The position numbers and the translations under genes were made by a program. The notes under the pieces were generated by a model. It worked only from the letters and a program-made list of their open reading frames with translations. It ran no database searches and was not told the DNA's origin. Below, piece by piece: positions 1 to 64,000 of a stretch of DNA of 64,000 nucleotides (its first letter is position 1; each line of letters opens with the position of its first letter). Origin of the DNA: Patescibacteria group bacterium (GTDB taxonomy: Bacteria; Patescibacteriota; Minisyncoccia; UBA6257; GWB1-50-10). The stretch is taken from positions 4,257-68,256 of the forward strand of contig JBBTQX010000008.1 in NCBI GenBank assembly GCA_038065455.1, read 5' to 3'.

Positions 1-676
1 TTTAGATATAAGTTTGGCAGTAGATGCAATGCGCATTTTGCCATCGTTAAAAAATTTCGTATTAGTTTCGGGAGATAGTGATTTTGTAGCTCTCCTTCAA
101 CAAACTAGACAGGCCAAAGTTAATACTTATGTAATTGCTCTACCTTTTTCAATGGGGTATCTTCTAAGACAAATTGCAAATACTTTTTTAAATCTAGAAA
201 CTTTAATAGTTGAGCATAAGCCAACAAGATTAAAAAAGAAGGCGAAAATAGCAAAATTTGTAGATCAAAATTATATAAAGAAAGGAGATTCCTTTCAGTC
301 GTATATTAAACTCCGAAATTTAATGAAATCCACGAAAAACAGTATTATTATCATTGATTCATATATAGATGACCAAATCCTTTTAATGATTCAACTGTTA
401 AAACCAGGGATTAAAAAGATTATTATTACTGACACCAATAAAATCACCCCAGCAGATTTTTTTATACAGGTTGAAAAATTAAAAAATGACGGACACTTGA
501 TAGATATTTATGAAAGCAAAAAATTCCATGATAGGTTCATTTGCATAGATGATATTTGGTGGCACAGCGGACATTCGTTTAAAAATTTCGGAGAGAAAGA
601 TTCTATGTTTAATAAAGTTACCAAAGAAGCCGCCCAAAACATAAATAATAGAATGGCCGAAGTGAAGAAAAAATAA
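1..676 (+). CDS. NYN/LabA-like nuclease domain protein, 5'-truncated by the window edge, with a C-terminal extension carrying a PLD/HKD-like motif
   Basis: Frame reads LDISLAVDAMRIL...FVLVSGDSDF, matching NYN motifs (D..ia.D, SGDsDf). The C-terminal part has HDRFICIDDIWWHSGHSFKN, resembling H-x-K-x4-D-x6-G-S-x-N of PLD nucleases with K replaced by R. The reading frame is open to position 1. Confidence 0.6.
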   Translation, partial: LDISLAVDAMRILPSLKNFVLVSGDSDFVALLQQTRQAKVNTYVIALPFSMGYLLRQIANTFLNLETLIVEHKPTRLKKKAKIAKFVDQNYIKKGDSFQSYIKLRNLMKSTKNSIIIIDSYIDDQILLMIQLLKPGIKKIIITDTNKITPADFFIQVEKLKNDGHLIDIYESKKFHDRFICIDDIWWHSGHSFKNFGEKDSMFNKVTKEAAQNINNRMAEVKKK

Positions 677-774
677 TATGACTTGGCTAACAAACCCCGA
701 AGGAAAGCCTACGGCTTCCTACGGGGCAAGAAAATTAGAAAAATAAAGGTCAAAAAAATTAACGAATAAAAAAT

Positions 775-957
775 ATGATAAAACCAATTAACATAACTCC
801 TCTAAATACAACAAACACTCTGCAATACAAATGTGAAAAGTGTGGCGATTACGGAACAATTACTTTAAAGAACATTATTATCAATACTGATAATGCTGGA
901 AATTCATTGGTGCCTCTGGATGATTACGAATGTCAGAAATGTGGAGAAGAATTATGA
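775..957 (+). CDS. small zinc-ribbon protein (two CxxC pairs)
   Basis: 60 aa with CEKCGDYG...CQKCGEEL. Overlaps the next gene by 28 nt, so it sits in the operon. Confidence 0.5.
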   Translation: MIKPINITPLNTTNTLQYKCEKCGDYGTITLKNIIINTDNAGNSLVPLDDYECQKCGEEL

Positions 958-1367
958 ACACGACACTACAATTTATTATTACATTATTACTTAGCGGCGT
1001 TATCGCTGCCTTAGTATCAGCAGTAATGCAAAAAAGAAACGAAAAAGAGTCGCGCCTTTTTAACGCAAAACTGGAGGCATACAAAGAATTCGCTGCTCAC
1101 TTGGAAAGCAAGTTTGTTTCGCTCACAAAAGAAGGAAAAAGTTTGAATATTACGACACTGGCAGAAGTAAGTGCAAAATGCCTTTTGATTTCAAGCCCTA
1201 TTGTAAATAAAGAACTAAAAGCATTTCTTGTATATGTTAGCGAAGTTTATAAAAGATGCTGTGCGCCCGATTATGATAAGAATAAAGAATCGGAAATGTT
1301 TGATAAATTATGGAGTGACGCCGATAAAATTGAGGATTTAATGAGGCAAGATTTAGGATTTAAATAA
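930..1367 (+). CDS. small membrane protein (single N-terminal TM helix), hypothetical
   Basis: Hydrophobic segment FIITLLLSGVIAALVSAV. Tightly packed between the Zn-ribbon gene and hsdS. Confidence 0.45.
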   Translation: MSEMWRRIMNTTLQFIITLLLSGVIAALVSAVMQKRNEKESRLFNAKLEAYKEFAAHLESKFVSLTKEGKSLNITTLAEVSAKCLLISSPIVNKELKAFLVYVSEVYKRCCAPDYDKNKESEMFDKLWSDADKIEDLMRQDLGFK

Positions 1368-1369
1368 AT

Positions 1370-2593
1370 ATGACTTGGCCAATAAAAAAATTAGGGGAAA
1401 TTGCGGAAGTGGTTATGGGACAATCACCACCATCTTCCAGCTACAACGAGCAAGGTATTGGTTTGCCATTTTTTCAAGGCAAGGCGGAATTTGGAGAAAT
1501 TTATCCTATCCCAGTTAAATATTGCTCATCTCCAAATCGAATCGCGGAAGCGAACGATATTTTGATATCGGTTCGTGCTCCCGTAGGAAATATCAATATT
1601 ACAAAAGAAAAATCTTGTGTTGGTCGCGGTTTGGGAGCTCTCCGCGCAAAGGAGGACATTTTAAATCAAATGTTCCTATTCTATTTCATGAAAAAGAATG
1701 AAAATAATTGGTCTAGACTTTCAACTGGAAGCACATTCTCTGCAATCAAAGGAAGTAGTTTAAGAAATTTTGAAATCCCGGTTCCTCCTCTTGCAATCCA
1801 AACCCAAATTGTTGAGCGGTTGGATAAAATCGCCAAGGCGCAGAAATTGAATGATGGGCTTATCCAGAAAACTGACGAGCTTTTTCAATCGCTTTTGCAT
1901 AAGGAATTAAACCCCGTTAGAGATAGCAAACACTCTAACGGGGTAAATCCGGCCGGCCCCGCCGACGCTTCCGCCTTCGTTAAAACTTCGGCGGATAAAA
2001 AAGCTATGGCGGGCAAGAAGAATTGGGAGATTAAAAAATTGGGAGATATTATCAAACCACAGTATGGATACACTACATCGGCAAAAGACTCAGGAAATTA
2101 TAGGTTTATAAGAATTACCGACATTGGTGATGAGGGCGAATTAAGAGATTCTGATAAAAAATATGTGGCCATTAGCCAAGACGAAGCAAAAAGCTATCAA
2201 TTACGAAACGGTGATCTGCTACTGGCACGGACTGGCGCAACGTTCGGCAAGATTCTCTATTTCGAAGAAGGCGAACCGGCAATTTTTGCATCGTTTTTGA
2301 TTCGCTTAAACCCTGATACTTCAATTGATCCATTTTACATTTGGTTATTTTCTCGATCCCAGGACTATTGGCAACAAGCTAGATCGCTGATGACCGGCTC
2401 AGGGCAACCACAATTTAACGCAAATAGGCTAAAGCAGATTAAAATTCCTCTTCCACCCCTCGAAATTCAAAAGCAAATCGTCGCCAAACTTTCCGCGATT
2501 CAGAATTACAAAAAACAGCTTCTTGGACAAAAAGCAAAACTCAAAGAGCTTTTTGACTCGGCTTTGGCGAAATCAATGTCGAAAGATGCCTAA
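1370..2593 (+). CDS. hsdS: type I restriction-modification specificity subunit (HsdS), two target-recognition domains
   Basis: Duplicated architecture with conserved segments IPVPPLAIQTQIVERLD and IPLPPLEIQKQIVAKLS following each TRD, and a coiled-coil spacer. No hsdM/hsdR are seen in the window. Confidence 0.85.
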   Translation: MTWPIKKLGEIAEVVMGQSPPSSSYNEQGIGLPFFQGKAEFGEIYPIPVKYCSSPNRIAEANDILISVRAPVGNINITKEKSCVGRGLGALRAKEDILNQMFLFYFMKKNENNWSRLSTGSTFSAIKGSSLRNFEIPVPPLAIQTQIVERLDKIAKAQKLNDGLIQKTDELFQSLLHKELNPVRDSKHSNGVNPAGPADASAFVKTSADKKAMAGKKNWEIKKLGDIIKPQYGYTTSAKDSGNYRFIRITDIGDEGELRDSDKKYVAISQDEAKSYQLRNGDLLLARTGATFGKILYFEEGEPAIFASFLIRLNPDTSIDPFYIWLFSRSQDYWQQARSLMTGSGQPQFNANRLKQIKIPLPPLEIQKQIVAKLSAIQNYKKQLLGQKAKLKELFDSALAKSMSKDA

Positions 2594-2613
2594 AATTTTG
2601 ATAAAATAAATTT

Positions 2614-2829
2614 ATGCAAAGAACGCCGGTTTCATCAACAAATATTAGTTCAATTGGCTACGATCCACAGTCGGCTACTTTAGAGGTGGAGTTTACTTCG
2701 GGCGATGTGTATCAGTATTTTAATGTACCGGAGCGTTTATATGACGGATTGCTTAAGGCGGCGTCGCCTGGGCAATTTTTGAATATAAATATTATTCAAT
2801 ATGGCTATCGGTATCAGAAAAGAAGTTAA
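2614..2829 (+). CDS. KTSC domain protein
   Basis: IGYDPQSATLEVEFTSGDVYQYFNVPERLYDGLLKAASPGQFLN matches the KTSC (lysyl-tRNA synthetase C-terminal-like) domain consensus. Confidence 0.7.
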   Translation: MQRTPVSSTNISSIGYDPQSATLEVEFTSGDVYQYFNVPERLYDGLLKAASPGQFLNINIIQYGYRYQKRS

Positions 2830-3610
2830 TTTTATGTTTACGCCAAAAACACAAAGAATAAAAGACATCGCAGAAAATAAACAGGAAGTCATCAAACGAC
2901 TTGAAAGTGTTTTTGATGCAAACACTCGCGTTTATATTGATTATGCCAATGTCAGACCGTGGAGTGAAAAACTTGGGTGGCATATTGACCTAAAGCGTCT
3001 CAAACAGTTTTTGGATTCTTTCAGCACTATAGAGGCAATCAATTTCTATAATGGATATCTTGCGGGCAATGAGCGCTCGGAAAAAGAAAAATCAGAAGCA
3101 GAAAATTACAAATATATTCTTCGAACGAAGCCAGTCAAAATACTCAATTTTTCTATCAATGCCTCAAGCGTCTCGTCAGATTCGACGGTTCTTGTAAAGC
3201 AGTTTATTCGCCGCGCGTTACTGAAGAAGTACGAAGTTGGGACAATTGAATACTTAAATCAGCGTTTTGCCGACATGAACAAGAAGGGCGAATATTTTAT
3301 TGAGGATATGAAATGTAATTTTGATGTTGAAATCGGCGTTGATATGCTCCTTGATTGCGAACGAAACAGCGCGGAAACTTTTATATTATGGAGCGGAGAC
3401 AGTGATTTTGCCGATCCAATTAAAAAATTAATAGCCGCCGGCAAACAAGTTTATTTGTTTGCGACAGCCGGTAGAATTTCCAGCGAATTGAACGAACTTA
3501 GAGAAAACGGTCTCAAAATAGTAGATATTTTTGATCTCAAAGAGTTTATTTGTTGGTTAAAAGAATCGGCTTATAAAAGCACAAAAGACCCCGTTGCCGA
3601 GGCCCTTTAG
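2801..3610 (+). CDS. NYN/LabA-like nuclease domain protein (probable start at internal Met, ~2834)
   Basis: RVYIDYANV...CNFDVEIGVDML...ILWSGDSDFADPIKKL are NYN catalytic motifs. Overlaps the KTSC gene end. Confidence 0.75.
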   Translation: MAIGIRKEVNFMFTPKTQRIKDIAENKQEVIKRLESVFDANTRVYIDYANVRPWSEKLGWHIDLKRLKQFLDSFSTIEAINFYNGYLAGNERSEKEKSEAENYKYILRTKPVKILNFSINASSVSSDSTVLVKQFIRRALLKKYEVGTIEYLNQRFADMNKKGEYFIEDMKCNFDVEIGVDMLLDCERNSAETFILWSGDSDFADPIKKLIAAGKQVYLFATAGRISSELNELRENGLKIVDIFDLKEFICWLKESAYKSTKDPVAEAL

Positions 3611-3689
3611 CTCTAAAATCCGTGATCTTACGATCAATTACACTATAGCATAAGACAAAGAAAATTGTCCACAGGTGGTAAATATATGG

Positions 3690-3995
3690 AAATCGAATCA
3701 AAACAACCCCATACCAGTTCGCTACGGGGCAGGCAAGGGCAACCCCGCCTTCGCACTAGGCTACGGACGGGCAGGCAGTCAAAAGTTCGAAAATCGTTGA
3801 GCAGGGCGAGCAAGCGAGCGAAATATAAGAGCGCCTTCGGGCGCTTTTATATTTCCGAGCGCGCTCCTCGGGGTATAGCGAGTTTGCGAGCTATACCGAG
3901 GAGCTGACGAGTGAAGTGCAAGGCCGCCGTAAGGCGGTTTTGAATTTCCGAAGCGGCGACTCGGAGTATTCTCTGAATACCCGAGGAGCAAACAA
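3690..3995. ncRNA. candidate structured RNA or repeat element of unknown class (multiple tetraloop-capped hairpins and internal direct repeats)
   Basis: GC-rich island in an AT-rich intergenic region. Hairpin aaatataagagcgcc-UUCG-ggcgcttttatattt (UUCG tetraloop), hairpin gccgcc-GUAA-ggcgg (GNRA), a long hairpin ctcctcgg..tatagc..gctata..ccgaggag, and a second hairpin with the same outer ctcgg/ccgag arms. Direct repeats gctacggggcaggca / gctacggacgggcaggca. The strand is not determined. Confidence 0.4.
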
Positions 3996-4049
3996 TTTCC
4001 ATCCTTTGTAAGAGCTGTAAATTCTCTCATATTTAGTATAATTTTAGAT

Positions 4050-4358
4050 ATGGGTATAGAACAAATTTCATCAGATCAGGAGAAAAAAGCCATGTTTAAT
4101 GTAGGCGAAGGTGTAATGCCAAGGTGGTCAACTGACGAGAACCGTGAAGAAATGATGCCCGCCATGAAACTGGACAAAAATTATTATGTTGTCGATCAGG
4201 TTGATGAAAGTGCTGGTAGTATCCATCTTAAAGGAACGTCATTGGATGACTGGTATGAAGCCAAATTTTTTGTCAAAGCTTTAGATCCGAAATTCAGACA
4301 ACCTAGCGAGAGAGAAAAACGAGCAAGTCCTGAGGGTTATGATACTCTAGCTCCTTAA
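4050..4358 (+). CDS. hypothetical protein
   Basis: 102-aa ORF with no recognisable motif. Confidence 0.35.
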   Translation: MGIEQISSDQEKKAMFNVGEGVMPRWSTDENREEMMPAMKLDKNYYVVDQVDESAGSIHLKGTSLDDWYEAKFFVKALDPKFRQPSEREKRASPEGYDTLAP

Positions 4359-4504
4359 TGAATGGATAATTCAAGATTAGAGCAAGTTCGGTTATAAACT
4401 GAATCTGCTTTTTTATTCTTCCAAAACCATTCCAATACATTCGCTTCGCTCAGTATCTACAACATCGTCCCACTCGGAGAGCAACGACTTTTGACAATAT
4501 AACA

Positions 4505-5134
4505 CTAACCAATCATCTTCAAATATTGTTGCAATTCTTCTTTTATTTTTTCTAATATTTTTCTAGTTTCATTTTTTTCAACTTCATTTATCTGATTAAA
4601 AGTTTTTTTAAATTGTGGATAGTACCAAACATGCCCCATCCACCCATAAGAAGGAATGTCGGTATTTTGCGGTTTTTCAACTATACAACCAAAATCCGTA
4701 GTGTCCTCAAGCGACCACAAAAGATTACCACCCTTAGCTAAAGCCAGTGCTAAATGATGGGAACATCTTCTATCATCTCCTTTTAGACCGCTCATCAGAG
4801 AAATAAGAGTATCTACTTTTTCTTTATCGGTTTTGGTTTCTCCCACTATTCTTTGATTTTTTAAAATATCCCATTTATCGCCTAGACCCGGAATATCTAC
4901 ACCCACATCTGAAGCAAAAACGTACCAGTCCGTATGTTTTGAAAGTTCCACTGCTTTTTTTCTAGCGTTGGCTTCTAAACTGTTCTGGTCTTCTTCAATA
5001 ACTATTTGGCTCGATATTTCGTCCAAATAATGAATTTTAATATCCTTAACCTCATCCAAGAGGCTCATCATTTCAGCCACCTTATATTGATTTCTTGTCC
5101 CGATTAATAGATCCATATTTAGAGGATATAACAT
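4505..5134 (-). CDS. Ham1/RdgB-family (ITPase-like) non-canonical purine NTP pyrophosphatase homolog
   Basis: LLIGTRNQYKV aligns with the ATGNxxKxxE start of Ham1. ASDVGVDIPGLG matches DSGLxVxALxGxPG. The SYGWMGHVWYYPQFKKTF region matches GFGYDPIF...KTFAE. Confidence 0.5.
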   Translation of the reverse strand: MLYPLNMDLLIGTRNQYKVAEMMSLLDEVKDIKIHYLDEISSQIVIEEDQNSLEANARKKAVELSKHTDWYVFASDVGVDIPGLGDKWDILKNQRIVGETKTDKEKVDTLISLMSGLKGDDRRCSHHLALALAKGGNLLWSLEDTTDFGCIVEKPQNTDIPSYGWMGHVWYYPQFKKTFNQINEVEKNETRKILEKIKEELQQYLKMIG

Positions 5135-5316
5135 TTTCTAGTGTTTCCCTACCCCAACCAACATTCCAACACCTGCCTCCTGCATGCGCAGGCATGGCAC
5201 AGACAGGTCCCACTCGGAAAAACAAAACAAATCTTGCGTCCGGGCGAGTTTTATTCAATAATTCAAACAGTACTATTTTCAACAAACTAAAAATCAAATA
5301 ACAACTGGAGGTTCCA

Positions 5317-5757
5317 ATGAACATCTTTTTTGCTGTATTGCTGATTTTTTTCGCGGCATTTTCAAGACTAATCCCCCACGCGCCGAACTTCACTCCGATG
5401 ATATCCGTAGCGCTCTTCGCTGGAGTCTATCTCGAGAAAAGGCTCGCGCTCGCTATTCCCCTTTTGGCGCTCCTTCTAAGCGATATCTTCTTGGGCTTCT
5501 ACGGCCCACTTATGGCAATCGTCTACGGGAGTACGCTTCTCGTTTCCGTTTTCGGATTCCTAATGAAAGGTAAAGTTTCAATCGGAAGAATCGCCGGAAC
5601 GTCTTTCGCCGGGGCCGTCTTCTTCTTTGTCACAACGAACTTCGGAGTCTGGGCACTCTCGGGTCCGGCTTATCCCAAAACATTCGCGGGCTTGGCCGAA
5701 TGCTACACCGCGGCAATACCGTTTTTCAGAAACACTCTCGCAAGTACGCTTATATAG
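5317..5757 (+). CDS. polytopic membrane protein, hypothetical
   Basis: Four or five hydrophobic helices. Followed by the terminator at 5833..5861. Confidence 0.5.
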   Translation: MNIFFAVLLIFFAAFSRLIPHAPNFTPMISVALFAGVYLEKRLALAIPLLALLLSDIFLGFYGPLMAIVYGSTLLVSVFGFLMKGKVSIGRIAGTSFAGAVFFFVTTNFGVWALSGPAYPKTFAGLAECYTAAIPFFRNTLASTLI

Positions 5758-5832
5758 CGCGACGCTTTTCGGAGTCTATGAAATAGCGGCAAAATACGCC
5801 TGGAAAACAGAAGTAATATAATTCAATACGCA

Positions 5833-5861
5833 GCGGCACCTGTAAATAGGTGCCGTTTTTC
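5833..5861 (+). terminator. rho-independent terminator
   Basis: cggcacct-gtaaat-aggtgccg followed by ttttt. Confidence 0.6.
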
Positions 5862-5943
5862 TATTTGACAAAAATACTGTTGTTTGATAGCATAAGCATC
5901 AGTTTAGAGACGGGGTCGGGTTTCTAGAAGTATAAACACAAAC

Positions 5944-6141
5944 ATGACGGGAAAAATCAAAACATTGACGGACCGGGGGTTTGGATTCATTGCTCGCGAT
6001 GGCGAGGAAAAGGATCTTTTCTTCCATTCCAAAGATTTGAACGGCGTGACGTTTGATGAACTCAAGGTAGGCGATGAGCTTTCTTTTGAGATCGTGCAGG
6101 GCGACAAAGGCCTGAGCGCAAAGAACGTTTCGCGCGCTTAA
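5944..6141 (+). CDS. cspA: cold-shock protein (CspA family, S1-like CSD)
   Basis: MTGKIKTLTDRGFGFIARDGEEKDLFFHSKDL..GDKGLSAKNV carries the RNP-like motifs of cold-shock domains. Confidence 0.9.
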   Translation: MTGKIKTLTDRGFGFIARDGEEKDLFFHSKDLNGVTFDELKVGDELSFEIVQGDKGLSAKNVSRA

Positions 6142-6154
6142 GCGCCAAATCAGA

Positions 6155-6190
6155 ACCCAGCCAGTCCATTGGACTGGCTGGGTTGTTTTT
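6155..6190. terminator. bidirectional rho-independent terminator between cspA (+) and nrdJ (-)
   Basis: acccagccagtcc-att-ggactggctgggt followed by tgttttt, with A/T on the other side. Confidence 0.65.
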
Positions 6191-6206
6191 ATCCATCTTT
6201 CTCTGT

Positions 6207-8966
6207 TTAGGAGCAACCTCCCGAAGAACTGCCGCACTGAAGGCAGGTCAGGCAGGTGCCGGTGCGCACCATCATTCCCCCGCAACTCCGGCAAACCGTA
6301 TCTCCGGCGACCGATTTGACGCTCTTTTTGGGAGTATCGACATTCGCCTCCGGAGAAGAACTCTTAACCGAAGCGGCCACCGCCACTCGAGCCGGTTCTT
6401 TCGATTCCTCCTTCATTTCAATGAGATGATTATTATGGGATTCGCGGGACATTCCGAATTCAGAAAGATCGTCTTCCGAAAGGAAGTCGATGGCCAGATA
6501 CCGGAACATATAATCAATAATACTCGTCGCAATCCGAATATCGGGATTTTCGGTAAAGCCAGCCGGCTCGAATCGGCTATAGATGAATTTGTTGGCGAGC
6601 GCCTTGAGCGGCACGCCATACTGAAGCGCCATGGAAACGGAAATGGCGAATGCATCCAAAAGCCCCGAGAGCGTGCTTCCCTGCTTGGCCATCTTCACAA
6701 ACATCTCCGCCAAACTGCCGTCTTCATAAATGCTGTAGGTGAGATAGCCTTCGTGGCCCGCGATGGAGAATTTATGCGTTTTGGAAATTCTGGTCGGAGG
6801 CAGACGTCTTCGAAACGCTTCGCCCGCCAATTTCAATTCCTTATTGTCTTTGGACTTACTTTCCGACGTATTCAAAGGCTGGGCGGACTTGGAGCCGTCG
6901 CGATAAACGGCGAAGGCTTTAATACCCATCTTCCAAGCCATTACGTAAGCTTCCTCGATTTCCCCCTTTGTCACGTCGTGGGACATATTGAAAGTTTTGG
7001 ATATCGCGCCCGAAATAAAAGGCTGGACGGCGGCGACAATTCTTATATGCCCGCGCCAGGAGATTTCCCGCGTGCCCTTCTGGGCTTTGACCGCGCAATC
7101 GAATATCGCCAGATGCTCGTCCTTCATACCCGGCGCGTTTTCCACCGTGCCGTTTTCCGCCACGTAATCAATGATGTTTTTTGCGTCCGTCGCCGAGTAG
7201 CCGAGCTTCAAGAGCGCGTTCTCCACGCCGGCATTCACGATTTTCATCCAGCCGCCGCCGACGAGCTGTTTCATTTTCACAAGCGAGAAATCCGGCTCAA
7301 TGCCCGTGGTGTCGCAATCCATCATAAAAGCAATCGTGCCGGTCGGCGCAATGACCGTCGACTGGGAATTCCGGAAACCGTGCTCTTCCCCGAGCGCGAG
7401 CGCTTCGTCCCAAATCTTTTGAGCCTCCGTTCCGAGCTTCTTATCATCGAGGAAATTAAGATTGATTTTCTTCGATTCCGAACCATGGTGTTTTATGACC
7501 TCAAGCATCGGCTCGCGATTCGCGGCATATCCTTCGAAAGGCTTCACGCGTTCCGCAATCTTCGCCGAAAATCGATAGGCCTCGCCGGCCATCAAAGACG
7601 CGATGGCTCCGCTCCAAGCGGCGCCTTCTTCGGAATCGTACGGAATGCCCTTAGTCATCAGAAGCACTCCCAGATTGGCGAAACCGAGGCCCAATTCGCG
7701 GAATTTACGGGCGTTTTCCCCGATTTTCTCCGTCGGATAGGATGAACCGCCTACAATAATGTCTTGGGCCAAGATAAAAACATCCACGGCATGTTTGAAG
7801 TCATTCACCATAAAAGTGCCGTCTTCGCGGAGGAATTTCATTAAATTAATGGAAGCGAGATTACAGGCCGAATTATCCAAATGCATATACTCTGAGCAGG
7901 GATTCGAGGCATTGATGCGGCCGGAATTCGGACAGGTGTGCCATCGATTAATAGTGGAATCGAATTGAACGCCCGGGTCGCCGCAATCCCAAGCCGCCTG
8001 CGCAATTTCGGAAAGCATTTCCCGAGCCTTGTATGTCTTGGCCGGCTGGCCATCCGTGACGCGTTTCGTCTGCCATTCACCGTCGCGCTCCGCCGCTTCC
8101 ATAAAATCATCGGTAAGCCGAACGGAATTATTGGCATTCTGGAATTGAATGGAATTCCAGGCATCGTTATTCAAATCGGCCATATTATAGCCCGCATCGA
8201 TGAAAGCTTTGACCTTCTTCTCCTCCTCCGCTTTGGTGCGGATGAAATCCATTACATCGGGATGATCGATATTCAAAACCACCATCTTCGCGGCGCGGCG
8301 CGTCGTACCGCCGGATTTGATCATGCCCGCGACGGAATCAGCGCCGCGCATAAATGATACCGGACCGGAAGAATACCCTCCGCCGGACAAATTTTCCGTT
8401 CTGGAACGGAGATTGGAAAGATTTACGCCTGCGCCGGAACCGCCTTTAAAAATAATTCCTTCGGTTTTGATCCAATCCAAAATTGAATTTATGCTGTCTT
8501 CCACCGAAAGAATAAAACAGGCGGAACACTGCGGATGTTCCCGCGCGCCGACATTGAACCAGACCGGACTGTTAAATGAACCTTTCTGGTTGAGAAGAAT
8601 ATATTTCAATTCGTCTTCAAATATTTGCGCTTGATTCGCGGTCGCGAAGTAGCCGAATTTTTCGCCCCAGCCGCGGATGACACTCGTGACCCGCGTAATC
8701 ATTTGCTTCAAACTTTCTTCGCGCACCGGCGTGCCGAGCTTGCCGCGGAAATATTTCGCCACGGTGATGTTCACCGCGTTCAACGACCAGAAATCCGGAA
8801 ACTCCACTTCTTTTTGTTCAAAAACTTTTTTGTCGCCGCTGCCTACGACTGCGTCGCGTTTCACCCACTTCACTTCGGAGAACGGATCTGTGCCCGCCTT
8901 GGTAAAAATTCTCTTCAAAGGAATGACCTTTTTATCTTTTTTGGAGACCGTTTTTTTTCCGCTCAT
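6207..8966 (-). CDS. nrdJ: ribonucleotide reductase, class II (adenosylcobalamin-dependent, NrdJ-type) with a C-terminal Cys-rich zinc ribbon
   Basis: 919 aa. RNR active-site region NPCSEYMHLDNSACNLASINL and PTGTIAFMMDCDTTGIEPDFSLV. No adjacent nrdB. C-terminus has CRSCGG...CLTCLQCG. Confidence 0.85.
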   Translation of the reverse strand: MSGKKTVSKKDKKVIPLKRIFTKAGTDPFSEVKWVKRDAVVGSGDKKVFEQKEVEFPDFWSLNAVNITVAKYFRGKLGTPVREESLKQMITRVTSVIRGWGEKFGYFATANQAQIFEDELKYILLNQKGSFNSPVWFNVGAREHPQCSACFILSVEDSINSILDWIKTEGIIFKGGSGAGVNLSNLRSRTENLSGGGYSSGPVSFMRGADSVAGMIKSGGTTRRAAKMVVLNIDHPDVMDFIRTKAEEEKKVKAFIDAGYNMADLNNDAWNSIQFQNANNSVRLTDDFMEAAERDGEWQTKRVTDGQPAKTYKAREMLSEIAQAAWDCGDPGVQFDSTINRWHTCPNSGRINASNPCSEYMHLDNSACNLASINLMKFLREDGTFMVNDFKHAVDVFILAQDIIVGGSSYPTEKIGENARKFRELGLGFANLGVLLMTKGIPYDSEEGAAWSGAIASLMAGEAYRFSAKIAERVKPFEGYAANREPMLEVIKHHGSESKKINLNFLDDKKLGTEAQKIWDEALALGEEHGFRNSQSTVIAPTGTIAFMMDCDTTGIEPDFSLVKMKQLVGGGWMKIVNAGVENALLKLGYSATDAKNIIDYVAENGTVENAPGMKDEHLAIFDCAVKAQKGTREISWRGHIRIVAAVQPFISGAISKTFNMSHDVTKGEIEEAYVMAWKMGIKAFAVYRDGSKSAQPLNTSESKSKDNKELKLAGEAFRRRLPPTRISKTHKFSIAGHEGYLTYSIYEDGSLAEMFVKMAKQGSTLSGLLDAFAISVSMALQYGVPLKALANKFIYSRFEPAGFTENPDIRIATSIIDYMFRYLAIDFLSEDDLSEFGMSRESHNNHLIEMKEESKEPARVAVAASVKSSSPEANVDTPKKSVKSVAGDTVCRSCGGMMVRTGTCLTCLQCGSSSGGCS

Positions 8967-9112
8967 ATTTTTTGTTTTTTATCCGACTGATTTTTATTTT
9001 TTTGTTCGTAAGCTAATTTTAAGGTAGTTGCCAAAACAAGCAACGGTGGATAACTCACTAGGAAACTAAAAAAATGGACTTTTGTCCATCCCTTAGCCGC
9101 ACCATGCAACCT

Positions 9113-10342
9113 TTATCTCTTTTTCTTCCTTAGAAAAGTGGGAATGTCCCAAGGCTCGTTCTTTTCCGACTTCGGCGAGGCCGATTTCGGACCCTTTTCG
9201 CTTTCCTCATCGAACATATCGTCATTCTTTTCGGCTTTATCCAATCCCGCTTCAGGTTTTACCTCCTTTTTCATTCCTTCGCCACTCATAAAAAGGGTTG
9301 GAATCATCGAACGCTGAGGAAAAACGCCGTTAAAGCCAGTCGCAATGACCGTCACTTTGATGGCCTTATCCTTCAAACTCCGGTCATGATAGGCGCCGAA
9401 GATGACGCGCGCATTCGAGTCCAGATTAGCCGATATGGCTTTCGCAATATCGTTGATTTCGGACATTTTAAGGTCTTTAGCGCCCGCTATACTAAAAACA
9501 ATACCCTTCGCGCCATCCAAAGAGACTTCCAAAAGCGGCGAATTGATTGCGGCATTCACGGCTTTAATGCTCCGATCCTGGCCCGAGGCCATACCAATAC
9601 CTATTAACGTGGTGCCGGCATCCTTCAATATCGTCTTGATATCGGCGAAGTCCACGTTAATGATACCCGGATTGTTTATAAGTTCGGTAATCGCCTGCAC
9701 CGACTGTTTCAAAATATCATCGATTGAAGCAAAAGCTTTCAAGATTGGCGTGTCTTTATCGATAAGGGAAAAAATACGGTCGTTCGGTATCACGACGAGC
9801 GCGTCCACTTTTTCTTTGAGACGGCTCAATCCTTCTTGAGCGATATTCATCCGTTGAGCGCCTTCAAAGGCGAAAGGTTTTGTGACGACTGCAACCGTAA
9901 GAATTCCTTTTTCCTTCGCGATTTCCGCAACCACTGCGGAGGCCGAAGTGCCCGTGCCGCCGCCCATGCCGGCCGTGATGAAAGCGATGTCAGTGCCTTC
10001 GAGCATCTCGCCGATTTCCGAACGATTCTCTTCGGCGGCCTGTTTGCCGATTTCCGGATTCATGCCCGCGCCCAAACCGCGCGTCAAAGCTTTCCCGATG
10101 TAAATCTTTTTATGCGCCGCCGCGTAATCCAAATCCTGAGCGTCGGTGTTTACCGCGACGAATTCGACGCCGCGCGGCCGGTCGCCATTCATCATTCGCG
10201 TAACGGCATTGCCGCCGCCGCCGCCCACGCCGATCACTTTGACACAGGTCAACCCGTTCTTACTTTCTTTGGGTTTCAGCTTAAGATTCTTTTTAATTTT
10301 TTTATGGTTCTTTTTTGACATTTCGGTTTTCAACTTTATCAA
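9113..10342 (-). CDS. ftsZ: cell division GTPase FtsZ
   Basis: GVGGGGGNAVTRMM tubulin signature and a full FtsZ core. Confidence 0.97.
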   Translation of the reverse strand: MIKLKTEMSKKNHKKIKKNLKLKPKESKNGLTCVKVIGVGGGGGNAVTRMMNGDRPRGVEFVAVNTDAQDLDYAAAHKKIYIGKALTRGLGAGMNPEIGKQAAEENRSEIGEMLEGTDIAFITAGMGGGTGTSASAVVAEIAKEKGILTVAVVTKPFAFEGAQRMNIAQEGLSRLKEKVDALVVIPNDRIFSLIDKDTPILKAFASIDDILKQSVQAITELINNPGIINVDFADIKTILKDAGTTLIGIGMASGQDRSIKAVNAAINSPLLEVSLDGAKGIVFSIAGAKDLKMSEINDIAKAISANLDSNARVIFGAYHDRSLKDKAIKVTVIATGFNGVFPQRSMIPTLFMSGEGMKKEVKPEAGLDKAEKNDDMFDEESEKGPKSASPKSEKNEPWDIPTFLRKKKR

Positions 10343-10360
10343 GTGTAATGAAAATAAAAA

Positions 10361-11578
10361 TTAAGGCAATAAATTGCGGAGGAATTTCTTGACCGCGCCT
10401 ATACCCGAAACGGGCGTCTCATTTTCCGTCTTGCCCCAAATGACAAGCCCCGCCGCTACGGAAAATTCCGGATCATCCATCATCTCCCGATGAGCCGGAT
10501 TCAAAATCTCGAATTCGGAAAGATTCGGAAAGCCGATTTGAACCGGAAGTTTGAGTTCCTGCTTCACGAGATCGGCCAAGCCGGCCAGTTTTACTCCCCC
10601 GCCCGTCAAAACTGCGCCAGCCGGAAAACGAGCATCGCGCCCGATTGTTTTCAATTCCCCGGCGACCAAGTCGAGTATTTCTATCAGCCGGCTTTCGATT
10701 ATCTCCGCCAAAAAATGACGGGAAACCTCACCTCCACTCTTCCCATCCACCTCCGAGAGTTTTATCGTCTCCCGCCGATTGATATCTTTCGCCAGCGCGC
10801 AACCGAAAGAAGTTTTGAGCTTTTCCGCCACCTCGACGGAAATTTTTAATCCAATTGCGATGTCATTCGTAACATAACTAGAACCCACGGGCAGACTTCG
10901 AACGTGGAGTATCTTACTATCCTCATAGACCGCCAAAGTCGTCGTGCTCGCGCCAAAATCAATAACAAAACTGCCGAGTTCTTTTTGTTTTTTTGAAAGA
11001 ACCGAACGGGCGGCGGCCAAAGGATTGAAAATCACTCCGCCTACGCCGACGTTCAAACGCTCCAGAGTTTTCAAAAGAAGGCTTACTTGGGGTAAAAATC
11101 CTTCCATAATAAGCGTCGAAACCTCCAGCCGACTGCCGTTCATTCCCAAAGGATTAGAAATATCTCCCACATCGTCTACGAGGTATTCCTTTATTATATT
11201 ATGAAGCACGATTGAATTAGGCAGAATCTTTACCGCCTGGGAAAACTGAATCGCCCGCTCGATATCTTCGGTTTGAATCTCCTTGTCGCCCCGCGCGACA
11301 GCCGCCACCCCCCGGGAAACCCGGGCTTTCACCCGCTCGCTGTTCGCGTTCACAAAAATATTCTGAACGGCTTTCTTGGATATTTTTCTGAGGTCAACAA
11401 AAAGATTGTGGAGCACCTTGGTGGATTCTTCAACATCTACCAACACGCCTTTTCGAAAACCGGCCATCGGCTGTTTGAAAACCGAGATGACCGAAAGGGT
11501 CCCGTCCTTCTTCACTTCCGCCACTATCCCCTTTACCTGGGACGTGCCGATATCCAACCCGGTAATGATTTGAGACAT
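10361..11578 (-). CDS. ftsA: cell division protein FtsA
   Basis: Actin-like ATPase beginning ITGLDIGTSQVKGIV. Lies immediately upstream of ftsZ. Confidence 0.93.
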   Translation of the reverse strand: MSQIITGLDIGTSQVKGIVAEVKKDGTLSVISVFKQPMAGFRKGVLVDVEESTKVLHNLFVDLRKISKKAVQNIFVNANSERVKARVSRGVAAVARGDKEIQTEDIERAIQFSQAVKILPNSIVLHNIIKEYLVDDVGDISNPLGMNGSRLEVSTLIMEGFLPQVSLLLKTLERLNVGVGGVIFNPLAAARSVLSKKQKELGSFVIDFGASTTTLAVYEDSKILHVRSLPVGSSYVTNDIAIGLKISVEVAEKLKTSFGCALAKDINRRETIKLSEVDGKSGGEVSRHFLAEIIESRLIEILDLVAGELKTIGRDARFPAGAVLTGGGVKLAGLADLVKQELKLPVQIGFPNLSEFEILNPAHREMMDDPEFSVAAGLVIWGKTENETPVSGIGAVKKFLRNLLP

Positions 11579-11967
11579 AGTTCTTCTTCGAGTATTTCCA
11601 TTCTTATCCTATCACGTTTGCCCTTGTGGGTATATCCCAAAAGATGCAAAAAACCGTGGATAAAAAGGAAACCGATGTTTTCCCCGCGGGCGCGGATATA
11701 ATCCGGCGCGAGAAATATTTCGCCCAGAAAACGGCGCCCGCTTCCCAGATCGGGCCGAAGCGAGCCTTTTTCCGCCTCGAAGCTCAAAACGTTCGTCGGC
11801 CGATTTTTACCCTTGAATTTCCGGTTTATTTTTTTCATCTCCGAGTCGGAAACAAGAAAAACCTCAAGAGAGAGGTTTTTTTTTTCGGCCAGCTTCGGCA
11901 GCTTCCGAACGAGCGATTCCACTATTTCAGTTTCCTTCGCGAATTTTTTATTTCGATTAAAGACCAA
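11533..11967 (-). CDS. ybeY: rRNA maturation endoribonuclease YbeY
   Basis: IHGFLHLLGYTH matches the metal-binding H-x-x-x-H-x-x-x-x-x-H motif. Confidence 0.85.
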   Translation of the reverse strand: MVFNRNKKFAKETEIVESLVRKLPKLAEKKNLSLEVFLVSDSEMKKINRKFKGKNRPTNVLSFEAEKGSLRPDLGSGRRFLGEIFLAPDYIRARGENIGFLFIHGFLHLLGYTHKGKRDRIRMEILEEELCLKSLPGWISARPR

Positions 11968-12424
11968 TTTTTTCCTTGATAATTTTGGTTACGAGCCCCG
12001 CGTCGGCGATGCCCTTCAATTTTTTCATGGCCTCATTCATTACCTTACCGAAATCCTTGGGACCGGCCGGCAAAACTTTATCCACGGCTTCCTGGACAAT
12101 TTTTTCCACGGCGGCGGAATCAAGCTGGGGCGGCAAATAATCCTCCAGAATTTTAAGCTCTTTTTGTTCTTTAGCGGCCAGCTCGGGACGATTACCTTTG
12201 AGATATACTTCGATGGATTCCTTTCTTTTCTTGATTTCCCTCCTCAAGATTTCCGACAAATCGTCGTCGGTAAGATTGGCGTCTTCCCCGCGCCCTTTCT
12301 TTTCAATTTCCCGATTATGGGCGGCGGAGAGAAAAAGGCGCAAGGTGCTGACCTTCGTCTCATTTTTATCCTTCTGCGCTTGAACCAGCTCTTTGCTCGT
12401 CTGGTCTTTCAAGTTATCCATCAT
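11957..12424 (-). CDS. GatB/YqeY domain protein
   Basis: N-terminal MMDNLKDQ..LRLFLSAAHNREIEKK is typical of the YqeY family. Confidence 0.75.
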   Translation of the reverse strand: MMDNLKDQTSKELVQAQKDKNETKVSTLRLFLSAAHNREIEKKGRGEDANLTDDDLSEILRREIKKRKESIEVYLKGNRPELAAKEQKELKILEDYLPPQLDSAAVEKIVQEAVDKVLPAGPKDFGKVMNEAMKKLKGIADAGLVTKIIKEKIGL

Positions 12425-12648
12425 TATTTTTTCTGGATACGGCCGTATTTCTTTGATTTGGCCATCTCGTCCTTCTTCTTCATCCGATAAAGAGCGCTCA
12501 ATTTGCGCTTCCTTTTATTCTCGGGGCGCGAACGAACACGGCGCTTTCTCACTTCTTTCAAAACGCCGCTCTGCTGAATGCGTTTCGAAAAACGGTAAAG
12601 AAAAGAACCGACGTTCTCATTTTTCCTCCTTCTGACTTCCATTGGCAT
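12424..12648 (-). CDS. rpsU: 30S ribosomal protein S21
   Basis: MPMEVRRRKNENVGSFLYRFSKRIQQSGVLKEVRKRR matches the S21 consensus. Confidence 0.9.
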   Translation of the reverse strand: MPMEVRRRKNENVGSFLYRFSKRIQQSGVLKEVRKRRVRSRPENKRKRKLSALYRMKKKDEMAKSKKYGRIQKK

Positions 12649-12710
12649 AATATTATTAAATTCTAATTTCTAAATACTAAATTCTAAACACTGGTATAAT
12701 TTCGACCGTT

Positions 12711-14018
12711 TTAATGAATTCTTTTTTTCACCTCTTCCACCAGCCTGTCGGTCACGATCGTTTCTTGAACACTGGAAGTCATATCTCGCACGATAACAGT
12801 CCCTTCATAAACTTCTTTTTGGCCCAGTATGAGCGCGAGAGATATATTCATTCTTTCGGCAATTTTGAGCTGGGCTTTCAAAGTCTTCTTGCCGACCACT
12901 TCGACGACCGCAACGCCCGAAGAACGCAATTGATTCATAAGCCTCAAGGCGGATTTTTTTGCCTGATCGCCGATAACGACGAAGAAAACTTTCGGTTTCA
13001 GTTTTGCGTGTGGCGCAACCTCCTGTCGTTTCATCGCTTCCACGACCCGCTCCAAACCCAAAGCGCCTCCCACCGCCGGAATGGCCCGACCGCAAACCTT
13101 TTCGGCTAAATAGTCGTAGCGGCAACCCGAGGCGACCGGTAACTCGAAGGGCGGAGCGAAAACCTCGAAAACGGTGCGATTCGAAGAATCATTTTCGGGA
13201 AAAAGGTACGGGTCAGGCTCATAGCCGATGCCATTATCCTCCACCAATTCTAAAACAGCTTTAAGATGATTATTACAATTCTGGCAGAGATAATCAAGAA
13301 CAATGGGCGATTTTTCCCGAAGTGATCGGCAAGCCGGTTCTTCACACCGGACGAGCGCTAAAGGATTACCATCCAAGCCGCGCTCGCAATTCTTGCAAAG
13401 TTCGTCCTTACACCCGCGGTAATAATTCTTGAGCTTTTGCTTGAATATCGGCCGGCAAACTCGGCAACCCGATGTGTTTATTTTCAGAATTGGATTTTTT
13501 ATTTTTAAAGCTCTTAAAAAATCGAAAATAGCGAGAATGATTTCGCCGTCATAAATGGAATCGGCTTCGCCCACCACCTCAAAACCCCAAACATGAAATT
13601 GCCGGCTGAAACCCGGCTTAATTTTTATATGCCGAAAAAATGGGCCGGTGTGGTAAACCTTGAGCGGCGAAGAAAAATAAGCCAAACGATTTTCAAGATA
13701 ACTCCTTAAAATCGGCGTATGAGCGTCAAAACGCAAAGCGAGCTTTTCCTCCTCCCTAGTCTTCAGAGTGTAAAGTTTTTTCTCGAAATCAGCCGGATCG
13801 TTCGCGACGGAAGTGAAAAGTTCGGAATTTTCCAAAAGCGGCGTTTCGATGAAATAAAAATCGTGGAGTTCGCTCACTGCTTGGCCGGTTTGCCAAATCA
13901 TTCTCCGCCACTCCTGCTCCCGGGGTAGAATATCGCTCATTCCATTAACCCCTTTAAAAATGAGGTCTTTGGCCGGCTTCGGAGACTTATTAACCTTAAT
14001 CTTTGGTTTATTGAACAT
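12711..14018 (-). CDS. hisS: histidyl-tRNA synthetase
   Basis: N-terminal RDILP..ELFTSV class IIa motifs and the HisRS-specific Cys-rich insertion (CRVCRP...CKNC..NPLALVRCEEPAC). Confidence 0.85.
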   Translation of the reverse strand: MFNKPKIKVNKSPKPAKDLIFKGVNGMSDILPREQEWRRMIWQTGQAVSELHDFYFIETPLLENSELFTSVANDPADFEKKLYTLKTREEEKLALRFDAHTPILRSYLENRLAYFSSPLKVYHTGPFFRHIKIKPGFSRQFHVWGFEVVGEADSIYDGEIILAIFDFLRALKIKNPILKINTSGCRVCRPIFKQKLKNYYRGCKDELCKNCERGLDGNPLALVRCEEPACRSLREKSPIVLDYLCQNCNNHLKAVLELVEDNGIGYEPDPYLFPENDSSNRTVFEVFAPPFELPVASGCRYDYLAEKVCGRAIPAVGGALGLERVVEAMKRQEVAPHAKLKPKVFFVVIGDQAKKSALRLMNQLRSSGVAVVEVVGKKTLKAQLKIAERMNISLALILGQKEVYEGTVIVRDMTSSVQETIVTDRLVEEVKKRIH

Positions 14019-14563
14019 TATCGGTAAGCAGGAGCAGAGAACGCCATTGCTTCATTGAATGGCCAAAGACGGAAACGAACCACTCCGACCAAATCATCTT
14101 CCGGCAAAGGCCCCCAATTTCTGGAATCGAAGCTGAAATCCCGATTATCTCCCATCACAAAGTATTCGCCCGCCGCGAGCGTTTTTTCCATCTCGGCGCC
14201 CTGGGATTCCCGGGAAACGTATGATTCATTCAAAGCTATCGTTTCTCCGTCTTTCTTCAATATTTCCACTCGGCCGCCGCCCGCTCTTACCGTTTCGCCG
14301 GGCAAGCCGATTATCCTTTTTATGAAATAGGAATTGGTATCGTTAGGATACTTGAAAACCACCACCTCGCCCCGTTCGGGAGCCCGAAAACGATAGGTAA
14401 GCTCGTCTACCAGGAGATAATTACCATTCTTAAAGCTCGGTTCCATGCTGGAACCGCTCACAAGAAAAGGCTGCGCGACAAAGGAACGCACTATAAACAC
14501 GGCGACAACGGCGACAACGACTGTCTCCGCTACTTCGAAAATGGACCAGAGTATTTTTTTCAA
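14018..14563 (-). CDS. lepB: signal peptidase I
   Basis: FLVSGSSMEPSF (Ser box) and GDNRDFSFDSRNWGP (box E). Confidence 0.9.
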   Translation of the reverse strand: MKKILWSIFEVAETVVVAVVAVFIVRSFVAQPFLVSGSSMEPSFKNGNYLLVDELTYRFRAPERGEVVVFKYPNDTNSYFIKRIIGLPGETVRAGGGRVEILKKDGETIALNESYVSRESQGAEMEKTLAAGEYFVMGDNRDFSFDSRNWGPLPEDDLVGVVRFRLWPFNEAMAFSAPAYR

Positions 14564-14717
14564 TTTACCAGGCAGTGAAAATGCGACCGCGATTCAAAAT
14601 TGAATCGATGATTTTGAAAAGCATCCAGTTGTATTTCTAAAATTGATGTTTTTGTCATTAATAACATTAATTGGCCGCATTTCTACTGCCCGGTGAATCC
14701 TATATAATATATATGAG

Positions 14718-15248
14718 ATGAATGGAGTTTTCAACCCCGAGAAAATAAAGCTGATTGTCGGCCTGGGTAATCCGGGCTCCGACTACGAAAACACTTACCA
14801 TAACGCCGGATTTTTGGCGCTCAAATATCTTTCGGAGAACGCACCGGAAACCGATTGGCGGCAAGCGAAAAAATTCTCCTATATTAAGACAAGCCGCTTC
14901 ATTCTCGTGAAACCGGAAGAATTCATGAATGAATCAGGCAACGCCGTCAAAGAAGCTTTGAAATATTTCAAATCGAAGAAATTCGAGCTTCTTCTCGTTC
15001 ACGACGACTCCGATTTGGAATCGGGCAAATGGAAATTAAGCTTCGGCCGGGGCGCCGCCGGACACCGCGGAGTCGAGTCCATAATCGCATCCGTGAAAAG
15101 TCCGGATTTCTGGCGGGCGAGAATCGGCGTGAGAAATCGGAAAGGCAAAGCCGGCGATTTCGTGCTGAAAAAGATATCTTCGGCCGACCGGAAAAGCCTT
15201 ATTTTGGCGTTCCGGGAATTAAAAGACGTTTTAAGCGTCAACGGCTGA
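14718..15248 (+). CDS. pth: peptidyl-tRNA hydrolase
   Basis: LIVGLGNPGSDYENTYHNAGF is the Pth signature. Confidence 0.92.
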   Translation: MNGVFNPEKIKLIVGLGNPGSDYENTYHNAGFLALKYLSENAPETDWRQAKKFSYIKTSRFILVKPEEFMNESGNAVKEALKYFKSKKFELLLVHDDSDLESGKWKLSFGRGAAGHRGVESIIASVKSPDFWRARIGVRNRKGKAGDFVLKKISSADRKSLILAFRELKDVLSVNG

Positions 15249-16740
15249 CATTGAACTGAAAAGATAAATTGAAAGAAACCGAATTGTCGGGCGCAATCGA
15301 TATCTGGGTCAAAGGAAGGTTCACATTCAAAAATTCCGGATCTGATGAAAGGGTGTTTTTGAAATCAAGTACGGTATTATAATCCGCCGCCGTTCCGAAA
15401 AGACTGATAGGCGAATTTAAAGACAAAATGTTCACGCTTTTTAGCTTCACATGGCTCGCCTCCGCCACATTTCCCAAATGATTCAAAACATCGTACCAAG
15501 GAAGCGAGTTTCCCCGAACGCTCTTAATGGTCGAGATTAAAGTATTGAATTCGGAAACTTTCGCGGTCAAATCCGCCAATTCCTGCTGACGGCCGGAATA
15601 GGTAAATTCGTTCAATTGATTCGCCAGATCTTTCGAGCGGGAAACGAGGAAACTCGCGGCGAGTATGAAAGTGACGAGCATTATAGAAAAGACTCCTACC
15701 GCGATATTTCGCCAAAGAGAGAGGAAATTCAGAATCTGGTCATTGTAGATATTATTCACGAGATCTTCTCCTCCCAGATTAACGATTTTAAGCCCCCCTT
15801 CCCCCAATTCCATTCTTCCCCGCAAAGCCGCTCCCAACGCGACATAGAAAACGGGCGCGATATCATTCAGCACGAGCGGCACCGCCCTCAAACCAAAGTT
15901 TTTTTCCAAAAGTCCGACAATTTCCGATTCGAATCCCGGCGCAACAACGAACGCTCCGCTGGGCGTTTCATGGAAACGGCTCACGGAAAAATTAATCACT
16001 TTTCTCACCTCATCGATTACCTCTGCATCGAAGACCGGTCGCGAAATGGCGCGCGCATCGCCTTGAATGGATTGCCAAGAACGGAAATAATTGAAATAAA
16101 GTTTCCCGTTTCTCAAAATAATGATACTTAGGCCTTCGCTTGAAACATGGGCAACCAAGGTGGAATTCTGATTCAGTTTCGTCAACTGATCGATGACACG
16201 AGTGAGCGCCAAAGCCGGAAATTCCAGCGCTACGGGAGAAAATCCTCCCTGAACCAATAAGTCGCGGAACTGGCCAGAACTATTCTTATCCACAAAAGCT
16301 CCCAGAAGATCATAACGATCCGGCGTCTCTCCGATAATCTGGGCGCCCATATTCGCGTTCGCCGCCGGAATCGGGGAAATCATCTGCAGATTCAACTCTG
16401 CCGTTTCTTTTATTTTATCCGCTCCCACATTCGGAATATTGAAGCTCTGGGTATAGACCAAGGCGGCCGGCAAAGCCACCGTGACCCGGAGCATTTTTTC
16501 CGGCTCGTTGGGCAATATCATATCGTGGAATTTTTTGACGTATCCGAGAAATTGCGCCGAATCCTCCAATTTGCCGTTCTTCAGTATTCCCGGCGGCAAA
16601 CGGAGCGCCACGGTTTTCGGTTTTTCGTATTCGAAAAAAACGTACTCCAACCCGGCATCACTCAACTGCAATCCGTCGATTCTGGGCTTGGAGCTCAATT
16701 TATCGAGGAGGGATTTTATTCTTTTGAAAAGATTGTCCAT
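15238..16740 (-). CDS. PilM-like actin-fold domain fused to a TM segment and PilN-like C-terminal domain (pilus/secretion assembly protein)
   Basis: N-terminal 300 aa resemble PilM (GLQLSDAGLEYVFF...ALRLPPGIL...). Followed by a TM helix IAVGVFSIMLVTFILAASFLV and a coiled-coil tail. Confidence 0.5.
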   Translation of the reverse strand: MDNLFKRIKSLLDKLSSKPRIDGLQLSDAGLEYVFFEYEKPKTVALRLPPGILKNGKLEDSAQFLGYVKKFHDMILPNEPEKMLRVTVALPAALVYTQSFNIPNVGADKIKETAELNLQMISPIPAANANMGAQIIGETPDRYDLLGAFVDKNSSGQFRDLLVQGGFSPVALEFPALALTRVIDQLTKLNQNSTLVAHVSSEGLSIIILRNGKLYFNYFRSWQSIQGDARAISRPVFDAEVIDEVRKVINFSVSRFHETPSGAFVVAPGFESEIVGLLEKNFGLRAVPLVLNDIAPVFYVALGAALRGRMELGEGGLKIVNLGGEDLVNNIYNDQILNFLSLWRNIAVGVFSIMLVTFILAASFLVSRSKDLANQLNEFTYSGRQQELADLTAKVSEFNTLISTIKSVRGNSLPWYDVLNHLGNVAEASHVKLKSVNILSLNSPISLFGTAADYNTVLDFKNTLSSDPEFLNVNLPLTQISIAPDNSVSFNLSFQFNVSR

Positions 16741-16743
16741 TTT

Positions 16744-17166
16744 TTATTGGAGTGCTTGATCCGTGACCGACTGAAGTTGAATTTGGCCGGTATCCCGATT
16801 GACGATGGCTTTTCCGAAAATGCTTCTTTCTCTGGTTCCGGCCGTCCCAAGCGAAGTAATCGAATAGACATACACATTGGCTCCGATGTCGAGCGTCCGA
16901 GAAACATTTATTGTCGCGCTATCGTTGTCTATTGTAAGGCCATAAGGATTGGAGCTGGGCAGAAAATCCCGGTTTTTCGAAATTCTCGCGAGCGCGTCCC
17001 ATAGTCCGGAATAGGCGGCGGTAACTGCTCGGGATTCCAACCGTTCACCCAAACCGGAATTACTCAAAAAATAAGTTACGAAAGAACCCGCGATCACGAT
17101 CTCAACAATGACGCCGCTCACGAGAAGCACGAATGAGAGGGCAATCTGACCTTTTTTTAAAAACAT
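16744..17166 (-). CDS. small membrane-anchored protein, hypothetical
   Basis: N-terminal TM segment. Co-directional with the PilM/N-like gene. Confidence 0.4.
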   Translation of the reverse strand: MFLKKGQIALSFVLLVSGVIVEIVIAGSFVTYFLSNSGLGERLESRAVTAAYSGLWDALARISKNRDFLPSSNPYGLTIDNDSATINVSRTLDIGANVYVYSITSLGTAGTRERSIFGKAIVNRDTGQIQLQSVTDQALQ

Positions 17167-17237
17167 CTTTCTCTAATGATAGCAAAAATCCCCTCTCGCG
17201 TTAATGAAAGGGGATTTTTTCGAAAATATCCGACGGA

Positions 17238-17678
17238 CTATTTGCTTTCCGGGGCGGACGAGCCGCTCTTCGGGGCAACGTTCGTAGCCGGTTGCTGGGC
17301 CTGATTGGCCTGCGCAGGCATGAGATCCGGATTCGTTTGGATCAATTTGATCAACTGGCTGTCGCTCTTCAGTTTCGTGTACCAAGCCACTTCGTCGCGG
17401 TTGATTTTCATGGAATCTTCCGGACCCCAAAAGACATTGGAGAATTTCTGGACATTCACGGGATTCTCCTTATCCTGGGCATTCACCTGCAAAAGGTAAA
17501 CATGGCTCAAGCTGAAGGACGGAAAGCGGCTCAATTGGCCAAAGTACAAATCTCCCGTCTTGAGGTAAACGGCGTAATAGGAGGGGCTGCTGAACCAAGT
17601 CTGCCAAACCAACACTCCTCCGAGCGCGAGAACCAAAACGACGAGAACGATTAAAATTACTTTATTCACGTTTCGCAT
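17238..17678 (-). CDS. membrane-anchored hypothetical protein
   Basis: N-terminal TM helix ILIVLVVLVLALGGVLVW and a Q/A-rich tail. Confidence 0.4.
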   Translation of the reverse strand: MRNVNKVILIVLVVLVLALGGVLVWQTWFSSPSYYAVYLKTGDLYFGQLSRFPSFSLSHVYLLQVNAQDKENPVNVQKFSNVFWGPEDSMKINRDEVAWYTKLKSDSQLIKLIQTNPDLMPAQANQAQQPATNVAPKSGSSAPESK

Positions 17679-17828
17679 TGATTGATTATGGATAAAAATA
17701 AAAACGACCTTTATATATGTAATAGATTATATCATACCCGGTATTACAATACTAAAAATTGTATGTAAATCGTCTTTATTTCTTTTTGTAGTACCTGGCA
17801 TATCCGCCCTTCTGTTATAATTTATAGG

Positions 17829-18812
17829 ATGAGAATGGTGAAAATAATCTTTTGGATTTTCGTGGTCGCAATTGTCGTGCTCGCGCTCATACTTGGTTTA
17901 AACTCCCCGAAAAGCCGCGCCGCCGGCACTAACATAAATTCTTCCGCGACGAGTTCCGTTGCCTGGGACGATATAATCGGCTGGCTGGATTTCTACAGTA
18001 CCGGAATCGTGCAGGTAAAAGGTACCCGACTCGAGGGCTATGCCAGTTCTTCTGTTGGAGACATATCGCTTGATTGCGCGACGACCAGAAGCGGAAATAT
18101 CTGCGGCAGTTCCAATTACGGAGTTTGCAACGGACCGGGCCCAAAAGATCCAACAAATCTTGACGGTACATGCGACGCAGGCGATGCAAGCGGTGAACTT
18201 ACCGGCTATGCATGGAACGACACAACTGGCTGGATCAGTTTTAATTGCGACCAGAGCTCTCATAGTGGCTCGAATGATTGCGCTAGTTCCAATTATAAGG
18301 TGTTAATAAACCAAAACACCGGCGATTTTTCCGGTTATGCCTGGAACGATACCAATGGCTGGATCAGTTTCAATTGCGCAAATAATACCAGTTGCGGAGT
18401 GAATAATTTTAAAATGAATACCTTGTGGCGGGCTACGAGCACTTTCGGTTATCTCGAATCTTCCATCTTCGATACCCAGGATCCCCAAGGCACCATCCTC
18501 AAAAGTTTTATTTGGAACGGAAGTGCTCCGGCCAGCACTTGCACCAATTTCCAGATTGCGGCCTCGAACGATACGAGCGGTCCATGGAATTATTTAGGGC
18601 CCTCCGGAGATGCAAGCAGTTACTATGGCGCCTCCTGCTCTCAAAGCCCTAACGGCGGTCTGGGCTGCGCTTCGGCCGACACGCCGATTTGCGTGAACTC
18701 CAGCCAATTCAACAATTATCGTTATTACCGATATAAAGCCCAGCTCCAAAGCAATTTAATTCAGACCCAGACGCCGAGGGTAGACGATGTTATACTTAAT
18801 TTCAGCAGATAA
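17829..18812 (+). CDS. secreted repeat protein with four GYAWND..GWISFNC-type repeats
   Basis: Signal peptide. Repeats DDIIGWLDF, GYAWNDTTGWISFNC, GYAWNDTNGWISFNC. The same repeat type occurs in the 815-aa protein at 50055..52502. Confidence 0.6.
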   Translation: MRMVKIIFWIFVVAIVVLALILGLNSPKSRAAGTNINSSATSSVAWDDIIGWLDFYSTGIVQVKGTRLEGYASSSVGDISLDCATTRSGNICGSSNYGVCNGPGPKDPTNLDGTCDAGDASGELTGYAWNDTTGWISFNCDQSSHSGSNDCASSNYKVLINQNTGDFSGYAWNDTNGWISFNCANNTSCGVNNFKMNTLWRATSTFGYLESSIFDTQDPQGTILKSFIWNGSAPASTCTNFQIAASNDTSGPWNYLGPSGDASSYYGASCSQSPNGGLGCASADTPICVNSSQFNNYRYYRYKAQLQSNLIQTQTPRVDDVILNFSR

Positions 18813-18815
18813 CTT

Positions 18816-19724
18816 ATGACCGAGAAAACGAATATAAATAAAATCACCTGGATTCGTATCCTCTCCCCTTCCGAAAAGGAAGTAAAAAGTCTGGATGGTC
18901 TTTTCAAAATTCACCCCATTATTCAGGAGGAGATCTATCGCCCATCCGACCGGAGTAAGGTGGAAAATTACGACGGCTATGTCTTCGCTGTCTATCATTT
19001 GCCCGTTTATAATCCGAAAGAGCGCACCTCCCGCCGAGTTGAGCTTGATTTCATCGCGACCAAAGATCTGCTCATTACGGTAAGCTACGAAAAAATAGAG
19101 CCGCTCCTCGAATTTGCAAAAAAACTCGAGAAAAGCGCCGAACTCAAAAAGAATATCCAAAACCCGGCTCAGCTCATTTATTACATCCTTCAGGAGGCGA
19201 ATGTTTTTTCTTTGCGGCAGTTGCGCCACGTGGAAGAAAAGGTGAAAAATGTCGGAAAAGAACTCTTTAAGCATCCCGACCAGGAACTTCTGGAAGAGAT
19301 ATCGCACATCAAAAGAGACTTATTAGAATTCGGCATAATCGCCGCCGCCCAAAAAACCACCTTGGAATCTTTAATCCATGTGGGCACCGGCTTCTGGGGC
19401 CAAAGTATGAAAGTTTATTTTTCGGACCTGCTGGGCGATTTTTTGAAGACACACTATCTTCTGGAAAATCTCCGCGCCACCATCATCTCATACAGCGAAA
19501 CGATCTCGGAAATCTTCCAATTTAACACCTCAAACATTGTCCGGCGCTTTTCCATTCTCGGCTTTTTGAGCTTTCCCCTTCTTCTTTTCGCCACGATTAC
19601 GCTTCAACCGGAAATCGCCCCCACGCTCTTTGCAAACCCGCTGGAATTCTGGCTCATCTTCGCACTCATCTTTATGGTAATGGTCTGGATTCTGATGATT
19701 TTCAGGAGGAAGAAGTGGTTTTAG
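18816..19724 (+). CDS. CorA-like divalent cation transporter with a non-canonical GMN position
   Basis: Two C-terminal TM helices and a terminal RRKKWF as in CorA (KKKKWL). The MPEL-like QPEIAP is present, but G-M-N is replaced by T-L-Q. Confidence 0.5.
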   Translation: MTEKTNINKITWIRILSPSEKEVKSLDGLFKIHPIIQEEIYRPSDRSKVENYDGYVFAVYHLPVYNPKERTSRRVELDFIATKDLLITVSYEKIEPLLEFAKKLEKSAELKKNIQNPAQLIYYILQEANVFSLRQLRHVEEKVKNVGKELFKHPDQELLEEISHIKRDLLEFGIIAAAQKTTLESLIHVGTGFWGQSMKVYFSDLLGDFLKTHYLLENLRATIISYSETISEIFQFNTSNIVRRFSILGFLSFPLLLFATITLQPEIAPTLFANPLEFWLIFALIFMVMVWILMIFRRKKWF

Positions 19725-19732
19725 AAAAAACA

Positions 19733-19761
19733 GACCCCATCGATTATTGATGGGGTTTTTA
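19733..19761. terminator. bidirectional rho-independent terminator
   Basis: ccccatc-gattatt-gatgggg followed by ttttt, between convergent genes. Confidence 0.65.
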
Positions 19762-19768
19762 GAACTTT

Positions 19769-20695
19769 TTATTTTAGAGGTATTTGCCAATCTACCTGAA
19801 TTTCATATTCAAAACCAAAACCACAGGTTTTCTCGGCATCCAGAATCACATCCACGCATTTTTTCAGTTCAATAAAAACTCCTTTCGTCGAATATTCCAT
19901 AAGCGGCGCGATGACACGAAGAATTTGGGAAGTATCTTTGCATTCTTTGGATTTAATCCAGGCATGGAGGAATATTTCCCCCACATTAACCAGATAATCA
20001 TAATGATTATCGAATTTATAATGTGGTAGATTGGGACCGGTATAATCCAAACCGATTCTCAGAAAATGCCTAAGCAGTCGGTTCTCCGAAGGACAATTGG
20101 ATTTAAGATAGGTTATTTCCGTCGCATTCCTGAATATATCCAAATGCATTTTGACCTCTTCTCTATCATAACTTGGCTTTAAAGAACAGAGAAAATCGAA
20201 AAGTTCATCGGCCTCTTCTTCATTTTTTGTCGAATGATAACAAGTGGATATGCTCAAAAGAGCTTTTTCTTTGGTCTTAGGCATCCAAAAAGATACGCCA
20301 TTACTAACCGGAATTCTAAAATACATCTTCTGGACGGCTTTCGCTCTGCAACTTCCCAGCGACAAATAACTTCGATTTTCATCTGAATCAACCCATGCTT
20401 GAATAAGCCAATCGAGAAACAACTGGCCTTTTTCGTCATTATTCTTCTCACAAGCAAGATCAAACCATTTGCATATCAAATCGACACGCTGGAGAGGATC
20501 GAGATCTTTCAAGGTCTTATAAGCCTCAAAATGGCCACTAAAAATAAGGTTATCAACGAAAGATTCCATACAAACCATCCTTTCTTTCCGGCCGCAGCCA
20601 GTATTACCCTTCCTCGCAAGGAACGGCTTCGGAAAATACCCGCGGGCATTCCCGAATTTTTTAAAATTGCGCCTTGGAGATTTTCCCCTCGGCAT
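19769..20695 (-). CDS. hypothetical protein (no recognisable domain)
   Basis: 308-aa ORF, preceded by a copy of the YerC-associated palindrome. Confidence 0.4.
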   Translation of the reverse strand: MPRGKSPRRNFKKFGNARGYFPKPFLARKGNTGCGRKERMVCMESFVDNLIFSGHFEAYKTLKDLDPLQRVDLICKWFDLACEKNNDEKGQLFLDWLIQAWVDSDENRSYLSLGSCRAKAVQKMYFRIPVSNGVSFWMPKTKEKALLSISTCYHSTKNEEEADELFDFLCSLKPSYDREEVKMHLDIFRNATEITYLKSNCPSENRLLRHFLRIGLDYTGPNLPHYKFDNHYDYLVNVGEIFLHAWIKSKECKDTSQILRVIAPLMEYSTKGVFIELKKCVDVILDAEKTCGFGFEYEIQVDWQIPLK

Positions 20696-20737
20696 TTAAT
20701 TACTACACCCGCAAGCCTATACCCGTCAACACAACAC

Positions 20738-20765
20738 TAGGTGCTATCGTCAACTATAGCACCAT
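20738..20765. promoter_or_regulatory. palindromic box ctaggtgctatcgtcaactatagcacca (copy 1), candidate operator
   Basis: Near-identical to copy 2 at 21196..21223. Inverted repeat gtgctat(a/c)g-tcaac-tatagcac. Located between the yerC-like stop and the next gene's start. Confidence 0.4.
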
Positions 20766-21164
20766 TTATTTAGACCTATTGACCGCCGCCCGAATCCGAC
20801 TAGCCTGTCCGGAAAGTGCGAATATGCCAGAATGACTGCTTTTATTCTTTGTTTTATCAGATTGTATTAAGCTGTTTTTTCTACGAACGACCGGTTTTTT
20901 GGTCAAATTACTTTTTACGAAACTGATGGTGTTCGGACCCACATCAATAATTTCTCCAATAGACCGATAACTCAATCCTTGCTTAAGAAGGATGGGTATT
21001 GCCAACCGTTTTTCCAATATAGCCAATTCCTTTGCCGTGAAAAATTTCTTCAGATTCAAGACTAGGGACTCTTCCGAACCCGACTGCTTCACGACATCAA
21101 CGAAGTTTTTCCAAGCTTTACTGCTTAGTTCCTTATTGAGATGTTTTTTAATCACGTTAGCCAT
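20766..21164 (-). CDS. TrpR-like (YerC/YecD family) DNA-binding protein
   Basis: LAILEKRLAIPILLKQGLSYRSIGEIIDVGPNTISFVKSNL is the HTH of the TrpR/YerC family. Confidence 0.7.
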   Translation of the reverse strand: MANVIKKHLNKELSSKAWKNFVDVVKQSGSEESLVLNLKKFFTAKELAILEKRLAIPILLKQGLSYRSIGEIIDVGPNTISFVKSNLTKKPVVRRKNSLIQSDKTKNKSSHSGIFALSGQASRIRAAVNRSK

Positions 21165-21195
21165 GTGTTTTCATTAAAATTATATCACATTTCGA

Positions 21196-21223
21196 CTAGG
21201 TGCTATAGTCAACTATAGCACCA
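21196..21223. promoter_or_regulatory. palindromic box ctaggtgctatagtcaactatagcacca (copy 2) in the yerC-like promoter region
   Basis: Perfect 8-bp arms. A third partial copy ctaggtgac lies at 21231. Confidence 0.4.
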
Positions 21224-21295
21224 TAAATTAACTAGGTGACGAAATGTACAGAGGTTTGATAACCTTATTCAAAAGCTTTAATCTATATAGAATCG

Positions 21296-22744
21296 ATGAA
21301 AATTTTCAACACTCTAACGAGAAAAAAAGATGAAATTATAAAGACCGAAGGCCAGCCGCTTCATCTTTTCGTCTGCGGACCGACGGTCTACGACTACTCC
21401 CATATCGGCCACGCCCGCACCTATATCGTCTTCGATACCTTCGTCCGTTGGCTCCGGCATGCCAATCTGCCGGTCTTCTACCTCCAGAATATCACGAATG
21501 TGGATGATAGAATTATCGCTCGGGCAAAAGAAGAAAACAATAATCCCATAAAGCTCGCCGATTTCTTCTATAGTGCCCATCTGAAGGATATGAAAGCACT
21601 CGGCATCGATTCGGTGGATAAATACGCTCCGGCGACCGATTTCATTCCCGATATCGTAAAACAGGTGAAAACGCTTCTGGAAAAAGGTTTCGCCTACGAA
21701 ATTGCGGACGACGGCATCTATTTCGACGTGGCGAAATTTCCGGAATACGGGAAACTTTCCGGCCGCACCGCAGCCCAGGCCGAAGATTCGATATCGCGAA
21801 TAGACGAAAGCGTGAAAAAACGGAATAAGGCGGACTTCGCGCTCTGGAAATTCCCAAAGACAATTATTCCGAATACTTTTCTCAATAAATTCCGCAGATT
21901 CATCATCACCCGCGACGGCGAACCGGTCTGGCGCACCGAGCTCGGCTGGGGCCGGCCCGGCTGGCATATCGAGGACACGGCAATATCGGAGCGCTACTTC
22001 GGCCCGCAATACGATATTCACGGCGGCGGCATAGATATAAAATTCCCCCATCACGAAGCGGAGATCGCCCAGCAGGAAACGGCCTCGGGCAAAAAGCCGT
22101 TCGTGAAGATATGGATGCACGCCGGCCATCTGACGATAAACGGAAAGAAAATGTCCAAGAGCCTAGGGAACTTCATCACCATCCGCGACGCGCTTCAAAA
22201 ATATTCGCCGGATATTCTCCGCTGGTTCTTCCTCTCCGCGCATTACCGGACGCCGTTGGACTACTCGCCCGAATCAGCGGATCAGATAAAAACTATTTAT
22301 AATCGAACGGGAATATTCATCGAAAAACTTGCGCGCGCCGCCGCGATGAAGACGGTAAAAAAGAATGCGGCGGAATTAAATACCGCTGAATCGATTCTAA
22401 AAGCCTCCGATGAATTTGGAAAAGCAATGAATGACGATTTTAACACTCCTCTGGCGCTCGCTTCCCTTCTCGGTCTCGCGGGCATTTTCCAGGAACGGAT
22501 TTGGAAATTAGCGCCGAAGGATGCCTCAGAAATCAAACGATTTTTGGAAAACAGCTTCAAAACTCTCGGTATCGGATTCAAAACCGGAAAGATACCCCAA
22601 AATGCAAGAAAACTGGCCGAGGAACGCGAGTTATACAGAGGCCGTAAACAGTTTGTCCAATCCGACGCCTTGAGGGAGAAAATCCGCGTGCTAGGATATG
22701 AAGTAGACGATACGCCCGAAGGACCGTTTATATACAAAGAGTAA
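21296..22744 (+). CDS. cysS: cysteinyl-tRNA synthetase
   Basis: HIGHARTY (HIGH motif) and KMSKSLGN (KMSKS). Confidence 0.93.
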   Translation: MKIFNTLTRKKDEIIKTEGQPLHLFVCGPTVYDYSHIGHARTYIVFDTFVRWLRHANLPVFYLQNITNVDDRIIARAKEENNNPIKLADFFYSAHLKDMKALGIDSVDKYAPATDFIPDIVKQVKTLLEKGFAYEIADDGIYFDVAKFPEYGKLSGRTAAQAEDSISRIDESVKKRNKADFALWKFPKTIIPNTFLNKFRRFIITRDGEPVWRTELGWGRPGWHIEDTAISERYFGPQYDIHGGGIDIKFPHHEAEIAQQETASGKKPFVKIWMHAGHLTINGKKMSKSLGNFITIRDALQKYSPDILRWFFLSAHYRTPLDYSPESADQIKTIYNRTGIFIEKLARAAAMKTVKKNAAELNTAESILKASDEFGKAMNDDFNTPLALASLLGLAGIFQERIWKLAPKDASEIKRFLENSFKTLGIGFKTGKIPQNARKLAEERELYRGRKQFVQSDALREKIRVLGYEVDDTPEGPFIYKE

Positions 22745-22755
22745 TTTAACCAATT

Positions 22756-24129
22756 ATGCCTGAAAGAAAATCTGTAAAAAAATCTTCGGAATTGAAGCTC
22801 CCGCCGCAGGATTTGGAATCCGAACGCTCCGTTTTGGGCGCGCTCCTTTTGGACAAGAACGCGGTAATCCAAGTCGCCGACTCCATCGCACCTTCGGATT
22901 TCTACGAAACGAAAAATCAGCGGGTCTACGAAGCCGTTCTGGAACTCTTCAGTAAAGGGGAACCGATTGATATTCTGACGGTCTCCCATATTCTCAAGGA
23001 AAAGAAAGAACTCGCTTCGATCGGCGGCGTGGAATACCTGACGGAACTTGTTTCGTCTACGCCGACCTCGGCCCACGTGAGCCACTATGCCAATATTGTA
23101 AAGGAACAGCGGGTGCGCCGCGACCTCATCCAGGCCGCCTTTGAAATAAATGAAAGGACCTTCGACGAGAGGAATTTCGAAGACCTTCTCGAATCCGTCG
23201 AGCAAAAAATATTCAGCATCTCCCAGCGCTCGCGTCCGCAAAAATTCGTCCAATTGAAAGACGAATTGCCCGCCGCCTATGAGCGCCTGGAGAAACTTCA
23301 TCAGGGCGAGAAGGGCACGCTCCGCGGCGTCGCCACCCAATTCACCGAATTGGACAATATGCTCTCCGGGCTCCAACCCTCCGACCTTATTATCTTGGGC
23401 GCCCGGCCTTCTTACGGAAAAACCTCGCTTGTATTGGATATTGCGAGGCAGGCCGCCACGGTTAGCAAAAAATCCGTGGCAATATTCTCGATTGAAATGT
23501 CCCGCGAACAGATAATCGATCGGCTCATTTCCGGCCAGGCCCAGATTCCCCTCTGGCGGCTTCGAACCGGCCGATTGAACGACGAAATGGAATTCTCGCT
23601 GGTCCAGCAGGCTCTCGATGAACTCTCCAAATCGAGGATTTTCATCGATGACACCGCTTCCCCTACCCTCCTTCAAATGCGCTCCATGGCTCGCCGACTC
23701 CAAATCGAGCATGGCATCGACCTTATTATCATCGACTATCTCCAACTCATTCAGCCGAGAACTTCTTCCGACAATATCGTTCAGCAGGTAACCGAAATTT
23801 CCCGGGGACTGAAAGCGCTCGCCCGAGAATTGAATGTTCCCGTTCTCGCCGTCTCCCAGCTTTCGCGCGACGTCGAAAAACGGGAGGTGAAAATTCCCCG
23901 CCTCTCCGACTTGCGGGAATCCGGCAGTTTGGAACAGGACGCCGATGTTGTGCTCCTTATATATCGCAAAGACCGCGACCGCTTGGACACTCCCGAAAGC
24001 GACAAAAATATCACCGAGATAATTATCGCCAAGCACCGGAACGGCCCGGTCGGAAGCATAAAACTTATGTTCGACCCGGAAAAAGTCGGATTCAAAAATC
24101 TCGACAACCGGCATTCCATCGAGCAATGA
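22756..24129 (+). CDS. dnaB: replicative DNA helicase DnaB
   Basis: N-terminal LPPQDLESERSVLGALL and RecA-like Walker motifs GARPSYGKTS. Confidence 0.93.
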   Translation: MPERKSVKKSSELKLPPQDLESERSVLGALLLDKNAVIQVADSIAPSDFYETKNQRVYEAVLELFSKGEPIDILTVSHILKEKKELASIGGVEYLTELVSSTPTSAHVSHYANIVKEQRVRRDLIQAAFEINERTFDERNFEDLLESVEQKIFSISQRSRPQKFVQLKDELPAAYERLEKLHQGEKGTLRGVATQFTELDNMLSGLQPSDLIILGARPSYGKTSLVLDIARQAATVSKKSVAIFSIEMSREQIIDRLISGQAQIPLWRLRTGRLNDEMEFSLVQQALDELSKSRIFIDDTASPTLLQMRSMARRLQIEHGIDLIIIDYLQLIQPRTSSDNIVQQVTEISRGLKALARELNVPVLAVSQLSRDVEKREVKIPRLSDLRESGSLEQDADVVLLIYRKDRDRLDTPESDKNITEIIIAKHRNGPVGSIKLMFDPEKVGFKNLDNRHSIEQ

Positions 24130-24148
24130 TCCCGTTAGAGACATTTCT

Positions 24149-24412
24149 ATGTATTACAATTACGTTTTAAGAAGCAAAAAAGATGGGAAATGGTATACTG
24201 GCTACACGAATGATCTACGGAAGCGCTTTAGCCAGCACAATAGCGATAAATTCCCTCAATGGACCAAAAATCGGGGTCCTTTTGAAATCATATACTATGA
24301 AGCCTGCAAAGATCTGCAAGATGCAAGGTCGAGGGAATATTATCTAAAAACAGGAATGGGTAAACGTTATATCAAAAATAGGTTAAAGCGCTTCCTGTCT
24401 CTAACGGGATGA
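24149..24412 (+). CDS. GIY-YIG nuclease family protein (UPF0213-like)
   Basis: YYNYVLRSKKDGKWYTGYTNDLRKRFSQH shows GIY..YIG spacing. Confidence 0.75.
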   Translation: MYYNYVLRSKKDGKWYTGYTNDLRKRFSQHNSDKFPQWTKNRGPFEIIYYEACKDLQDARSREYYLKTGMGKRYIKNRLKRFLSLTG

Positions 24413-25005
24413 TTCCGAAACCGATAAAGAAATTCATCGATGCCTTTTCCCAACTGCCCGCTCTGGGGCCGCGCCAGGCCACCCGGCTTGCTTTCTATCT
24501 CACTTCCCTTCCCAAAGCGACGCTCCACGAATTGGAAATGTCGCTTAAGGGACTGAAGGATTTGGGCCGATGTGAACGGTGCTTTTTTCTCAAAGAGAAT
24601 GAATTAAAAGTTTGTCGGATTTGCGGCGACCCCAAGCGGGATAAGGAAATAATCGCGATTATCGAGAAAGAAACGGATCTGCTTTCGCTCGAAAAGCTCG
24701 GCGCCTATACCGGCCACTACTTCATTTTGGGAAAACTGGCCGAAAAGGGCGTGCTCGAGATCGCCCAAAAACTAAGACTGGAACATTTGAAATCACGGAT
24801 AAAAAGCGAGGGTGGTATCATAAAAGAGTTGATTATCGCCCTTAATCCCAGTGCCATCGGGGATTTCACCGCCGATATGATAAAGCGGGAATTCAGAGAA
24901 TTAGCCGGTAAGATTACCCGCTTGAGCCGCGGACTCCCGACCGGCGGAGAGATAGAGTTCGCCGACGAAAGTACGCTCGAAAGCTCGTTTGAGCATAGAG
25001 AATAA
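24409..25005 (+). CDS. recR: recombination protein RecR
   Basis: LPALGPRQATRLAFYL (HhH), CxxC zinc finger and Toprim. Confidence 0.9.
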   Translation: MIPKPIKKFIDAFSQLPALGPRQATRLAFYLTSLPKATLHELEMSLKGLKDLGRCERCFFLKENELKVCRICGDPKRDKEIIAIIEKETDLLSLEKLGAYTGHYFILGKLAEKGVLEIAQKLRLEHLKSRIKSEGGIIKELIIALNPSAIGDFTADMIKREFRELAGKITRLSRGLPTGGEIEFADESTLESSFEHRE

Positions 25006-25011
25006 TAAAAA

Positions 25012-25032
25012 CTCCCCGAATTGGGGATTTTT
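25012..25032. terminator. weak bidirectional terminator hairpin
   Basis: tcccc-gaatt-gggga followed by ttttt, between recR and rplU. Confidence 0.4.
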
Positions 25033-25342
25033 ATTTAATTTCTTTTATCTTAAGTTCCGTGAAAGGCTGGCGGTGCGTCTTGAATTTCCGGTATCTCGTT
25101 TTGGAGTGATAACGGAAGATTATCTTTTTGTCGTCGCGAACCTGGCCTAAAATCTCCGTCTCAACCGCCGCCCCCTTCACAAAAGGCGCGCCGATTTCGA
25201 TTTTATCGCCTTCCGCTTTGAGAAGAATTTCGTTGAATTTCAAAGCGTCGCCGGCCACCCCAGCCAGTTTTTCAACCCTGACTTTATCGCCTTCTTTCAC
25301 CTTATATTGCTTGCCTCCGGTTTGAATGACTGCGAATTTCAT
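25031..25342 (-). CDS. rplU: 50S ribosomal protein L21
   Basis: MKFAVIQTGGKQYKVKEGDKV is the L21 N-terminus. Confidence 0.92.
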   Translation of the reverse strand: MKFAVIQTGGKQYKVKEGDKVRVEKLAGVAGDALKFNEILLKAEGDKIEIGAPFVKGAAVETEILGQVRDDKKIIFRYHSKTRYRKFKTHRQPFTELKIKEIK

Positions 25343-25421
25343 AACTTCCTAAAGATACCAAACCCCCTAAAAAAAATCCAGCCCTTTGCGGGGCCGGATA
25401 TTTTTCCTCCAAAAGAAGAAA

Positions 25422-26102
25422 TTAGTGCTCGGTATGCTCCCGCAATTTGCCGATAAGGGATGCCGCGTAATCCTTGCCGCCCAAGCCGAAGGCCAAGCCA
25501 AAAGCCAAAGCGAGCATCGCGATCAAACCCGTTATCAAAGCATTCACCACCGCCACAGCGATTCCCAACTGGGAGAAAGCCGCGAGCAAACCAAAGATTA
25601 TGACTGCCCACCACGTAAGCGAAGCTAAAAACCCGGCGCCATGCAAATGAGCGCTTTTTACCGAAGCGCGCACCACGTTGCGCAAGAAATGGCCGATTAC
25701 GAAAGCGGCAAGCATAATCAATACCGCCACGATTACATTCGGAATATATATCAGAATATCTCTCAAAAAACCGGAAAGCGAGTAGAAACCCAGAATGTCG
25801 GTTGCCGCCAATGCGAAAACGACGACTAGGAACCAATAAACCAGTTTCCGAAAGAATTTTCCGCTATTTACGGTCATATTGGCGCGTTCAAAATACTCCT
25901 GAAGTCCGAGACTCACGAGCAACTTGTCCAATTTGATAAAGTTGACTAGTTTCTCCACGAGCGCTCCAATACCAGCCGCCACAATCAATCCGATAATAAG
26001 GATGACTAAAGCGCCTACTATGCTCGCGAGAGTGCTGATGAAACCGAACCAAAGATTCTGCATAGAACCCACTACGACCGAAGCCCAATCTTGAATGAAC
26101 AT
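25422..26102 (-). CDS. polytopic membrane protein (conserved TM-helix repeat, MscS-associated-like)
   Basis: Several TM helices. Resembles the conserved TM_helix family. No catalytic motif. Confidence 0.4.
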   Translation of the reverse strand: MFIQDWASVVVGSMQNLWFGFISTLASIVGALVILIIGLIVAAGIGALVEKLVNFIKLDKLLVSLGLQEYFERANMTVNSGKFFRKLVYWFLVVVFALAATDILGFYSLSGFLRDILIYIPNVIVAVLIMLAAFVIGHFLRNVVRASVKSAHLHGAGFLASLTWWAVIIFGLLAAFSQLGIAVAVVNALITGLIAMLALAFGLAFGLGGKDYAASLIGKLREHTEH

Positions 26103-26223
26103 AATTTAGATTTAATTTAAATACCGACCTTTATTTGATACGTGAAGTTATTATAGCAAAAAAGCCCTATTGAAGCTATAAAAATATCGGAAGGTGTCTT
26201 GAGCGGGGGTCGGGGTTTTCGTT

Positions 26224-26297
26224 TGGTGGACCTGGGGGGAATCGAACCCCCGACTCGGCAATGCGAATGCCGCGTAATACCACTTTACTACAGGCCC
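26224..26297 (-). tRNA. tRNA-Ala (CGC), CCA encoded
   Basis: Manual cloverleaf: G3:U70 identity pair, anticodon loop UUCGCAU, T-arm GGGGGTTCGATTCCCCC, terminal CCA. Confidence 0.85.
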
Positions 26298-26333
26298 ATA
26301 AGGAACAGGGGAAATCCCGGCTCCAATATTTTG

Positions 26334-26404
26334 TCGGGATGCCGGGAATTGAACCCGGTCTACACGCACCCGAAGCGTGCGTACTACCGACATACTCCAT
26401 CCCG
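26334..26404 (-). tRNA. tRNA-Pro (CGG), CCA not encoded
   Basis: Cloverleaf with anticodon loop UUCGGGU (G37), T-arm CCGGGTTCAATTCCCGG, discriminator A followed by AAA. Confidence 0.8.
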
Positions 26405-26417
26405 AAGTTTCCTTATG

Positions 26418-26861
26418 CTACTCCTTGCTTACTTTCTTTTCAATCGTTTCCAGCCTGTCGGATATCTTATGGAGTTCCTTATGAATCAAAGAAAGAGAGC
26501 CCGCTTCTTCCGTCACCTCTTCCTCTGTTTTCTCGGCTACCTTCTTCTCGTGCTTGATGCCGGAAATGATTATATGATCGCCGATGAAACTCGCGACGAA
26601 GAGCCCGGTTATAAGAAGAATAATCACGCCGACAACCAAAGAAATAAATCCATCCAGGAAAAAAGGATAATCAATGGTGCCGAGAACGGCCTCCGAGCCG
26701 CCGCGGATATAGTAGGCGGAAAGAAAATCGGCTGTGTGCCATATGCCCCGCCAGACAAGCACGGTTCCTATTCCCCCTATCACGCCGTAAAAAATGGGGT
26801 GATGACTCAAGAAACCCCGGACCTTATCTTCAAGCTTGTCGAAAAATTTGATGATTTTCAT
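26418..26861 (-). CDS. membrane protein, hypothetical
   Basis: Two or three TM helices and an acidic coiled-coil tail. Confidence 0.4.
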   Translation of the reverse strand: MKIIKFFDKLEDKVRGFLSHHPIFYGVIGGIGTVLVWRGIWHTADFLSAYYIRGGSEAVLGTIDYPFFLDGFISLVVGVIILLITGLFVASFIGDHIIISGIKHEKKVAEKTEEEVTEEAGSLSLIHKELHKISDRLETIEKKVSKE

Positions 26862-26862
26862 A

Positions 26863-28338
26863 TTACTTCACATAATACTTGCTCTTCATCTTCTCTTCAA
26901 CTCCGGACTCGAACTCTTCTTTGGTTTCTTTGGCTTTTTTCGCCATTTCATCGAGCACCTTATCCGAAAGACTGCCTAAATCTTCCACGCGCGTTTTTAG
27001 ATATTCCTTGTCGTTCTTCTTCGGCTCATCGAGCACCTCTTCGAGAAGAATGCCAAGAATCTTGCCGATCTTGGGGCACGGCTCGATTTTCAATATTTTC
27101 ATAACATCATCTCCCCGCACTTTGAGCAATTTGGGATGGATTGGATCGTGTTTCACTTTTTCTATCATAAAAAGGAGATGGCGGAGTTTGTACGGAAAAG
27201 CCTTCGGGACGCCCGAACCGATGCGGTCCGCTTCCCGCACTTTCAAAAGGTCATCGATATTTTCCGGCCCCACTCGCGAAAGGAAGCGCCGAACGCCCGC
27301 GGCCGTCACTTCGCCGACGTTGTAGTAAAAAAGATGATTGCGGACCAGGTGGCTCACTTTATCCACGGTCTCCTTCGAGAAGCGGAGATTATCCAGAATC
27401 TTTACCGCCATCCGCGCGCCGACCACTTCATGGTTGTAAAAAGTGGAATCAGGACCGTCGCCGCCCTTGGTCCGAGGTTTTCCCACGTCGTGCAAGAGCG
27501 AAGCAAGCCGAACGATAAACGAATAGTTTTTTTCGGCGGTGTAGTTCAAGGCCCGCACGTTATGGTCGAAAACCGTATAGATATGGTGCTTATTCTGCCC
27601 GCAACCGATTCCCTCCCGAAGCTCCGGCATAATATGCTTCAAAAGGCCGGTATCCTCCAGAAGGATTATCCCTTCGGCCGCTCGGGGCGCCATAATTATT
27701 TTGGCGAGCTCATCTTGAATGCGCTCCTTTGCAATCATCTGGAGCAGGCCGCTCTGATTTTTCACGGCTTTGAGCGTCGCTTCATCTATGCCGAAACCGA
27801 GCTCGACGGAAAATCTCACCACGCGCATCAAACGCAAGGCGTCTTCTTCGAAGCGCTTGTCGGGATTGCCCACGGTCTTCACGATTTTATCCTTCAAATC
27901 TTTCTGGCCGCCGTAAGGATCAATAATATTCTTCTCTTCCACGCCGAGCGCCATCGCGTTAACGGTAAAGTCGCGCCGGCCCAAATCCTCCTCGATGGTT
28001 TTTGCGAACTTCACTTCGTCGGGATGCCGCTTATCGCTATACTTCCCTTCCAGCCGGAAGGTGGTCACCTCCACGATTTTCAGCTTCTCATCCTTGGAAT
28101 CGGTTTTTACGCCTACTGTGCCAAAACTGTTCTCATAAACGCTGTCGGAAAATATTTTTTGCACCTCCGCCGGCGTCGCATCCGTCGCGATATCCCAATC
28201 CTTTGGTTCGACAAGCTCACCATGAACGGTTCTACGCAAAAGGTCGCGCACGCAGCCGCCCACCAGATAGGCCTGGTGGCCGTTTTTTTCCAGCTCTTTG
28301 GCGATGGTTTTCGCTTCCTTGGGAATCTTCAGCTCCAT
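26863..28338 (-). CDS. cca: CCA-adding tRNA nucleotidyltransferase (PolA-head + HD domain)
   Basis: GGCVRDLLRR..DWDIATDATP head motif and HD domain (HDVGK). Confidence 0.85.
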   Translation of the reverse strand: MELKIPKEAKTIAKELEKNGHQAYLVGGCVRDLLRRTVHGELVEPKDWDIATDATPAEVQKIFSDSVYENSFGTVGVKTDSKDEKLKIVEVTTFRLEGKYSDKRHPDEVKFAKTIEEDLGRRDFTVNAMALGVEEKNIIDPYGGQKDLKDKIVKTVGNPDKRFEEDALRLMRVVRFSVELGFGIDEATLKAVKNQSGLLQMIAKERIQDELAKIIMAPRAAEGIILLEDTGLLKHIMPELREGIGCGQNKHHIYTVFDHNVRALNYTAEKNYSFIVRLASLLHDVGKPRTKGGDGPDSTFYNHEVVGARMAVKILDNLRFSKETVDKVSHLVRNHLFYYNVGEVTAAGVRRFLSRVGPENIDDLLKVREADRIGSGVPKAFPYKLRHLLFMIEKVKHDPIHPKLLKVRGDDVMKILKIEPCPKIGKILGILLEEVLDEPKKNDKEYLKTRVEDLGSLSDKVLDEMAKKAKETKEEFESGVEEKMKSKYYVK

Positions 28339-28422
28339 ACATCCATTCTAAGCGACCTTGAAAGATTTTCCCAATGGGCGGTTTATATTTTTTTAAAGCC
28401 GGGATACAATCATTATTGAAAC

Positions 28423-28494
28423 GCCCTCATGGTGAAATGGATATCACGTCAGGCTTCGAACCTGAAACTCTAGGTTCAATTCCTAGTGAGGGCA
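28423..28494 (+). tRNA. tRNA-Arg (TCG)
   Basis: Cloverleaf GCCCTCA../..TGAGGGC-A, anticodon loop CUUCGAA, T-arm CTAGGTTCAATTCCTAG. Confidence 0.85.
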
Positions 28495-28766
28495 CACTTC
28501 GAAAATCTCAGTGCGGGCAAAACAATGAAGTTACCGAAAACATCAAATCTTTCCGTCCACAAAGCAAGAAATGGTCTTGGGGTATTTACAAGAAGACAAT
28601 TCAATAGTGGAACTATAAAAATACGCGTTAGCAAAAGAACAGATATGAGACACAGGATTTTTGGATGGATAAAAGCGTCTTTACAAGACATGAAACCGAA
28701 AGTAGAATTAAAACAAAATAAATGGATGAGGCTGACTGAGAATCAGCGTCCTCCTGCAAATTTATA

Positions 28767-28839
28767 GCCCTCATAGCTCAGTTGGTAGAGCAGCTGCCTC
28801 TTAAGCAAATGGTCCCAGGTTCGAATCCTGGTGGGGGCA
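28767..28839 (+). tRNA. tRNA-Lys (CTT); anticodon stem has two non-Watson-Crick top pairs
   Basis: Acceptor, D and T arms canonical (AGGTTCGAATCCTGG). Anticodon loop CUCUUAA. Stem GCUGC/GCAAA gives only 3 WC pairs. Confidence 0.65.
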
Positions 28840-28842
28840 CAA

Positions 28843-29514
28843 TCAGCCGCGAGGTTTCTTCCACTCCGTAATCTTCCCCGCTTTTATTTCTATCTTATCC
28901 GCCGGACGGAGATCCCGAATCGTTTTTTTATCCAAGACACTGAAATGTTTTGAGGCCATAAAGTCATCAAAGAGCTTCCATAAGTTCTTTTTTGAAACTA
29001 GCCAATCGCTCCCGTATTTGGACAAACCGAACGGGGCGGAGTAGCTCCGCATGGTCTTCTTGCCGCTGTCCAAGAAATATTCGTTGAAGTAGGACATCGC
29101 GAGCTCCCGAACGGAAGTATAGACCGGGTCGCGGTAACGCAAAACGGCATGATTGGTCTTGGTTAACGCGCCCCAACGACCTCTGCGTTTAAAGATCGCG
29201 AGAACGTGGCCGTAATCGTCATCCGTAGTCCTTAAATTCAAAAGAATAGGTGGTTCGCCGTTGTGCCACAAGACGGCCGCCGCCAAGAGCGCTCCCTCCA
29301 TACAATGGGCTTCTTTATTCTTCAGAACCTGGAGCGGCGACCGGCACGTTCGCTTCCCCACCTCGAAGTTTATCGGAATTCCGTTGACGAAATCCTGGAT
29401 TTTGGCAGGAGTATTCATTTTTTTAAAAACGGAGAATTCTTTTTTCAGCGAAATGGGAAACTTCTTCATATAACAATGATAACAAAGCCGCGCTAAAGAT
29501 GGGGAAAATACCAA
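28843..29514 (-). CDS. transglutaminase-like (Cys-His-Asp fold) domain protein, hypothetical
   Basis: AHCMEGALLAAAVLW ... DYGHVLAIFKRRGRWGALTKTN resembles the C..H..D core of transglutaminase-like cysteine peptidases. Confidence 0.4.
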   Translation of the reverse strand: MVFSPSLARLCYHCYMKKFPISLKKEFSVFKKMNTPAKIQDFVNGIPINFEVGKRTCRSPLQVLKNKEAHCMEGALLAAAVLWHNGEPPILLNLRTTDDDYGHVLAIFKRRGRWGALTKTNHAVLRYRDPVYTSVRELAMSYFNEYFLDSGKKTMRSYSAPFGLSKYGSDWLVSKKNLWKLFDDFMASKHFSVLDKKTIRDLRPADKIEIKAGKITEWKKPRG

Positions 29515-29536
29515 AAATCGGGTATAATATGCGGCA

Positions 29537-31663
29537 ATGTTAGACTTTCACACGCCTCTCGCCGAAGTGAACGGCATCGGCCAGAATTTCATCGCGAAAC
29601 TGAAGAGGATGGGCATTTCGACGGCGGGCGAACTTCTATCCCATTTTCCCGCTCGCTACGAAGATTTTTCGCAAATCTACAATATCGCCGATTTAATCCC
29701 CAATCAGGAAGCGACCATCCGGGGGCAAGTGGAAGAAATCGAGGGTCGCCGCGCCTGGCATCGCCGGAATCTCCACATCACCGAATGCCTTATTACCGAC
29801 GATACCGGTTCCATTAAAGCCGTCTGGTTCAATCAACCCTATATCAAAAATACTCTTCAGCCGGGGCGTCTGGCGAATTTCTCGGGCAAAGTGTCGAAAA
29901 GCAAGGACGGAGATATCCATCTTTCAAGCCCCACTTACGAAGTGATAACCAATGACCGAATGGACACAAAGCACACGGCGAGGATTGTCGGCATTTATCC
30001 CGAAACCCGCGGCCTCACTTCCAAAGGCATCCGTTATCTCATAAAACCCCTACTGGAAAACCTGGAAGAAATTCCCGACCCCTTGCCGAAAGATATTTTA
30101 AAAAAATGGGATTTAATCGGAATAAACCGCGCCTTCAGCCAAATCCATTTTCCCGAAAAATTGGAAGACGCGTTTGAGGCGAAAAAACGCTTTGCTTTCG
30201 AGGACTTATTCCTACTCCAGATTTACAACCTGAAACAGAAGAGTGCGCTTGCTCGGAAAAAAGCGCCCAGCGTGGCGACTGATATTCTTTTTATCAAAGA
30301 TATCCTGAATCATCTTCCTTTTACCCTAACCCTTTCGCAGAAAAAATCTCTTTGGGAAATCGTTCAAGATACGGCGAAAGGCCAACCGATGAACCGCTTG
30401 CTTCAAGGAGACGTCGGCTCGGGAAAGACGGTGATAGCCGCGATTGCCGCTCTGAATGCCGCTCATCAAAACTATCAAACGGCACTTATGGCGCCCACCG
30501 AAATACTCGCCCGCCAGCATTTCAATACCTTCATCAGATTTTTTCCGGAATTCGACGGCGGCGTGGCGCTCATAACCGCAAGCAAACGGGAAGTCTTTTA
30601 CGGCCACGGCCTCGCGGCCGAGCTCAAGAAAAAACAGGCCGAGGAAGAAGTTCGAAGCGGGAAAATAAAAATAATCGTCGGGACGCACGCGCTTATCCAA
30701 AAGGGGCTGGATTTCAAATCGCTGGCACTCGTTATCGTGGACGAACAGCACCGTTTCGGCGTAAACCAAAGAGCGGAGCTCCTGAATAGGAATGGGGCGT
30801 TAACACCCCATTTTCTCTCAATGTCCGCCACCCCCATTCCCCGCACTCTTTCCTTGACCATCTTCGGCGACCTTGATCTCTCCATAATCACCGAGATGCC
30901 GAAAGATCGGAAGCCCATCGTCACCAAATCGGTTGATCCAAAAGAAAGAACGGCGACCTACCAATTTATTCGCGGGGAGATCAAAAAAGGACGACAGGTT
31001 TTCGTTGTTTGCCCGCGCATCGAGCCGAACGAAAAGATTGAAGCTCCGATCACGAGATTGGAGTGGCAAAAACTAGAGTTGAAATCCGTAAAAGAGGAGT
31101 ACGAAAAATTATCGAAGAAGGTTTTCCCTGATCTCAAGATCCTCATGCTCCACGGCAAGATGAAGGCGACGGAGAAAGAAAAAGTGATGCGCGATTTTTT
31201 AGAAAAACGCGGCGATATTTTGGTAACGACATCCGTCGTCGAGGTCGGCGTGGATGTGCCGAACGCGACCGTCATGATGATTGAGGGCGCCGACCGTTTC
31301 GGCCTGGCCCAGCTTTACCAGTTCCGCGGCCGGGTCGGCCGGAGCGAGCACCAATCCTACTGCTTTCTCTTCACCGATTCATCGTCCAGAACCACCAAAC
31401 AAAGAATGAAATCTATTGTTGAGGCTAAGAACGGCTTTGAATTGGCTGAAAAAGACCTAAAAACACGGGGCCCCGGCGAGTTCTTCGGTCAGACCCAATC
31501 CGGAATGCCGGATCTGGCGATGATTGCCATCCAAAATCCGGAGATGGTTAAGGAATCCCGGGAAGCGGCGGTTAGGATAATCAAAGCAGATCCGGCGCTA
31601 AAGAAAAATCCGGGGCTTGCCCGGAAGATGACTGAATTCCAAAAGCAAATTCACTGGGAGTAA
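29537..31663 (+). CDS. recG: ATP-dependent DNA helicase RecG
   Basis: Wedge domain plus SF2 helicase motifs GDVGSGKT, DEQHRFG. Confidence 0.92.
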   Translation: MLDFHTPLAEVNGIGQNFIAKLKRMGISTAGELLSHFPARYEDFSQIYNIADLIPNQEATIRGQVEEIEGRRAWHRRNLHITECLITDDTGSIKAVWFNQPYIKNTLQPGRLANFSGKVSKSKDGDIHLSSPTYEVITNDRMDTKHTARIVGIYPETRGLTSKGIRYLIKPLLENLEEIPDPLPKDILKKWDLIGINRAFSQIHFPEKLEDAFEAKKRFAFEDLFLLQIYNLKQKSALARKKAPSVATDILFIKDILNHLPFTLTLSQKKSLWEIVQDTAKGQPMNRLLQGDVGSGKTVIAAIAALNAAHQNYQTALMAPTEILARQHFNTFIRFFPEFDGGVALITASKREVFYGHGLAAELKKKQAEEEVRSGKIKIIVGTHALIQKGLDFKSLALVIVDEQHRFGVNQRAELLNRNGALTPHFLSMSATPIPRTLSLTIFGDLDLSIITEMPKDRKPIVTKSVDPKERTATYQFIRGEIKKGRQVFVVCPRIEPNEKIEAPITRLEWQKLELKSVKEEYEKLSKKVFPDLKILMLHGKMKATEKEKVMRDFLEKRGDILVTTSVVEVGVDVPNATVMMIEGADRFGLAQLYQFRGRVGRSEHQSYCFLFTDSSSRTTKQRMKSIVEAKNGFELAEKDLKTRGPGEFFGQTQSGMPDLAMIAIQNPEMVKESREAAVRIIKADPALKKNPGLARKMTEFQKQIHWE

Positions 31664-31667
31664 TAAT

Positions 31668-31700
31668 AGGTGGTGTCTTCAAAGACACCACCTATTTCAT
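31668..31700. terminator. bidirectional terminator hairpin
   Basis: aggtggtgtct-tcaa-agacaccacct (11-bp stem) between convergent recG and pheS-like. Confidence 0.6.
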
Positions 31701-31719
31701 TATTCGGATTTATTTCAAT

Positions 31720-32889
31720 CTAACGGACTTCTGCCTTGAACTGCTTTTTCGTTTCTTCAATAATCTTGTTCTGAATGGGTGTAATTTCTTCCAGAGTCAG
31801 CGTGCGCTCGTTGGAACGATAAACAATGCGGTAGGTATAGCTCATCTTCCCCGCGCCGAATTTAGCCGCGTTCTCATATTTGTCCAAAAGCGAAACCTGC
31901 TCCACCAAATCGCCGCCGATGTCGCGAATGAGATCAAAATAATCGTTGGGAACGAAGCCGCTGTTTACGACAAATGAGATATCCCTCGTAATGGGCGGAT
32001 ACTTGCTGACCTCCGTGAATTTCTTGCCGAGTTGGAGCTGTTTCGTTATGCGGGGGTCTTCCGACCATAAGAGGCGTATATCTGGCAAACTCATACTCAC
32101 TATCGCCAGGCGTTCCAAACCAAAGCCGAAAGCCCAGCCGGTATAATTGGACGAATCAACCCCGAGCTTTTCGAGCACGCTGCCCTTTACCACGCCGCAG
32201 CCGACCACCTCCACCCATTTGCCTTCTATTTCAACCTCCATTTCCAAAGACGGTTCTGTGTAAGGGAAGGTGTCTTTGTTCAGGCGATATTTGACGTTCG
32301 GCCCGAATACCGCGATTGCGATATTGCCCAGAGCTTCCTCCAATTCTTTTATCCCTATCGTTTTTAACGATTTGGGCGCCAGATACCAGCCGTCGATTTG
32401 GTGGAAAACGTTCATATGATTCCGGTCGATTTCATCCCGGCGATAAACTTTGCCGAAGCTGAAAGCGCCCACCGGCTCGTTTTTCGCAATTCGTTTTTTT
32501 ATATCCTCGTCCAAAAGATAGTAGTACCACATAATCGTGGTGTGAGTGCGCAAAATATTCCTATCATCCACATAATACGTGTCCGAGCGGCTTCGGGCCG
32601 GATGATCGACAGGAAAATCGAACAAATCGAAGCTTATGCTCGCCGGCACGATTTCGGGAGTCTTGATTACATCCAAATCCTTGAAATACGGGCTTTTGAG
32701 TATCCGACTCACGATTTCGGCAATCGGATTCCCCTTCATCCGCGAAAGATCCGGCATATCCATGAATCTTTTCATACGCAAACCGTCCGCATCCGTTCTT
32801 TTTTGGAGCTCGGCTATCAGCATTTTCTCTTCAAGCATATCAATTAATATTTCCGCCATAATTAAAACATCATACCAATTTTCTATCAA
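31720..32889 (-). CDS. single-chain (mitochondrial-type, monomeric) phenylalanyl-tRNA synthetase: class II catalytic core fused to a C-terminal FDX-ACB anticodon-binding domain
   Basis: Motif 3 GWAFGFGLERLAIV. C-terminal KYPPITRDISFVVNSGFVPNDYFDLIRDIGGDLVEQVSLLDKY..YRIVYRSNERTLTLEEI closely matches the FDX-ACB domain of monomeric mitochondrial PheRS. No pheT nearby. Confidence 0.7.
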   Translation of the reverse strand: MIENWYDVLIMAEILIDMLEEKMLIAELQKRTDADGLRMKRFMDMPDLSRMKGNPIAEIVSRILKSPYFKDLDVIKTPEIVPASISFDLFDFPVDHPARSRSDTYYVDDRNILRTHTTIMWYYYLLDEDIKKRIAKNEPVGAFSFGKVYRRDEIDRNHMNVFHQIDGWYLAPKSLKTIGIKELEEALGNIAIAVFGPNVKYRLNKDTFPYTEPSLEMEVEIEGKWVEVVGCGVVKGSVLEKLGVDSSNYTGWAFGFGLERLAIVSMSLPDIRLLWSEDPRITKQLQLGKKFTEVSKYPPITRDISFVVNSGFVPNDYFDLIRDIGGDLVEQVSLLDKYENAAKFGAGKMSYTYRIVYRSNERTLTLEEITPIQNKIIEETKKQFKAEVR

Positions 32890-32978
32890 ATATCAAACAA
32901 CAAAAAATCTGCCGAAATGACAGACTTTTTGATTCTTGTTGCGGGGGCAGGATTTGAACCTGCAGCCTTCTGGTTATG

Positions 32979-33700
32979 CTTACCACTACAATTTTCATTG
33001 CTTCCATCCGTCAACTGACGAAGAATTTGTGGTCTGGACTATCCTTTGTTCCTAAAATAGGAACCCTACCCTCTAGTCTCTACACCTTCTCTAACACAAT
33101 GTCGGAGCTTGGCTCGGGATTGTCTGTCTCATTGCTGAGATTGGGATTTCCCCGAATTTGGCAGGTTATCTTTCCAACAATTACTCATCGGAACGCCCTA
33201 TGCATTTCATTTGAACACGAACTAATGGTATACTACCAGAAGATGCCTAAATCTCTCACACGAAGCGAAAGTGTTTATAAATTCCTTAATCCTAAAGGTG
33301 ATCCGTTTTCCTATAGTCCGAAAAGTAATAGATCTCTCGAAATCATCGGATTAATTCTTTGGATAACAGAAGGTGATAAAACCCAACTTTCTCTTTCTAA
33401 TGGTAATTTTTCGATTATCAAACAATACCTAACTTTTTTGAGAAAGGTATGCAAGTTAAAAGAAGAAAAAATCAAAGCTGTTATCCACTGTCATGATTCT
33501 TTATCTTACGAATCTTGTTTGTCTTATTGGTCAAAAATAACCAATATCCCAAAGAACCGTTTTACCAAGCCATATATCAAAAAGGATCACGGTGGAGCCA
33601 GAAAATACCCCTATGGAATAATCAGGATTGCAGCAACTAATATGAAATTAATTCGTATTTTTAATGAACGCTTGAAAGATTTCGGTCTTTCAAGAAGTTG
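32979..33700 (-). other. group I-like intron inserted after U33 of the tRNA(CAU)
   Basis: 5' exon ends in U, the intron ends in G (..GTAAG|CAT), and the position in the anticodon loop matches known bacterial tRNA group I introns. Intron core P1-P9 not verified. Confidence 0.5.
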
Positions 33701-33701
33701 A
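33225..33701 (+). CDS. putative LAGLIDADG-like homing endonuclease, encoded antisense to the tRNA intron (ORF open from 32976)
   Basis: The 241-codon ORF exactly spans the intron on the opposite strand. LEIIGLILWITEGDKTQLSLSNGNFSI resembles a single LAGLIDADG motif. The start codon is uncertain. Confidence 0.4.
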   Translation: MVYYQKMPKSLTRSESVYKFLNPKGDPFSYSPKSNRSLEIIGLILWITEGDKTQLSLSNGNFSIIKQYLTFLRKVCKLKEEKIKAVIHCHDSLSYESCLSYWSKITNIPKNRFTKPYIKKDHGGARKYPYGIIRIAATNMKLIRIFNERLKDFGLSRS

Positions 33702-33824
33702 GCCAGACGAGCGACCGGGTTGCTCCTCCCCGCAAATGCATATTATCAAGAAAAAACGGAAAATACAATTGTTTTAAAATCGTTGGCATTTATGGGATAC
33801 TGTTTTATAATCAGCATCAGAAAT

Positions 33825-33896
33825 GGCTGGGTAGCTCAGTGGTAGAGCAGACGTTTCATAAGCGTCGGGTCGTGAGTCCGATTCTCACCTCAGCCA
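33825..33896 (+). tRNA. tRNA-Met/Ile2 (CAT), elongator type
   Basis: Cloverleaf GGCTGGG../..CTCAGCC-A, anticodon loop UUCAUAA. T-loop UCCGAUU is unusual with C at position 55. No CCA encoded. Confidence 0.75.
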
Positions 33897-33904
33897 CAAA
33901 ATAA

Positions 33905-33937
33905 AAAACGTCTCAATTTGCGAAACGTTTTTTTTGT
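33905..33937. terminator. rho-independent terminator
   Basis: aaaacg-(13 nt loop)-cgtttt followed by a T-run, downstream of the tRNA. Confidence 0.5.
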
Positions 33938-33943
33938 TATTTT

Positions 33944-34345
33944 TTATTGAAGCGGAGCCGTTAACTCGGATGCCACTTGTTTTAGTATCATTTCCATTAC
34001 ATCCAGGGAAAACGGCTTAATGATAGCTCCGTTGAAAATCGGAGCAGGTTTCTTCATCATCGGATGATTCTCGTCCGATGACATTGCGAATATTTTAACG
34101 AATGGGTTGTCGGCCCGGAGCTTGTCTATAACATACCAATTTCCAAGTTTAAGCTCGGGGCAAAGGTTCAAAAAAGCCACATCTATGAATCTGAAATTCC
34201 TTTTTAGACTTTCGTTGATCCAGACAATCTCTCCAACAGAGGAACAGGTATGGACTTCGCATCCGAGCTGTTTTTGAATGATTTCTTCCCAAGTTTCGAC
34301 AAGTCCCCTATGCCTGTCAAAAAATAAAACTGTGAGCTTTTCCAT
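33944..34345 (-). CDS. CheY-like receiver-domain protein with a degenerate phosphoacceptor pocket
   Basis: (beta-alpha)5-like pattern, conserved K (IIKPF) and D in IDVAFLNL. The N-terminal DD pair is replaced by FFDRH. Confidence 0.45.
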   Translation of the reverse strand: MEKLTVLFFDRHRGLVETWEEIIQKQLGCEVHTCSSVGEIVWINESLKRNFRFIDVAFLNLCPELKLGNWYVIDKLRADNPFVKIFAMSSDENHPMMKKPAPIFNGAIIKPFSLDVMEMILKQVASELTAPLQ

Positions 34346-34504
34346 TTGACTTGACTCCTATTTAATTAATTGAAAGGTTGATTAAATAAATTGCTGATTT
34401 GATAATATGATGTAACTTGGGATAAAGTCAACTGGGCGATATTATCCCACATGGATTACTTGCGGTACTTGGGAATTTAAAATAAACTAAAAAAACGATC
34501 GTTT

Positions 34505-34578
34505 GCGGGCGTAGCTCAGCTGGTTAGAGCGTCCCCCTGTCACGGGGAAGGTCGTGGGTTCGAGTCCCATCGCCCGCG
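34505..34578 (+). tRNA. tRNA-Asp (GTC)
   Basis: Cloverleaf GCGGGCG../..CGCCCGC-G, anticodon loop CUGUCAC. Confidence 0.88.
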
Positions 34579-34602
34579 CAAAGGACTCGAACGGAACTTT
34601 AT

Positions 34603-36054
34603 TTAGATTTTTTCGTATTGCTTCCCGATCCCGAAAATGTCCGCTTCGCGGAAGTGTTTGCCAATCAATTGAAAGCCAATCGGCAATTCTTTGCCGCCAA
34701 TCTCGTATTTTTTGACCGGTATGGAAATGCCCGGCAGGCCGGCCAAATTCACCGGAATCGTGAAAATATCCGAAAGATACATCGCAAGCGGATCGTCCGC
34801 TTTCTCCCCTATTTTGAAGGCACTTGTAGCCGTAACCGGAGTCAGAATAACATCCACTTTTTTGAAAGCTTCATCAAAATCATTCCGAACCAATTGGCGA
34901 ACTTTTTGCGCTTTGGCATAATAGGCGTCGTAATAGCCGGCCGAAAGAACAAACGTGCCCAATAAAATTCGCCGGCGAACCTCGGCACCAAAACGTTCGC
35001 CGCGATTTTTGAAATAAATCTCTTGAAGCATTGAGCGCCCGTTCTTGGATTCGGAAATATCTTTTATCCGATCGTATCTAATACCGTCGAATCTCGCCAA
35101 ATTTGCGCTCACTTCTGCCGGCATAATAATGTAATAAACCGATAGTGCGTACTTCGTATGAGGCAAACTGATTTCCTTGAATTTAAAACCTAATGTTTTC
35201 AGCTTGGCAATCGCTTCCTCCACGCCGTTTTTCACATCGGCGCTTAAACCGTCGATAAAATATTCTTTCGGCAAGCCAATTCTCAATTCTTTTATCTTTT
35301 TCAAATCATTTTCGGGGAAAAAGTCTTTCTTGACGCTTGTCGCATCAAACGGATCTTCGCCACGGACGGCATCAAAGAGAATTTCCGCATCTTCAACGGT
35401 TTTGGCAAAAGGCCCGATTTGATCCAAACTGGAGGCCATTGCGATAAGACCGAACCTGGAAACGCTGCCATAGGTCGGTTTAAACCCCACCACCCCGCAG
35501 AAAGCCGCCGGTTCGCGGATAGAACCTCCGGTATCCGATCCAAAGGCACCTAGGGCGAAATTAGCCGCCACGGCGGCCACCGAGCCGCCCGAAGAACCGC
35601 CAGGCACCCTTTCCAAATCATAGGGATTGCGCGTCACGCCAAAGGCCGAATTTTCGGTCGAAGAACCCATTGCGAACTCATCCATATTTGTTTTGCCCAA
35701 GAATATCGCCCCTTCTTTTTTCAACTTCCCGACCACAGTCGCATCATAGCTGGAGACATAATTTTCCAGGATTCTGGAGCCAGCGGTCGCCCGCGAACCT
35801 TCAATCAGCATATTGTCTTTTATGGCCAAAGGGACGCCGGACAAAATACTGATATTTTTGCCGGATGCTAAATCCAAATCCACTCTCTCGGCTTGTTCGA
35901 CTGCTTCTTCTTCCAAAAGCGTAAGAAAAGAATGGATTTTGACGTCCTCTTTCTTTATTTTATCGAAAAGCTCCCGGACAACTTCAAGTGCCTTGAATTC
36001 TCCATTCTTCAAGCTATCATGGAAACTTTTTATCGTTATGTCATTAAAATGCAT
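34603..36054 (-). CDS. gatA: Glu/Asp-tRNA(Gln/Asn) amidotransferase subunit A
   Basis: Amidase signature GGSSGGS and Ser-cisSer-Lys triad context. Confidence 0.92.
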   Translation of the reverse strand: MHFNDITIKSFHDSLKNGEFKALEVVRELFDKIKKEDVKIHSFLTLLEEEAVEQAERVDLDLASGKNISILSGVPLAIKDNMLIEGSRATAGSRILENYVSSYDATVVGKLKKEGAIFLGKTNMDEFAMGSSTENSAFGVTRNPYDLERVPGGSSGGSVAAVAANFALGAFGSDTGGSIREPAAFCGVVGFKPTYGSVSRFGLIAMASSLDQIGPFAKTVEDAEILFDAVRGEDPFDATSVKKDFFPENDLKKIKELRIGLPKEYFIDGLSADVKNGVEEAIAKLKTLGFKFKEISLPHTKYALSVYYIIMPAEVSANLARFDGIRYDRIKDISESKNGRSMLQEIYFKNRGERFGAEVRRRILLGTFVLSAGYYDAYYAKAQKVRQLVRNDFDEAFKKVDVILTPVTATSAFKIGEKADDPLAMYLSDIFTIPVNLAGLPGISIPVKKYEIGGKELPIGFQLIGKHFREADIFGIGKQYEKI

Positions 36055-36063
36055 ATGGGTGCG

Positions 36064-36345
36064 TTAAAATACGGGCGGAACTTTGAGATATCCGCCGCTG
36101 TTTTCCGGAAAAGCTTCGATGGCTTTGTTTTTATCCACATTCAAATCCGCCGAGTCTTCTCTAAAAATATTTTCGGATGCCGTTCCTCCAGCCATCGGAA
36201 CAATACCCTCGGTATTCGCTTCTTTCAGTTCTCCGAAATAATCGAGGATTTTATCCAAATCTTTGAGCAGTTTTTCTTCCCCTTTGCCGTCCAGATCCAT
36301 TCGGGCCAATTCGGCCAATTTTTCCAAATCTTTCTTTTTAAGCAT
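36064..36345 (-). CDS. gatC: amidotransferase subunit C
   Basis: 93 aa, LAELARMDLDGKGEEKLLKDLDKILDYF is typical of GatC. Confidence 0.85.
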   Translation of the reverse strand: MLKKKDLEKLAELARMDLDGKGEEKLLKDLDKILDYFGELKEANTEGIVPMAGGTASENIFREDSADLNVDKNKAIEAFPENSGGYLKVPPVF

Positions 36346-36459
36346 TATAATTCGATTATATCAGGAAAAAATTAGGATAGAAAACCGGAATGGATTGCGA
36401 TGGGCCGGGAAGGTAAAAAGTGGGTAAGACTTGGCCTAGCGGCCCGGAGCGCACACTTT

Positions 36460-38891
<2,432 letters not shown>

Positions 38892-38896
38892 TTTTA

Positions 38897-39547
38897 TTAA
38901 ATCTCAGACGGCAAAATGCGGGCGCTTACCGTCGTTTCCAGATTCACGGTGTTCTCGGGCGCCGATTCGGTCCGGGAACCTACATTCATAAAAATAGATG
39001 CTCTCCAGGGCGCTAAAATATAGGTTCGGGGAAATAGATAAAAACTTAATTTGTTTACTTTCACTCCGGAAGCGGTAAGAAGCGAAAACGGGGACGTTCC
39101 TTCGGTTCTTTTAACGCCAAAATTCGCCTGGTCCCACTCATAAATGACTGACACGGGCGTCGCTCCGCGAATCCGGGTGAATTTAAGCGAATCGCCGAAG
39201 CCGCCAGCGAGATCAGGACTGCACGTTCCCAAACTGCAGATTTCAAAACCATAGCCGAGTCTGATTTCACGCATTATTTGTTCCAAAGCCAAACTTGAGT
39301 TGCTTTGGATTGCCATCATGTCGGTCACGAGCCGCTGGGTCCGGAAAGAACGGATAAAAATGCCAGAGGCCACCGTCACCACGCTGAGAAATACGGCAAT
39401 GGCGACAATAAGCTCGACAAGTGTGAATCCCGTTAGAGATCGCGCCCGCGCGCTTGCGCGCGCCCCGAAGGGGCCTGCGGGGCGGGCTATCTCTAACGGG
39501 ATGAACCCGCTATTTTTGGAATTTGGATATTTTATAAAATGTTTCAT
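38897..39547 (-). CDS. prepilin-type N-terminal cleavage/methylation domain protein (PilW-like minor pilin)
   Basis: GFTLVELIVAIAVFLSVV is a class III signal peptide. Confidence 0.65.
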   Translation of the reverse strand: MKHFIKYPNSKNSGFIPLEIARPAGPFGARASARARSLTGFTLVELIVAIAVFLSVVTVASGIFIRSFRTQRLVTDMMAIQSNSSLALEQIMREIRLGYGFEICSLGTCSPDLAGGFGDSLKFTRIRGATPVSVIYEWDQANFGVKRTEGTSPFSLLTASGVKVNKLSFYLFPRTYILAPWRASIFMNVGSRTESAPENTVNLETTVSARILPSEI

Positions 39548-39557
39548 TGCGTCGCGC

Positions 39558-40085
39558 TTATCTCCAGTTAAAAAAATGATCTTCCAAATTCACTTCCTTG
39601 GCCTCATTTTTATCCGCCCACTGGACGATGGAATTTATCGTTATCTCCTTATTGTCGGTGCTGTTCACTATTTTAATTGTTCTTTTGAATATGGTCGACA
39701 CGCTGCCGGAGCCGGAGATGTAGTCGTAGATACCCGTCCCGGAATGAAAAATGAGGGGATTAGAATTGAAACTGGTCACACTAATCAAACTACTATTGGA
39801 AGAATTGTAAGTCGCTTCATAATTCCCATTCGACAAAACGGCGCCCCATGGTTTTCCTTGCGTATAGTTCTCATCCGCGATGCTTTTCATTACCTCAATA
39901 CCTTCCGCGGCAAGATAGGTCGCGGTGAGCTTGTTTGCCGCGTTCCGATTGAAAGCGATTGAGTTGGAAAGCAGGGTGAGTATTCCCAAGAGGCCGATGA
40001 CCACTAGACTCATGGCAACCACCGACTCGATGAGTACTTGACCCTTCTGACTTTTCAATTCGTCTTTGGGGGAAAATTTTTTCAT
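39558..40085 (-). CDS. minor pilin (prepilin-like)
   Basis: GQVLIESVVAMSLVVIGLLGIL has a prepilin-like N-terminus with E at +5. Confidence 0.55.
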   Translation of the reverse strand: MKKFSPKDELKSQKGQVLIESVVAMSLVVIGLLGILTLLSNSIAFNRNAANKLTATYLAAEGIEVMKSIADENYTQGKPWGAVLSNGNYEATYNSSNSSLISVTSFNSNPLIFHSGTGIYDYISGSGSVSTIFKRTIKIVNSTDNKEITINSIVQWADKNEAKEVNLEDHFFNWR

Positions 40086-40657
40086 TGCGTACTTATTTGA
40101 CCAGTATCGTTTATAATAACGGTTTTCGAATTTCCGCCTGCGGGAGTAGAAATTTTCAAATTAACGGGCAAGGCCACAGTCGAAACGACGCCGAGTTCCG
40201 GCGGAACGAACATAATATCAACCATACCCCCGGCCGCAATCTGCGTCTGCGTTCCGGCCAAGTTAGACGAAATCGAAATTTCAAAAATCAGGCCTTTTTC
40301 AAGAGCAAAATCTTGAATCGATTCACCGGAATTATAAGTAAAACTACCATTATAAGTGCCATCGAATTCTTTGCAGAATTTTTTAGTCGATGACTTCAAA
40401 TCCTGAAAAAGCGAAAAGTCCAGCGAACCGGCCGTGAAATGGATGCCGAAAGCGCAGGAATCGGGACTTTTATTGTATTTTTCGGCGGCCAGCGCCCGGG
40501 CCCGGTTCAAAAGACCCACCACCATCGCTTCCTCCTTAAAAAGCTTCAACTGCTCCGCACCGGAACGATTATAAATCAAAGTCATGCCGGAAAGAATGCC
40601 GATAATGGCGATAACGACGAGCATTTCAATAATGGTAGAACCTCCTTTCTTCTTCAT
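40082..40657 (-). CDS. prepilin-type minor pilin (PilV-like)
   Basis: GSTIIEMLVVIAIIGILSG. Confidence 0.65.
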   Translation of the reverse strand: MKKKGGSTIIEMLVVIAIIGILSGMTLIYNRSGAEQLKLFKEEAMVVGLLNRARALAAEKYNKSPDSCAFGIHFTAGSLDFSLFQDLKSSTKKFCKEFDGTYNGSFTYNSGESIQDFALEKGLIFEISISSNLAGTQTQIAAGGMVDIMFVPPELGVVSTVALPVNLKISTPAGGNSKTVIINDTGQISTQ

Positions 40658-40691
40658 TACTCCTAATTATACTATAAGTCCCTTAAGAGAG

Positions 40692-41594
40692 TTATATTCC
40701 AAAAAGGGAGAAATACCAACCGATAATGCCGTGGCCAAAAAATACCGTGGCAAAAACAGCGAGCACAAAAAACGGAGCGAAGGGAAGCTTGTCTTTCATT
40801 TCTTTCTTACCAGAAACGAGAAAACCGCCGCCTATAATGCCGCCAAAAAGAAAGGATAACATAATCGCAAGGGCGATATCCGGCCAACCCAAGACTAAGC
40901 CGGAAGCGATCGCCAGCTTCACATCGCCCATGCCCATTCCCCGGCCCCGGCTTGCGAAAACCAAAAAACCGAAAAAGAGCCCTCCGGCAGCCATACCCAG
41001 CAATCTGTTCAAAATAACACTTTGGAATGGCGAGAAAATGAGCCGGTACTGTTCCAAAAATGAATCTCGAAACGGGAATAATTTGTCGCCATAGACGAGA
41101 ATTAACACTCCAATCAGAACGCCCAAAAACGCGAGAAGAAAGTTTAATTCGTTTGGAATTATGTATTCCCGGAGATCGATTGCCGCGATTACGAGCCAAG
41201 CGAGAAAAACGGCAATCCAGGCGAGTAAAAGGGCATAATACCACCACTCCAAACCGAGACTCATGAAAGATTGTAGGCCTACGTTGTAAAAACCGTTCAA
41301 AAACCAGGGCAGGCCGGCGAATATCGCTCCGCTCAAGAATTCGATGACGGGATACTGGAAAGAAAGTTTATGACCGCACTCCCGGCATTTTCCTTTCTGG
41401 ATAAAAAAACTCCAGAGTGGGACAAGTTCCCCTGCTTTTAGTTCATGATTACAATGTGGGCAATGCGATCGGCCGCTAAGCCTTTTGATATTCCAAAGAT
41501 TTTCCTCGGAATTATACCGAAAAATTAAAACGTTTAGGAAACTCCCTATCGCCAATCCGAAGACGAAAAGGGCAATAAAAAAAACTGTTATCAT
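40692..41594 (-). CDS. pilD: prepilin peptidase (A24 family) with N-terminal tetra-Cys zinc motif
   Basis: CPHCNHEL...CRECGHKL, polytopic, conserved Asp boxes. Confidence 0.88.
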   Translation of the reverse strand: MITVFFIALFVFGLAIGSFLNVLIFRYNSEENLWNIKRLSGRSHCPHCNHELKAGELVPLWSFFIQKGKCRECGHKLSFQYPVIEFLSGAIFAGLPWFLNGFYNVGLQSFMSLGLEWWYYALLLAWIAVFLAWLVIAAIDLREYIIPNELNFLLAFLGVLIGVLILVYGDKLFPFRDSFLEQYRLIFSPFQSVILNRLLGMAAGGLFFGFLVFASRGRGMGMGDVKLAIASGLVLGWPDIALAIMLSFLFGGIIGGGFLVSGKKEMKDKLPFAPFFVLAVFATVFFGHGIIGWYFSLFGI

Positions 41595-41609
41595 TATCGA
41601 ATATTGGAA

Positions 41610-42065
41610 TTACTGAACGGGACAGATCGAAGAGCTCGGCTCGACGGTCGTAGTCACGGAATGTCCTACGGAATCAATACAGTAATATTGAAACACCGGA
41701 TTCGATGAATCCCCCGTCGTGGTATTTAATTTGGAATAGGCGGTATAAGCCTTATAGGGCGACGGATTAATAATTGTGAGGGTTCCCCCTTGAAGGGTTA
41801 TGTCGTCCGCCAACTCCTTAAGATTTTGATTGTTTATTTCAATAACGGATGGTAATTGGGGTAAAGTATTATAGGTCCCGTTATACATCGTCTCAGCCAA
41901 AGAACGGACTTGATTCACCTCCTGGATAATTCGCGAATCCTTAGCTTTATCCTTGGCAGGCCCGAGAGCCGTAAGAACAACTGATGAAAGGAGGCCAATC
42001 ACGGCTACCACGACGAGCATTTCTATTAAAGTAAAACCTTTTTGGCTCTTAATTCCGATAGTCAT
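41610..42065 (-). CDS. type IV pilin
   Basis: KGFTLIEMLVVVAVIGLLSSVVL is a class III signal peptide. Confidence 0.85.
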   Translation of the reverse strand: MTIGIKSQKGFTLIEMLVVVAVIGLLSSVVLTALGPAKDKAKDSRIIQEVNQVRSLAETMYNGTYNTLPQLPSVIEINNQNLKELADDITLQGGTLTIINPSPYKAYTAYSKLNTTTGDSSNPVFQYYCIDSVGHSVTTTVEPSSSICPVQ

Positions 42066-42124
42066 TGTTTAATTATACCACAAAGCACCCCAACGGGAGT
42101 GCTTTGTTTTCTTTGTCGATAATT

Positions 42125-42538
42125 TTAATTGCAAGTTCCATCCGCCGCAGATGTAATAGAAGCGATTTCACCACCGAAACCGTCGCTATCCAGACAATAT
42201 ATCTTGGTTGAATTGAGAGTGGCGTAAAACGCGACCGTAGTCGCTCCCGTCGCCGGCATAACAGCAAAACCTGTTCCCCCATTAGCTGTAATGTCCGTCG
42301 AAGCGATTGTGACGCTGGCATTCGCTTTCAAAGCGGTTGAATCAGGGTATTTTCCCGTCGTTCCGTTGTATAAAGTTTCAGCTATCACTTGAATCTGCCG
42401 AAGATCGGAGATAATCCTCGTGTCTTTCGCTTTTGTCCTTGACGGACCCAAAGCCACCAAAACCACGGAAGACAAAAGCCCGATAATCGCGATAACGACC
42501 AGCATTTCTATCAGCGTAAAACCTTTATTGTTTTTCAT
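42125..42538 (-). CDS. type IV pilin (paralog)
   Basis: KGFTLIEMLVVIAIIGLLSSVVL, near-identical N-terminus to the adjacent pilin. Confidence 0.85.
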   Translation of the reverse strand: MKNNKGFTLIEMLVVIAIIGLLSSVVLVALGPSRTKAKDTRIISDLRQIQVIAETLYNGTTGKYPDSTALKANASVTIASTDITANGGTGFAVMPATGATTVAFYATLNSTKIYCLDSDGFGGEIASITSAADGTCN

Positions 42539-42591
42539 ATGTTTGATTTTTTTCGACCCTTTAGATTAATACTCTTATTATAGCATATTGT

Positions 42592-43800
42592 TCAGAAAAT
42601 CTTGGACAGGTTGTAGATGGGGAGAAGTATGGAGGCGAAGAGAATGGCCACGACGACGCCGATCACGACCATGAGCACGGGCTGAAGGAGTGTTACCAGA
42701 TTATTGACCGTATCGTCCACCTGCCGAGTGTAGAAGTCATTTATTTTGGACATCAAGTCTTCCAATCGTCCAGTGGACTCCCCGACGCTCAAGAGTTGGG
42801 AAACCAGAAGCGGGAATTCGGGCATTGCCGCGAGCGCCTGAGAAAGAAGCTTGCCTTTCCTGATTTGCTGGGCCACATCGTGGAGCAATTCCGCATAAAC
42901 CGTGTTTCCGATGGTATGGGATGAAATCTCGACCGCCTGCGGGATAGTGAGTCCTCCCTTGATCAAAACCCGGGCCGATTCGGCAAAGCGGGAAATGTAG
43001 AGTTTTTGGAAAAGCGGACCGACAATCGGTATCTTCAGAATCAGCGTATCAAATACCACCTTGCCCTCGTCGGTCTGGAAGTAGTCAACCAGAAGTATCA
43101 CGACTGCCAAGATAGCAATAACAAAAAAGAACCACCAATCGGACATAAAATTACCGACCCCGAGAAGAACTTTGGTAAAAAACGGCAATTCGATATTGGC
43201 CTGGGAAAAAATCGGCGTAATCTGCGGAAAAACCATCGTAACCATTACAACAACCACAACGATGAAAAGTCCGATAACAAAAGCCGGATACATTAATGCA
43301 TTTTTCACCTTAGAAACCAGGGCATCCTGCTTTTCGAGATAGTCGGCGAGGAAGTTCAGCACCTCGGAAAGCCGGCCGGTTACCTCGGCGGATTTGACCA
43401 TATTCACATAAAAATCGGAGAAAATGCCGCGATGGCGTTCCAGTGCCTGCGAAAGAGAAAAGCCTGCATCTATGTCATTCGCGATTTCGTAAACCGCTTC
43501 TTTGAGAACGGGTTTCGCTGTTTGCTTGTAAAGATTAGCCAAACTGTCCGAGAGCGGCACTTGGGAAGCCAGAAGCGTCGCGAACTGCCTCGTGAAAATC
43601 ATAAGATCGGTGGTCTTGACCCGTTTGAAAAATTCCAATATGCGATTATACCAGGCATTTTCCACGATAGGCTCGACTGAGAGAACATAAAGTTCGTGGC
43701 TCAAAAGAATCGAGAGCACGGCTTCGCGGCTTACCGCCTCCACGTTGCCCACTTGGAGCTCGCCGTCCTTCGTTCTGGCTTTGTAGTTGAATTTCGCCAT
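42592..43800 (-). CDS. pilC: type IV pilus platform protein (GspF family)
   Basis: 402 aa, two GspF repeats, three TM helices. Confidence 0.85.
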   Translation of the reverse strand: MAKFNYKARTKDGELQVGNVEAVSREAVLSILLSHELYVLSVEPIVENAWYNRILEFFKRVKTTDLMIFTRQFATLLASQVPLSDSLANLYKQTAKPVLKEAVYEIANDIDAGFSLSQALERHRGIFSDFYVNMVKSAEVTGRLSEVLNFLADYLEKQDALVSKVKNALMYPAFVIGLFIVVVVVMVTMVFPQITPIFSQANIELPFFTKVLLGVGNFMSDWWFFFVIAILAVVILLVDYFQTDEGKVVFDTLILKIPIVGPLFQKLYISRFAESARVLIKGGLTIPQAVEISSHTIGNTVYAELLHDVAQQIRKGKLLSQALAAMPEFPLLVSQLLSVGESTGRLEDLMSKINDFYTRQVDDTVNNLVTLLQPVLMVVIGVVVAILFASILLPIYNLSKIF

Positions 43801-43817
43801 TGTTCTTTAATTATATC

Positions 43818-44891
43818 CTAGCTCCGTTCCAAAAGTATCCTTAACTCGGACGGATTCAAGGAATGGGCTTCCGCCTGTTCGAGCGAGATTTCCTTACGCT
43901 TCAAAAGATTCACGAGCGAACGATTTAAAGACATCATGCCTTCCTGGACGTTTGTTTCGATTACGAGGTCAATCTGGTAGATTTTCTTCTCGCGGATGAG
44001 ATTGCGAATAGCCGGATTCATCAGCATTATCTCCGTTGCCGGAATACGCCCGCCGCCCACCCGCGGGATGAGCCTTTCGGAAATGATGCCCACTAAAGTC
44101 GAGGCGAGTTGGGAAATAATCTGGCCTTGCTGACTTGGCGGAAAACTGTCAATAATGCGGTCGATCGTCTGGGAAGCGGAGTTGGTATGGAGCGTGGAAA
44201 AAACCAAATGCCCCGTCTCGGCCGCAGTCATCGCAGTCGCGATCGTTTCCGGGTCGCGCATCTCGCCTATCATAATAACATCGGGGTCCTGCCTTAAGAC
44301 CGCCCGCAAAGCGTCGTTAAAAGAAAGAGTATCCATACCTACTTCCCGCTGGGAGATAATGCACCGGTCCTGGGAGAAAATATATTCAATCGGGTCCTCG
44401 ACAGTGATTATATGAACGTTTCGCTTATGGTTCACTTCATCCAAGAGCGCCGCGAGCGTGGTGGATTTGCCATGACCGGCCGGGCCCACAACCAAAACGA
44501 AACCTTGGTTCAGTTTCGCGAAGTCGTGCAGTAAAGGCGGCATATTCAATTCCTCGATAGTTTTAATCTGCGCCGGAATCAGCCGCAGGGCCGCCGCCGC
44601 GAAACCGCGCTGGAGATAAACATTGACCCGGAAACGAGCCTTGTCTTCGTAGTTGAAAGAGAAGTCCACCTGTTTCTTTTCCAAAAAAGTTTTCTTTTGG
44701 TCTTCCGTCAGAAGCGCGAAAATCAGCCCCTCGGCTTCTTCTTTTGTTAAGATGGATTCCTGGGCGAGCGGTATCAAAACGCTATCGACTCTGATAGTCG
44801 GCCGCCGGCCGACCGCCAAATGGATGTCGGAGGCATTTTGTTTCGCCGTCGCGAGAAGCAACTCGTTCAGTTTTTGTTTATAGTCGGTCAT
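43818..44891 (-). CDS. pilT: twitching-motility retraction ATPase
   Basis: 357 aa, Walker A GPAGHGKST, Asp/His boxes. Lacks the N-terminal GSPII_E N domain. Confidence 0.85.
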   Translation of the reverse strand: MTDYKQKLNELLLATAKQNASDIHLAVGRRPTIRVDSVLIPLAQESILTKEEAEGLIFALLTEDQKKTFLEKKQVDFSFNYEDKARFRVNVYLQRGFAAAALRLIPAQIKTIEELNMPPLLHDFAKLNQGFVLVVGPAGHGKSTTLAALLDEVNHKRNVHIITVEDPIEYIFSQDRCIISQREVGMDTLSFNDALRAVLRQDPDVIMIGEMRDPETIATAMTAAETGHLVFSTLHTNSASQTIDRIIDSFPPSQQGQIISQLASTLVGIISERLIPRVGGGRIPATEIMLMNPAIRNLIREKKIYQIDLVIETNVQEGMMSLNRSLVNLLKRKEISLEQAEAHSLNPSELRILLERS

Positions 44892-44898
44892 TTTAAAA

Positions 44899-46629
44899 TT
44901 ATTCCGTCTCTCTCAAGACTTCTTCCAGTATAACCTCACCTGCCAATGCTTTCAAAATGCCGTCTTGGCGCAAAGTCACCATTCCCTGGCGCTTTGCCTC
45001 ATCTACAAGCGCGCTTTCCGAAAAACCTTTATTAATTACATCGCTCAATTCCCGAGTCATTTTGAATATTTCGAAGATTGCCACCCGGCCGGACGTTCCT
45101 TTGCCTTTGCAGGTTTTGCAATTTAAATCATTGCCCGCCCGCCAAACGGCGAACGGCGCTTTTCCTTTGACGGCGGCGCGGAGAATTTCCGGCAATTTTT
45201 CCGTTTCTTCCTTGATTATTTTTTGGAGTTCGGCGGATGGAACGGCTTCTTTTTTGCAATCGGGACAGAGCCGGGAAACCAGGCGCTGGGCCAGCATCAA
45301 ATTCAAGGATGATGAAAGGAGGAAATTCGGCACGCCCAAATCAACAAGCCTAGGAATGACTCCGATGGCATTATTCGTATGGAGCGTCGAGAGCATCAAA
45401 TGGCCGGTTAAAGCGGCGTTCACCGCCAAGCTCGCTGTTTCGGAATCGCGAATCTCGCCGACCATCACGATATCGGGATCCTGCCGCAATATTTGGCGCA
45501 AACCGGACGAAAAATCATAGCCGATTTCCGGCTTCACCTGCGACTGGTTCACGCCTTCCATAAAATATTCCACCGGATCTTCGAGCGTGAGAATATTCAC
45601 CCGATCGGAATTCAATCTCTGCATCATGGCGTAAAGGGTCGTGCTTTTTCCGGAACCGGTGGGACCCGTGATTAATATCATTCCGAAAGGCGATTCCGCG
45701 GCGGCATCCAAAAGCCGAAAATTATATTCGTTTAATCCCAACTCCTTAAGACCCTTGAGGCCGGTTACGGGGTCCAAAACCCGGATGGCTACCTTCTCAC
45801 CGTTGGGCGTGGGGAAAGTGGCGACGCGGAAATCGATATCCCGCCCGGAAATAACGGCCCGGAAACGGCCATCCTGGGGTTTTCTCGTTTCATCTAATCT
45901 CAATCTCGAAAGCACTTTCACTCTGGAGACAATCGGCTGATTCAAAGTCGAAGGCAAAGAAGCCGCCTCTTCAAGCTCTCCGTCTACGCGAAAACGAATC
46001 CGCAAGCGGGCGCGCTGGGGCTCAATATGAATATCCGATGCCTTGAGTTCCACCGCTTCCCTTAAAGTCGATGCCACTACTTTTATAATCGGGGCGTCTT
46101 CCGCCGTTTGAGCCCCTTCTTCCAAAACCACCAGCAATTCATCCCGATTGCGGCTTTCTCCGATATCCTTGACGGCCGCTTCTATTTCCGTCCGATAAGG
46201 AGCATAGAGCCGCCAGACGAGCGCGAGATCGCCGGGGGTCACGATATAAACCCCTAAGCTCAAGCGCTCCCGTTTTGCGATGAATCTCAGGGCTTCTTGC
46301 GCCCGAACGTCGTCGGGCCTCAGCATCCCCACAATAAAAATGTCTTTCCTCTTTTCGAGGGGAATGACGCGGTAAGCCCGGGAGGTTTCCTGAGGAATGA
46401 GCGAAAGAAGCTCGAGCGGAATGGCCGCCGAATCAACTTTCTTGTATGGAATTTTCAGAAGCTCGCTCTTTGTTTCGGCCGCGGCAACTTCATCAACCAA
46501 TCGTTCTTCATAAAGAATGTCCTCCGGAAGGCGACCCCGCGCTCCGGCTTCTTTTAAAGCTTTATCCCCGATAGATTGGGAAAGCAGTCCTTTTTTGACT
46601 AACGCCTGGATAAATATTTGGTCGGTCAT
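44899..46629 (-). CDS. pilB: type IV pilus assembly ATPase (GspE family)
   Basis: 576 aa with N1/N2 domains, Walker A GPTGSGKST, tetra-Cys motif. Confidence 0.9.
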   Translation of the reverse strand: MTDQIFIQALVKKGLLSQSIGDKALKEAGARGRLPEDILYEERLVDEVAAAETKSELLKIPYKKVDSAAIPLELLSLIPQETSRAYRVIPLEKRKDIFIVGMLRPDDVRAQEALRFIAKRERLSLGVYIVTPGDLALVWRLYAPYRTEIEAAVKDIGESRNRDELLVVLEEGAQTAEDAPIIKVVASTLREAVELKASDIHIEPQRARLRIRFRVDGELEEAASLPSTLNQPIVSRVKVLSRLRLDETRKPQDGRFRAVISGRDIDFRVATFPTPNGEKVAIRVLDPVTGLKGLKELGLNEYNFRLLDAAAESPFGMILITGPTGSGKSTTLYAMMQRLNSDRVNILTLEDPVEYFMEGVNQSQVKPEIGYDFSSGLRQILRQDPDIVMVGEIRDSETASLAVNAALTGHLMLSTLHTNNAIGVIPRLVDLGVPNFLLSSSLNLMLAQRLVSRLCPDCKKEAVPSAELQKIIKEETEKLPEILRAAVKGKAPFAVWRAGNDLNCKTCKGKGTSGRVAIFEIFKMTRELSDVINKGFSESALVDEAKRQGMVTLRQDGILKALAGEVILEEVLRETE

Positions 46630-46637
46630 ATGTTTAT

Positions 46638-46703
46638 CTACGAATTACGAATCTTTTACGAATATACGAATTCGTATATTCGCGCGTTATTCGTAATTCG
46701 TAG
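46638..46703. promoter_or_regulatory. nested palindromes upstream of pilB: outer 15-nt inverted repeat ctacgaattacgaat/attcgtaattcgtag enclosing the 24-nt palindrome cgaatatacgaattcgtatattcg
   Basis: Perfect inverted repeats seen directly in the sequence, located in the pilB 5' region. Confidence 0.45.
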
Positions 46704-46708
46704 CTATT

Positions 46709-46999
46709 TTAATATGGCAAAAATGGATTGGAACGCCCCGGAGTGGGAATCTCTAATGACGCGCCGTAGTTATTCGTGAAATATTTATTGAGGGAATTCA
46801 CGACCGGCGCGGGGTCCACCTGCACCTGGGAAAGCTGATTAATGTTTGAAAGACTGCCCGGCACCACGACATCAATAAGTTCGGGTTTTTTGAAAAAAAT
46901 GAAATACAAAACCAGAAAAACTATTCCGATTACCGACGCAATGACGATAATATTGAACCAATTGACCGGCTTTTTATCTTGTTCGATTATAATGGCCAT
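46709..46999 (-). CDS. small membrane-anchored protein in the pilus operon, hypothetical
   Basis: TM helix IIVIASVIGIVFLVLYFIFF. Lies between pilO-like and pilB. Confidence 0.4.
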   Translation of the reverse strand: MAIIIEQDKKPVNWFNIIVIASVIGIVFLVLYFIFFKKPELIDVVVPGSLSNINQLSQVQVDPAPVVNSLNKYFTNNYGASLEIPTPGRSNPFLPY

Positions 47000-47014
47000 T
47001 TTATTTTTACCTGG

Positions 47015-47620
47015 TTAATTTTCCTGATAGAACGCGACGACGTTCAGTTCCAAAGAATAGGTCGGATTTCTGCCCAAACCTGCCTGCGCAGGCAGGCCCG
47101 TTTGGCTTCCCGGAGTAGTCCGAAAAGTAAATGAGGTAACGTTCATCACCCGCGCGTTCGTCTCTATCGAATTCAGGAATTGCTTGAGCGCGCCATAGCC
47201 GCCCGTAGCACTCACCTTGGTCGGAATATTCTGGAGCTTTTTGACCAAAGATTGGGCAACAACTTTCTGCTTGGATATCTTGTCGGATTGGATGTCGAGC
47301 GACTGCAGATTCACCTGGTTTGCGACCGAGATCGCCTGCCACTGATTAAGGGCCTGAGTGGTATTCGGCCCGATAGGCACGGCAAGACCGACTGTTTCCT
47401 GAAGTTTGGCGGCGGATTTAAATTGACTGATAAGGCTGGCTACTTGAGCAACAGCCGCTTTCTGACTGTTATAGAGATTTATTTTTGAAGCAACAACTGA
47501 TTGGAGCGCGCTTGAAGCCGTAATCTCCGGTTGAATCAGGCTCCCGTAAACGACGAGCGTCGCCATCAGAAAGAAGGCCGAGAGGAGGATGCTTAAAATT
47601 CTTTTGCTGGAAGTTTTCAT
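47015..47620 (-). CDS. pilO: PilO-like pilus assembly protein
   Basis: N-terminal TM, coiled-coil then beta domain. Position after pilN. Confidence 0.6.
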   Translation of the reverse strand: MKTSSKRILSILLSAFFLMATLVVYGSLIQPEITASSALQSVVASKINLYNSQKAAVAQVASLISQFKSAAKLQETVGLAVPIGPNTTQALNQWQAISVANQVNLQSLDIQSDKISKQKVVAQSLVKKLQNIPTKVSATGGYGALKQFLNSIETNARVMNVTSFTFRTTPGSQTGLPAQAGLGRNPTYSLELNVVAFYQEN

Positions 47621-47624
47621 TTTC

Positions 47625-48182
47625 CTATATTGGCTTAGCTAGATATTCCGGTTGGAAATTCAACGATACCGAAAAATCCACCGTCCCGCTCGGATTGAAA
47701 TTAGTGGATTCAAGCATTGCGGAGTGAACTTCCGGTGCTTTTTCGAATTGCGCCAGTTGCTGAGCGAGCGCTTGAAGGGAAGGTGCCCGACCATTTAGTT
47801 CCAAATTATACGAGATAGAATTGAAATTTGCCTCCGTAAAGAAAGTTTGCGGCAAAGTGTTTTTTTCGAGGAAGGGGAAAATATTCGCCGAGAATATATG
47901 CTGACCAAGAACAGTCTTTAAATTCGCAATTTGGGAATAGAAGCCGACGAATTTCTGCTGTTCTTTTTGGCTGATGGAATTTGAAAGCTCTTCGAGTTGA
48001 GTATCCATACCCGCGGACCTGGTGTTTAAATAAGATTCGTATCCGATACTCATTCCAAAATAAATAAGGATGGAAAGAGCGAAAAGCACTCCGGAAAAAA
48101 CCATCAGACGCCAAGGCAGGCCGATAGATGTGGTCTCCGAGACGAATTGTTCATTTAGGCTTTTGGGTTGTCCTTCTGGCAT
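47625..48182 (-). CDS. pilN: PilN-like pilus assembly protein
   Basis: TM helix plus periplasmic coiled-coil. Position after pilM. Confidence 0.6.
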   Translation of the reverse strand: MPEGQPKSLNEQFVSETTSIGLPWRLMVFSGVLFALSILIYFGMSIGYESYLNTRSAGMDTQLEELSNSISQKEQQKFVGFYSQIANLKTVLGQHIFSANIFPFLEKNTLPQTFFTEANFNSISYNLELNGRAPSLQALAQQLAQFEKAPEVHSAMLESTNFNPSGTVDFSVSLNFQPEYLAKPI

Positions 48183-48192
48183 ATGTTTATTT

Positions 48193-49293
48193 TTATTGAG
48201 CGAAATATCTTTCGGCTAACCCGATTGCGACCGGCAATTCATTGTTTAATTTTTCGATTACCGGTTCCAATTTAATGTCGTAACCGACATTTCGAAAAAG
48301 ATTCTGGCTGATAATCGGCACGCTTATTTGGGAACCAAAATGTTCCGTTATCCCAAGCAGATTCGCTCCGCCGCCTATGAGCGAAACTTTTTCCACCTTC
48401 TTTCCGTAACGCCGTTCGTAAGCGTCTTTAGCGTGATTCACCTCCTGTATTATAACATCCAAGAACGGTTGGGTTAAAGTTGATAACTCCGATTCTGCTC
48501 CGCCCGAGAGAAGCCCCCGTCGGCGTTTCAATTCCTCCGCCCGCGCCACGCTTATGCCGAGACTCCGCGCAATCGCCTGCGTGAGATAAATGCCGCCGTA
48601 ATCCGTCTGACCGGAATAAAAAATATCGGCGCCTTCGCTTAAAAAAATATTGGTCGTTTCCGCGCCCAAATCCACAAAAAGCGTCGGCTTTTCCGCCGGA
48701 AGCGAGCGAATAATAGACAAACCGTCCATCTCCAAAGCGACAAGTTTGAGTCCCGCTTCCCTGAAAATAGTTTTGTATCTTTGAATAATTTCCTTGGGAA
48801 TGCCGATGAGAAATATTCTTTGGTAACGGACGCGGTCGGCATTGTCATATTCCCCCGCTTTCACCCAATCCAAAATCACCTCGCTCATCGGAAGCGGAAT
48901 ATATTGGGGCGCCTGAAACTCCACCGCCTTGCGGGTTTCTTCCGGAGAAAGAACCGGCATATCGAGCATTGTCGTAAAAGCGGTAAAAGCCGGAATAGAC
49001 CCGACGGCGATGCGCGACTTTGTTTTCATTTCCCGCAGGAGGATTTTGAGCGTTTCCGCCGTCTCTTTCTCGGAAATCTTGAGTGAACTGGATTGAATAA
49101 CCTGATTCGGATGAGCTAGATAATCTTTGGTTTCCAGAATACCGTAATTTATTAGAACCGGGCGCTCTTCTTTCCGGGAAAGTTCTGCTATCTTTATTGA
49201 AGTAGTACCGATATCGACACCTAGAACCGACCGGCCCCCAAAAAAATTGCCGATATCCGCGAAAAAATTGGAGATAGGATTTAAAAATTTCAT
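48193..49293 (-). CDS. pilM: type IV pilus assembly ATPase-fold protein PilM
   Basis: VLGVDIGTTSIKIAEL actin-like fold. Confidence 0.85.
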   Translation of the reverse strand: MKFLNPISNFFADIGNFFGGRSVLGVDIGTTSIKIAELSRKEERPVLINYGILETKDYLAHPNQVIQSSSLKISEKETAETLKILLREMKTKSRIAVGSIPAFTAFTTMLDMPVLSPEETRKAVEFQAPQYIPLPMSEVILDWVKAGEYDNADRVRYQRIFLIGIPKEIIQRYKTIFREAGLKLVALEMDGLSIIRSLPAEKPTLFVDLGAETTNIFLSEGADIFYSGQTDYGGIYLTQAIARSLGISVARAEELKRRRGLLSGGAESELSTLTQPFLDVIIQEVNHAKDAYERRYGKKVEKVSLIGGGANLLGITEHFGSQISVPIISQNLFRNVGYDIKLEPVIEKLNNELPVAIGLAERYFAQ

Positions 49294-49301
49294 TCTATTT
49301 T

Positions 49302-50042
49302 ATGAGTTTATCACAATATCTCCTTAACATCATCTTCCCGCCCATCTGCCTCTCCTGCAAAAAATATATCGTTCCCGATAAAGAGAAGAAATTCCTTGTT
49401 TGCCCGGATTGTCTTTCCAAACTCTCCTTTATGCCGGGTTTTTTGTGCCCCGTCTGTTTCAGAAGATTGCCCGAAGGGAAAATTCCTCCAGCCGGCGGAT
49501 GTCATTCCGACTCCCAGTTTATACTTGCCACTCCTCTCAAATATTCCGATCCAACGACTCGGGAACTTATCCATATGTTCAAATATGCCAAGCTCAAAGC
49601 CGCCGCCGAGCCGCTCGTCTCCATTCTCGGGGATTATTTGAATTCGTCCATTTGTAATTTGTCATTAGACATTAGGAATTTTGTTTTTATTCCCATTCCA
49701 TTACATCCGAAAAAACAAAGGGAACGCGGTTTTAACCAGGCGCTCGTCATTGCCGAAGGATTGAAAACTCGACTGAATATCTTTCGGGAGGTTCCCATTA
49801 TTTCCAACACGCTTTTCAAAAAAGAATCGACCAATTCCCAGACCGAACAGAAAGATTACGCGTCGCGGGAGAATAATGTCCGCGGCGGCTTCGGCCTGAG
49901 AAATCCGGAACTCGTTGTTGAAAAGAATGTTTTTATTGTTGACGATGTTTTCACTTCCGGCGCCACGATGCGGGAGGCCGTCCGAGTTTTGAAATCCGCC
50001 GGCGCGAAAAAGATTGTCGCGATTACTATCGCAAAGGCGTAG
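49302..50042 (+). CDS. comF: ComF-family phosphoribosyltransferase-domain protein
   Basis: N-terminal Cys cluster (CLSCKK..CPDC..CPVC) and PRT motif VFIVDDVFTSGATM. Confidence 0.8.
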   Translation: MSLSQYLLNIIFPPICLSCKKYIVPDKEKKFLVCPDCLSKLSFMPGFLCPVCFRRLPEGKIPPAGGCHSDSQFILATPLKYSDPTTRELIHMFKYAKLKAAAEPLVSILGDYLNSSICNLSLDIRNFVFIPIPLHPKKQRERGFNQALVIAEGLKTRLNIFREVPIISNTLFKKESTNSQTEQKDYASRENNVRGGFGLRNPELVVEKNVFIVDDVFTSGATMREAVRVLKSAGAKKIVAITIAKA

Positions 50043-50054
50043 GGGATTTTAATC

Positions 50055-52502
50055 TTATCGCTCTCTAAAGATACGGCGCCTAAGAAGAGGGGTACTGTCA
50101 GCCGAAATTGTTTTTTCCGCTACACAGGAATTCCCATCCGAATCGGTTACCGTGAGCGAAACATCTAATGGCATCTTTTTAACGGTTTCTTTCGTCGGAG
50201 TAACCGAGGGGTTTTTTGGCTCGGCATCAAGAAATTCCCAAAAAATGCTCCCGGGCGTACTGGAACGATAATCCGTAGTATTGGTAAATGTTACGACTGA
50301 TTCTTTCGCAAATTTAAGGGGCGTCCAAGTAAAATCTACTAACGGATAATAACGCGCCGGAGTTGTCATTGTTGCGGGGTTGGCAGAATCTTCCCAATCG
50401 GAGAATCCGGCGATGCCGTCCGAAGCCTGAACCGACACAAAAAATTCCGTACTGGCTCCTATATTGGCTATCGGGTTGTTTAACCTTCCAAACCGGTCGC
50501 TCCCTACTGAAACGGTGTCAATCGTCAAATTGTCGGAAGATTTAATTATTTTTATATCGGCGGACGTTTGTGGGTTGCCATCCGGATCGGAATAATCCCA
50601 AGTTACCCGATAGAAAGGATTTGCTTGGCACCAAGCATCCGCCTCCCGGATAATCTGTACGTTAGAAACGACTGGCGGTTGATTTAAAATAACGGCGCTC
50701 ACTGTGCAATTACTCGCTTTACTGACAGTACATTCCGGCTTGGTGAACGCCAGCCAGCCAACGATATCCCCGCCCCAGGCCGAACCTACAAAATTAATTG
50801 AATCAAAAGAAACTCCATATAAACTGCCGTCTGCCGCTGTTCCACCCAAACTCACCCAGCCGTCCCAATTCGGATTGCCGGTATTTTTCGGCGCGAGAAA
50901 ACGCGCCCAGCCGGTAACGGCGCCGGTATTAAGATCTTTTCTTGCTTCGCAAATCCCTGATGGACAGTCAGCTAAATCGCTCTTATTAAAAGAGAGCCAG
51001 CCATAATCTTCATTGCTATCAATCGCCGCCCAAGCGGAACCCGAGAAAAGCCCGGCGCGGTCAATCTGAACGCTGTATTGAGGATCGCCGGTATTCCATG
51101 CCGGAATTTGATAATCGGAATTGAAATTCACCCACCCAACGCCTTTTCCATCGATTGTCGCCCAAGCATTACCCCGAAGGGAAAGCGCCATATTCAGATT
51201 TACGGAAACTAGTGTGGAATATTCGGAGTAAGAACCGCCAAAATCAGCTCTCACGCGATAGGTATATGTATGACCAAACGCCAAATTATCATCGAGATAC
51301 TCCGCTCGAGCTTTAGCAGACGGCGGAAGAGCGATTTTCCCCGCCAGAGTTTCAGGGCCACCGCCAATAGACCGGTAAATATTGTAATTCCCAGAGTAGA
51401 GCGGATTCGGAAAAGTGTTATCCCAAGAAATTCTGACATTGCCCTTGGTTCCATTCACATAATAAATCTGGGCCGTCGGATTCTGGGGCGCATTCGCGAT
51501 TGTAACGGAAGAAATATTTGAAAAATCGGAACAGCCGCCGCTTGTCGTACAACCCCGCACTTTATAGGAATACTTCTGATTGGTGATAATACTGGAATCT
51601 TCATAATGAATCGTTCCACCGTTAGCCGTTTTCCCAAGAAAATTGGGTGAACCACCGAAAGGAGCGCGATGAATCTCGTAGTAATCCTGACCGGTGCCCG
51701 CCGTCCAACTCAAATTAACTTGACTTGGCCGAAATTGGTAAGGCGCGATAAGATCGGTCGGTGTTGTCGGCACCCCGATAGGCGTTGAAGGAATTTTATC
51801 GGAATAAATTTTATCTCCAGTCGCGCAGCCGTAATCGCTTTCAAAACTCCTAACTTGGTAATAGTAAACGCCCGCCGGGCTAATATTCCCGGTATAGAAA
51901 TAGTGTCCGTTAATATCTTTGTTGCCAACGAGAGAAGTATAAAAATAAGTAAGATTTGAATCTGTCGTTCCGCGCCAAATTTCGAATCCGCCATACTGTG
52001 AGCTTGGCGGTGTTGCGTCATCCCAAATCAAATCAACTTGGCTGTCACCGCTCTTACCGGTTACAACAAGATTTGACGGATTAGTTGGTTTGGTTAAGAT
52101 TATTGTTTTTATCGTCAACGGACTTGAATCAACCCAATTTGAAACAGTTCCGTTGCTATTGTCCACCGCTTGAATGTGATATCGGTAATTCGAAAAGGAG
52201 TTGACGGGATTAATAGGTAAATTTAAATGTTCGGCGGTCAGGTTGGGCGTGGTCGCGACGGGTTTTACGCCGGTGTTGAAATCCCCAGCCGTCGTGTATT
52301 CGATAGAATAGGTAACGGTCGAAGGATTCCCATTCGCTTCCCAATTCAAATCAATCGCGCAGGCTGATTTGGCAGTGATATTAAAACCCACCGGCGGCTG
52401 AACTGCCGCGGAAACTAAAGTCGCCGAGGAGACGAAAAATCCCGAGAATAAAAAGAGAAGTATCGCGCGCTTGCTCATTGAATTAATTATAGCAAAATTC
52501 AT
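50055..52502 (-). CDS. large secreted surface protein with Fn3-like modules and GW..SFN-type repeats
   Basis: Signal peptide, repeats AWATIDGKGVGWVNFNSD / AWAAIDSNEDYGWLSFNKSD / GDIVGWLAFTKPEC. Shares the repeat type with 17829..18812. Confidence 0.6.
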   Translation of the reverse strand: MNFAIINSMSKRAILLFLFSGFFVSSATLVSAAVQPPVGFNITAKSACAIDLNWEANGNPSTVTYSIEYTTAGDFNTGVKPVATTPNLTAEHLNLPINPVNSFSNYRYHIQAVDNSNGTVSNWVDSSPLTIKTIILTKPTNPSNLVVTGKSGDSQVDLIWDDATPPSSQYGGFEIWRGTTDSNLTYFYTSLVGNKDINGHYFYTGNISPAGVYYYQVRSFESDYGCATGDKIYSDKIPSTPIGVPTTPTDLIAPYQFRPSQVNLSWTAGTGQDYYEIHRAPFGGSPNFLGKTANGGTIHYEDSSIITNQKYSYKVRGCTTSGGCSDFSNISSVTIANAPQNPTAQIYYVNGTKGNVRISWDNTFPNPLYSGNYNIYRSIGGGPETLAGKIALPPSAKARAEYLDDNLAFGHTYTYRVRADFGGSYSEYSTLVSVNLNMALSLRGNAWATIDGKGVGWVNFNSDYQIPAWNTGDPQYSVQIDRAGLFSGSAWAAIDSNEDYGWLSFNKSDLADCPSGICEARKDLNTGAVTGWARFLAPKNTGNPNWDGWVSLGGTAADGSLYGVSFDSINFVGSAWGGDIVGWLAFTKPECTVSKASNCTVSAVILNQPPVVSNVQIIREADAWCQANPFYRVTWDYSDPDGNPQTSADIKIIKSSDNLTIDTVSVGSDRFGRLNNPIANIGASTEFFVSVQASDGIAGFSDWEDSANPATMTTPARYYPLVDFTWTPLKFAKESVVTFTNTTDYRSSTPGSIFWEFLDAEPKNPSVTPTKETVKKMPLDVSLTVTDSDGNSCVAEKTISADSTPLLRRRIFRER

Positions 52503-53560
52503 GCCTTTTTGACGGAATAGTTTTCAGCGGCAAACTTATACTGTTCCAAAAAAATCTTCTTGAATGGCTGGATAGAATTCAATTCATAAAAGACGAGGGT
52601 TGCTTCCCGATAGTCGCTTTCTTCCACACTCCGGTAAGAAAGTGGCGCTAAATTATTAGCCAAAAGAATGGCATTCGCGATTAATCGTCCAGTACGCTTG
52701 TTGCCATCTTCAAAGGGCTGGATATAGCTTATGCCCAACAAAGCGAAAAAAGCTTTGGCATAAGGATCCTTCTGTTTCCCTATCGAGGCAATGAAAGACT
52801 CAACTGCCTCCTCTATCTGAAATCTGTTGTCCAGAGGCATGTATTTGGATCCAGCAACTCCGACTGCGGAACTGCGCCAACCCGTCTTTACGTTCAAATT
52901 TTTAACCAAAAGCTTGTGAACTTCCCTCATATTAACCTTGGTCAGTTTCTTAAATTCCTTGACGTTATTAAAAACCAGGTTAAACGCTTCCTTATGATTC
53001 AATATCATTTGTGCTTCTTCTCTCCCGTGGCCAGCCGCTTTCTCTCCCCTAATCAAAAGTTTTTCCGTATCCAGCAAGGTATATGTATTACCTTCTATTT
53101 TGGAAGACTTCCAAGACAGTTCTATCACAAACCTTTCCAGTTCTTTTTTGGATATCGCAGGAGAAAGATTTTTTATTTTTTTCCCATACTCCAAAGTTTT
53201 AACCTCCAAGAGGTTCTTTTCTTCTTTTTGGAAAGGGTTAAGCTTAAAATATTCAAGCAGATTAAAATTGAACTTGGAATCGCCGAATCTCTTATCGGGT
53301 TCTCCGAAACAATATTCCTTTGCGTTAATCTCCGCGCTAAAGCGTCCTGGAACGGCTATTTTATAAACGGTGGATCTGCCGAATCCGGAAACCTCCAAAA
53401 ACCCGACCCGACTCATCTCCGAAAGGCTTCTTTTTACCGTAACCAAAGATGTTTTCTCGCCGGATTTTAAAAGTAAGTCATGGACGCCGGATGATTGCTG
53501 ATTTCCGTTCTTTAAAAACAGAAGAATTATCAACTGTTGGTTTTTGGTTAATTTATCCAT
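52499..53560 (-). CDS. Fic/Doc family protein with N-terminal wHTH
   Basis: Fic motif HPFEDGNKRTGR. Confidence 0.85.
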   Translation of the reverse strand: MDKLTKNQQLIILLFLKNGNQQSSGVHDLLLKSGEKTSLVTVKRSLSEMSRVGFLEVSGFGRSTVYKIAVPGRFSAEINAKEYCFGEPDKRFGDSKFNFNLLEYFKLNPFQKEEKNLLEVKTLEYGKKIKNLSPAISKKELERFVIELSWKSSKIEGNTYTLLDTEKLLIRGEKAAGHGREEAQMILNHKEAFNLVFNNVKEFKKLTKVNMREVHKLLVKNLNVKTGWRSSAVGVAGSKYMPLDNRFQIEEAVESFIASIGKQKDPYAKAFFALLGISYIQPFEDGNKRTGRLIANAILLANNLAPLSYRSVEESDYREATLVFYELNSIQPFKKIFLEQYKFAAENYSVKKA

Positions 53561-53564
53561 TTCT

Positions 53565-53612
53565 TTCGTATCTTTTTAACCATATAATCGTATCATATTG
53601 ATACGATTATTT
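53565..53612. repeat. 47-nt repeat containing the palindrome aatcgtatcatattgatacgatt (copy 1; copy 2 at 58784..58830)
   Basis: Near-identical to ttcgtatctttttgactaaataatcgtatcatattgatacgattatt at 58784. Confidence 0.7.
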
Positions 53613-53807
53613 AAAATGGGGTTAGAACTTATATGTTTTTTCCGATCTTTTTTCCAGCGCGATGATAAAAATGCTGTTTTTGTCCGAAACGCGGAAGATA
53701 ACACGCATATTCCCCTTTCTGACTCGGAATAAATCATCCCGCCCTTTGAGTTTTTTAATATCTAAGGTGGCAATATCGCTTTTATGGCAAAAAGTATATC
53801 GTGATCT
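53576..53807 (-). pseudogene. RelE/ParE-like toxin gene remnant (N-terminally truncated, no start codon, run-on C-terminus)
   Basis: Minus-strand frame reads ..LDIKKLKGRDDLFRVRKGNMRVIFRVSDKNSIFIIALEKRSEK.., collinear with LDLKKLRGGGDIFRIRKGSMRIIFRILGNGDVFILAVERRAEK of the intact toxin at 58868..59107. Begins directly at the AbiEii stop codon. Confidence 0.6.
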
Positions 53808-54563
53808 CTATGCAATTTGTCTTTTCATTTCGTCTTCGAGCATCCGGCTGAAATCCCGGATTATGGCCTGCTGATCGGCCGGCAGAAACGCCCCCAATTC
53901 TCCGTGAAAATCTATTTCTCTCGCGTTTTTTGTTATTTCATCCTTCACATCCGCCAACTTCCTTTTTTGTTCGGATGAAAGCATTCTCTTTCTCATCAAA
54001 AAATACAAATCATAAAAGTCGCGGGGCTTCTTCCGTTCCAAAAGAGCACCGAATATTTTTTCTTCAACCAGCTCCATTTGCGACAGATGAACCGCCGTAT
54101 AGGGGGGAATGAAATCGCTTGCCACGCTGTCTATCTCGGCCTTGATTTCCCTGCCATTTCGGGCGGAAACGTTTATTTCTACCCCCACCGGCGGATAGTC
54201 GAGCGCGCGGAGGGTCGCCAATCCGAAATAACCGCCGCTCGTCGTTCCGAAGCGTTCGCCGAGTTCCACGCGAACGCCAAAATTTTCCATGGTAGCCAGA
54301 ATCTTGATAAATAAGCTTTCCACGAAATATTTCGTTTTATTCGAATGAACCTGTGTCAGTGAAAAATCCAAATCCTCGGAAAAACGCGGACTGCCATAAA
54401 TGATGCGTAGAGCCGTGCCGCCCTTGAAAAGCAATTTTTCCGATTCCGGCAGTTTGTAAAGCTCGCTTAAAAAAATGTGCTGGAAATATTCCCGGATGAT
54501 ATTCGGAAAAACGCCTGTCTGGCATTGGGCGGCCAATTTTTCCAAACTTTCCGATGAAATCAT
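53808..54563 (-). CDS. AbiEii-type nucleotidyltransferase toxin (type IV TA)
   Basis: LLFKGGTALRIIYGSPRFSEDLDFSL is the NTase motif of AbiEii/DUF1814. Confidence 0.75.
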   Translation of the reverse strand: MISSESLEKLAAQCQTGVFPNIIREYFQHIFLSELYKLPESEKLLFKGGTALRIIYGSPRFSEDLDFSLTQVHSNKTKYFVESLFIKILATMENFGVRVELGERFGTTSGGYFGLATLRALDYPPVGVEINVSARNGREIKAEIDSVASDFIPPYTAVHLSQMELVEEKIFGALLERKKPRDFYDLYFLMRKRMLSSEQKRKLADVKDEITKNAREIDFHGELGAFLPADQQAIIRDFSRMLEDEMKRQIA

Positions 54564-55159
54564 TTTAGAGTCCTTTTTATAATACCTATAAGTTCCCGGT
54601 TTTGAAACAATGAGGCGTATTGAATCGCTTTATTCGGATTTATTCTTTCCTTATTGAACCGCGACAGCGGCTTCAATCTATCCAGCATCCTAAAGTAGTT
54701 GGTGTCAACGAAAGCTTTTTCCGGACTGGCGATGAAAAACCCCATTCCTTTTTGTTTTACAATGCCATAGCCGGCGAACGCCGTTTTTTTCACTCGCCGA
54801 TATGAATAAATCTTGCCTAGAATTTTGAAGCGCCGGGGATTTTTCGAGGTGATCGAGGTAATCTCGTAAACGTTTTCCGGAATGACGCGATGGTAAGACA
54901 AGGCCAATTCGAGAGAAATATAGGATGGTTCGCACATTTTGTTCGCGATGAAAAATTCCGTCGGCAAAGCGTCGGGGAAAGCGTAAATCCCCCGTTTCAA
55001 CCGGACAATGAAGCCTTTCTTGGTATACCGATAAAGAAGGAAACTGGCCGCAATTTTGGAACTCCCGAACAACCGGCAAACATCCAGAGCAGAGAAGACA
55101 AGTAGTTTTTTCCCTTTTATTTCCTTGTTAAAACTATGCCAATTCACTAATTTAGCCAT
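54560..55159 (-). CDS. AbiEi-type antitoxin/transcriptional regulator
   Basis: Overlapping start/stop with AbiEii. N-terminal wHTH-like segment. Confidence 0.6.
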   Translation of the reverse strand: MAKLVNWHSFNKEIKGKKLLVFSALDVCRLFGSSKIAASFLLYRYTKKGFIVRLKRGIYAFPDALPTEFFIANKMCEPSYISLELALSYHRVIPENVYEITSITSKNPRRFKILGKIYSYRRVKKTAFAGYGIVKQKGMGFFIASPEKAFVDTNYFRMLDRLKPLSRFNKERINPNKAIQYASLFQNRELIGIIKRTLK

Positions 55160-55239
55160 ATTGCTAACTTACTGGAATGACGTTAAAAAGTCAAGCAATT
55201 ACCGAGATTAATGGTTGTTAATGGGTCAGCCACCATTGT

Positions 55240-55668
55240 TTGTTCTCGGTCTTCCTACCCCTCTTAATGTCTGTTCAAGGTCAAATTTTTTCACCGTACT
55301 GCCTATCCAATTATCACCGCCATAAGGATTCCCTTTATCTTACGAAGTCGGACTTCGTAAAATTCGATAAAATGGGTGGAAAAACAAGGAGAAGGGAAAG
55401 GATGAAAATAAAATTTAATGACGGCTGGGCTTTTGCGATCGTGAACGGCCGTTTGGCTGAAATTCACTTTGATAAAAAATACGGCCCTTGGGGCCATTGC
55501 TATGTTAATAAAGAAGAATATAAAACAAAGCGAGAACAAAAATGGATTAAAGAAGACACCCTAAAATATCAATTTTCTTATAGGAGCGGTTATTACTTTG
55601 ATAAAATTAGGAAAATAAGATTTAAAATACCAAGCCGACAGAAATTATTTTCTGATTCAATTTTGTAA
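55240..55668 (+). CDS. hypothetical protein (probable true start near 55372)
   Basis: ORF; upstream part overlaps the 20-bp palindrome. Confidence 0.3.
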   Translation: MFSVFLPLLMSVQGQIFSPYCLSNYHRHKDSLYLTKSDFVKFDKMGGKTRRRERMKIKFNDGWAFAIVNGRLAEIHFDKKYGPWGHCYVNKEEYKTKREQKWIKEDTLKYQFSYRSGYYFDKIRKIRFKIPSRQKLFSDSIL

Positions 55669-55670
55669 GA

Positions 55671-55916
55671 TCACTTCGGATGCGTTCTGATATCAAGGAG
55701 AATATAAGTATTACCTTCAATTAAAAAATAAAAGCGGATATTTCTATCTACTCTGGCCTGCCAAATCCCGCGGGCCTCTTCGTATTTCTTTGCGCGCAGA
55801 GAAGGGTGCCGCAAATCCCGAAGAAGAAAACTAACTTGTTTATAGAATTTATTTCTAACTTCCGGAGAAAACTTTTTCAAGCTCTCCTTAAATCCGATAT
55901 AATACCAAACGATCAT
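55671..55916 (-). CDS. RelE/ParE-family toxin
   Basis: KKYEEARGIWQARVDRNIRFYFLIEGNTYILLDIRTHPK is a RelE-fold C-terminus. Start overlaps the antitoxin stop. Confidence 0.7.
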   Translation of the reverse strand: MIVWYYIGFKESLKKFSPEVRNKFYKQVSFLLRDLRHPSLRAKKYEEARGIWQARVDRNIRFYFLIEGNTYILLDIRTHPK

Positions 55917-56128
55917 TACCTCTCTAATGAGTATCTAAGAGCTTTTACGGAAGAAAATGGCCCTTTTATCTTCTCTTTCTTTACTTCTCTGATCACCTTA
56001 TCCAAATCAACGTCTAATTTTGTATATTTTTTTTTCACTACACGCAAAAACCGCTCATACTCTTTACGAGGAATAGCCACAAGCTCTTCGCCTTTGGTTA
56101 TTTTTTGAGGAATAGTAATAGTAGTCAT
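55916..56128 (-). CDS. putative antitoxin of the RelE/ParE-like toxin
   Basis: 70 aa, directly upstream, overlapping ATGA junction. Confidence 0.5.
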   Translation of the reverse strand: MTTITIPQKITKGEELVAIPRKEYERFLRVVKKKYTKLDVDLDKVIREVKKEKIKGPFSSVKALRYSLER

Positions 56129-56244
56129 GCATTTACCTTACCATGGTCAAACAAACGAAATCAAACTGTCAAAAGGAGGGCGGATTCACAAAAAACACCG
56201 TCACCCCGAAACAAAAGCGCAGAAAATTATCTCTCATCTTCATT

Positions 56245-57375
56245 TATTATGCATAAGGCCACATACATATTGCACTCGGTGAAGCCAGCGCTTCACCATG
56301 AAAATCCATTGTAAATATGCCGGCATCAAGGGGAGTATGACTGTCTATCGGGACGCGCTACGCTACCGGTATATGATCCGACCCCAAGCGTTGCGGAAGG
56401 CAAAAATCCTCGCCTTCGCTGAAAAGCACGGCACCTTGACTGCGCTCGAGGCCTTTGAGGTGAAGCGGCGCACGTTCTTTGACTGGAAAAAGAAGTGGGT
56501 AGCGGGCGGGAAGATTCCCGAGACACTCAACGGGAAATCACGGGCGCCGAGGACAAAACGGAAGCGCCGGTGGTCCGATGAGGTGATTGCCGAGATCAAG
56601 CGGCAGCGCTGGGAGCATCCCAATCTCGGCAAGGATAAACTGCATCCGCTTCTTGCCGAATTCTGCGCCGAGAAGAAGCTGGCTTGCCCTCAGTCAAAGA
56701 CCATCGGACGGTTGATCGCGGATCTGGGCGGATTGCGGATGCACCCCAAAAAGATCTCGCACTTCGGAAAAATCAAGATCGCCAACCGTCAAAAAGTGTT
56801 GAGAAAACCTATGGATTTCAAGGCCGAGTATCCTGGCCACTGCGTGGCCCTGGACACCATTGAGAAGCACGTTGGGGGCAGACGCTATTACGTGATCACG
56901 TTTGAAGACCTGTTTACACGATTTTGCTTCGCCTGGGAAACGACCTCGCACGCATCGCTTGCGGCAAAAGAGTTTTTTACGCTTTGCCTTAAGGTTTTTC
57001 CGTTCCCGATTTCTTTTGTCCTTACGGACAACGGCAGCGAGTTCATGAAACACTTTGACGCAGAGCTCCGCCGGCTCCACCTCGTCCATTATCATACTTA
57101 TCCGAAGACGCCAAAGATGAATGTGCACATGGAGCGGTTCAATCGCACCGTCCAAGACGAGTTTGTGGATTATCACACAGCTGATCTGCAAACGCCGGAT
57201 GCGTTCAACCGCAAGCTCGTGGACTATCTCGTCTGGTACAATACGAAGCGTGTGCACTATGCTTTCAAAAACAAATTATCACCCGTGCAGTTCATGCTAC
57301 AATTACCACAACTAGCAGTCGCAAAAATGCCCACCGAGTGCAAAAGTGGGTGGCCTCATACATATTATAGCAAAA
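56245..57375 (+). mobile_element. IS481-family insertion sequence with ~30-40 bp imperfect terminal inverted repeats
   Basis: Left end tatgcataaggccacatacatattgcactcggtg vs reverse complement of right end tatgtatgaggccacccacttttgcactcggtg. Internal DDE transposase. Visibly more G+C-rich than the flanks. Confidence 0.65.
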
Positions 57376-57437
57376 TGACCAAATTTATGGTAAAATTAAA
57401 GTATGGAGAAATATTTTTGGGATACGAATCCCGATAA
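56298..57437 (+). CDS. IS481-family DDE transposase (integrase core)
   Basis: ALDTIE ... VLTDNGSEF ... ERFNRTVQDE form the D,D(35)E triad, with an N-terminal HTH. The ORF reads through the right IR into the flank. Confidence 0.75.
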   Translation: MKIHCKYAGIKGSMTVYRDALRYRYMIRPQALRKAKILAFAEKHGTLTALEAFEVKRRTFFDWKKKWVAGGKIPETLNGKSRAPRTKRKRRWSDEVIAEIKRQRWEHPNLGKDKLHPLLAEFCAEKKLACPQSKTIGRLIADLGGLRMHPKKISHFGKIKIANRQKVLRKPMDFKAEYPGHCVALDTIEKHVGGRRYYVITFEDLFTRFCFAWETTSHASLAAKEFFTLCLKVFPFPISFVLTDNGSEFMKHFDAELRRLHLVHYHTYPKTPKMNVHMERFNRTVQDEFVDYHTADLQTPDAFNRKLVDYLVWYNTKRVHYAFKNKLSPVQFMLQLPQLAVAKMPTECKSGWPHTYYSKMTKFMVKLKYGEIFLGYESR

Positions 57438-57618
57438 ATTGGATTTTAAAACAAATAAAAAATATATTATAGAACGTATCCTGGAAATGGGCGACGAAGA
57501 GGCGGTTCGTCGGCTTTTCGGCATATTTTCAAAAAAAGATATCCTTGAAGTTGTTGGGAACAACCGCCGAATTTCCCCAAAAAGCGCTAATTATTGGAGG
57601 TTGTTGCTAACTCGCTAA
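57403..57618 (+). CDS. small conserved protein (FWDTNPDK family), probable partner of the downstream NTase; paralog at 58450..58680
   Basis: MEKYFWDTNPDKLDFKTNKKYIIERI vs LFWDTDPQKIDLKKNAQYVIERI in the paralog. Confidence 0.45.
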   Translation: MEKYFWDTNPDKLDFKTNKKYIIERILEMGDEEAVRRLFGIFSKKDILEVVGNNRRISPKSANYWRLLLTR

Positions 57619-57630
57619 CCCCGCACAAAA

Positions 57631-58257
57631 ATGGACTTCCATAAAGAAATTCTTCCGGCTGGCACGTTGGAAACATTTTCTAAATTGTCCCATTCTTCCT
57701 TGATTGGAAATTTCTATTTAGCCGGCGGGACGGGTCTGGCGCTTCAACTGGGACACCGTTTTTCAAACGATCTGGATTTTTTTACGCCTAAAAAATTCAA
57801 CGAGGAAACAACGCTTCAGGAAATAATTTCTTTGGGAAAATTAAGACTTGAAAAGAAAGAAGCACAAGCCATTGTGTGCCAATTAGATGAAACGAAACTG
57901 TCGTTTTTGGGATATGGATATCCCCTACTTGAACCGCTTAAACATTTTGACGGCATATCTGTGGCTGAAATATCTGATATCGCCTGTATGAAAATTGACG
58001 CCATCGCCAGTCGGGGAACAAAGAGAGATTTTATTGATGTGTACTTCGTTATGAAAGAGATAATGCCACTCAATGAGATACTGGCTAATTTCAAAAAAAA
58101 ATATGCTAAGTTGAATTATAATACCGTGCATATCAAAAAAAGTTTGGTATATTTCAACGACGCAGAAAATGACGCAATGCCGCGGATGATAAAGCCGGTC
58201 TACTGGGAGAAAGTGAAAGAAACATTCGAAAGCGAGGTAAAAAAACTCGGACTATAG
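57631..58257 (+). CDS. AbiEii-like nucleotidyltransferase (DUF1814-type)
   Basis: FYLAGGTGLALQLGHRFSNDLDFF is the NTase GS..D.D motif. Confidence 0.7.
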   Translation: MDFHKEILPAGTLETFSKLSHSSLIGNFYLAGGTGLALQLGHRFSNDLDFFTPKKFNEETTLQEIISLGKLRLEKKEAQAIVCQLDETKLSFLGYGYPLLEPLKHFDGISVAEISDIACMKIDAIASRGTKRDFIDVYFVMKEIMPLNEILANFKKKYAKLNYNTVHIKKSLVYFNDAENDAMPRMIKPVYWEKVKETFESEVKKLGL

Positions 58258-58449
58258 ACTTTTCGTATCATTTTAATTCAAGATTTAGGGATGGGTTCAC
58301 AGAAAACACCGTCACTCCGAAACAAAAGTGGAAAAGGTTTTTCCTCACCTGATAATATTATCGGCTCCGGATCGCTTTCGGCATCTTCAAAATAAACCAA
58401 GCTTTTCAGAATATGACGGTAGTCATGAGCAATATATCAAAATACAAGC

Positions 58450-58680
58450 TCAATTTGCCCTTAGAATTAGGGTCCATAGGTTTTTAGTATCGGGTCTTAA
58501 ACACCTTGACTTGGAGATTATCTTCCGAAGCAACGTTTTATCATAAAAATCCAGAACCCAGCGGGCTTCTTGATCATTGCCGAAATCGGCGATGCGTTCA
58601 ATAACGTATTGAGCGTTCTTTTTCAGGTCTATTTTTTGGGGATCAGTGTCCCAAAATAACGCCTGCCTTAGCTTTATCAC
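58450..58680 (-). CDS. small conserved protein, paralog of 57403..57618
   Basis: Shared N-terminal motif, opposite orientation. Confidence 0.45.
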   Translation of the reverse strand: MIKLRQALFWDTDPQKIDLKKNAQYVIERIADFGNDQEARWVLDFYDKTLLRKIISKSRCLRPDTKNLWTLILRAN

Positions 58681-58783
58681 CCTCTAACTATACCAGAATT
58701 CGCCAAATCCTGCCACCGGCGCCGTTTCTCAAAAACGAGAGGAAAACCGATTGTTGGAATTTGGTCAAATTAGCCACTCTATT

Positions 58784-58830
58784 TTCGTATCTTTTTGACT
58801 AAATAATCGTATCATATTGATACGATTATT
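58784..58830. repeat. 47-nt palindromic repeat, copy 2
   Basis: See copy 1 at 53565..53612. Lies downstream of the intact RelE-like toxin. Confidence 0.7.
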
Positions 58831-58867
58831 CAAGATGACCGAATCAATATGATAAATCAAACGCTGA

Positions 58868-59107
58868 TCAGCGGTAGGTTTTTTCGGCTCTCCGCTCTAC
58901 GGCCAGAATAAAAACGTCGCCGTTCCCTAGAATACGAAAGATTATCCGCATACTGCCTTTTCGTATTCTGAATATGTCTCCTCCGCCCCGTAATTTCTTC
59001 AGATCCAAGCCTAGAAATTTCCCTTGTTGAATCTTATTAAGAAGTTTTTTTAGCTTCTCGCGTTCTTTTACCGTGAGTTTCCCGAGCTCCTTAGCTATCC
59101 GATCCAT
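58868..59107 (-). CDS. RelE/ParE-like toxin
   Basis: DIFRIRKGSMRIIFRILGNGDVFILAVERRAEKTY. Confidence 0.65.
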   Translation of the reverse strand: MDRIAKELGKLTVKEREKLKKLLNKIQQGKFLGLDLKKLRGGGDIFRIRKGSMRIIFRILGNGDVFILAVERRAEKTYR

Positions 59108-59114
59108 CTTGGTT

Positions 59115-59330
59115 TTACAACCTGGAGAGTAAATCCCTTATCTTTACACCCCCCCTCTTTATCCGCATAAAATCAGCCGCCTTTTCCCACCCCATTTCTT
59201 CATCTATTGAAGAGACACGAAACATTGGTTTGGAGCGGCGCACCACTATAACCGGCGTTCCGGCCCGGGCCGCACGGGCGTATTTTTCCACGTTCATTCT
59301 AAACTCTTTTAACCCGACAATATTTTCCAT
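59115..59330 (-). CDS. Phd/YefM-like antitoxin
   Basis: LKEFRMNVEKYARAARAGTPVIVVRRSKPMFRV. Confidence 0.6.
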   Translation of the reverse strand: MENIVGLKEFRMNVEKYARAARAGTPVIVVRRSKPMFRVSSIDEEMGWEKAADFMRIKRGGVKIRDLLSRL

Positions 59331-59689
59331 ACCTATAAGTTAATCTAAAGGTAAACCAAAGTCAATCCTTCAAGAATTAGCCGTGGAATAATGGATTACA
59401 CACAGTTATCTCGCTATGGCGAGATAACTGTGTGTAGGAATTTCAATAAGAACATTCTCCATTTCAATCCGTGCCACTGCCGCCTAAAATGGGAGATGTA
59501 ATTGATAAATCACTACCCTATATACACGATCGTGTATATAGGGTAGTGAAAATTTAAATGATTGAAATAAGATACCTCAAAGTAATTGAGTGATGGCTGA
59601 AAGAGAGGGATGATAATTCGGAGAGAATAGAAAAAATTACTTTAGAATAATATCTATCGGAGTTCAACTTCGTAAGATTTATAGATTAA

Positions 59690-59899
59690 CTAAAAAGAGT
59701 CCGGGGCAAGACCGGTATGTTTTGCGATGCGGGCGAGCATTCGTGGACCTATTTCTTCTCTATCATGAAAGGCGAAAGTAAAATCGGGGTAGTCAACTCT
59801 TTCAAGAATTCTATGCGATCCTCTCTGTCTTTTTATTCTCCAACCAAGTTTAAGTAAGGTCTTCAAAACTTCTCGGGCTTTAACGGCGCGCCATTGCAT
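59690..59899 (-). CDS. hicA: HicA toxin (mRNA interferase)
   Basis: LLKLGWRIKRQRGSHRIL. Confidence 0.7.
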   Translation of the reverse strand: MQWRAVKAREVLKTLLKLGWRIKRQRGSHRILERVDYPDFTFAFHDREEIGPRMLARIAKHTGLAPDSF

Positions 59900-60155
59900 G
59901 TTCCATCAAACGCAAAATGACCGTGGGAGCATTGCCATGCTCTAGGTCATCAGCCATCGTTCGAAGAGCGACTGCATACGCTTTTCGTGTCGCCTCATTT
60001 TTTGTTTTTCCGTAGGCCATGGCGCCCGCGATTTTTGGAATTTCCGCGATCCACCGTCCGTCTTCTTCTTGGTCTAACTCAACAGCAAAAAACGGTGCTG
60101 GTCCCCTCTTTTTTAATTCTTTTGTCATGCTCAAACTATACAACCAAAAAATCAA
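59880..60155 (-). CDS. hicB: HicB antitoxin
   Basis: RNase H-like fold N-terminus FFAVELDQEEDGRWIAEIPKIAGAMAYGKTKNEA. Confidence 0.6.
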   Translation of the reverse strand: MIFWLYSLSMTKELKKRGPAPFFAVELDQEEDGRWIAEIPKIAGAMAYGKTKNEATRKAYAVALRTMADDLEHGNAPTVILRLMEHAMARR

Positions 60156-60277
60156 AAGTCAAAATTCGGCATTGCCACCTCAAGACAAAGCACAATCGCA
60201 TCACGAACTCGCTTTTTTAATATTGATTGTAGCGCCCAGAATTAAAGAGGAAATAAATGATTAGTGTCCGACATCAA

Positions 60278-60496
60278 TCAGATTTTAGTCCACCCCTCTC
60301 TCGCGATATCCGCTTGCCGGAGAATTCGTTTAAGAAGATCAACGCTTATTTCTTTCTCATGAGGGTTAGGAATGGTAAAGACTAAATCCCCTTTTATCAT
60401 GTAGGGATGTTTACTTTCTTGAAAAGGACCTTCAAAACCGAATTTCTTTAACTTCCGCACTAACTGCCGCCAAGAGATTGGCGCCAGCTTAGACAT
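60278..60496 (-). CDS. HicA/YcfA-family toxin (second copy)
   Basis: LKKFGFEGPFQESKHPYMIK. Confidence 0.6.
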   Translation of the reverse strand: MSKLAPISWRQLVRKLKKFGFEGPFQESKHPYMIKGDLVFTIPNPHEKEISVDLLKRILRQADIAREGWTKI

Positions 60497-60758
60497 TGAT
60501 TTTAGCAGTAACTCGAGAACTTATTTTGAAGCTTGGAATAGGCAAGTTTTTCTTTAATCTCACAATCAACCAACCTTCCAAGGTTTCTAAAAGATTGTAA
60601 CGGCATTCCTCCAATGTTTTCCCCGCTGCCCAAACGCCTTTCAAACCGGAAATCTCGCCGTAATATCGCTTACCGCCATCAATAATTTCATAGCGAGCTT
60701 TTCCCAGATTGGAATAAATAAAATCTTGAAGCATATATTTGAAGTATACCACACTCAA
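60489..60758 (-). CDS. HicB/UPF0150-family antitoxin (second copy)
   Basis: YEIIDGGKRYYGEISGLKGVWAAGKTLEECRYNLLETLEGWL. Confidence 0.6.
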   Translation of the reverse strand: MSVVYFKYMLQDFIYSNLGKARYEIIDGGKRYYGEISGLKGVWAAGKTLEECRYNLLETLEGWLIVRLKKNLPIPSFKISSRVTAKINV

Positions 60759-60928
60759 AAATCGAAGTCAAAACAATGATCTCTAGAAAGTCGGACTTCT
60801 TTAAGCTTGCAAAAAACGGTACCTGACACTGTTTCCGCGAAGGCGGTTTACTAGTTTACGAAGTCGGACTTCGTAAGATTGTAATACGAAGAGAAAGGAT
60901 ATCTGACACTGTTTCCCCCTTTTGATTC

Positions 60929-63454
60929 TTACCAATAGATTTTTACAAAGCCATTATTTCCATCTTTACCGTATTGACTACTTCGACTTTTATGCCCACC
61001 CTCACCACCCCCAACTGGAGTACTGAAAACTGGCGTGTTGGGACTTGAAAAAATTAAATTGTTGGGGTCACTATTAAAATAATATCCACCTGCCCTTCCC
61101 ATTTTACATAATTCAACATTATTGTCTCCATTTTTATCTTTTTCATTACATCGATTTTTAGTACTTATACCACCACCGCCACCAGTATTATTTATTCCGT
61201 CTACCTGACCGCCGCCGCCGCCGTCCTTACCTTTTTCATCATAAATAGTACCACCACCGCCATTACCGCCATATTTACTATAGCCACCTCTACCAGGGAC
61301 GGCATCAGAAGTATAAACAATTTTTTCAGTAGCATCACCAAGAGCACTAAAAGCATAATAACCAACAGTACCACCAGCAATGGGGACGGCGGGTATAGGA
61401 AACCCAATAGCAACGGCAACAAAAGCGCCAATAATAGTGCCAATAACAGCGCCAATAGTGCCCAAAATAGTGGAAAAAAGACCACCTTTGCCATAACCAC
61501 CAGCACCACCACCGCCGCCACCGCCATTACCACCATAGCCACCCTCACCAGGATAATAATCACCAGAAGCTGGGGCACCACCACCACCGCCGCCACCACC
61601 AGCATAAATAGGCCTAAATTTTGATGATGGGTTTGATGATGGTTTAGTTGAAAAAAATGAGGAGCCACCACCGCCGCCACCACCAGCAGAAGACTGTCCA
61701 CCTTTAGCATTTGGTTCGCCGCCGCCGCCGCCAAGAGCAACATAAATAGCTATTTCACTATCAGGTATTACATTTACGAGCCCACTCCAAAAACCTCCGG
61801 AACCTCCAGAGCCTCCATAATGTTCACAAGAGGCGGCACACCCACCACCACCACCGCCGCCGCCAGACATTTCTACTCTTACAAGACGAGTATTTGGAGG
61901 AACTTTCCAAGTATAGTTATCATTAGATTTAAATTCTTTAATTTTACTGGGATCACAATCTAAAACATTTGAAGTTGTTTTTGGTCTATTTTCCTCTAAA
62001 AAATTGGAAAAATTATTTATATAGGAAGCCTTAATAGGAGTGTTTGGAGCAAAAGTAAAGCCTGGAGTTTTGAGCGTACACCCATACGCAAAAAGATCGG
62101 AAAAATTTTCGATATTTATAAAATTTGCGGCCTTGATTGGCTTGCCGGCAGTAGCATCATCCTTAATATAATTTATAAGATTGTTATAATCACCGGTCAC
62201 GCCAATATTCCTTAACGTGGCGCTAAAAACACCCGCAAGATTATAAACGTGCTCGGCCCTTACTGGATCCCCGGCCGATAAATCGCCCAATTTAACCACT
62301 GCTGAATAAAATTTATTAGAATAATAATTAAAGCCGGAAGCATAAGAAGACTTATTGAGAGCCAAAATGTCATTAAATATACCTTGGAATTTATATTCTT
62401 TCGCATAAGAGATATATCCATTATTTTTACGAATGTAGACTACCTTGGGCTTCATCGAGAGGCCAGAACTAAAACTAAAATTCGATATATGTCCCGCCAC
62501 TATCAAATAATCTTCGCCAACACCGATTGAACTGATAGAGCCAAGAGGTAGAAACTCATTGGTCAAATCCAGTACACCATTTGAGCCAAAACTCCCATCA
62601 GAGGCGTAGTCTTTATAATCTTCGTAATTTACGCATACATTGTTTTCGTAATCTGTGCATCTCTGCAAAGCCTGCAGGCTTATTTTGACTATCTTTTTCA
62701 CTCCAGCGTCGGTTTGAAAAGACAGATAAAGGCCGCTAGAGGCGCCTTCCACCCTCAATAAGTTGCCAAAATCAGAGTAAGGAACGAGATCTATACTTTG
62801 GGTAAGGGAGAGATCGGATAATTTTCTGATCTCCAGAAAATTTTTTGGAAACCCATCAACTATTTTTGTTCCGTAAAACAAGAAATTGCCGCTATCAAAA
62901 TAAGATATATCAAAATAGGCGACGTTATTATCTGGAATGAAATTTATTTCATCATCGGTTTTGATTATTCTGGATTCATAGTCACCAATATTGCCCGCCC
63001 TAATTAGAAGAAAATTTTTGTAATCTAGAATTTTATGATTCTTTGTGTAAAGAGGGAGAGGAAAAGAATCTGTGTAATTAAGATTCAGATCGTAACTCCG
63101 TATAGAAAATTGTTGTGTTAAGGCTATAGATGCTATAAATTCAAAACTCACATATAAATAAGTACCGTTGCTTATTATATCAGTGATTTTATATGTGGGG
63201 ATTTTTATCTCTTTTATTAATTCGCCCGATTGCGCGTTAAACTTTTTTATTTTGGAAAAATCGTTATTAATACCATTAACCGCTGTATATAGATAATCGC
63301 CGCTTATCGTTGAAGCCACAGCATACTCGCCGGCGTTCTCATTGGGTTTATTTTCCCAAATAGAGAAGAAAGCCGCGGAAACAGGGAAAGGCGCGACGCT
63401 AGAAATAAAAACTGAAACTATAAGAATTAGGGAAATCGGAAATTTTTTAAACAT
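60929..63454 (-). CDS. large secreted protein: N-terminal beta-rich region plus ~350-aa poly-glycine low-complexity C-terminal region with an embedded hydrophobic segment
   Basis: Signal peptide MFKKFPISLILIVSVFISSVAP. Runs of G7-G10 recur, and a hydrophobic stretch LFSTILGTIGAVIGTIIGAFVAVAIGF sits inside the Gly-rich part. Confidence 0.6.
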   Translation of the reverse strand: MFKKFPISLILIVSVFISSVAPFPVSAAFFSIWENKPNENAGEYAVASTISGDYLYTAVNGINNDFSKIKKFNAQSGELIKEIKIPTYKITDIISNGTYLYVSFEFIASIALTQQFSIRSYDLNLNYTDSFPLPLYTKNHKILDYKNFLLIRAGNIGDYESRIIKTDDEINFIPDNNVAYFDISYFDSGNFLFYGTKIVDGFPKNFLEIRKLSDLSLTQSIDLVPYSDFGNLLRVEGASSGLYLSFQTDAGVKKIVKISLQALQRCTDYENNVCVNYEDYKDYASDGSFGSNGVLDLTNEFLPLGSISSIGVGEDYLIVAGHISNFSFSSGLSMKPKVVYIRKNNGYISYAKEYKFQGIFNDILALNKSSYASGFNYYSNKFYSAVVKLGDLSAGDPVRAEHVYNLAGVFSATLRNIGVTGDYNNLINYIKDDATAGKPIKAANFINIENFSDLFAYGCTLKTPGFTFAPNTPIKASYINNFSNFLEENRPKTTSNVLDCDPSKIKEFKSNDNYTWKVPPNTRLVRVEMSGGGGGGGGCAASCEHYGGSGGSGGFWSGLVNVIPDSEIAIYVALGGGGGEPNAKGGQSSAGGGGGGGSSFFSTKPSSNPSSKFRPIYAGGGGGGGGAPASGDYYPGEGGYGGNGGGGGGGAGGYGKGGLFSTILGTIGAVIGTIIGAFVAVAIGFPIPAVPIAGGTVGYYAFSALGDATEKIVYTSDAVPGRGGYSKYGGNGGGGTIYDEKGKDGGGGGQVDGINNTGGGGGISTKNRCNEKDKNGDNNVELCKMGRAGGYYFNSDPNNLIFSSPNTPVFSTPVGGGEGGHKSRSSQYGKDGNNGFVKIYW

Positions 63455-63455
63455 T

Positions 63456-64000
63456 TTATTTAGCGTTCATACAAGATATTTGGAGAGAGATATCTTGGAC
63501 CAAGCTGCAAGAAATTTTATTGCTAGAAGCCGCTTTCTGAAAATTATCACAATCTTTTTTGTAGGAGCCATCCGCAAACACGAGGCAAGAGACTTTTTCT
63601 CCGGCGGCAAGTTTTTTGAACCAAATTGAATCGGTGCAATATTTGCGTGAATTCTCATCCGTAAGACTGGAACACTTTTGGGGGTTTTGAGCGACTAGGG
63701 CATTTTTTAATATGAACAATATCTTGCAATTGGAAATGTCTTCGGCCGATTGAAGCGTAGTACAAACCGACTCATCTTGTTTATTTTCTACCAAAAGATT
63801 TATTCCTATCTGACGACATTCTTTTTGGAAATTTTCGGCTACGCCGGAACACAGATTTATATCACCCCCGTTTTTCACCGCCTCCAAAATCGCGTTGTTC
63901 ACGCAAACCTCATGATAATTCACGCCATCCGGGGAAGTGTAATTTATTTCTTTACATCGAGAAGAATCACCACTCCGAGCCAATTCAAAAACTTTTGAAG
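63456..64000 (-). CDS. cysteine-rich secreted protein, probably 5'-truncated by the window edge
   Basis: About 18 Cys in 175 aa. The ORF runs to the window end. Confidence 0.4.
   Translation of the reverse strand, partial: SKVFELARSGDSSRCKEINYTSPDGVNYHEVCVNNAILEAVKNGGDINLCSGVAENFQKECRQIGINLLVENKQDESVCTTLQSAEDISNCKILFILKNALVAQNPQKCSSLTDENSRKYCTDSIWFKKLAAGEKVSCLVFADGSYKKDCDNFQKAASSNKISCSLVQDISLQISCMNAK

What the first reader, a model, noticed from the sequence alone, without database searches (positions are those of the whole stretch)
52499..60758. Dense toxin-antitoxin / abortive-infection island with mosaic duplications
Within 8 kb lie Fic, an AbiEi/AbiEii pair, RelE-like toxin plus antitoxin, an IS481-family IS, a small-protein plus AbiEii-like NTase pair (and an inverted paralog of the small protein), a second RelE/Phd pair, and two HicAB pairs. 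Several elements are duplicated and diverged (two small FWDT(N/D)P proteins, two RelE-like toxins, two ~60-nt R1 repeats, two 47-nt palindromic repeats). This indicates recurrent recombination or insertion typical of a defense/addiction island.
Basis: partly seen in the sequence, partly recalled or inferred. Interest (0 to 1): 0.55.

Follow-up and report, generated by a model that had tools for sequence, protein, structure and literature searches.

The report
Recombining toxin-antitoxin gene cluster
An 8-kb stretch of a groundwater Patescibacteria (CPR) chromosome holds six toxin-antitoxin gene pairs, an insertion sequence and several gene fragments; this is an ordinary kind of addiction-gene cluster, but one pair joins a known toxin type to a widespread small partner protein that nobody has studied.

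Summary
Window 52499-60758 holds these genes:
- AbiEi/AbiEii
- a YoeB/RelE-fold toxin with a conserved 70-aa partner
- a DUF6922 protein with a short AbiEii-like nucleotidyltransferase (NTase)
- a RelE/ParE-like toxin with Phd
- two HicB-HicA pairs
- a Fic-domain gene
- one IS481-family element (56250-57362, 5-bp target duplication)

Both reported repeats are real. Each is part of a larger decayed duplication that contains gene fragments: a toxin 3' half at 53628-53765, an NTase tail at 58278-58415, a second NTase-tail scrap at 56182-56250, and a probable fic 5' end near 58721-58768.

Related assemblies from the same aquifer show the region is in flux.
- A sister strain has the empty IS site.
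- The three events that broke an intact pair each removed the toxin and kept the partner.
- A lineage about 84% identical in the flanking pilus genes is 98-100% identical across Fic-AbiE.

Corrections:
- The two "RelE-like" toxins are not detectable paralogues.
- The Fic protein lacks the catalytic histidine (QPFEDGNKR). This is conserved in all 120 nearest homologues.
- No integrase or tRNA borders the cluster.

Most novel part: DUF6922 has no literature and no structural match. An NTase directly follows it in 66 of 74 assessable loci across many phyla. It is probably a new antitoxin family for DUF1814 toxins.

The parts
52499..53560 (-). Fic-domain protein (353 aa): N-terminal wHTH-like region, inhibitory-helix motif SSKIEG, and non-canonical active-site motif QPFEDGNKRTGR. 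Its stop overlaps the start of the 815-aa fn3 surface-protein gene by 4 nt.
   Evidence: PF02661 2.5e-14. The alignment to FICD puts Q where the catalytic H sits and K where the second G sits. The same motif occurs in all 120 nearest homologues.
53564..53618 (.). Copy 1 of the 55-nt repeat, holding the palindrome ATAATCGTATCA-TAT-TGATACGATTAT (53584-53610), just upstream of fic.
53628..53765 (-). Pseudogene fragment: the C-terminal 46 codons of a paralogue of the 79-aa RelE/ParE-like toxin, with its stop codon in the same place and no start codon.
   Evidence: tblastn 56.5% identity, E 2e-17; translation; DNA alignment 53490-53765 against 58705-59005, 76%.
53808..54563 (-). AbiEii / DUF1814 nucleotidyltransferase toxin (251 aa).
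   Evidence: PF08843 5.8e-26; PADLOC AbiEii 1e-25. The GG..S.DLD and K..R..RD motifs can be read in the sequence.
54560..55159 (-). AbiEi antitoxin/regulator (199 aa), overlapping abiEii by 4 nt.
   Evidence: PADLOC AbiEi 4.6e-40 over 190 of 199 positions; NCBIfam TAA_AbiEi 3e-8, below its cut-off.
55340..55360 (.). Short palindrome TTACGAAGTCGGACTTCGTAA. Further copies are at 60856-60876, with degenerate ones at 59655-59679 and 60783-60807. These palindromes sit at module junctions.
   Evidence: In strain L020 two copies bracket a 400-nt variable insert.
55402..55668 (+). 88-aa ORF of unknown function, convergent with the 81-aa toxin gene.
   Evidence: Called as a gene in other assemblies. 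No hit in Pfam, NCBIfam, PADLOC, PHROGs or PDB.
55671..55916 (-). 81-aa YoeB/RelE-fold toxin.
   Evidence: 1958 homologues; 14 of 32 hit ParE_toxin; profile against YoeB 8yxv E 3.5e-3; AF2 pLDDT 92 with Foldseek matches to YoeB/RelE/YafQ at TM 0.8. It is disrupted by a 106-nt deletion in strain L020.
55916..56128 (-). 70-aa partner of the 81-aa toxin (putative antitoxin), overlapping it by 1 nt. The family is not in Pfam.
   Evidence: Homologous small gene (48-49% identity) directly upstream of toxin homologues in two other CPR genomes. It is kept intact in L020, where the toxin is broken.
56182..56250 (.). Copy 1 of the 69-nt repeat. Its minus-strand frame reads LLFRGDGVFCES, the same tail as the NTase fragment at 58278-58415. 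It ends exactly at the IS insertion point.
56250..57362 (+). IS481-family insertion sequence, 1113 bp. It has imperfect terminal inverted repeats of about 31 nt and a 5-bp target duplication TATTA (56245-56249 and 57363-57367). The transposase ORF (56298-57437) runs through the right end into flanking DNA.
   Evidence: NF033577 8e-47. The inverted repeats can be read. Strain L020 has the empty site with one TATTA. Contigs of other assemblies break at both IS ends.
57403..57618 (+). DUF6922 small protein (71 aa), proposed antitoxin of the downstream NTase.
   Evidence: PF21956 8e-17. An NTase lies directly downstream in 66 of 74 assessable loci from many phyla.
57631..58257 (+). Short AbiEii-like / DUF1814 nucleotidyltransferase (208 aa), proposed toxin.
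   Evidence: PF08843 2e-15. G32 G33 R43 S45 D47 D49 K121 R128 D133 D136 are invariant across the subfamily. The nearest solved relative is 4o8s/4ok0, E 8e-6.
58278..58415 (-). Fragment of a second NTase: about the last 45 codons (...SLVYFEDAESDPEP...), directly after the inverted DUF6922 gene. It contains copy 2 of the 69-nt repeat (58293-58361).
   Evidence: tblastn NTase aa 167-184, 72% identity, E 3e-4, and frame translation. The motif matches typical family members.
58450..58680 (-). Second DUF6922 gene (76 aa, 34% identical to the first), now an orphan because its NTase is deleted.
   Evidence: PF21956 8e-18. It is truncated further in strain L020.
58721..58837 (.). Copy 2 of the duplicated segment: a probable fic 5' remnant (58721-58768) followed by the 55-nt repeat (58783-58837), whose palindrome is at 58803-58829.
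   Evidence: blastn 53505-53618 against 58722-58837, 78.6%; alignment; the Fic aa 4-19 match is weak, E 0.1.
58868..59107 (-). 79-aa RelE/ParE-like toxin.
   Evidence: ParE_toxin 9e-4, below its cut-off; PHROG RelE-like toxin 1.7e-8.
59115..59330 (-). Phd/YefM-family antitoxin (71 aa).
   Evidence: TIGR01552 26.6 bits, above its 20.8 cut-off; PF02604 4.8e-6.
59397..59549 (.). Two perfect palindromes (18+4+18 nt at 59397-59436 and 20+20 nt at 59510-59549) in the 360-nt spacer between phd and hicA1. The second is a rearrangement breakpoint.
   Evidence: The L020 deletion starts at 59543, and a copy of the 40-nt palindrome lies elsewhere in L020.
59690..59899 (-). HicA1 toxin (69 aa).
   Evidence: PF07927 2.6e-15. 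It is deleted in strain L020 (window 59543-59861 absent) while hicB1 is kept.
59880..60128 (-). HicB1-like antitoxin (82 aa from the ATG at 60128), overlapping hicA1 by 20 nt.
   Evidence: Weak UPF0150 2e-3 and HicB_lk 0.058. Other assemblies call an 82-aa gene here. A sigma-70-like site lies at 60162-60135.
60278..60496 (-). HicA2 toxin (72 aa).
   Evidence: PF07927 1e-10.
60489..60734 (-). HicB2 antitoxin (81 aa, UPF0150 domain only), overlapping hicA2 by 8 nt.
   Evidence: PF21748 3.8e-25; sigma-70-like site at 60771-60743.
60783..60916 (.). Tandemly duplicated junction (units of about 73-80 nt) carrying two copies of the short palindrome. Its length varies between strains.
   Evidence: L001 lacks 60837-60901, and L020 has a 400-nt palindrome-rich insert here.

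Best explanation
This is a chromosomal pile-up of independent toxin-antitoxin (addiction / abortive-infection) modules in a groundwater Patescibacteria genome. It lies between a type IV pilus/ComF/surface-protein block and large surface-protein genes. It grows and decays by homologous and illegitimate recombination and by IS insertion, not through an integrase of its own.

Six two-gene modules are intact.
- AbiEi-AbiEii: a DUF1814 NTase toxin, expected by homology to block translation by nucleotidylating tRNA 3' ends.
- The 70-aa partner with a YoeB/RelE-fold toxin, expected to be a ribosome-dependent mRNA nuclease.
- DUF6922 with a short DUF1814 NTase.
- Phd with a RelE/ParE-like toxin.
- Two HicB-HicA pairs, whose toxins are mRNA interferases.

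I propose that DUF6922 is the antitoxin of its NTase. It would work either by sequestering the toxin or, as shown for the unrelated MenA1 and MenA3, by inducing autophosphorylation of the invariant Ser45 in the S-x-D-x-D active-site loop.

Shown here: the family assignments, the IS boundaries and empty site, the gene fragments, the strain-specific indels, the cross-lineage near-identity, and the conserved DUF6922-NTase adjacency.

Inferred: that each toxin is active, the biochemical targets, and the antitoxin role and mechanism of DUF6922.
For: Family assignments
- All pairs overlap or abut: 4 nt, 1 nt, a 12-nt gap, a 7-nt gap, 20 nt and 8 nt.

IS element
- Terminal inverted repeats and TATTA duplication.
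- Exact empty site in L020-L024.

Gene fragments
- Toxin 3' half, E 2e-17.
- NTase tail, E 3e-4.
- The repeats are embedded in a duplicated segment of about 280 nt.

Losses that broke a pair always hit the toxin
- NTase-b is lost and DUF6922b kept in the window.
- The 81-aa toxin carries a 106-nt frameshifting deletion in L020, with the 70-aa partner intact.
- hicA1 is deleted in L020 with hicB1 intact.

Exchange between lineages
- L010 and L011 are 77-90% identical to the window in the pilus genes (44-50 kb).
- They are 98.4-100% identical across 51.5-55.2 kb.

DUF6922-NTase
- 66 of 80 loci from GTDB species representatives have the NTase directly downstream on the same strand. Six more are too short to judge.
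- The phyla include Patescibacteria, Aminicenantes, Anaerolineae, Gammaproteobacteria, Bacillota and Omnitrophota.
- The family has 2330 clusters at 50% identity.
- The catalytic residues and the Ser two residues before the first Asp are invariant. That Ser is the phospho-acceptor position in MenT1/MenT3 (PMC11375011).
- Antitoxins of DUF1814 toxins are known to belong to unrelated families (PMC11375011, PMC10435456).
Against: - No experiment shows toxicity or neutralisation for any module here.
- DUF6922 has no detectable similarity to AbiEi, MenA1 or any solved structure, so its role rests only on gene order, conservation and one toxin-loss event.
- Three toxin-specific losses are few.
- HicB1 and the 79-aa toxin score below the Pfam cut-offs.
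- The cross-lineage comparison rests on two contigs (L010, L011) that end inside the cluster, so the right-hand limit of the exchanged tract is unknown.
- GC content of the cluster (0.37-0.49) is only slightly below that of the window.
Confidence: 0.8

Rival explanations
1. DUF6922 is not an antitoxin. It is an accessory subunit or regulator of the NTase, for example an RNA- or DNA-binding specificity factor or a transcription factor, and the pair is a housekeeping RNA-modifying enzyme rather than a TA module.
For: - The DUF6922 profile has only a faint resemblance to Pumilio RNA-binding repeats (E 1.3e-3, with no single significant stretch).
- It has no similarity to known antitoxins.
- Orphan DUF6922 genes exist in 8 of 74 loci.
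Against: - It sits among five other TA modules.
- The order (small gene first, tight spacing) is typical of TA modules.
- The NTase belongs to the DUF1814 toxin superfamily and has all catalytic residues.
- The only broken copy lost the NTase and kept DUF6922. This is the asymmetry expected of an antitoxin.
- The family is patchy across phyla, as mobile TA genes are.
Confidence: 0.25
2. The region is a cassette array of a sedentary integron (or an integrase-less attC cluster), and the palindromes at module junctions are attC-like recombination sites.
For: - Strongly folding palindromes lie between modules.
- Indels begin or end at them.
- A 400-nt insert in L020 is bracketed by two copies of the same palindrome.
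- From general knowledge, TA cassettes are typical of chromosomal integrons.
Against: - No tyrosine recombinase appears in any of the gene calls retrieved for the window (about 7-21.5, 24-41 and 42.5-56 kb) or in the roughly 7 kb to the right.
- The palindromes are 21-40 nt, perfect, and unrelated to each other in sequence. I could not read the RYYYAAC/GTTRRRY core sites in them.
- The genes lie in both orientations.
- Most modules have no palindrome after them.
Confidence: 0.04
3. The cluster is the remnant of a prophage, an ICE or an integrated plasmid.
For: - It has a dense TA content and an IS element.
- GC content is slightly lower.
- The 79-aa toxin matches a phage RelE-like family.
Against: - There is no integrase, tRNA gene, att-like direct repeat, structural phage gene or conjugation gene in or beside the cluster.
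- The other small proteins have no PHROG hits.
Confidence: 0.05
4. The modules are non-functional relics that persist only by drift.
For: - There are four gene fragments (one only probable) and further truncations in the sister strain.
- The IS sits 40 nt upstream of the DUF6922 start codon and separates the operon from its original upstream region.
Against: - Twelve ORFs in six pairs are intact with catalytic motifs preserved.
- The cluster is 97-100% identical between strains whose neighbouring genes are 70-94% identical.
- Deletions hit toxins but never a lone antitoxin of an intact pair. That pattern is expected only if the toxins are active.
Confidence: 0.08

Closest known systems
AbiE (AbiEi/AbiEii) type IV TA / abortive-infection systems, and the homologous MenAT systems of Mycobacterium tuberculosis (DUF1814 NTase toxins)
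   Same: - The pair at 53808-55159 is a standard AbiEi-AbiEii operon with a 4-nt overlap.
- The NTase at 57631-58257 shares the DUF1814 motifs: GG...R.S.DLD and K...R..RD.
- It also has the Ser at the phospho-acceptor position of MenT1 T39 / MenT3 S78 (PMC3985639, PMC11375011).
   Different: - The second NTase is short (208 aa).
- Its nearest solved relative is 4o8s/4ok0, not any MenT.
- Its partner is a 71-aa DUF6922 protein with no similarity to AbiEi/COG5340, MenA1 or any solved structure.
YefM-YoeB / RelBE / ParDE type II TA modules
   Same: - The 81-aa protein has the YoeB/RelE fold and a C-terminal His like YoeB.
- The 79-aa toxin is paired with a Phd/YefM antitoxin.
   Different: - The partner of the 81-aa toxin belongs to a 60-75-aa family that no library recognises.
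- The two toxins are unrelated to each other at the sequence level.
HicAB type II TA modules
   Same: HicA domains score above the Pfam cut-off, and HicB2 has the UPF0150/HicB N-terminal fold.
   Different: - The gene order is hicB then hicA.
- Both HicB proteins are only 81-82 aa. They have no Pfam-detectable domain beyond the UPF0150 region, which leaves little room for a C-terminal DNA-binding domain.
Class II Fic AMP-transferases (FICD, SoFic)
   Same: Fic fold, with the intramolecular inhibitory helix motif (S/T)xxxE(G/N) present as SSKIEG.
   Different: - The active-site motif is QPFEDGNKRxxR instead of HPFx(D/E)GNGRxxR. The catalytic His is replaced by Gln and the second Gly by Lys, as in Doc.
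- This change is conserved in all 120 nearest homologues.
- There is no antitoxin gene.
TA-rich variable regions of bacterial chromosomes (from general knowledge, for example the many TA loci clustered in M. tuberculosis genomic islands or in Vibrio superintegrons)
   Same: There is a high local density of unrelated TA families, decayed copies, IS elements and strain-to-strain variation.
   Different: No integrase or attC machinery was found. The host is an ultra-small-genome Patescibacteria bacterium.

Membership tests
AbiE (AbiEi/AbiEii) | Bicistronic operon with abiEi upstream of, and overlapping, abiEii. | tested here: met
   54560-55159 and 53808-54563 lie on the same strand with a 4-nt overlap.
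AbiE (AbiEi/AbiEii) | The toxin is a DUF1814 NTase with the conserved NTase motifs. | tested here: met
   PF08843 5.8e-26. FKGGTALR...RFSEDLDF and K...RKKPRDFYDL can be read in the translation.
AbiE (AbiEi/AbiEii) | The antitoxin is a two-domain AbiEi (COG5340) with an N-terminal wHTH. | tested here: met
   PADLOC AbiEi 4.6e-40, full length. Pfam AbiEi_4 reaches only 23 bits against a 25-bit cut-off.
AbiE (AbiEi/AbiEii) | Growth inhibition by the toxin, rescue by the antitoxin, and phage abortive infection. | not testable with these tools
   Needs experiments.
DUF6922-NTase pair as a member of the AbiE/MenAT family | DUF1814 NTase with intact catalytic residues. | tested here: met
   PF08843 2.2e-15. 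G32 G33 S45 D47 D49 K121 R128 D133 D136 are invariant in 21 diverse members.
DUF6922-NTase pair as a member of the AbiE/MenAT family | The partner is homologous to a known antitoxin (AbiEi/MenA3/MenA4, MenA1 or MenA2). | tested here: not met
   hhalign against the window's AbiEi gives probability 0.15%. PDB sequence and profile searches find no MenA or AbiEi chain. Foldseek against PDB finds nothing with E below 1.
DUF6922-NTase pair as a member of the AbiE/MenAT family | Conserved two-gene arrangement across genomes. | tested here: met
   66 of 74 assessable loci.
RelE/ParE/YoeB superfamily (81-aa toxin) | RelE/YoeB microbial RNase fold. | tested here: met
   AF2 pLDDT 92. Foldseek finds YoeB, RelE, RelK and YafQ at TM 0.78-0.84, probability 1.00.
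RelE/ParE/YoeB superfamily (81-aa toxin) | Pfam family score above the cut-off. | tested here: not met
   ParE_toxin E 0.03, 15.3 bits against a 23-bit cut-off. However, 14 of 32 close homologues match at E 0.01 or better.
RelE/ParE superfamily (79-aa toxin) with Phd/YefM | Toxin family hit plus an upstream Phd/YefM antitoxin. | tested here: met
   PHROG RelE-like 1.7e-8. ParE_toxin reaches 20.2 bits, below its 23-bit cut-off. TIGR01552 scores above its cut-off for the antitoxin.
HicAB | HicA dsRBD-like toxin domain. | tested here: met
   PF07927 at 56.7 and 42 bits, against a 27-bit cut-off.
HicAB | HicB partner domain. | tested here: inconclusive
   HicB2 hits UPF0150 at 88 bits (met). HicB1 reaches only 18.4 bits, E 2e-3.
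Fic AMP-transferase (SoFic / FICD type) | Active-site motif HxFx(D/E)GNGRxxR with the catalytic His. | tested here: not met
   QPFEDGNKRTGR aligns to HPFIDGNGRTSR of FICD. The change is conserved in 120 of 120 homologues.
Fic AMP-transferase (SoFic / FICD type) | Fic fold, with the inhibitory helix (S/T)xxxE(G/N). | tested here: met
   PF02661 54 bits. SSKIEG aligns to TVAIEG of FICD.
IS481 family | DDE (rve) transposase, terminal inverted repeats and a target-site duplication. | tested here: met
   NF033577 8e-47, 160 bits, below the 224-bit equivalog cut-off. rve 37.6 bits. Inverted repeats of about 31 nt and the 5-bp TATTA duplication. Empty site.
Genomic island with site-specific integration | Integrase and/or a tRNA att site at a border. 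| tested here: not met
   The nearest tRNA is at 34.5 kb. No integrase appears in gene calls covering 42.5-56 kb and about 7 kb beyond 61 kb.

The most novel reading that the evidence does not exclude
DUF6922 is a new, widespread antitoxin family for a distinct short branch of DUF1814 (AbiEii/MenT-like) nucleotidyltransferase toxins. The family has about 2300 clusters at 50% identity in many bacterial phyla. It would be a further structurally unrelated solution for controlling these toxins, possibly by inducing autophosphorylation of the invariant active-site-loop Ser. The natural population here already shows the expected asymmetry: the toxin was deleted and the orphan DUF6922 was kept.
Probability: 0.55. 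Interest if true: 0.5.

Novelty: new member of a known kind. Interest (0 to 1): 0.35.

Why it matters
- TA clusters are common, so the island itself is not a surprise.
- It does show that even minimal-genome Patescibacteria keep and exchange dense addiction-gene clusters.
- It gives a clean natural example of how such clusters turn over, through toxin-first decay, IS insertion, and exchange between lineages that are about 84% identical in their core genes.
- Two by-products can be tested directly:
  - The DUF6922-NTase pair, as an unstudied branch of the AbiE/MenAT family.
  - A very large CPR subfamily of Fic proteins whose catalytic His is replaced by Gln.

Tried and rejected
- **Word-indexed homologue search with DUF6922.** It returned only 6 proteins. 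I reached the family instead through a pattern scan of GTDB genomes and a full HMMER search.
- **Exact look-up of the 379-aa transposase.** It found nothing. A 99.65%-identical copy of the element with a 379-aa transposase gene is in L025.
- **Apparent hicA1 deletion in L003.** This is a run of 100 N from scaffolding, so I dropped it as evidence. Only L020-L022 support the deletion.
- **Apparent shorter or missing HicA genes in L001.** These are gene-calling differences. The DNA encodes intact HicA1 and HicA2.
- **Searches for DUF6922 relatives.** PDB sequence, profile and fold searches gave no credible relative. hhalign against AbiEi was negative.
- **Rfam scan of the island.** It found nothing above noise.
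- **Promoter and terminator scans.** Hits were at the density expected by chance. I used them only to choose between alternative HicB start codons.
- **Unknown proteins.** The 88-aa ORF and the 70-aa partner have no hit in Pfam, NCBIfam, PADLOC, PHROGs or PDB.
- **Integron and prophage readings.** I considered both and rejected them for lack of a recombinase, attC-like sites or phage genes.
- **The two RelE-like toxins as duplicates.** Rejected.

Full report
**Source and setting**

The window comes from a Patescibacteria (CPR) metagenome-assembled genome from the Hainich groundwater wells. The DUF6922 protein is identical to 'MAG: hypothetical protein AAB377_02970 [Patescibacteria group bacterium]', and contigs carrying the same genes are named Hain_H41, Hain_H51 and Hain_H52.

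The gene calls retrieved for the rest of the window (about 7-21.5 kb, 24-41 kb and 42.5-52.5 kb) show housekeeping genes, namely FtsA/FtsZ, HisRS, RecG, LigA, GatCA and the CCA-adding enzyme, plus a type IV pilus operon, ComF and an 815-aa fn3 surface protein. They contain no TA gene and no integrase. To the right of the cluster lie large surface proteins. The six tRNA genes are at 26-34.6 kb.

**Checking the observation**

| Coordinates | Gene | Evidence |
|---|---|---|
| 52499-53560(-) | Fic | PF02661 2.5e-14; PADLOC SoFic 1.4e-18 |
| 53808-54563(-) | AbiEii | PF08843 5.8e-26 |
| 54560-55159(-) | AbiEi | PADLOC 4.6e-40, full length |
| 56298-57437(+) | IS481-family transposase | NF033577 8e-47 |
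| 57403-57618(+) | DUF6922a | PF21956 8e-17 |
| 57631-58257(+) | AbiEii-like NTase | PF08843 2e-15 |
| 58450-58680(-) | DUF6922b | PF21956 8e-18 |
| 58868-59107(-) | RelE/ParE-like toxin (79 aa) | Pfam 9e-4, below cut-off; PHROG 'RelE-like toxin' 1.7e-8 |
| 59115-59330(-) | Phd | TIGR01552 above cut-off |
| 59690-59899(-), 60278-60496(-) | HicA1, HicA2 | PF07927 2.6e-15 and 1e-10 |
| 60489-60734(-) | HicB2 | UPF0150 3.8e-25 |
| 59880-60128(-) | HicB1 | weak, 2e-3 |

The pair at 55671-56128 had no Pfam hit, so I tested it further.
- The 81-aa protein has 1958 homologues, mostly in CPR.
- Of 32 homologues, 14 match ParE_toxin and 4 match YoeB.
- The family profile hits YoeB in the PDB.
- An AlphaFold model (pLDDT 92) superposes on YoeB, RelE and YafQ at TM about 0.8.
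- The 70-aa upstream partner matches no library. A homologous small gene (48-49% identity) overlaps the toxin homologue by 4 nt in two other CPR genomes.

The pair is therefore a conserved YoeB/RelE-type module with an unclassified antitoxin.

Both repeat families exist.
- The 69-nt repeat: 56182-56250 and 58293-58361, 75% identical.
- The 55-nt repeat: 53564-53618 and 58783-58837, 91% identical, with an identical 27-nt palindrome found nowhere else in the window.

One claim fails. The 81-aa and 79-aa toxins have no detectable similarity to each other, so they are not a diverged duplicate.

**What the repeats really are**

A tblastn search of the island proteins against the island DNA shows that both repeats are the best-preserved parts of larger, decayed duplications.

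The 55-nt repeat
- It lies just downstream of the 79-aa toxin gene in copy 2.
- In copy 1 it lies just downstream of a fragment at 53628-53765 that encodes the last 46 residues of a paralogue of that toxin: LDIKKLKGRDDLFRVRKGNMRVIFRVSDKNSIFIIALEKRSEKTYKF* (56% identity, E 2e-17).
- The homology runs on for about 60 nt into the 5' end of fic in copy 1 and into non-coding DNA upstream of DUF6922b in copy 2.
- Overall, 53490-53765 aligns with 58705-59005 at 76% identity.
- So a [phd]-toxin-palindrome-fic arrangement was duplicated. One copy then lost its 5' side to abiE, and the other lost fic.

The 69-nt repeat
- It encodes, on the minus strand, the C-terminal tail of a second NTase.
- Directly after DUF6922b lies a fragment...SLVYFEDAESDPEP...LLFRSDGVFCEP (58415-58278). 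It is 72% identical to NTase residues 167-184 (E 3e-4) and typical of the family.
- The other repeat copy (56182-56250) keeps only LLFRGDGVFCES.
- DUF6922b is thus an orphan whose NTase has been deleted.

**The insertion sequence**

The IS spans 56250-57362 (1113 bp).
- Its imperfect terminal inverted repeats are about 31 nt: TGCATAAGGCCAC...TTGCACTCGGTG, and the reverse complement at the right end.
- It has a 5-bp TATTA target duplication.
- Contigs from other assemblies end inside the two IS ends, at distances that fit their k-mer sizes.
- Strain L020-L024 from well H51 carries the uninterrupted site.
- The IS sits 40 nt upstream of the DUF6922a start codon.
- The transposase ORF reads through the right end into flanking DNA and stops 35 nt inside DUF6922a.

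**Population evidence that the cluster is in flux**

A blastn map of the window against L020 gives these identities:
- 97-100% across the cluster;
- 97-100% at 46-49 kb;
- only 70-94% across ComF and the 815-aa gene.

Relative to the window, L020 lacks the following:
- The IS.
- 106 nt inside the 81-aa toxin gene. This shifts the frame, and the 70-aa partner stays intact.
- 58274-58349.
- 58604-58843, which removes the 5' end of the orphan DUF6922b.
- 59543-59861, which removes hicA1 and leaves hicB1 intact.

L020 also carries an extra 400-nt palindrome-rich insert between hicB2 and the next gene. This insert contains a third copy of the 69-nt repeat and a copy of the 40-nt palindrome from 59510-59549.

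All three events that broke an intact pair removed the toxin and spared the partner: NTase-b, the 81-aa toxin and HicA1. That is what the addiction logic predicts if the toxins are active.

A more distant lineage, assembled independently from two other samples (L010 and L011), is only 77-90% identical in the pilus genes at 44-50 kb. It is 98.4-100% identical from the 5' part of the 815-aa gene through Fic, AbiEii and AbiEi, at 51.5-55.2 kb. This indicates a recent exchange of that segment between lineages. Both contigs end at 55231, so the right-hand limit of the shared tract is unknown.

**The DUF6922-NTase pair**

This is the least known component.
- No paper in the library mentions DUF6922.
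- A pattern scan of one genome per GTDB species found at least 537 relatives. The phyla include Patescibacteria, Aminicenantes, Anaerolineae, Gammaproteobacteria, Bacillota, Omnitrophota and Elusimicrobia.
- In the best 80 loci, an AbiEii-like NTase domain starts within -30 to +300 nt downstream on the same strand in 66. Six loci are too short to judge and eight are orphans.
- A full HMMER search finds 2330 clusters at 50% identity, mostly stand-alone proteins of 70-130 aa.

NTase subfamily
- The median length is about 217 aa.
- The NTase motifs are invariant, including Ser45 two residues before the first catalytic Asp.
- That position is the phospho-acceptor T39 in MenT1 and S78 in MenT3, where unrelated antitoxins induce inactivating autophosphorylation (PMC11375011).
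- By profile, the nearest solved relative is 4o8s/4ok0 and not a MenT.

DUF6922 protein
- It is modelled as a small four-helix protein (pLDDT 81).
- It has no Foldseek match in the PDB.
- It has no profile similarity to AbiEi.
- It shows only a faint Pumilio-repeat-like signal.

My reading is that it is a new antitoxin family for a distinct short DUF1814 branch. This rests on gene order, conservation, genomic company and one toxin-loss event. It has not been tested experimentally.

**The Fic gene**

- It has the Fic fold and the class II inhibitory motif SSKIEG.
- Its active-site motif is QPFEDGNKRTGR. The alignment to FICD puts Gln at the catalytic His and Lys at the second Gly.
- All 120 nearest homologues (57-67% identity, out of at least 7863) share QPFxDGNKRxxR. 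This is therefore a conserved non-canonical subfamily and not a dead copy.
- Homologues occur in varied contexts, sometimes three in a row, and without a partner gene.
- It should not be counted as a canonical Fic toxin or a SoFic defence gene.
- The palindrome upstream of it is a candidate operator for its N-terminal wHTH. This is inference only.

**Island status**

- No integrase, tRNA or att-like repeat borders the region.
- GC content is only slightly low.
- The palindromes at junctions fold strongly and coincide with indel breakpoints. They are short, perfect and dissimilar to one another, and no recombinase gene was found. An integron-like reading is therefore unlikely.
- The best description is a chromosomal TA accumulation site. 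It is shaped by recombination and IS activity, and part of it has moved between lineages.

**Verdict**

The finding is real and its interpretation holds, with the corrections above. As a class of object it is ordinary, and I rate its interest as modest. The DUF6922-NTase pair and the Gln-type Fic subfamily are the parts worth experimental follow-up.

Noticed in passing
window 52499-53560: The Fic protein belongs to a very large CPR subfamily (at least 7863 homologues) whose active-site motif is QPFxDGNKRxxR. The catalytic His is replaced by Gln and there is a Doc-like Lys, while the inhibitory-helix Glu is kept. Homologues can occur three in tandem (L106). The function is unknown. The gene's stop overlaps the start of the 815-aa surface-protein gene by 4 nt.
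   Followed up: partly
window 49000-52500 (ComF and the 815-aa fn3 surface-protein gene): Between otherwise near-identical strains (window against L020 and L022), this segment is only 70-94% identical, with a hypervariable patch at about 51500-52000 (70-75%). The TA cluster next to it is 97-100% identical. This suggests diversifying selection or allele swapping in the surface protein.
   Followed up: no
window 59397-59436 and 59510-59549; L020 12841-13237: There are two perfect long palindromes in the phd-hicA1 spacer. The 40-nt one is a deletion breakpoint and reappears elsewhere in strain L020, inside a 400-nt array of several different palindromes bracketed by two copies of TTACGAAGTCGGACTTCGTAA. 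This may be a small mobile or recombinogenic element family. No function is assigned.
   Followed up: partly
window 57363-57437: The IS481-family transposase ORF has no stop codon inside the element. Its last 25 codons come from flanking DNA, and the ORF overlaps the DUF6922a start by 35 nt. A sigma-70-like site at 57276-57303 faces outward from the IS right end. It is a chance-level match, so its effect on the downstream operon is unknown.
   Followed up: no
window 55402-55668: An 88-aa ORF is called as a gene in several assemblies but has no hit in any library. It is convergent with the YoeB-like toxin gene and has the short palindrome about 40 nt upstream of its start.
   Followed up: partly
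window 60929-63454: The 841-aa protein has long Gly-rich tracts (weak Gly_rich_2 hit). Its length differs between strains (841 aa against 805 aa), and 60969-61841 has no alignment to L020.
   Followed up: no
L010 707-1423 and L011 707-1423: In the distant lineage that shares the Fic-AbiE segment, AbiEii is called as 238 aa starting 35 nt after abiEi ends, instead of 251 aa overlapping it. This may be a 5' mutation in the toxin gene. I did not inspect it at base level.
   Followed up: no
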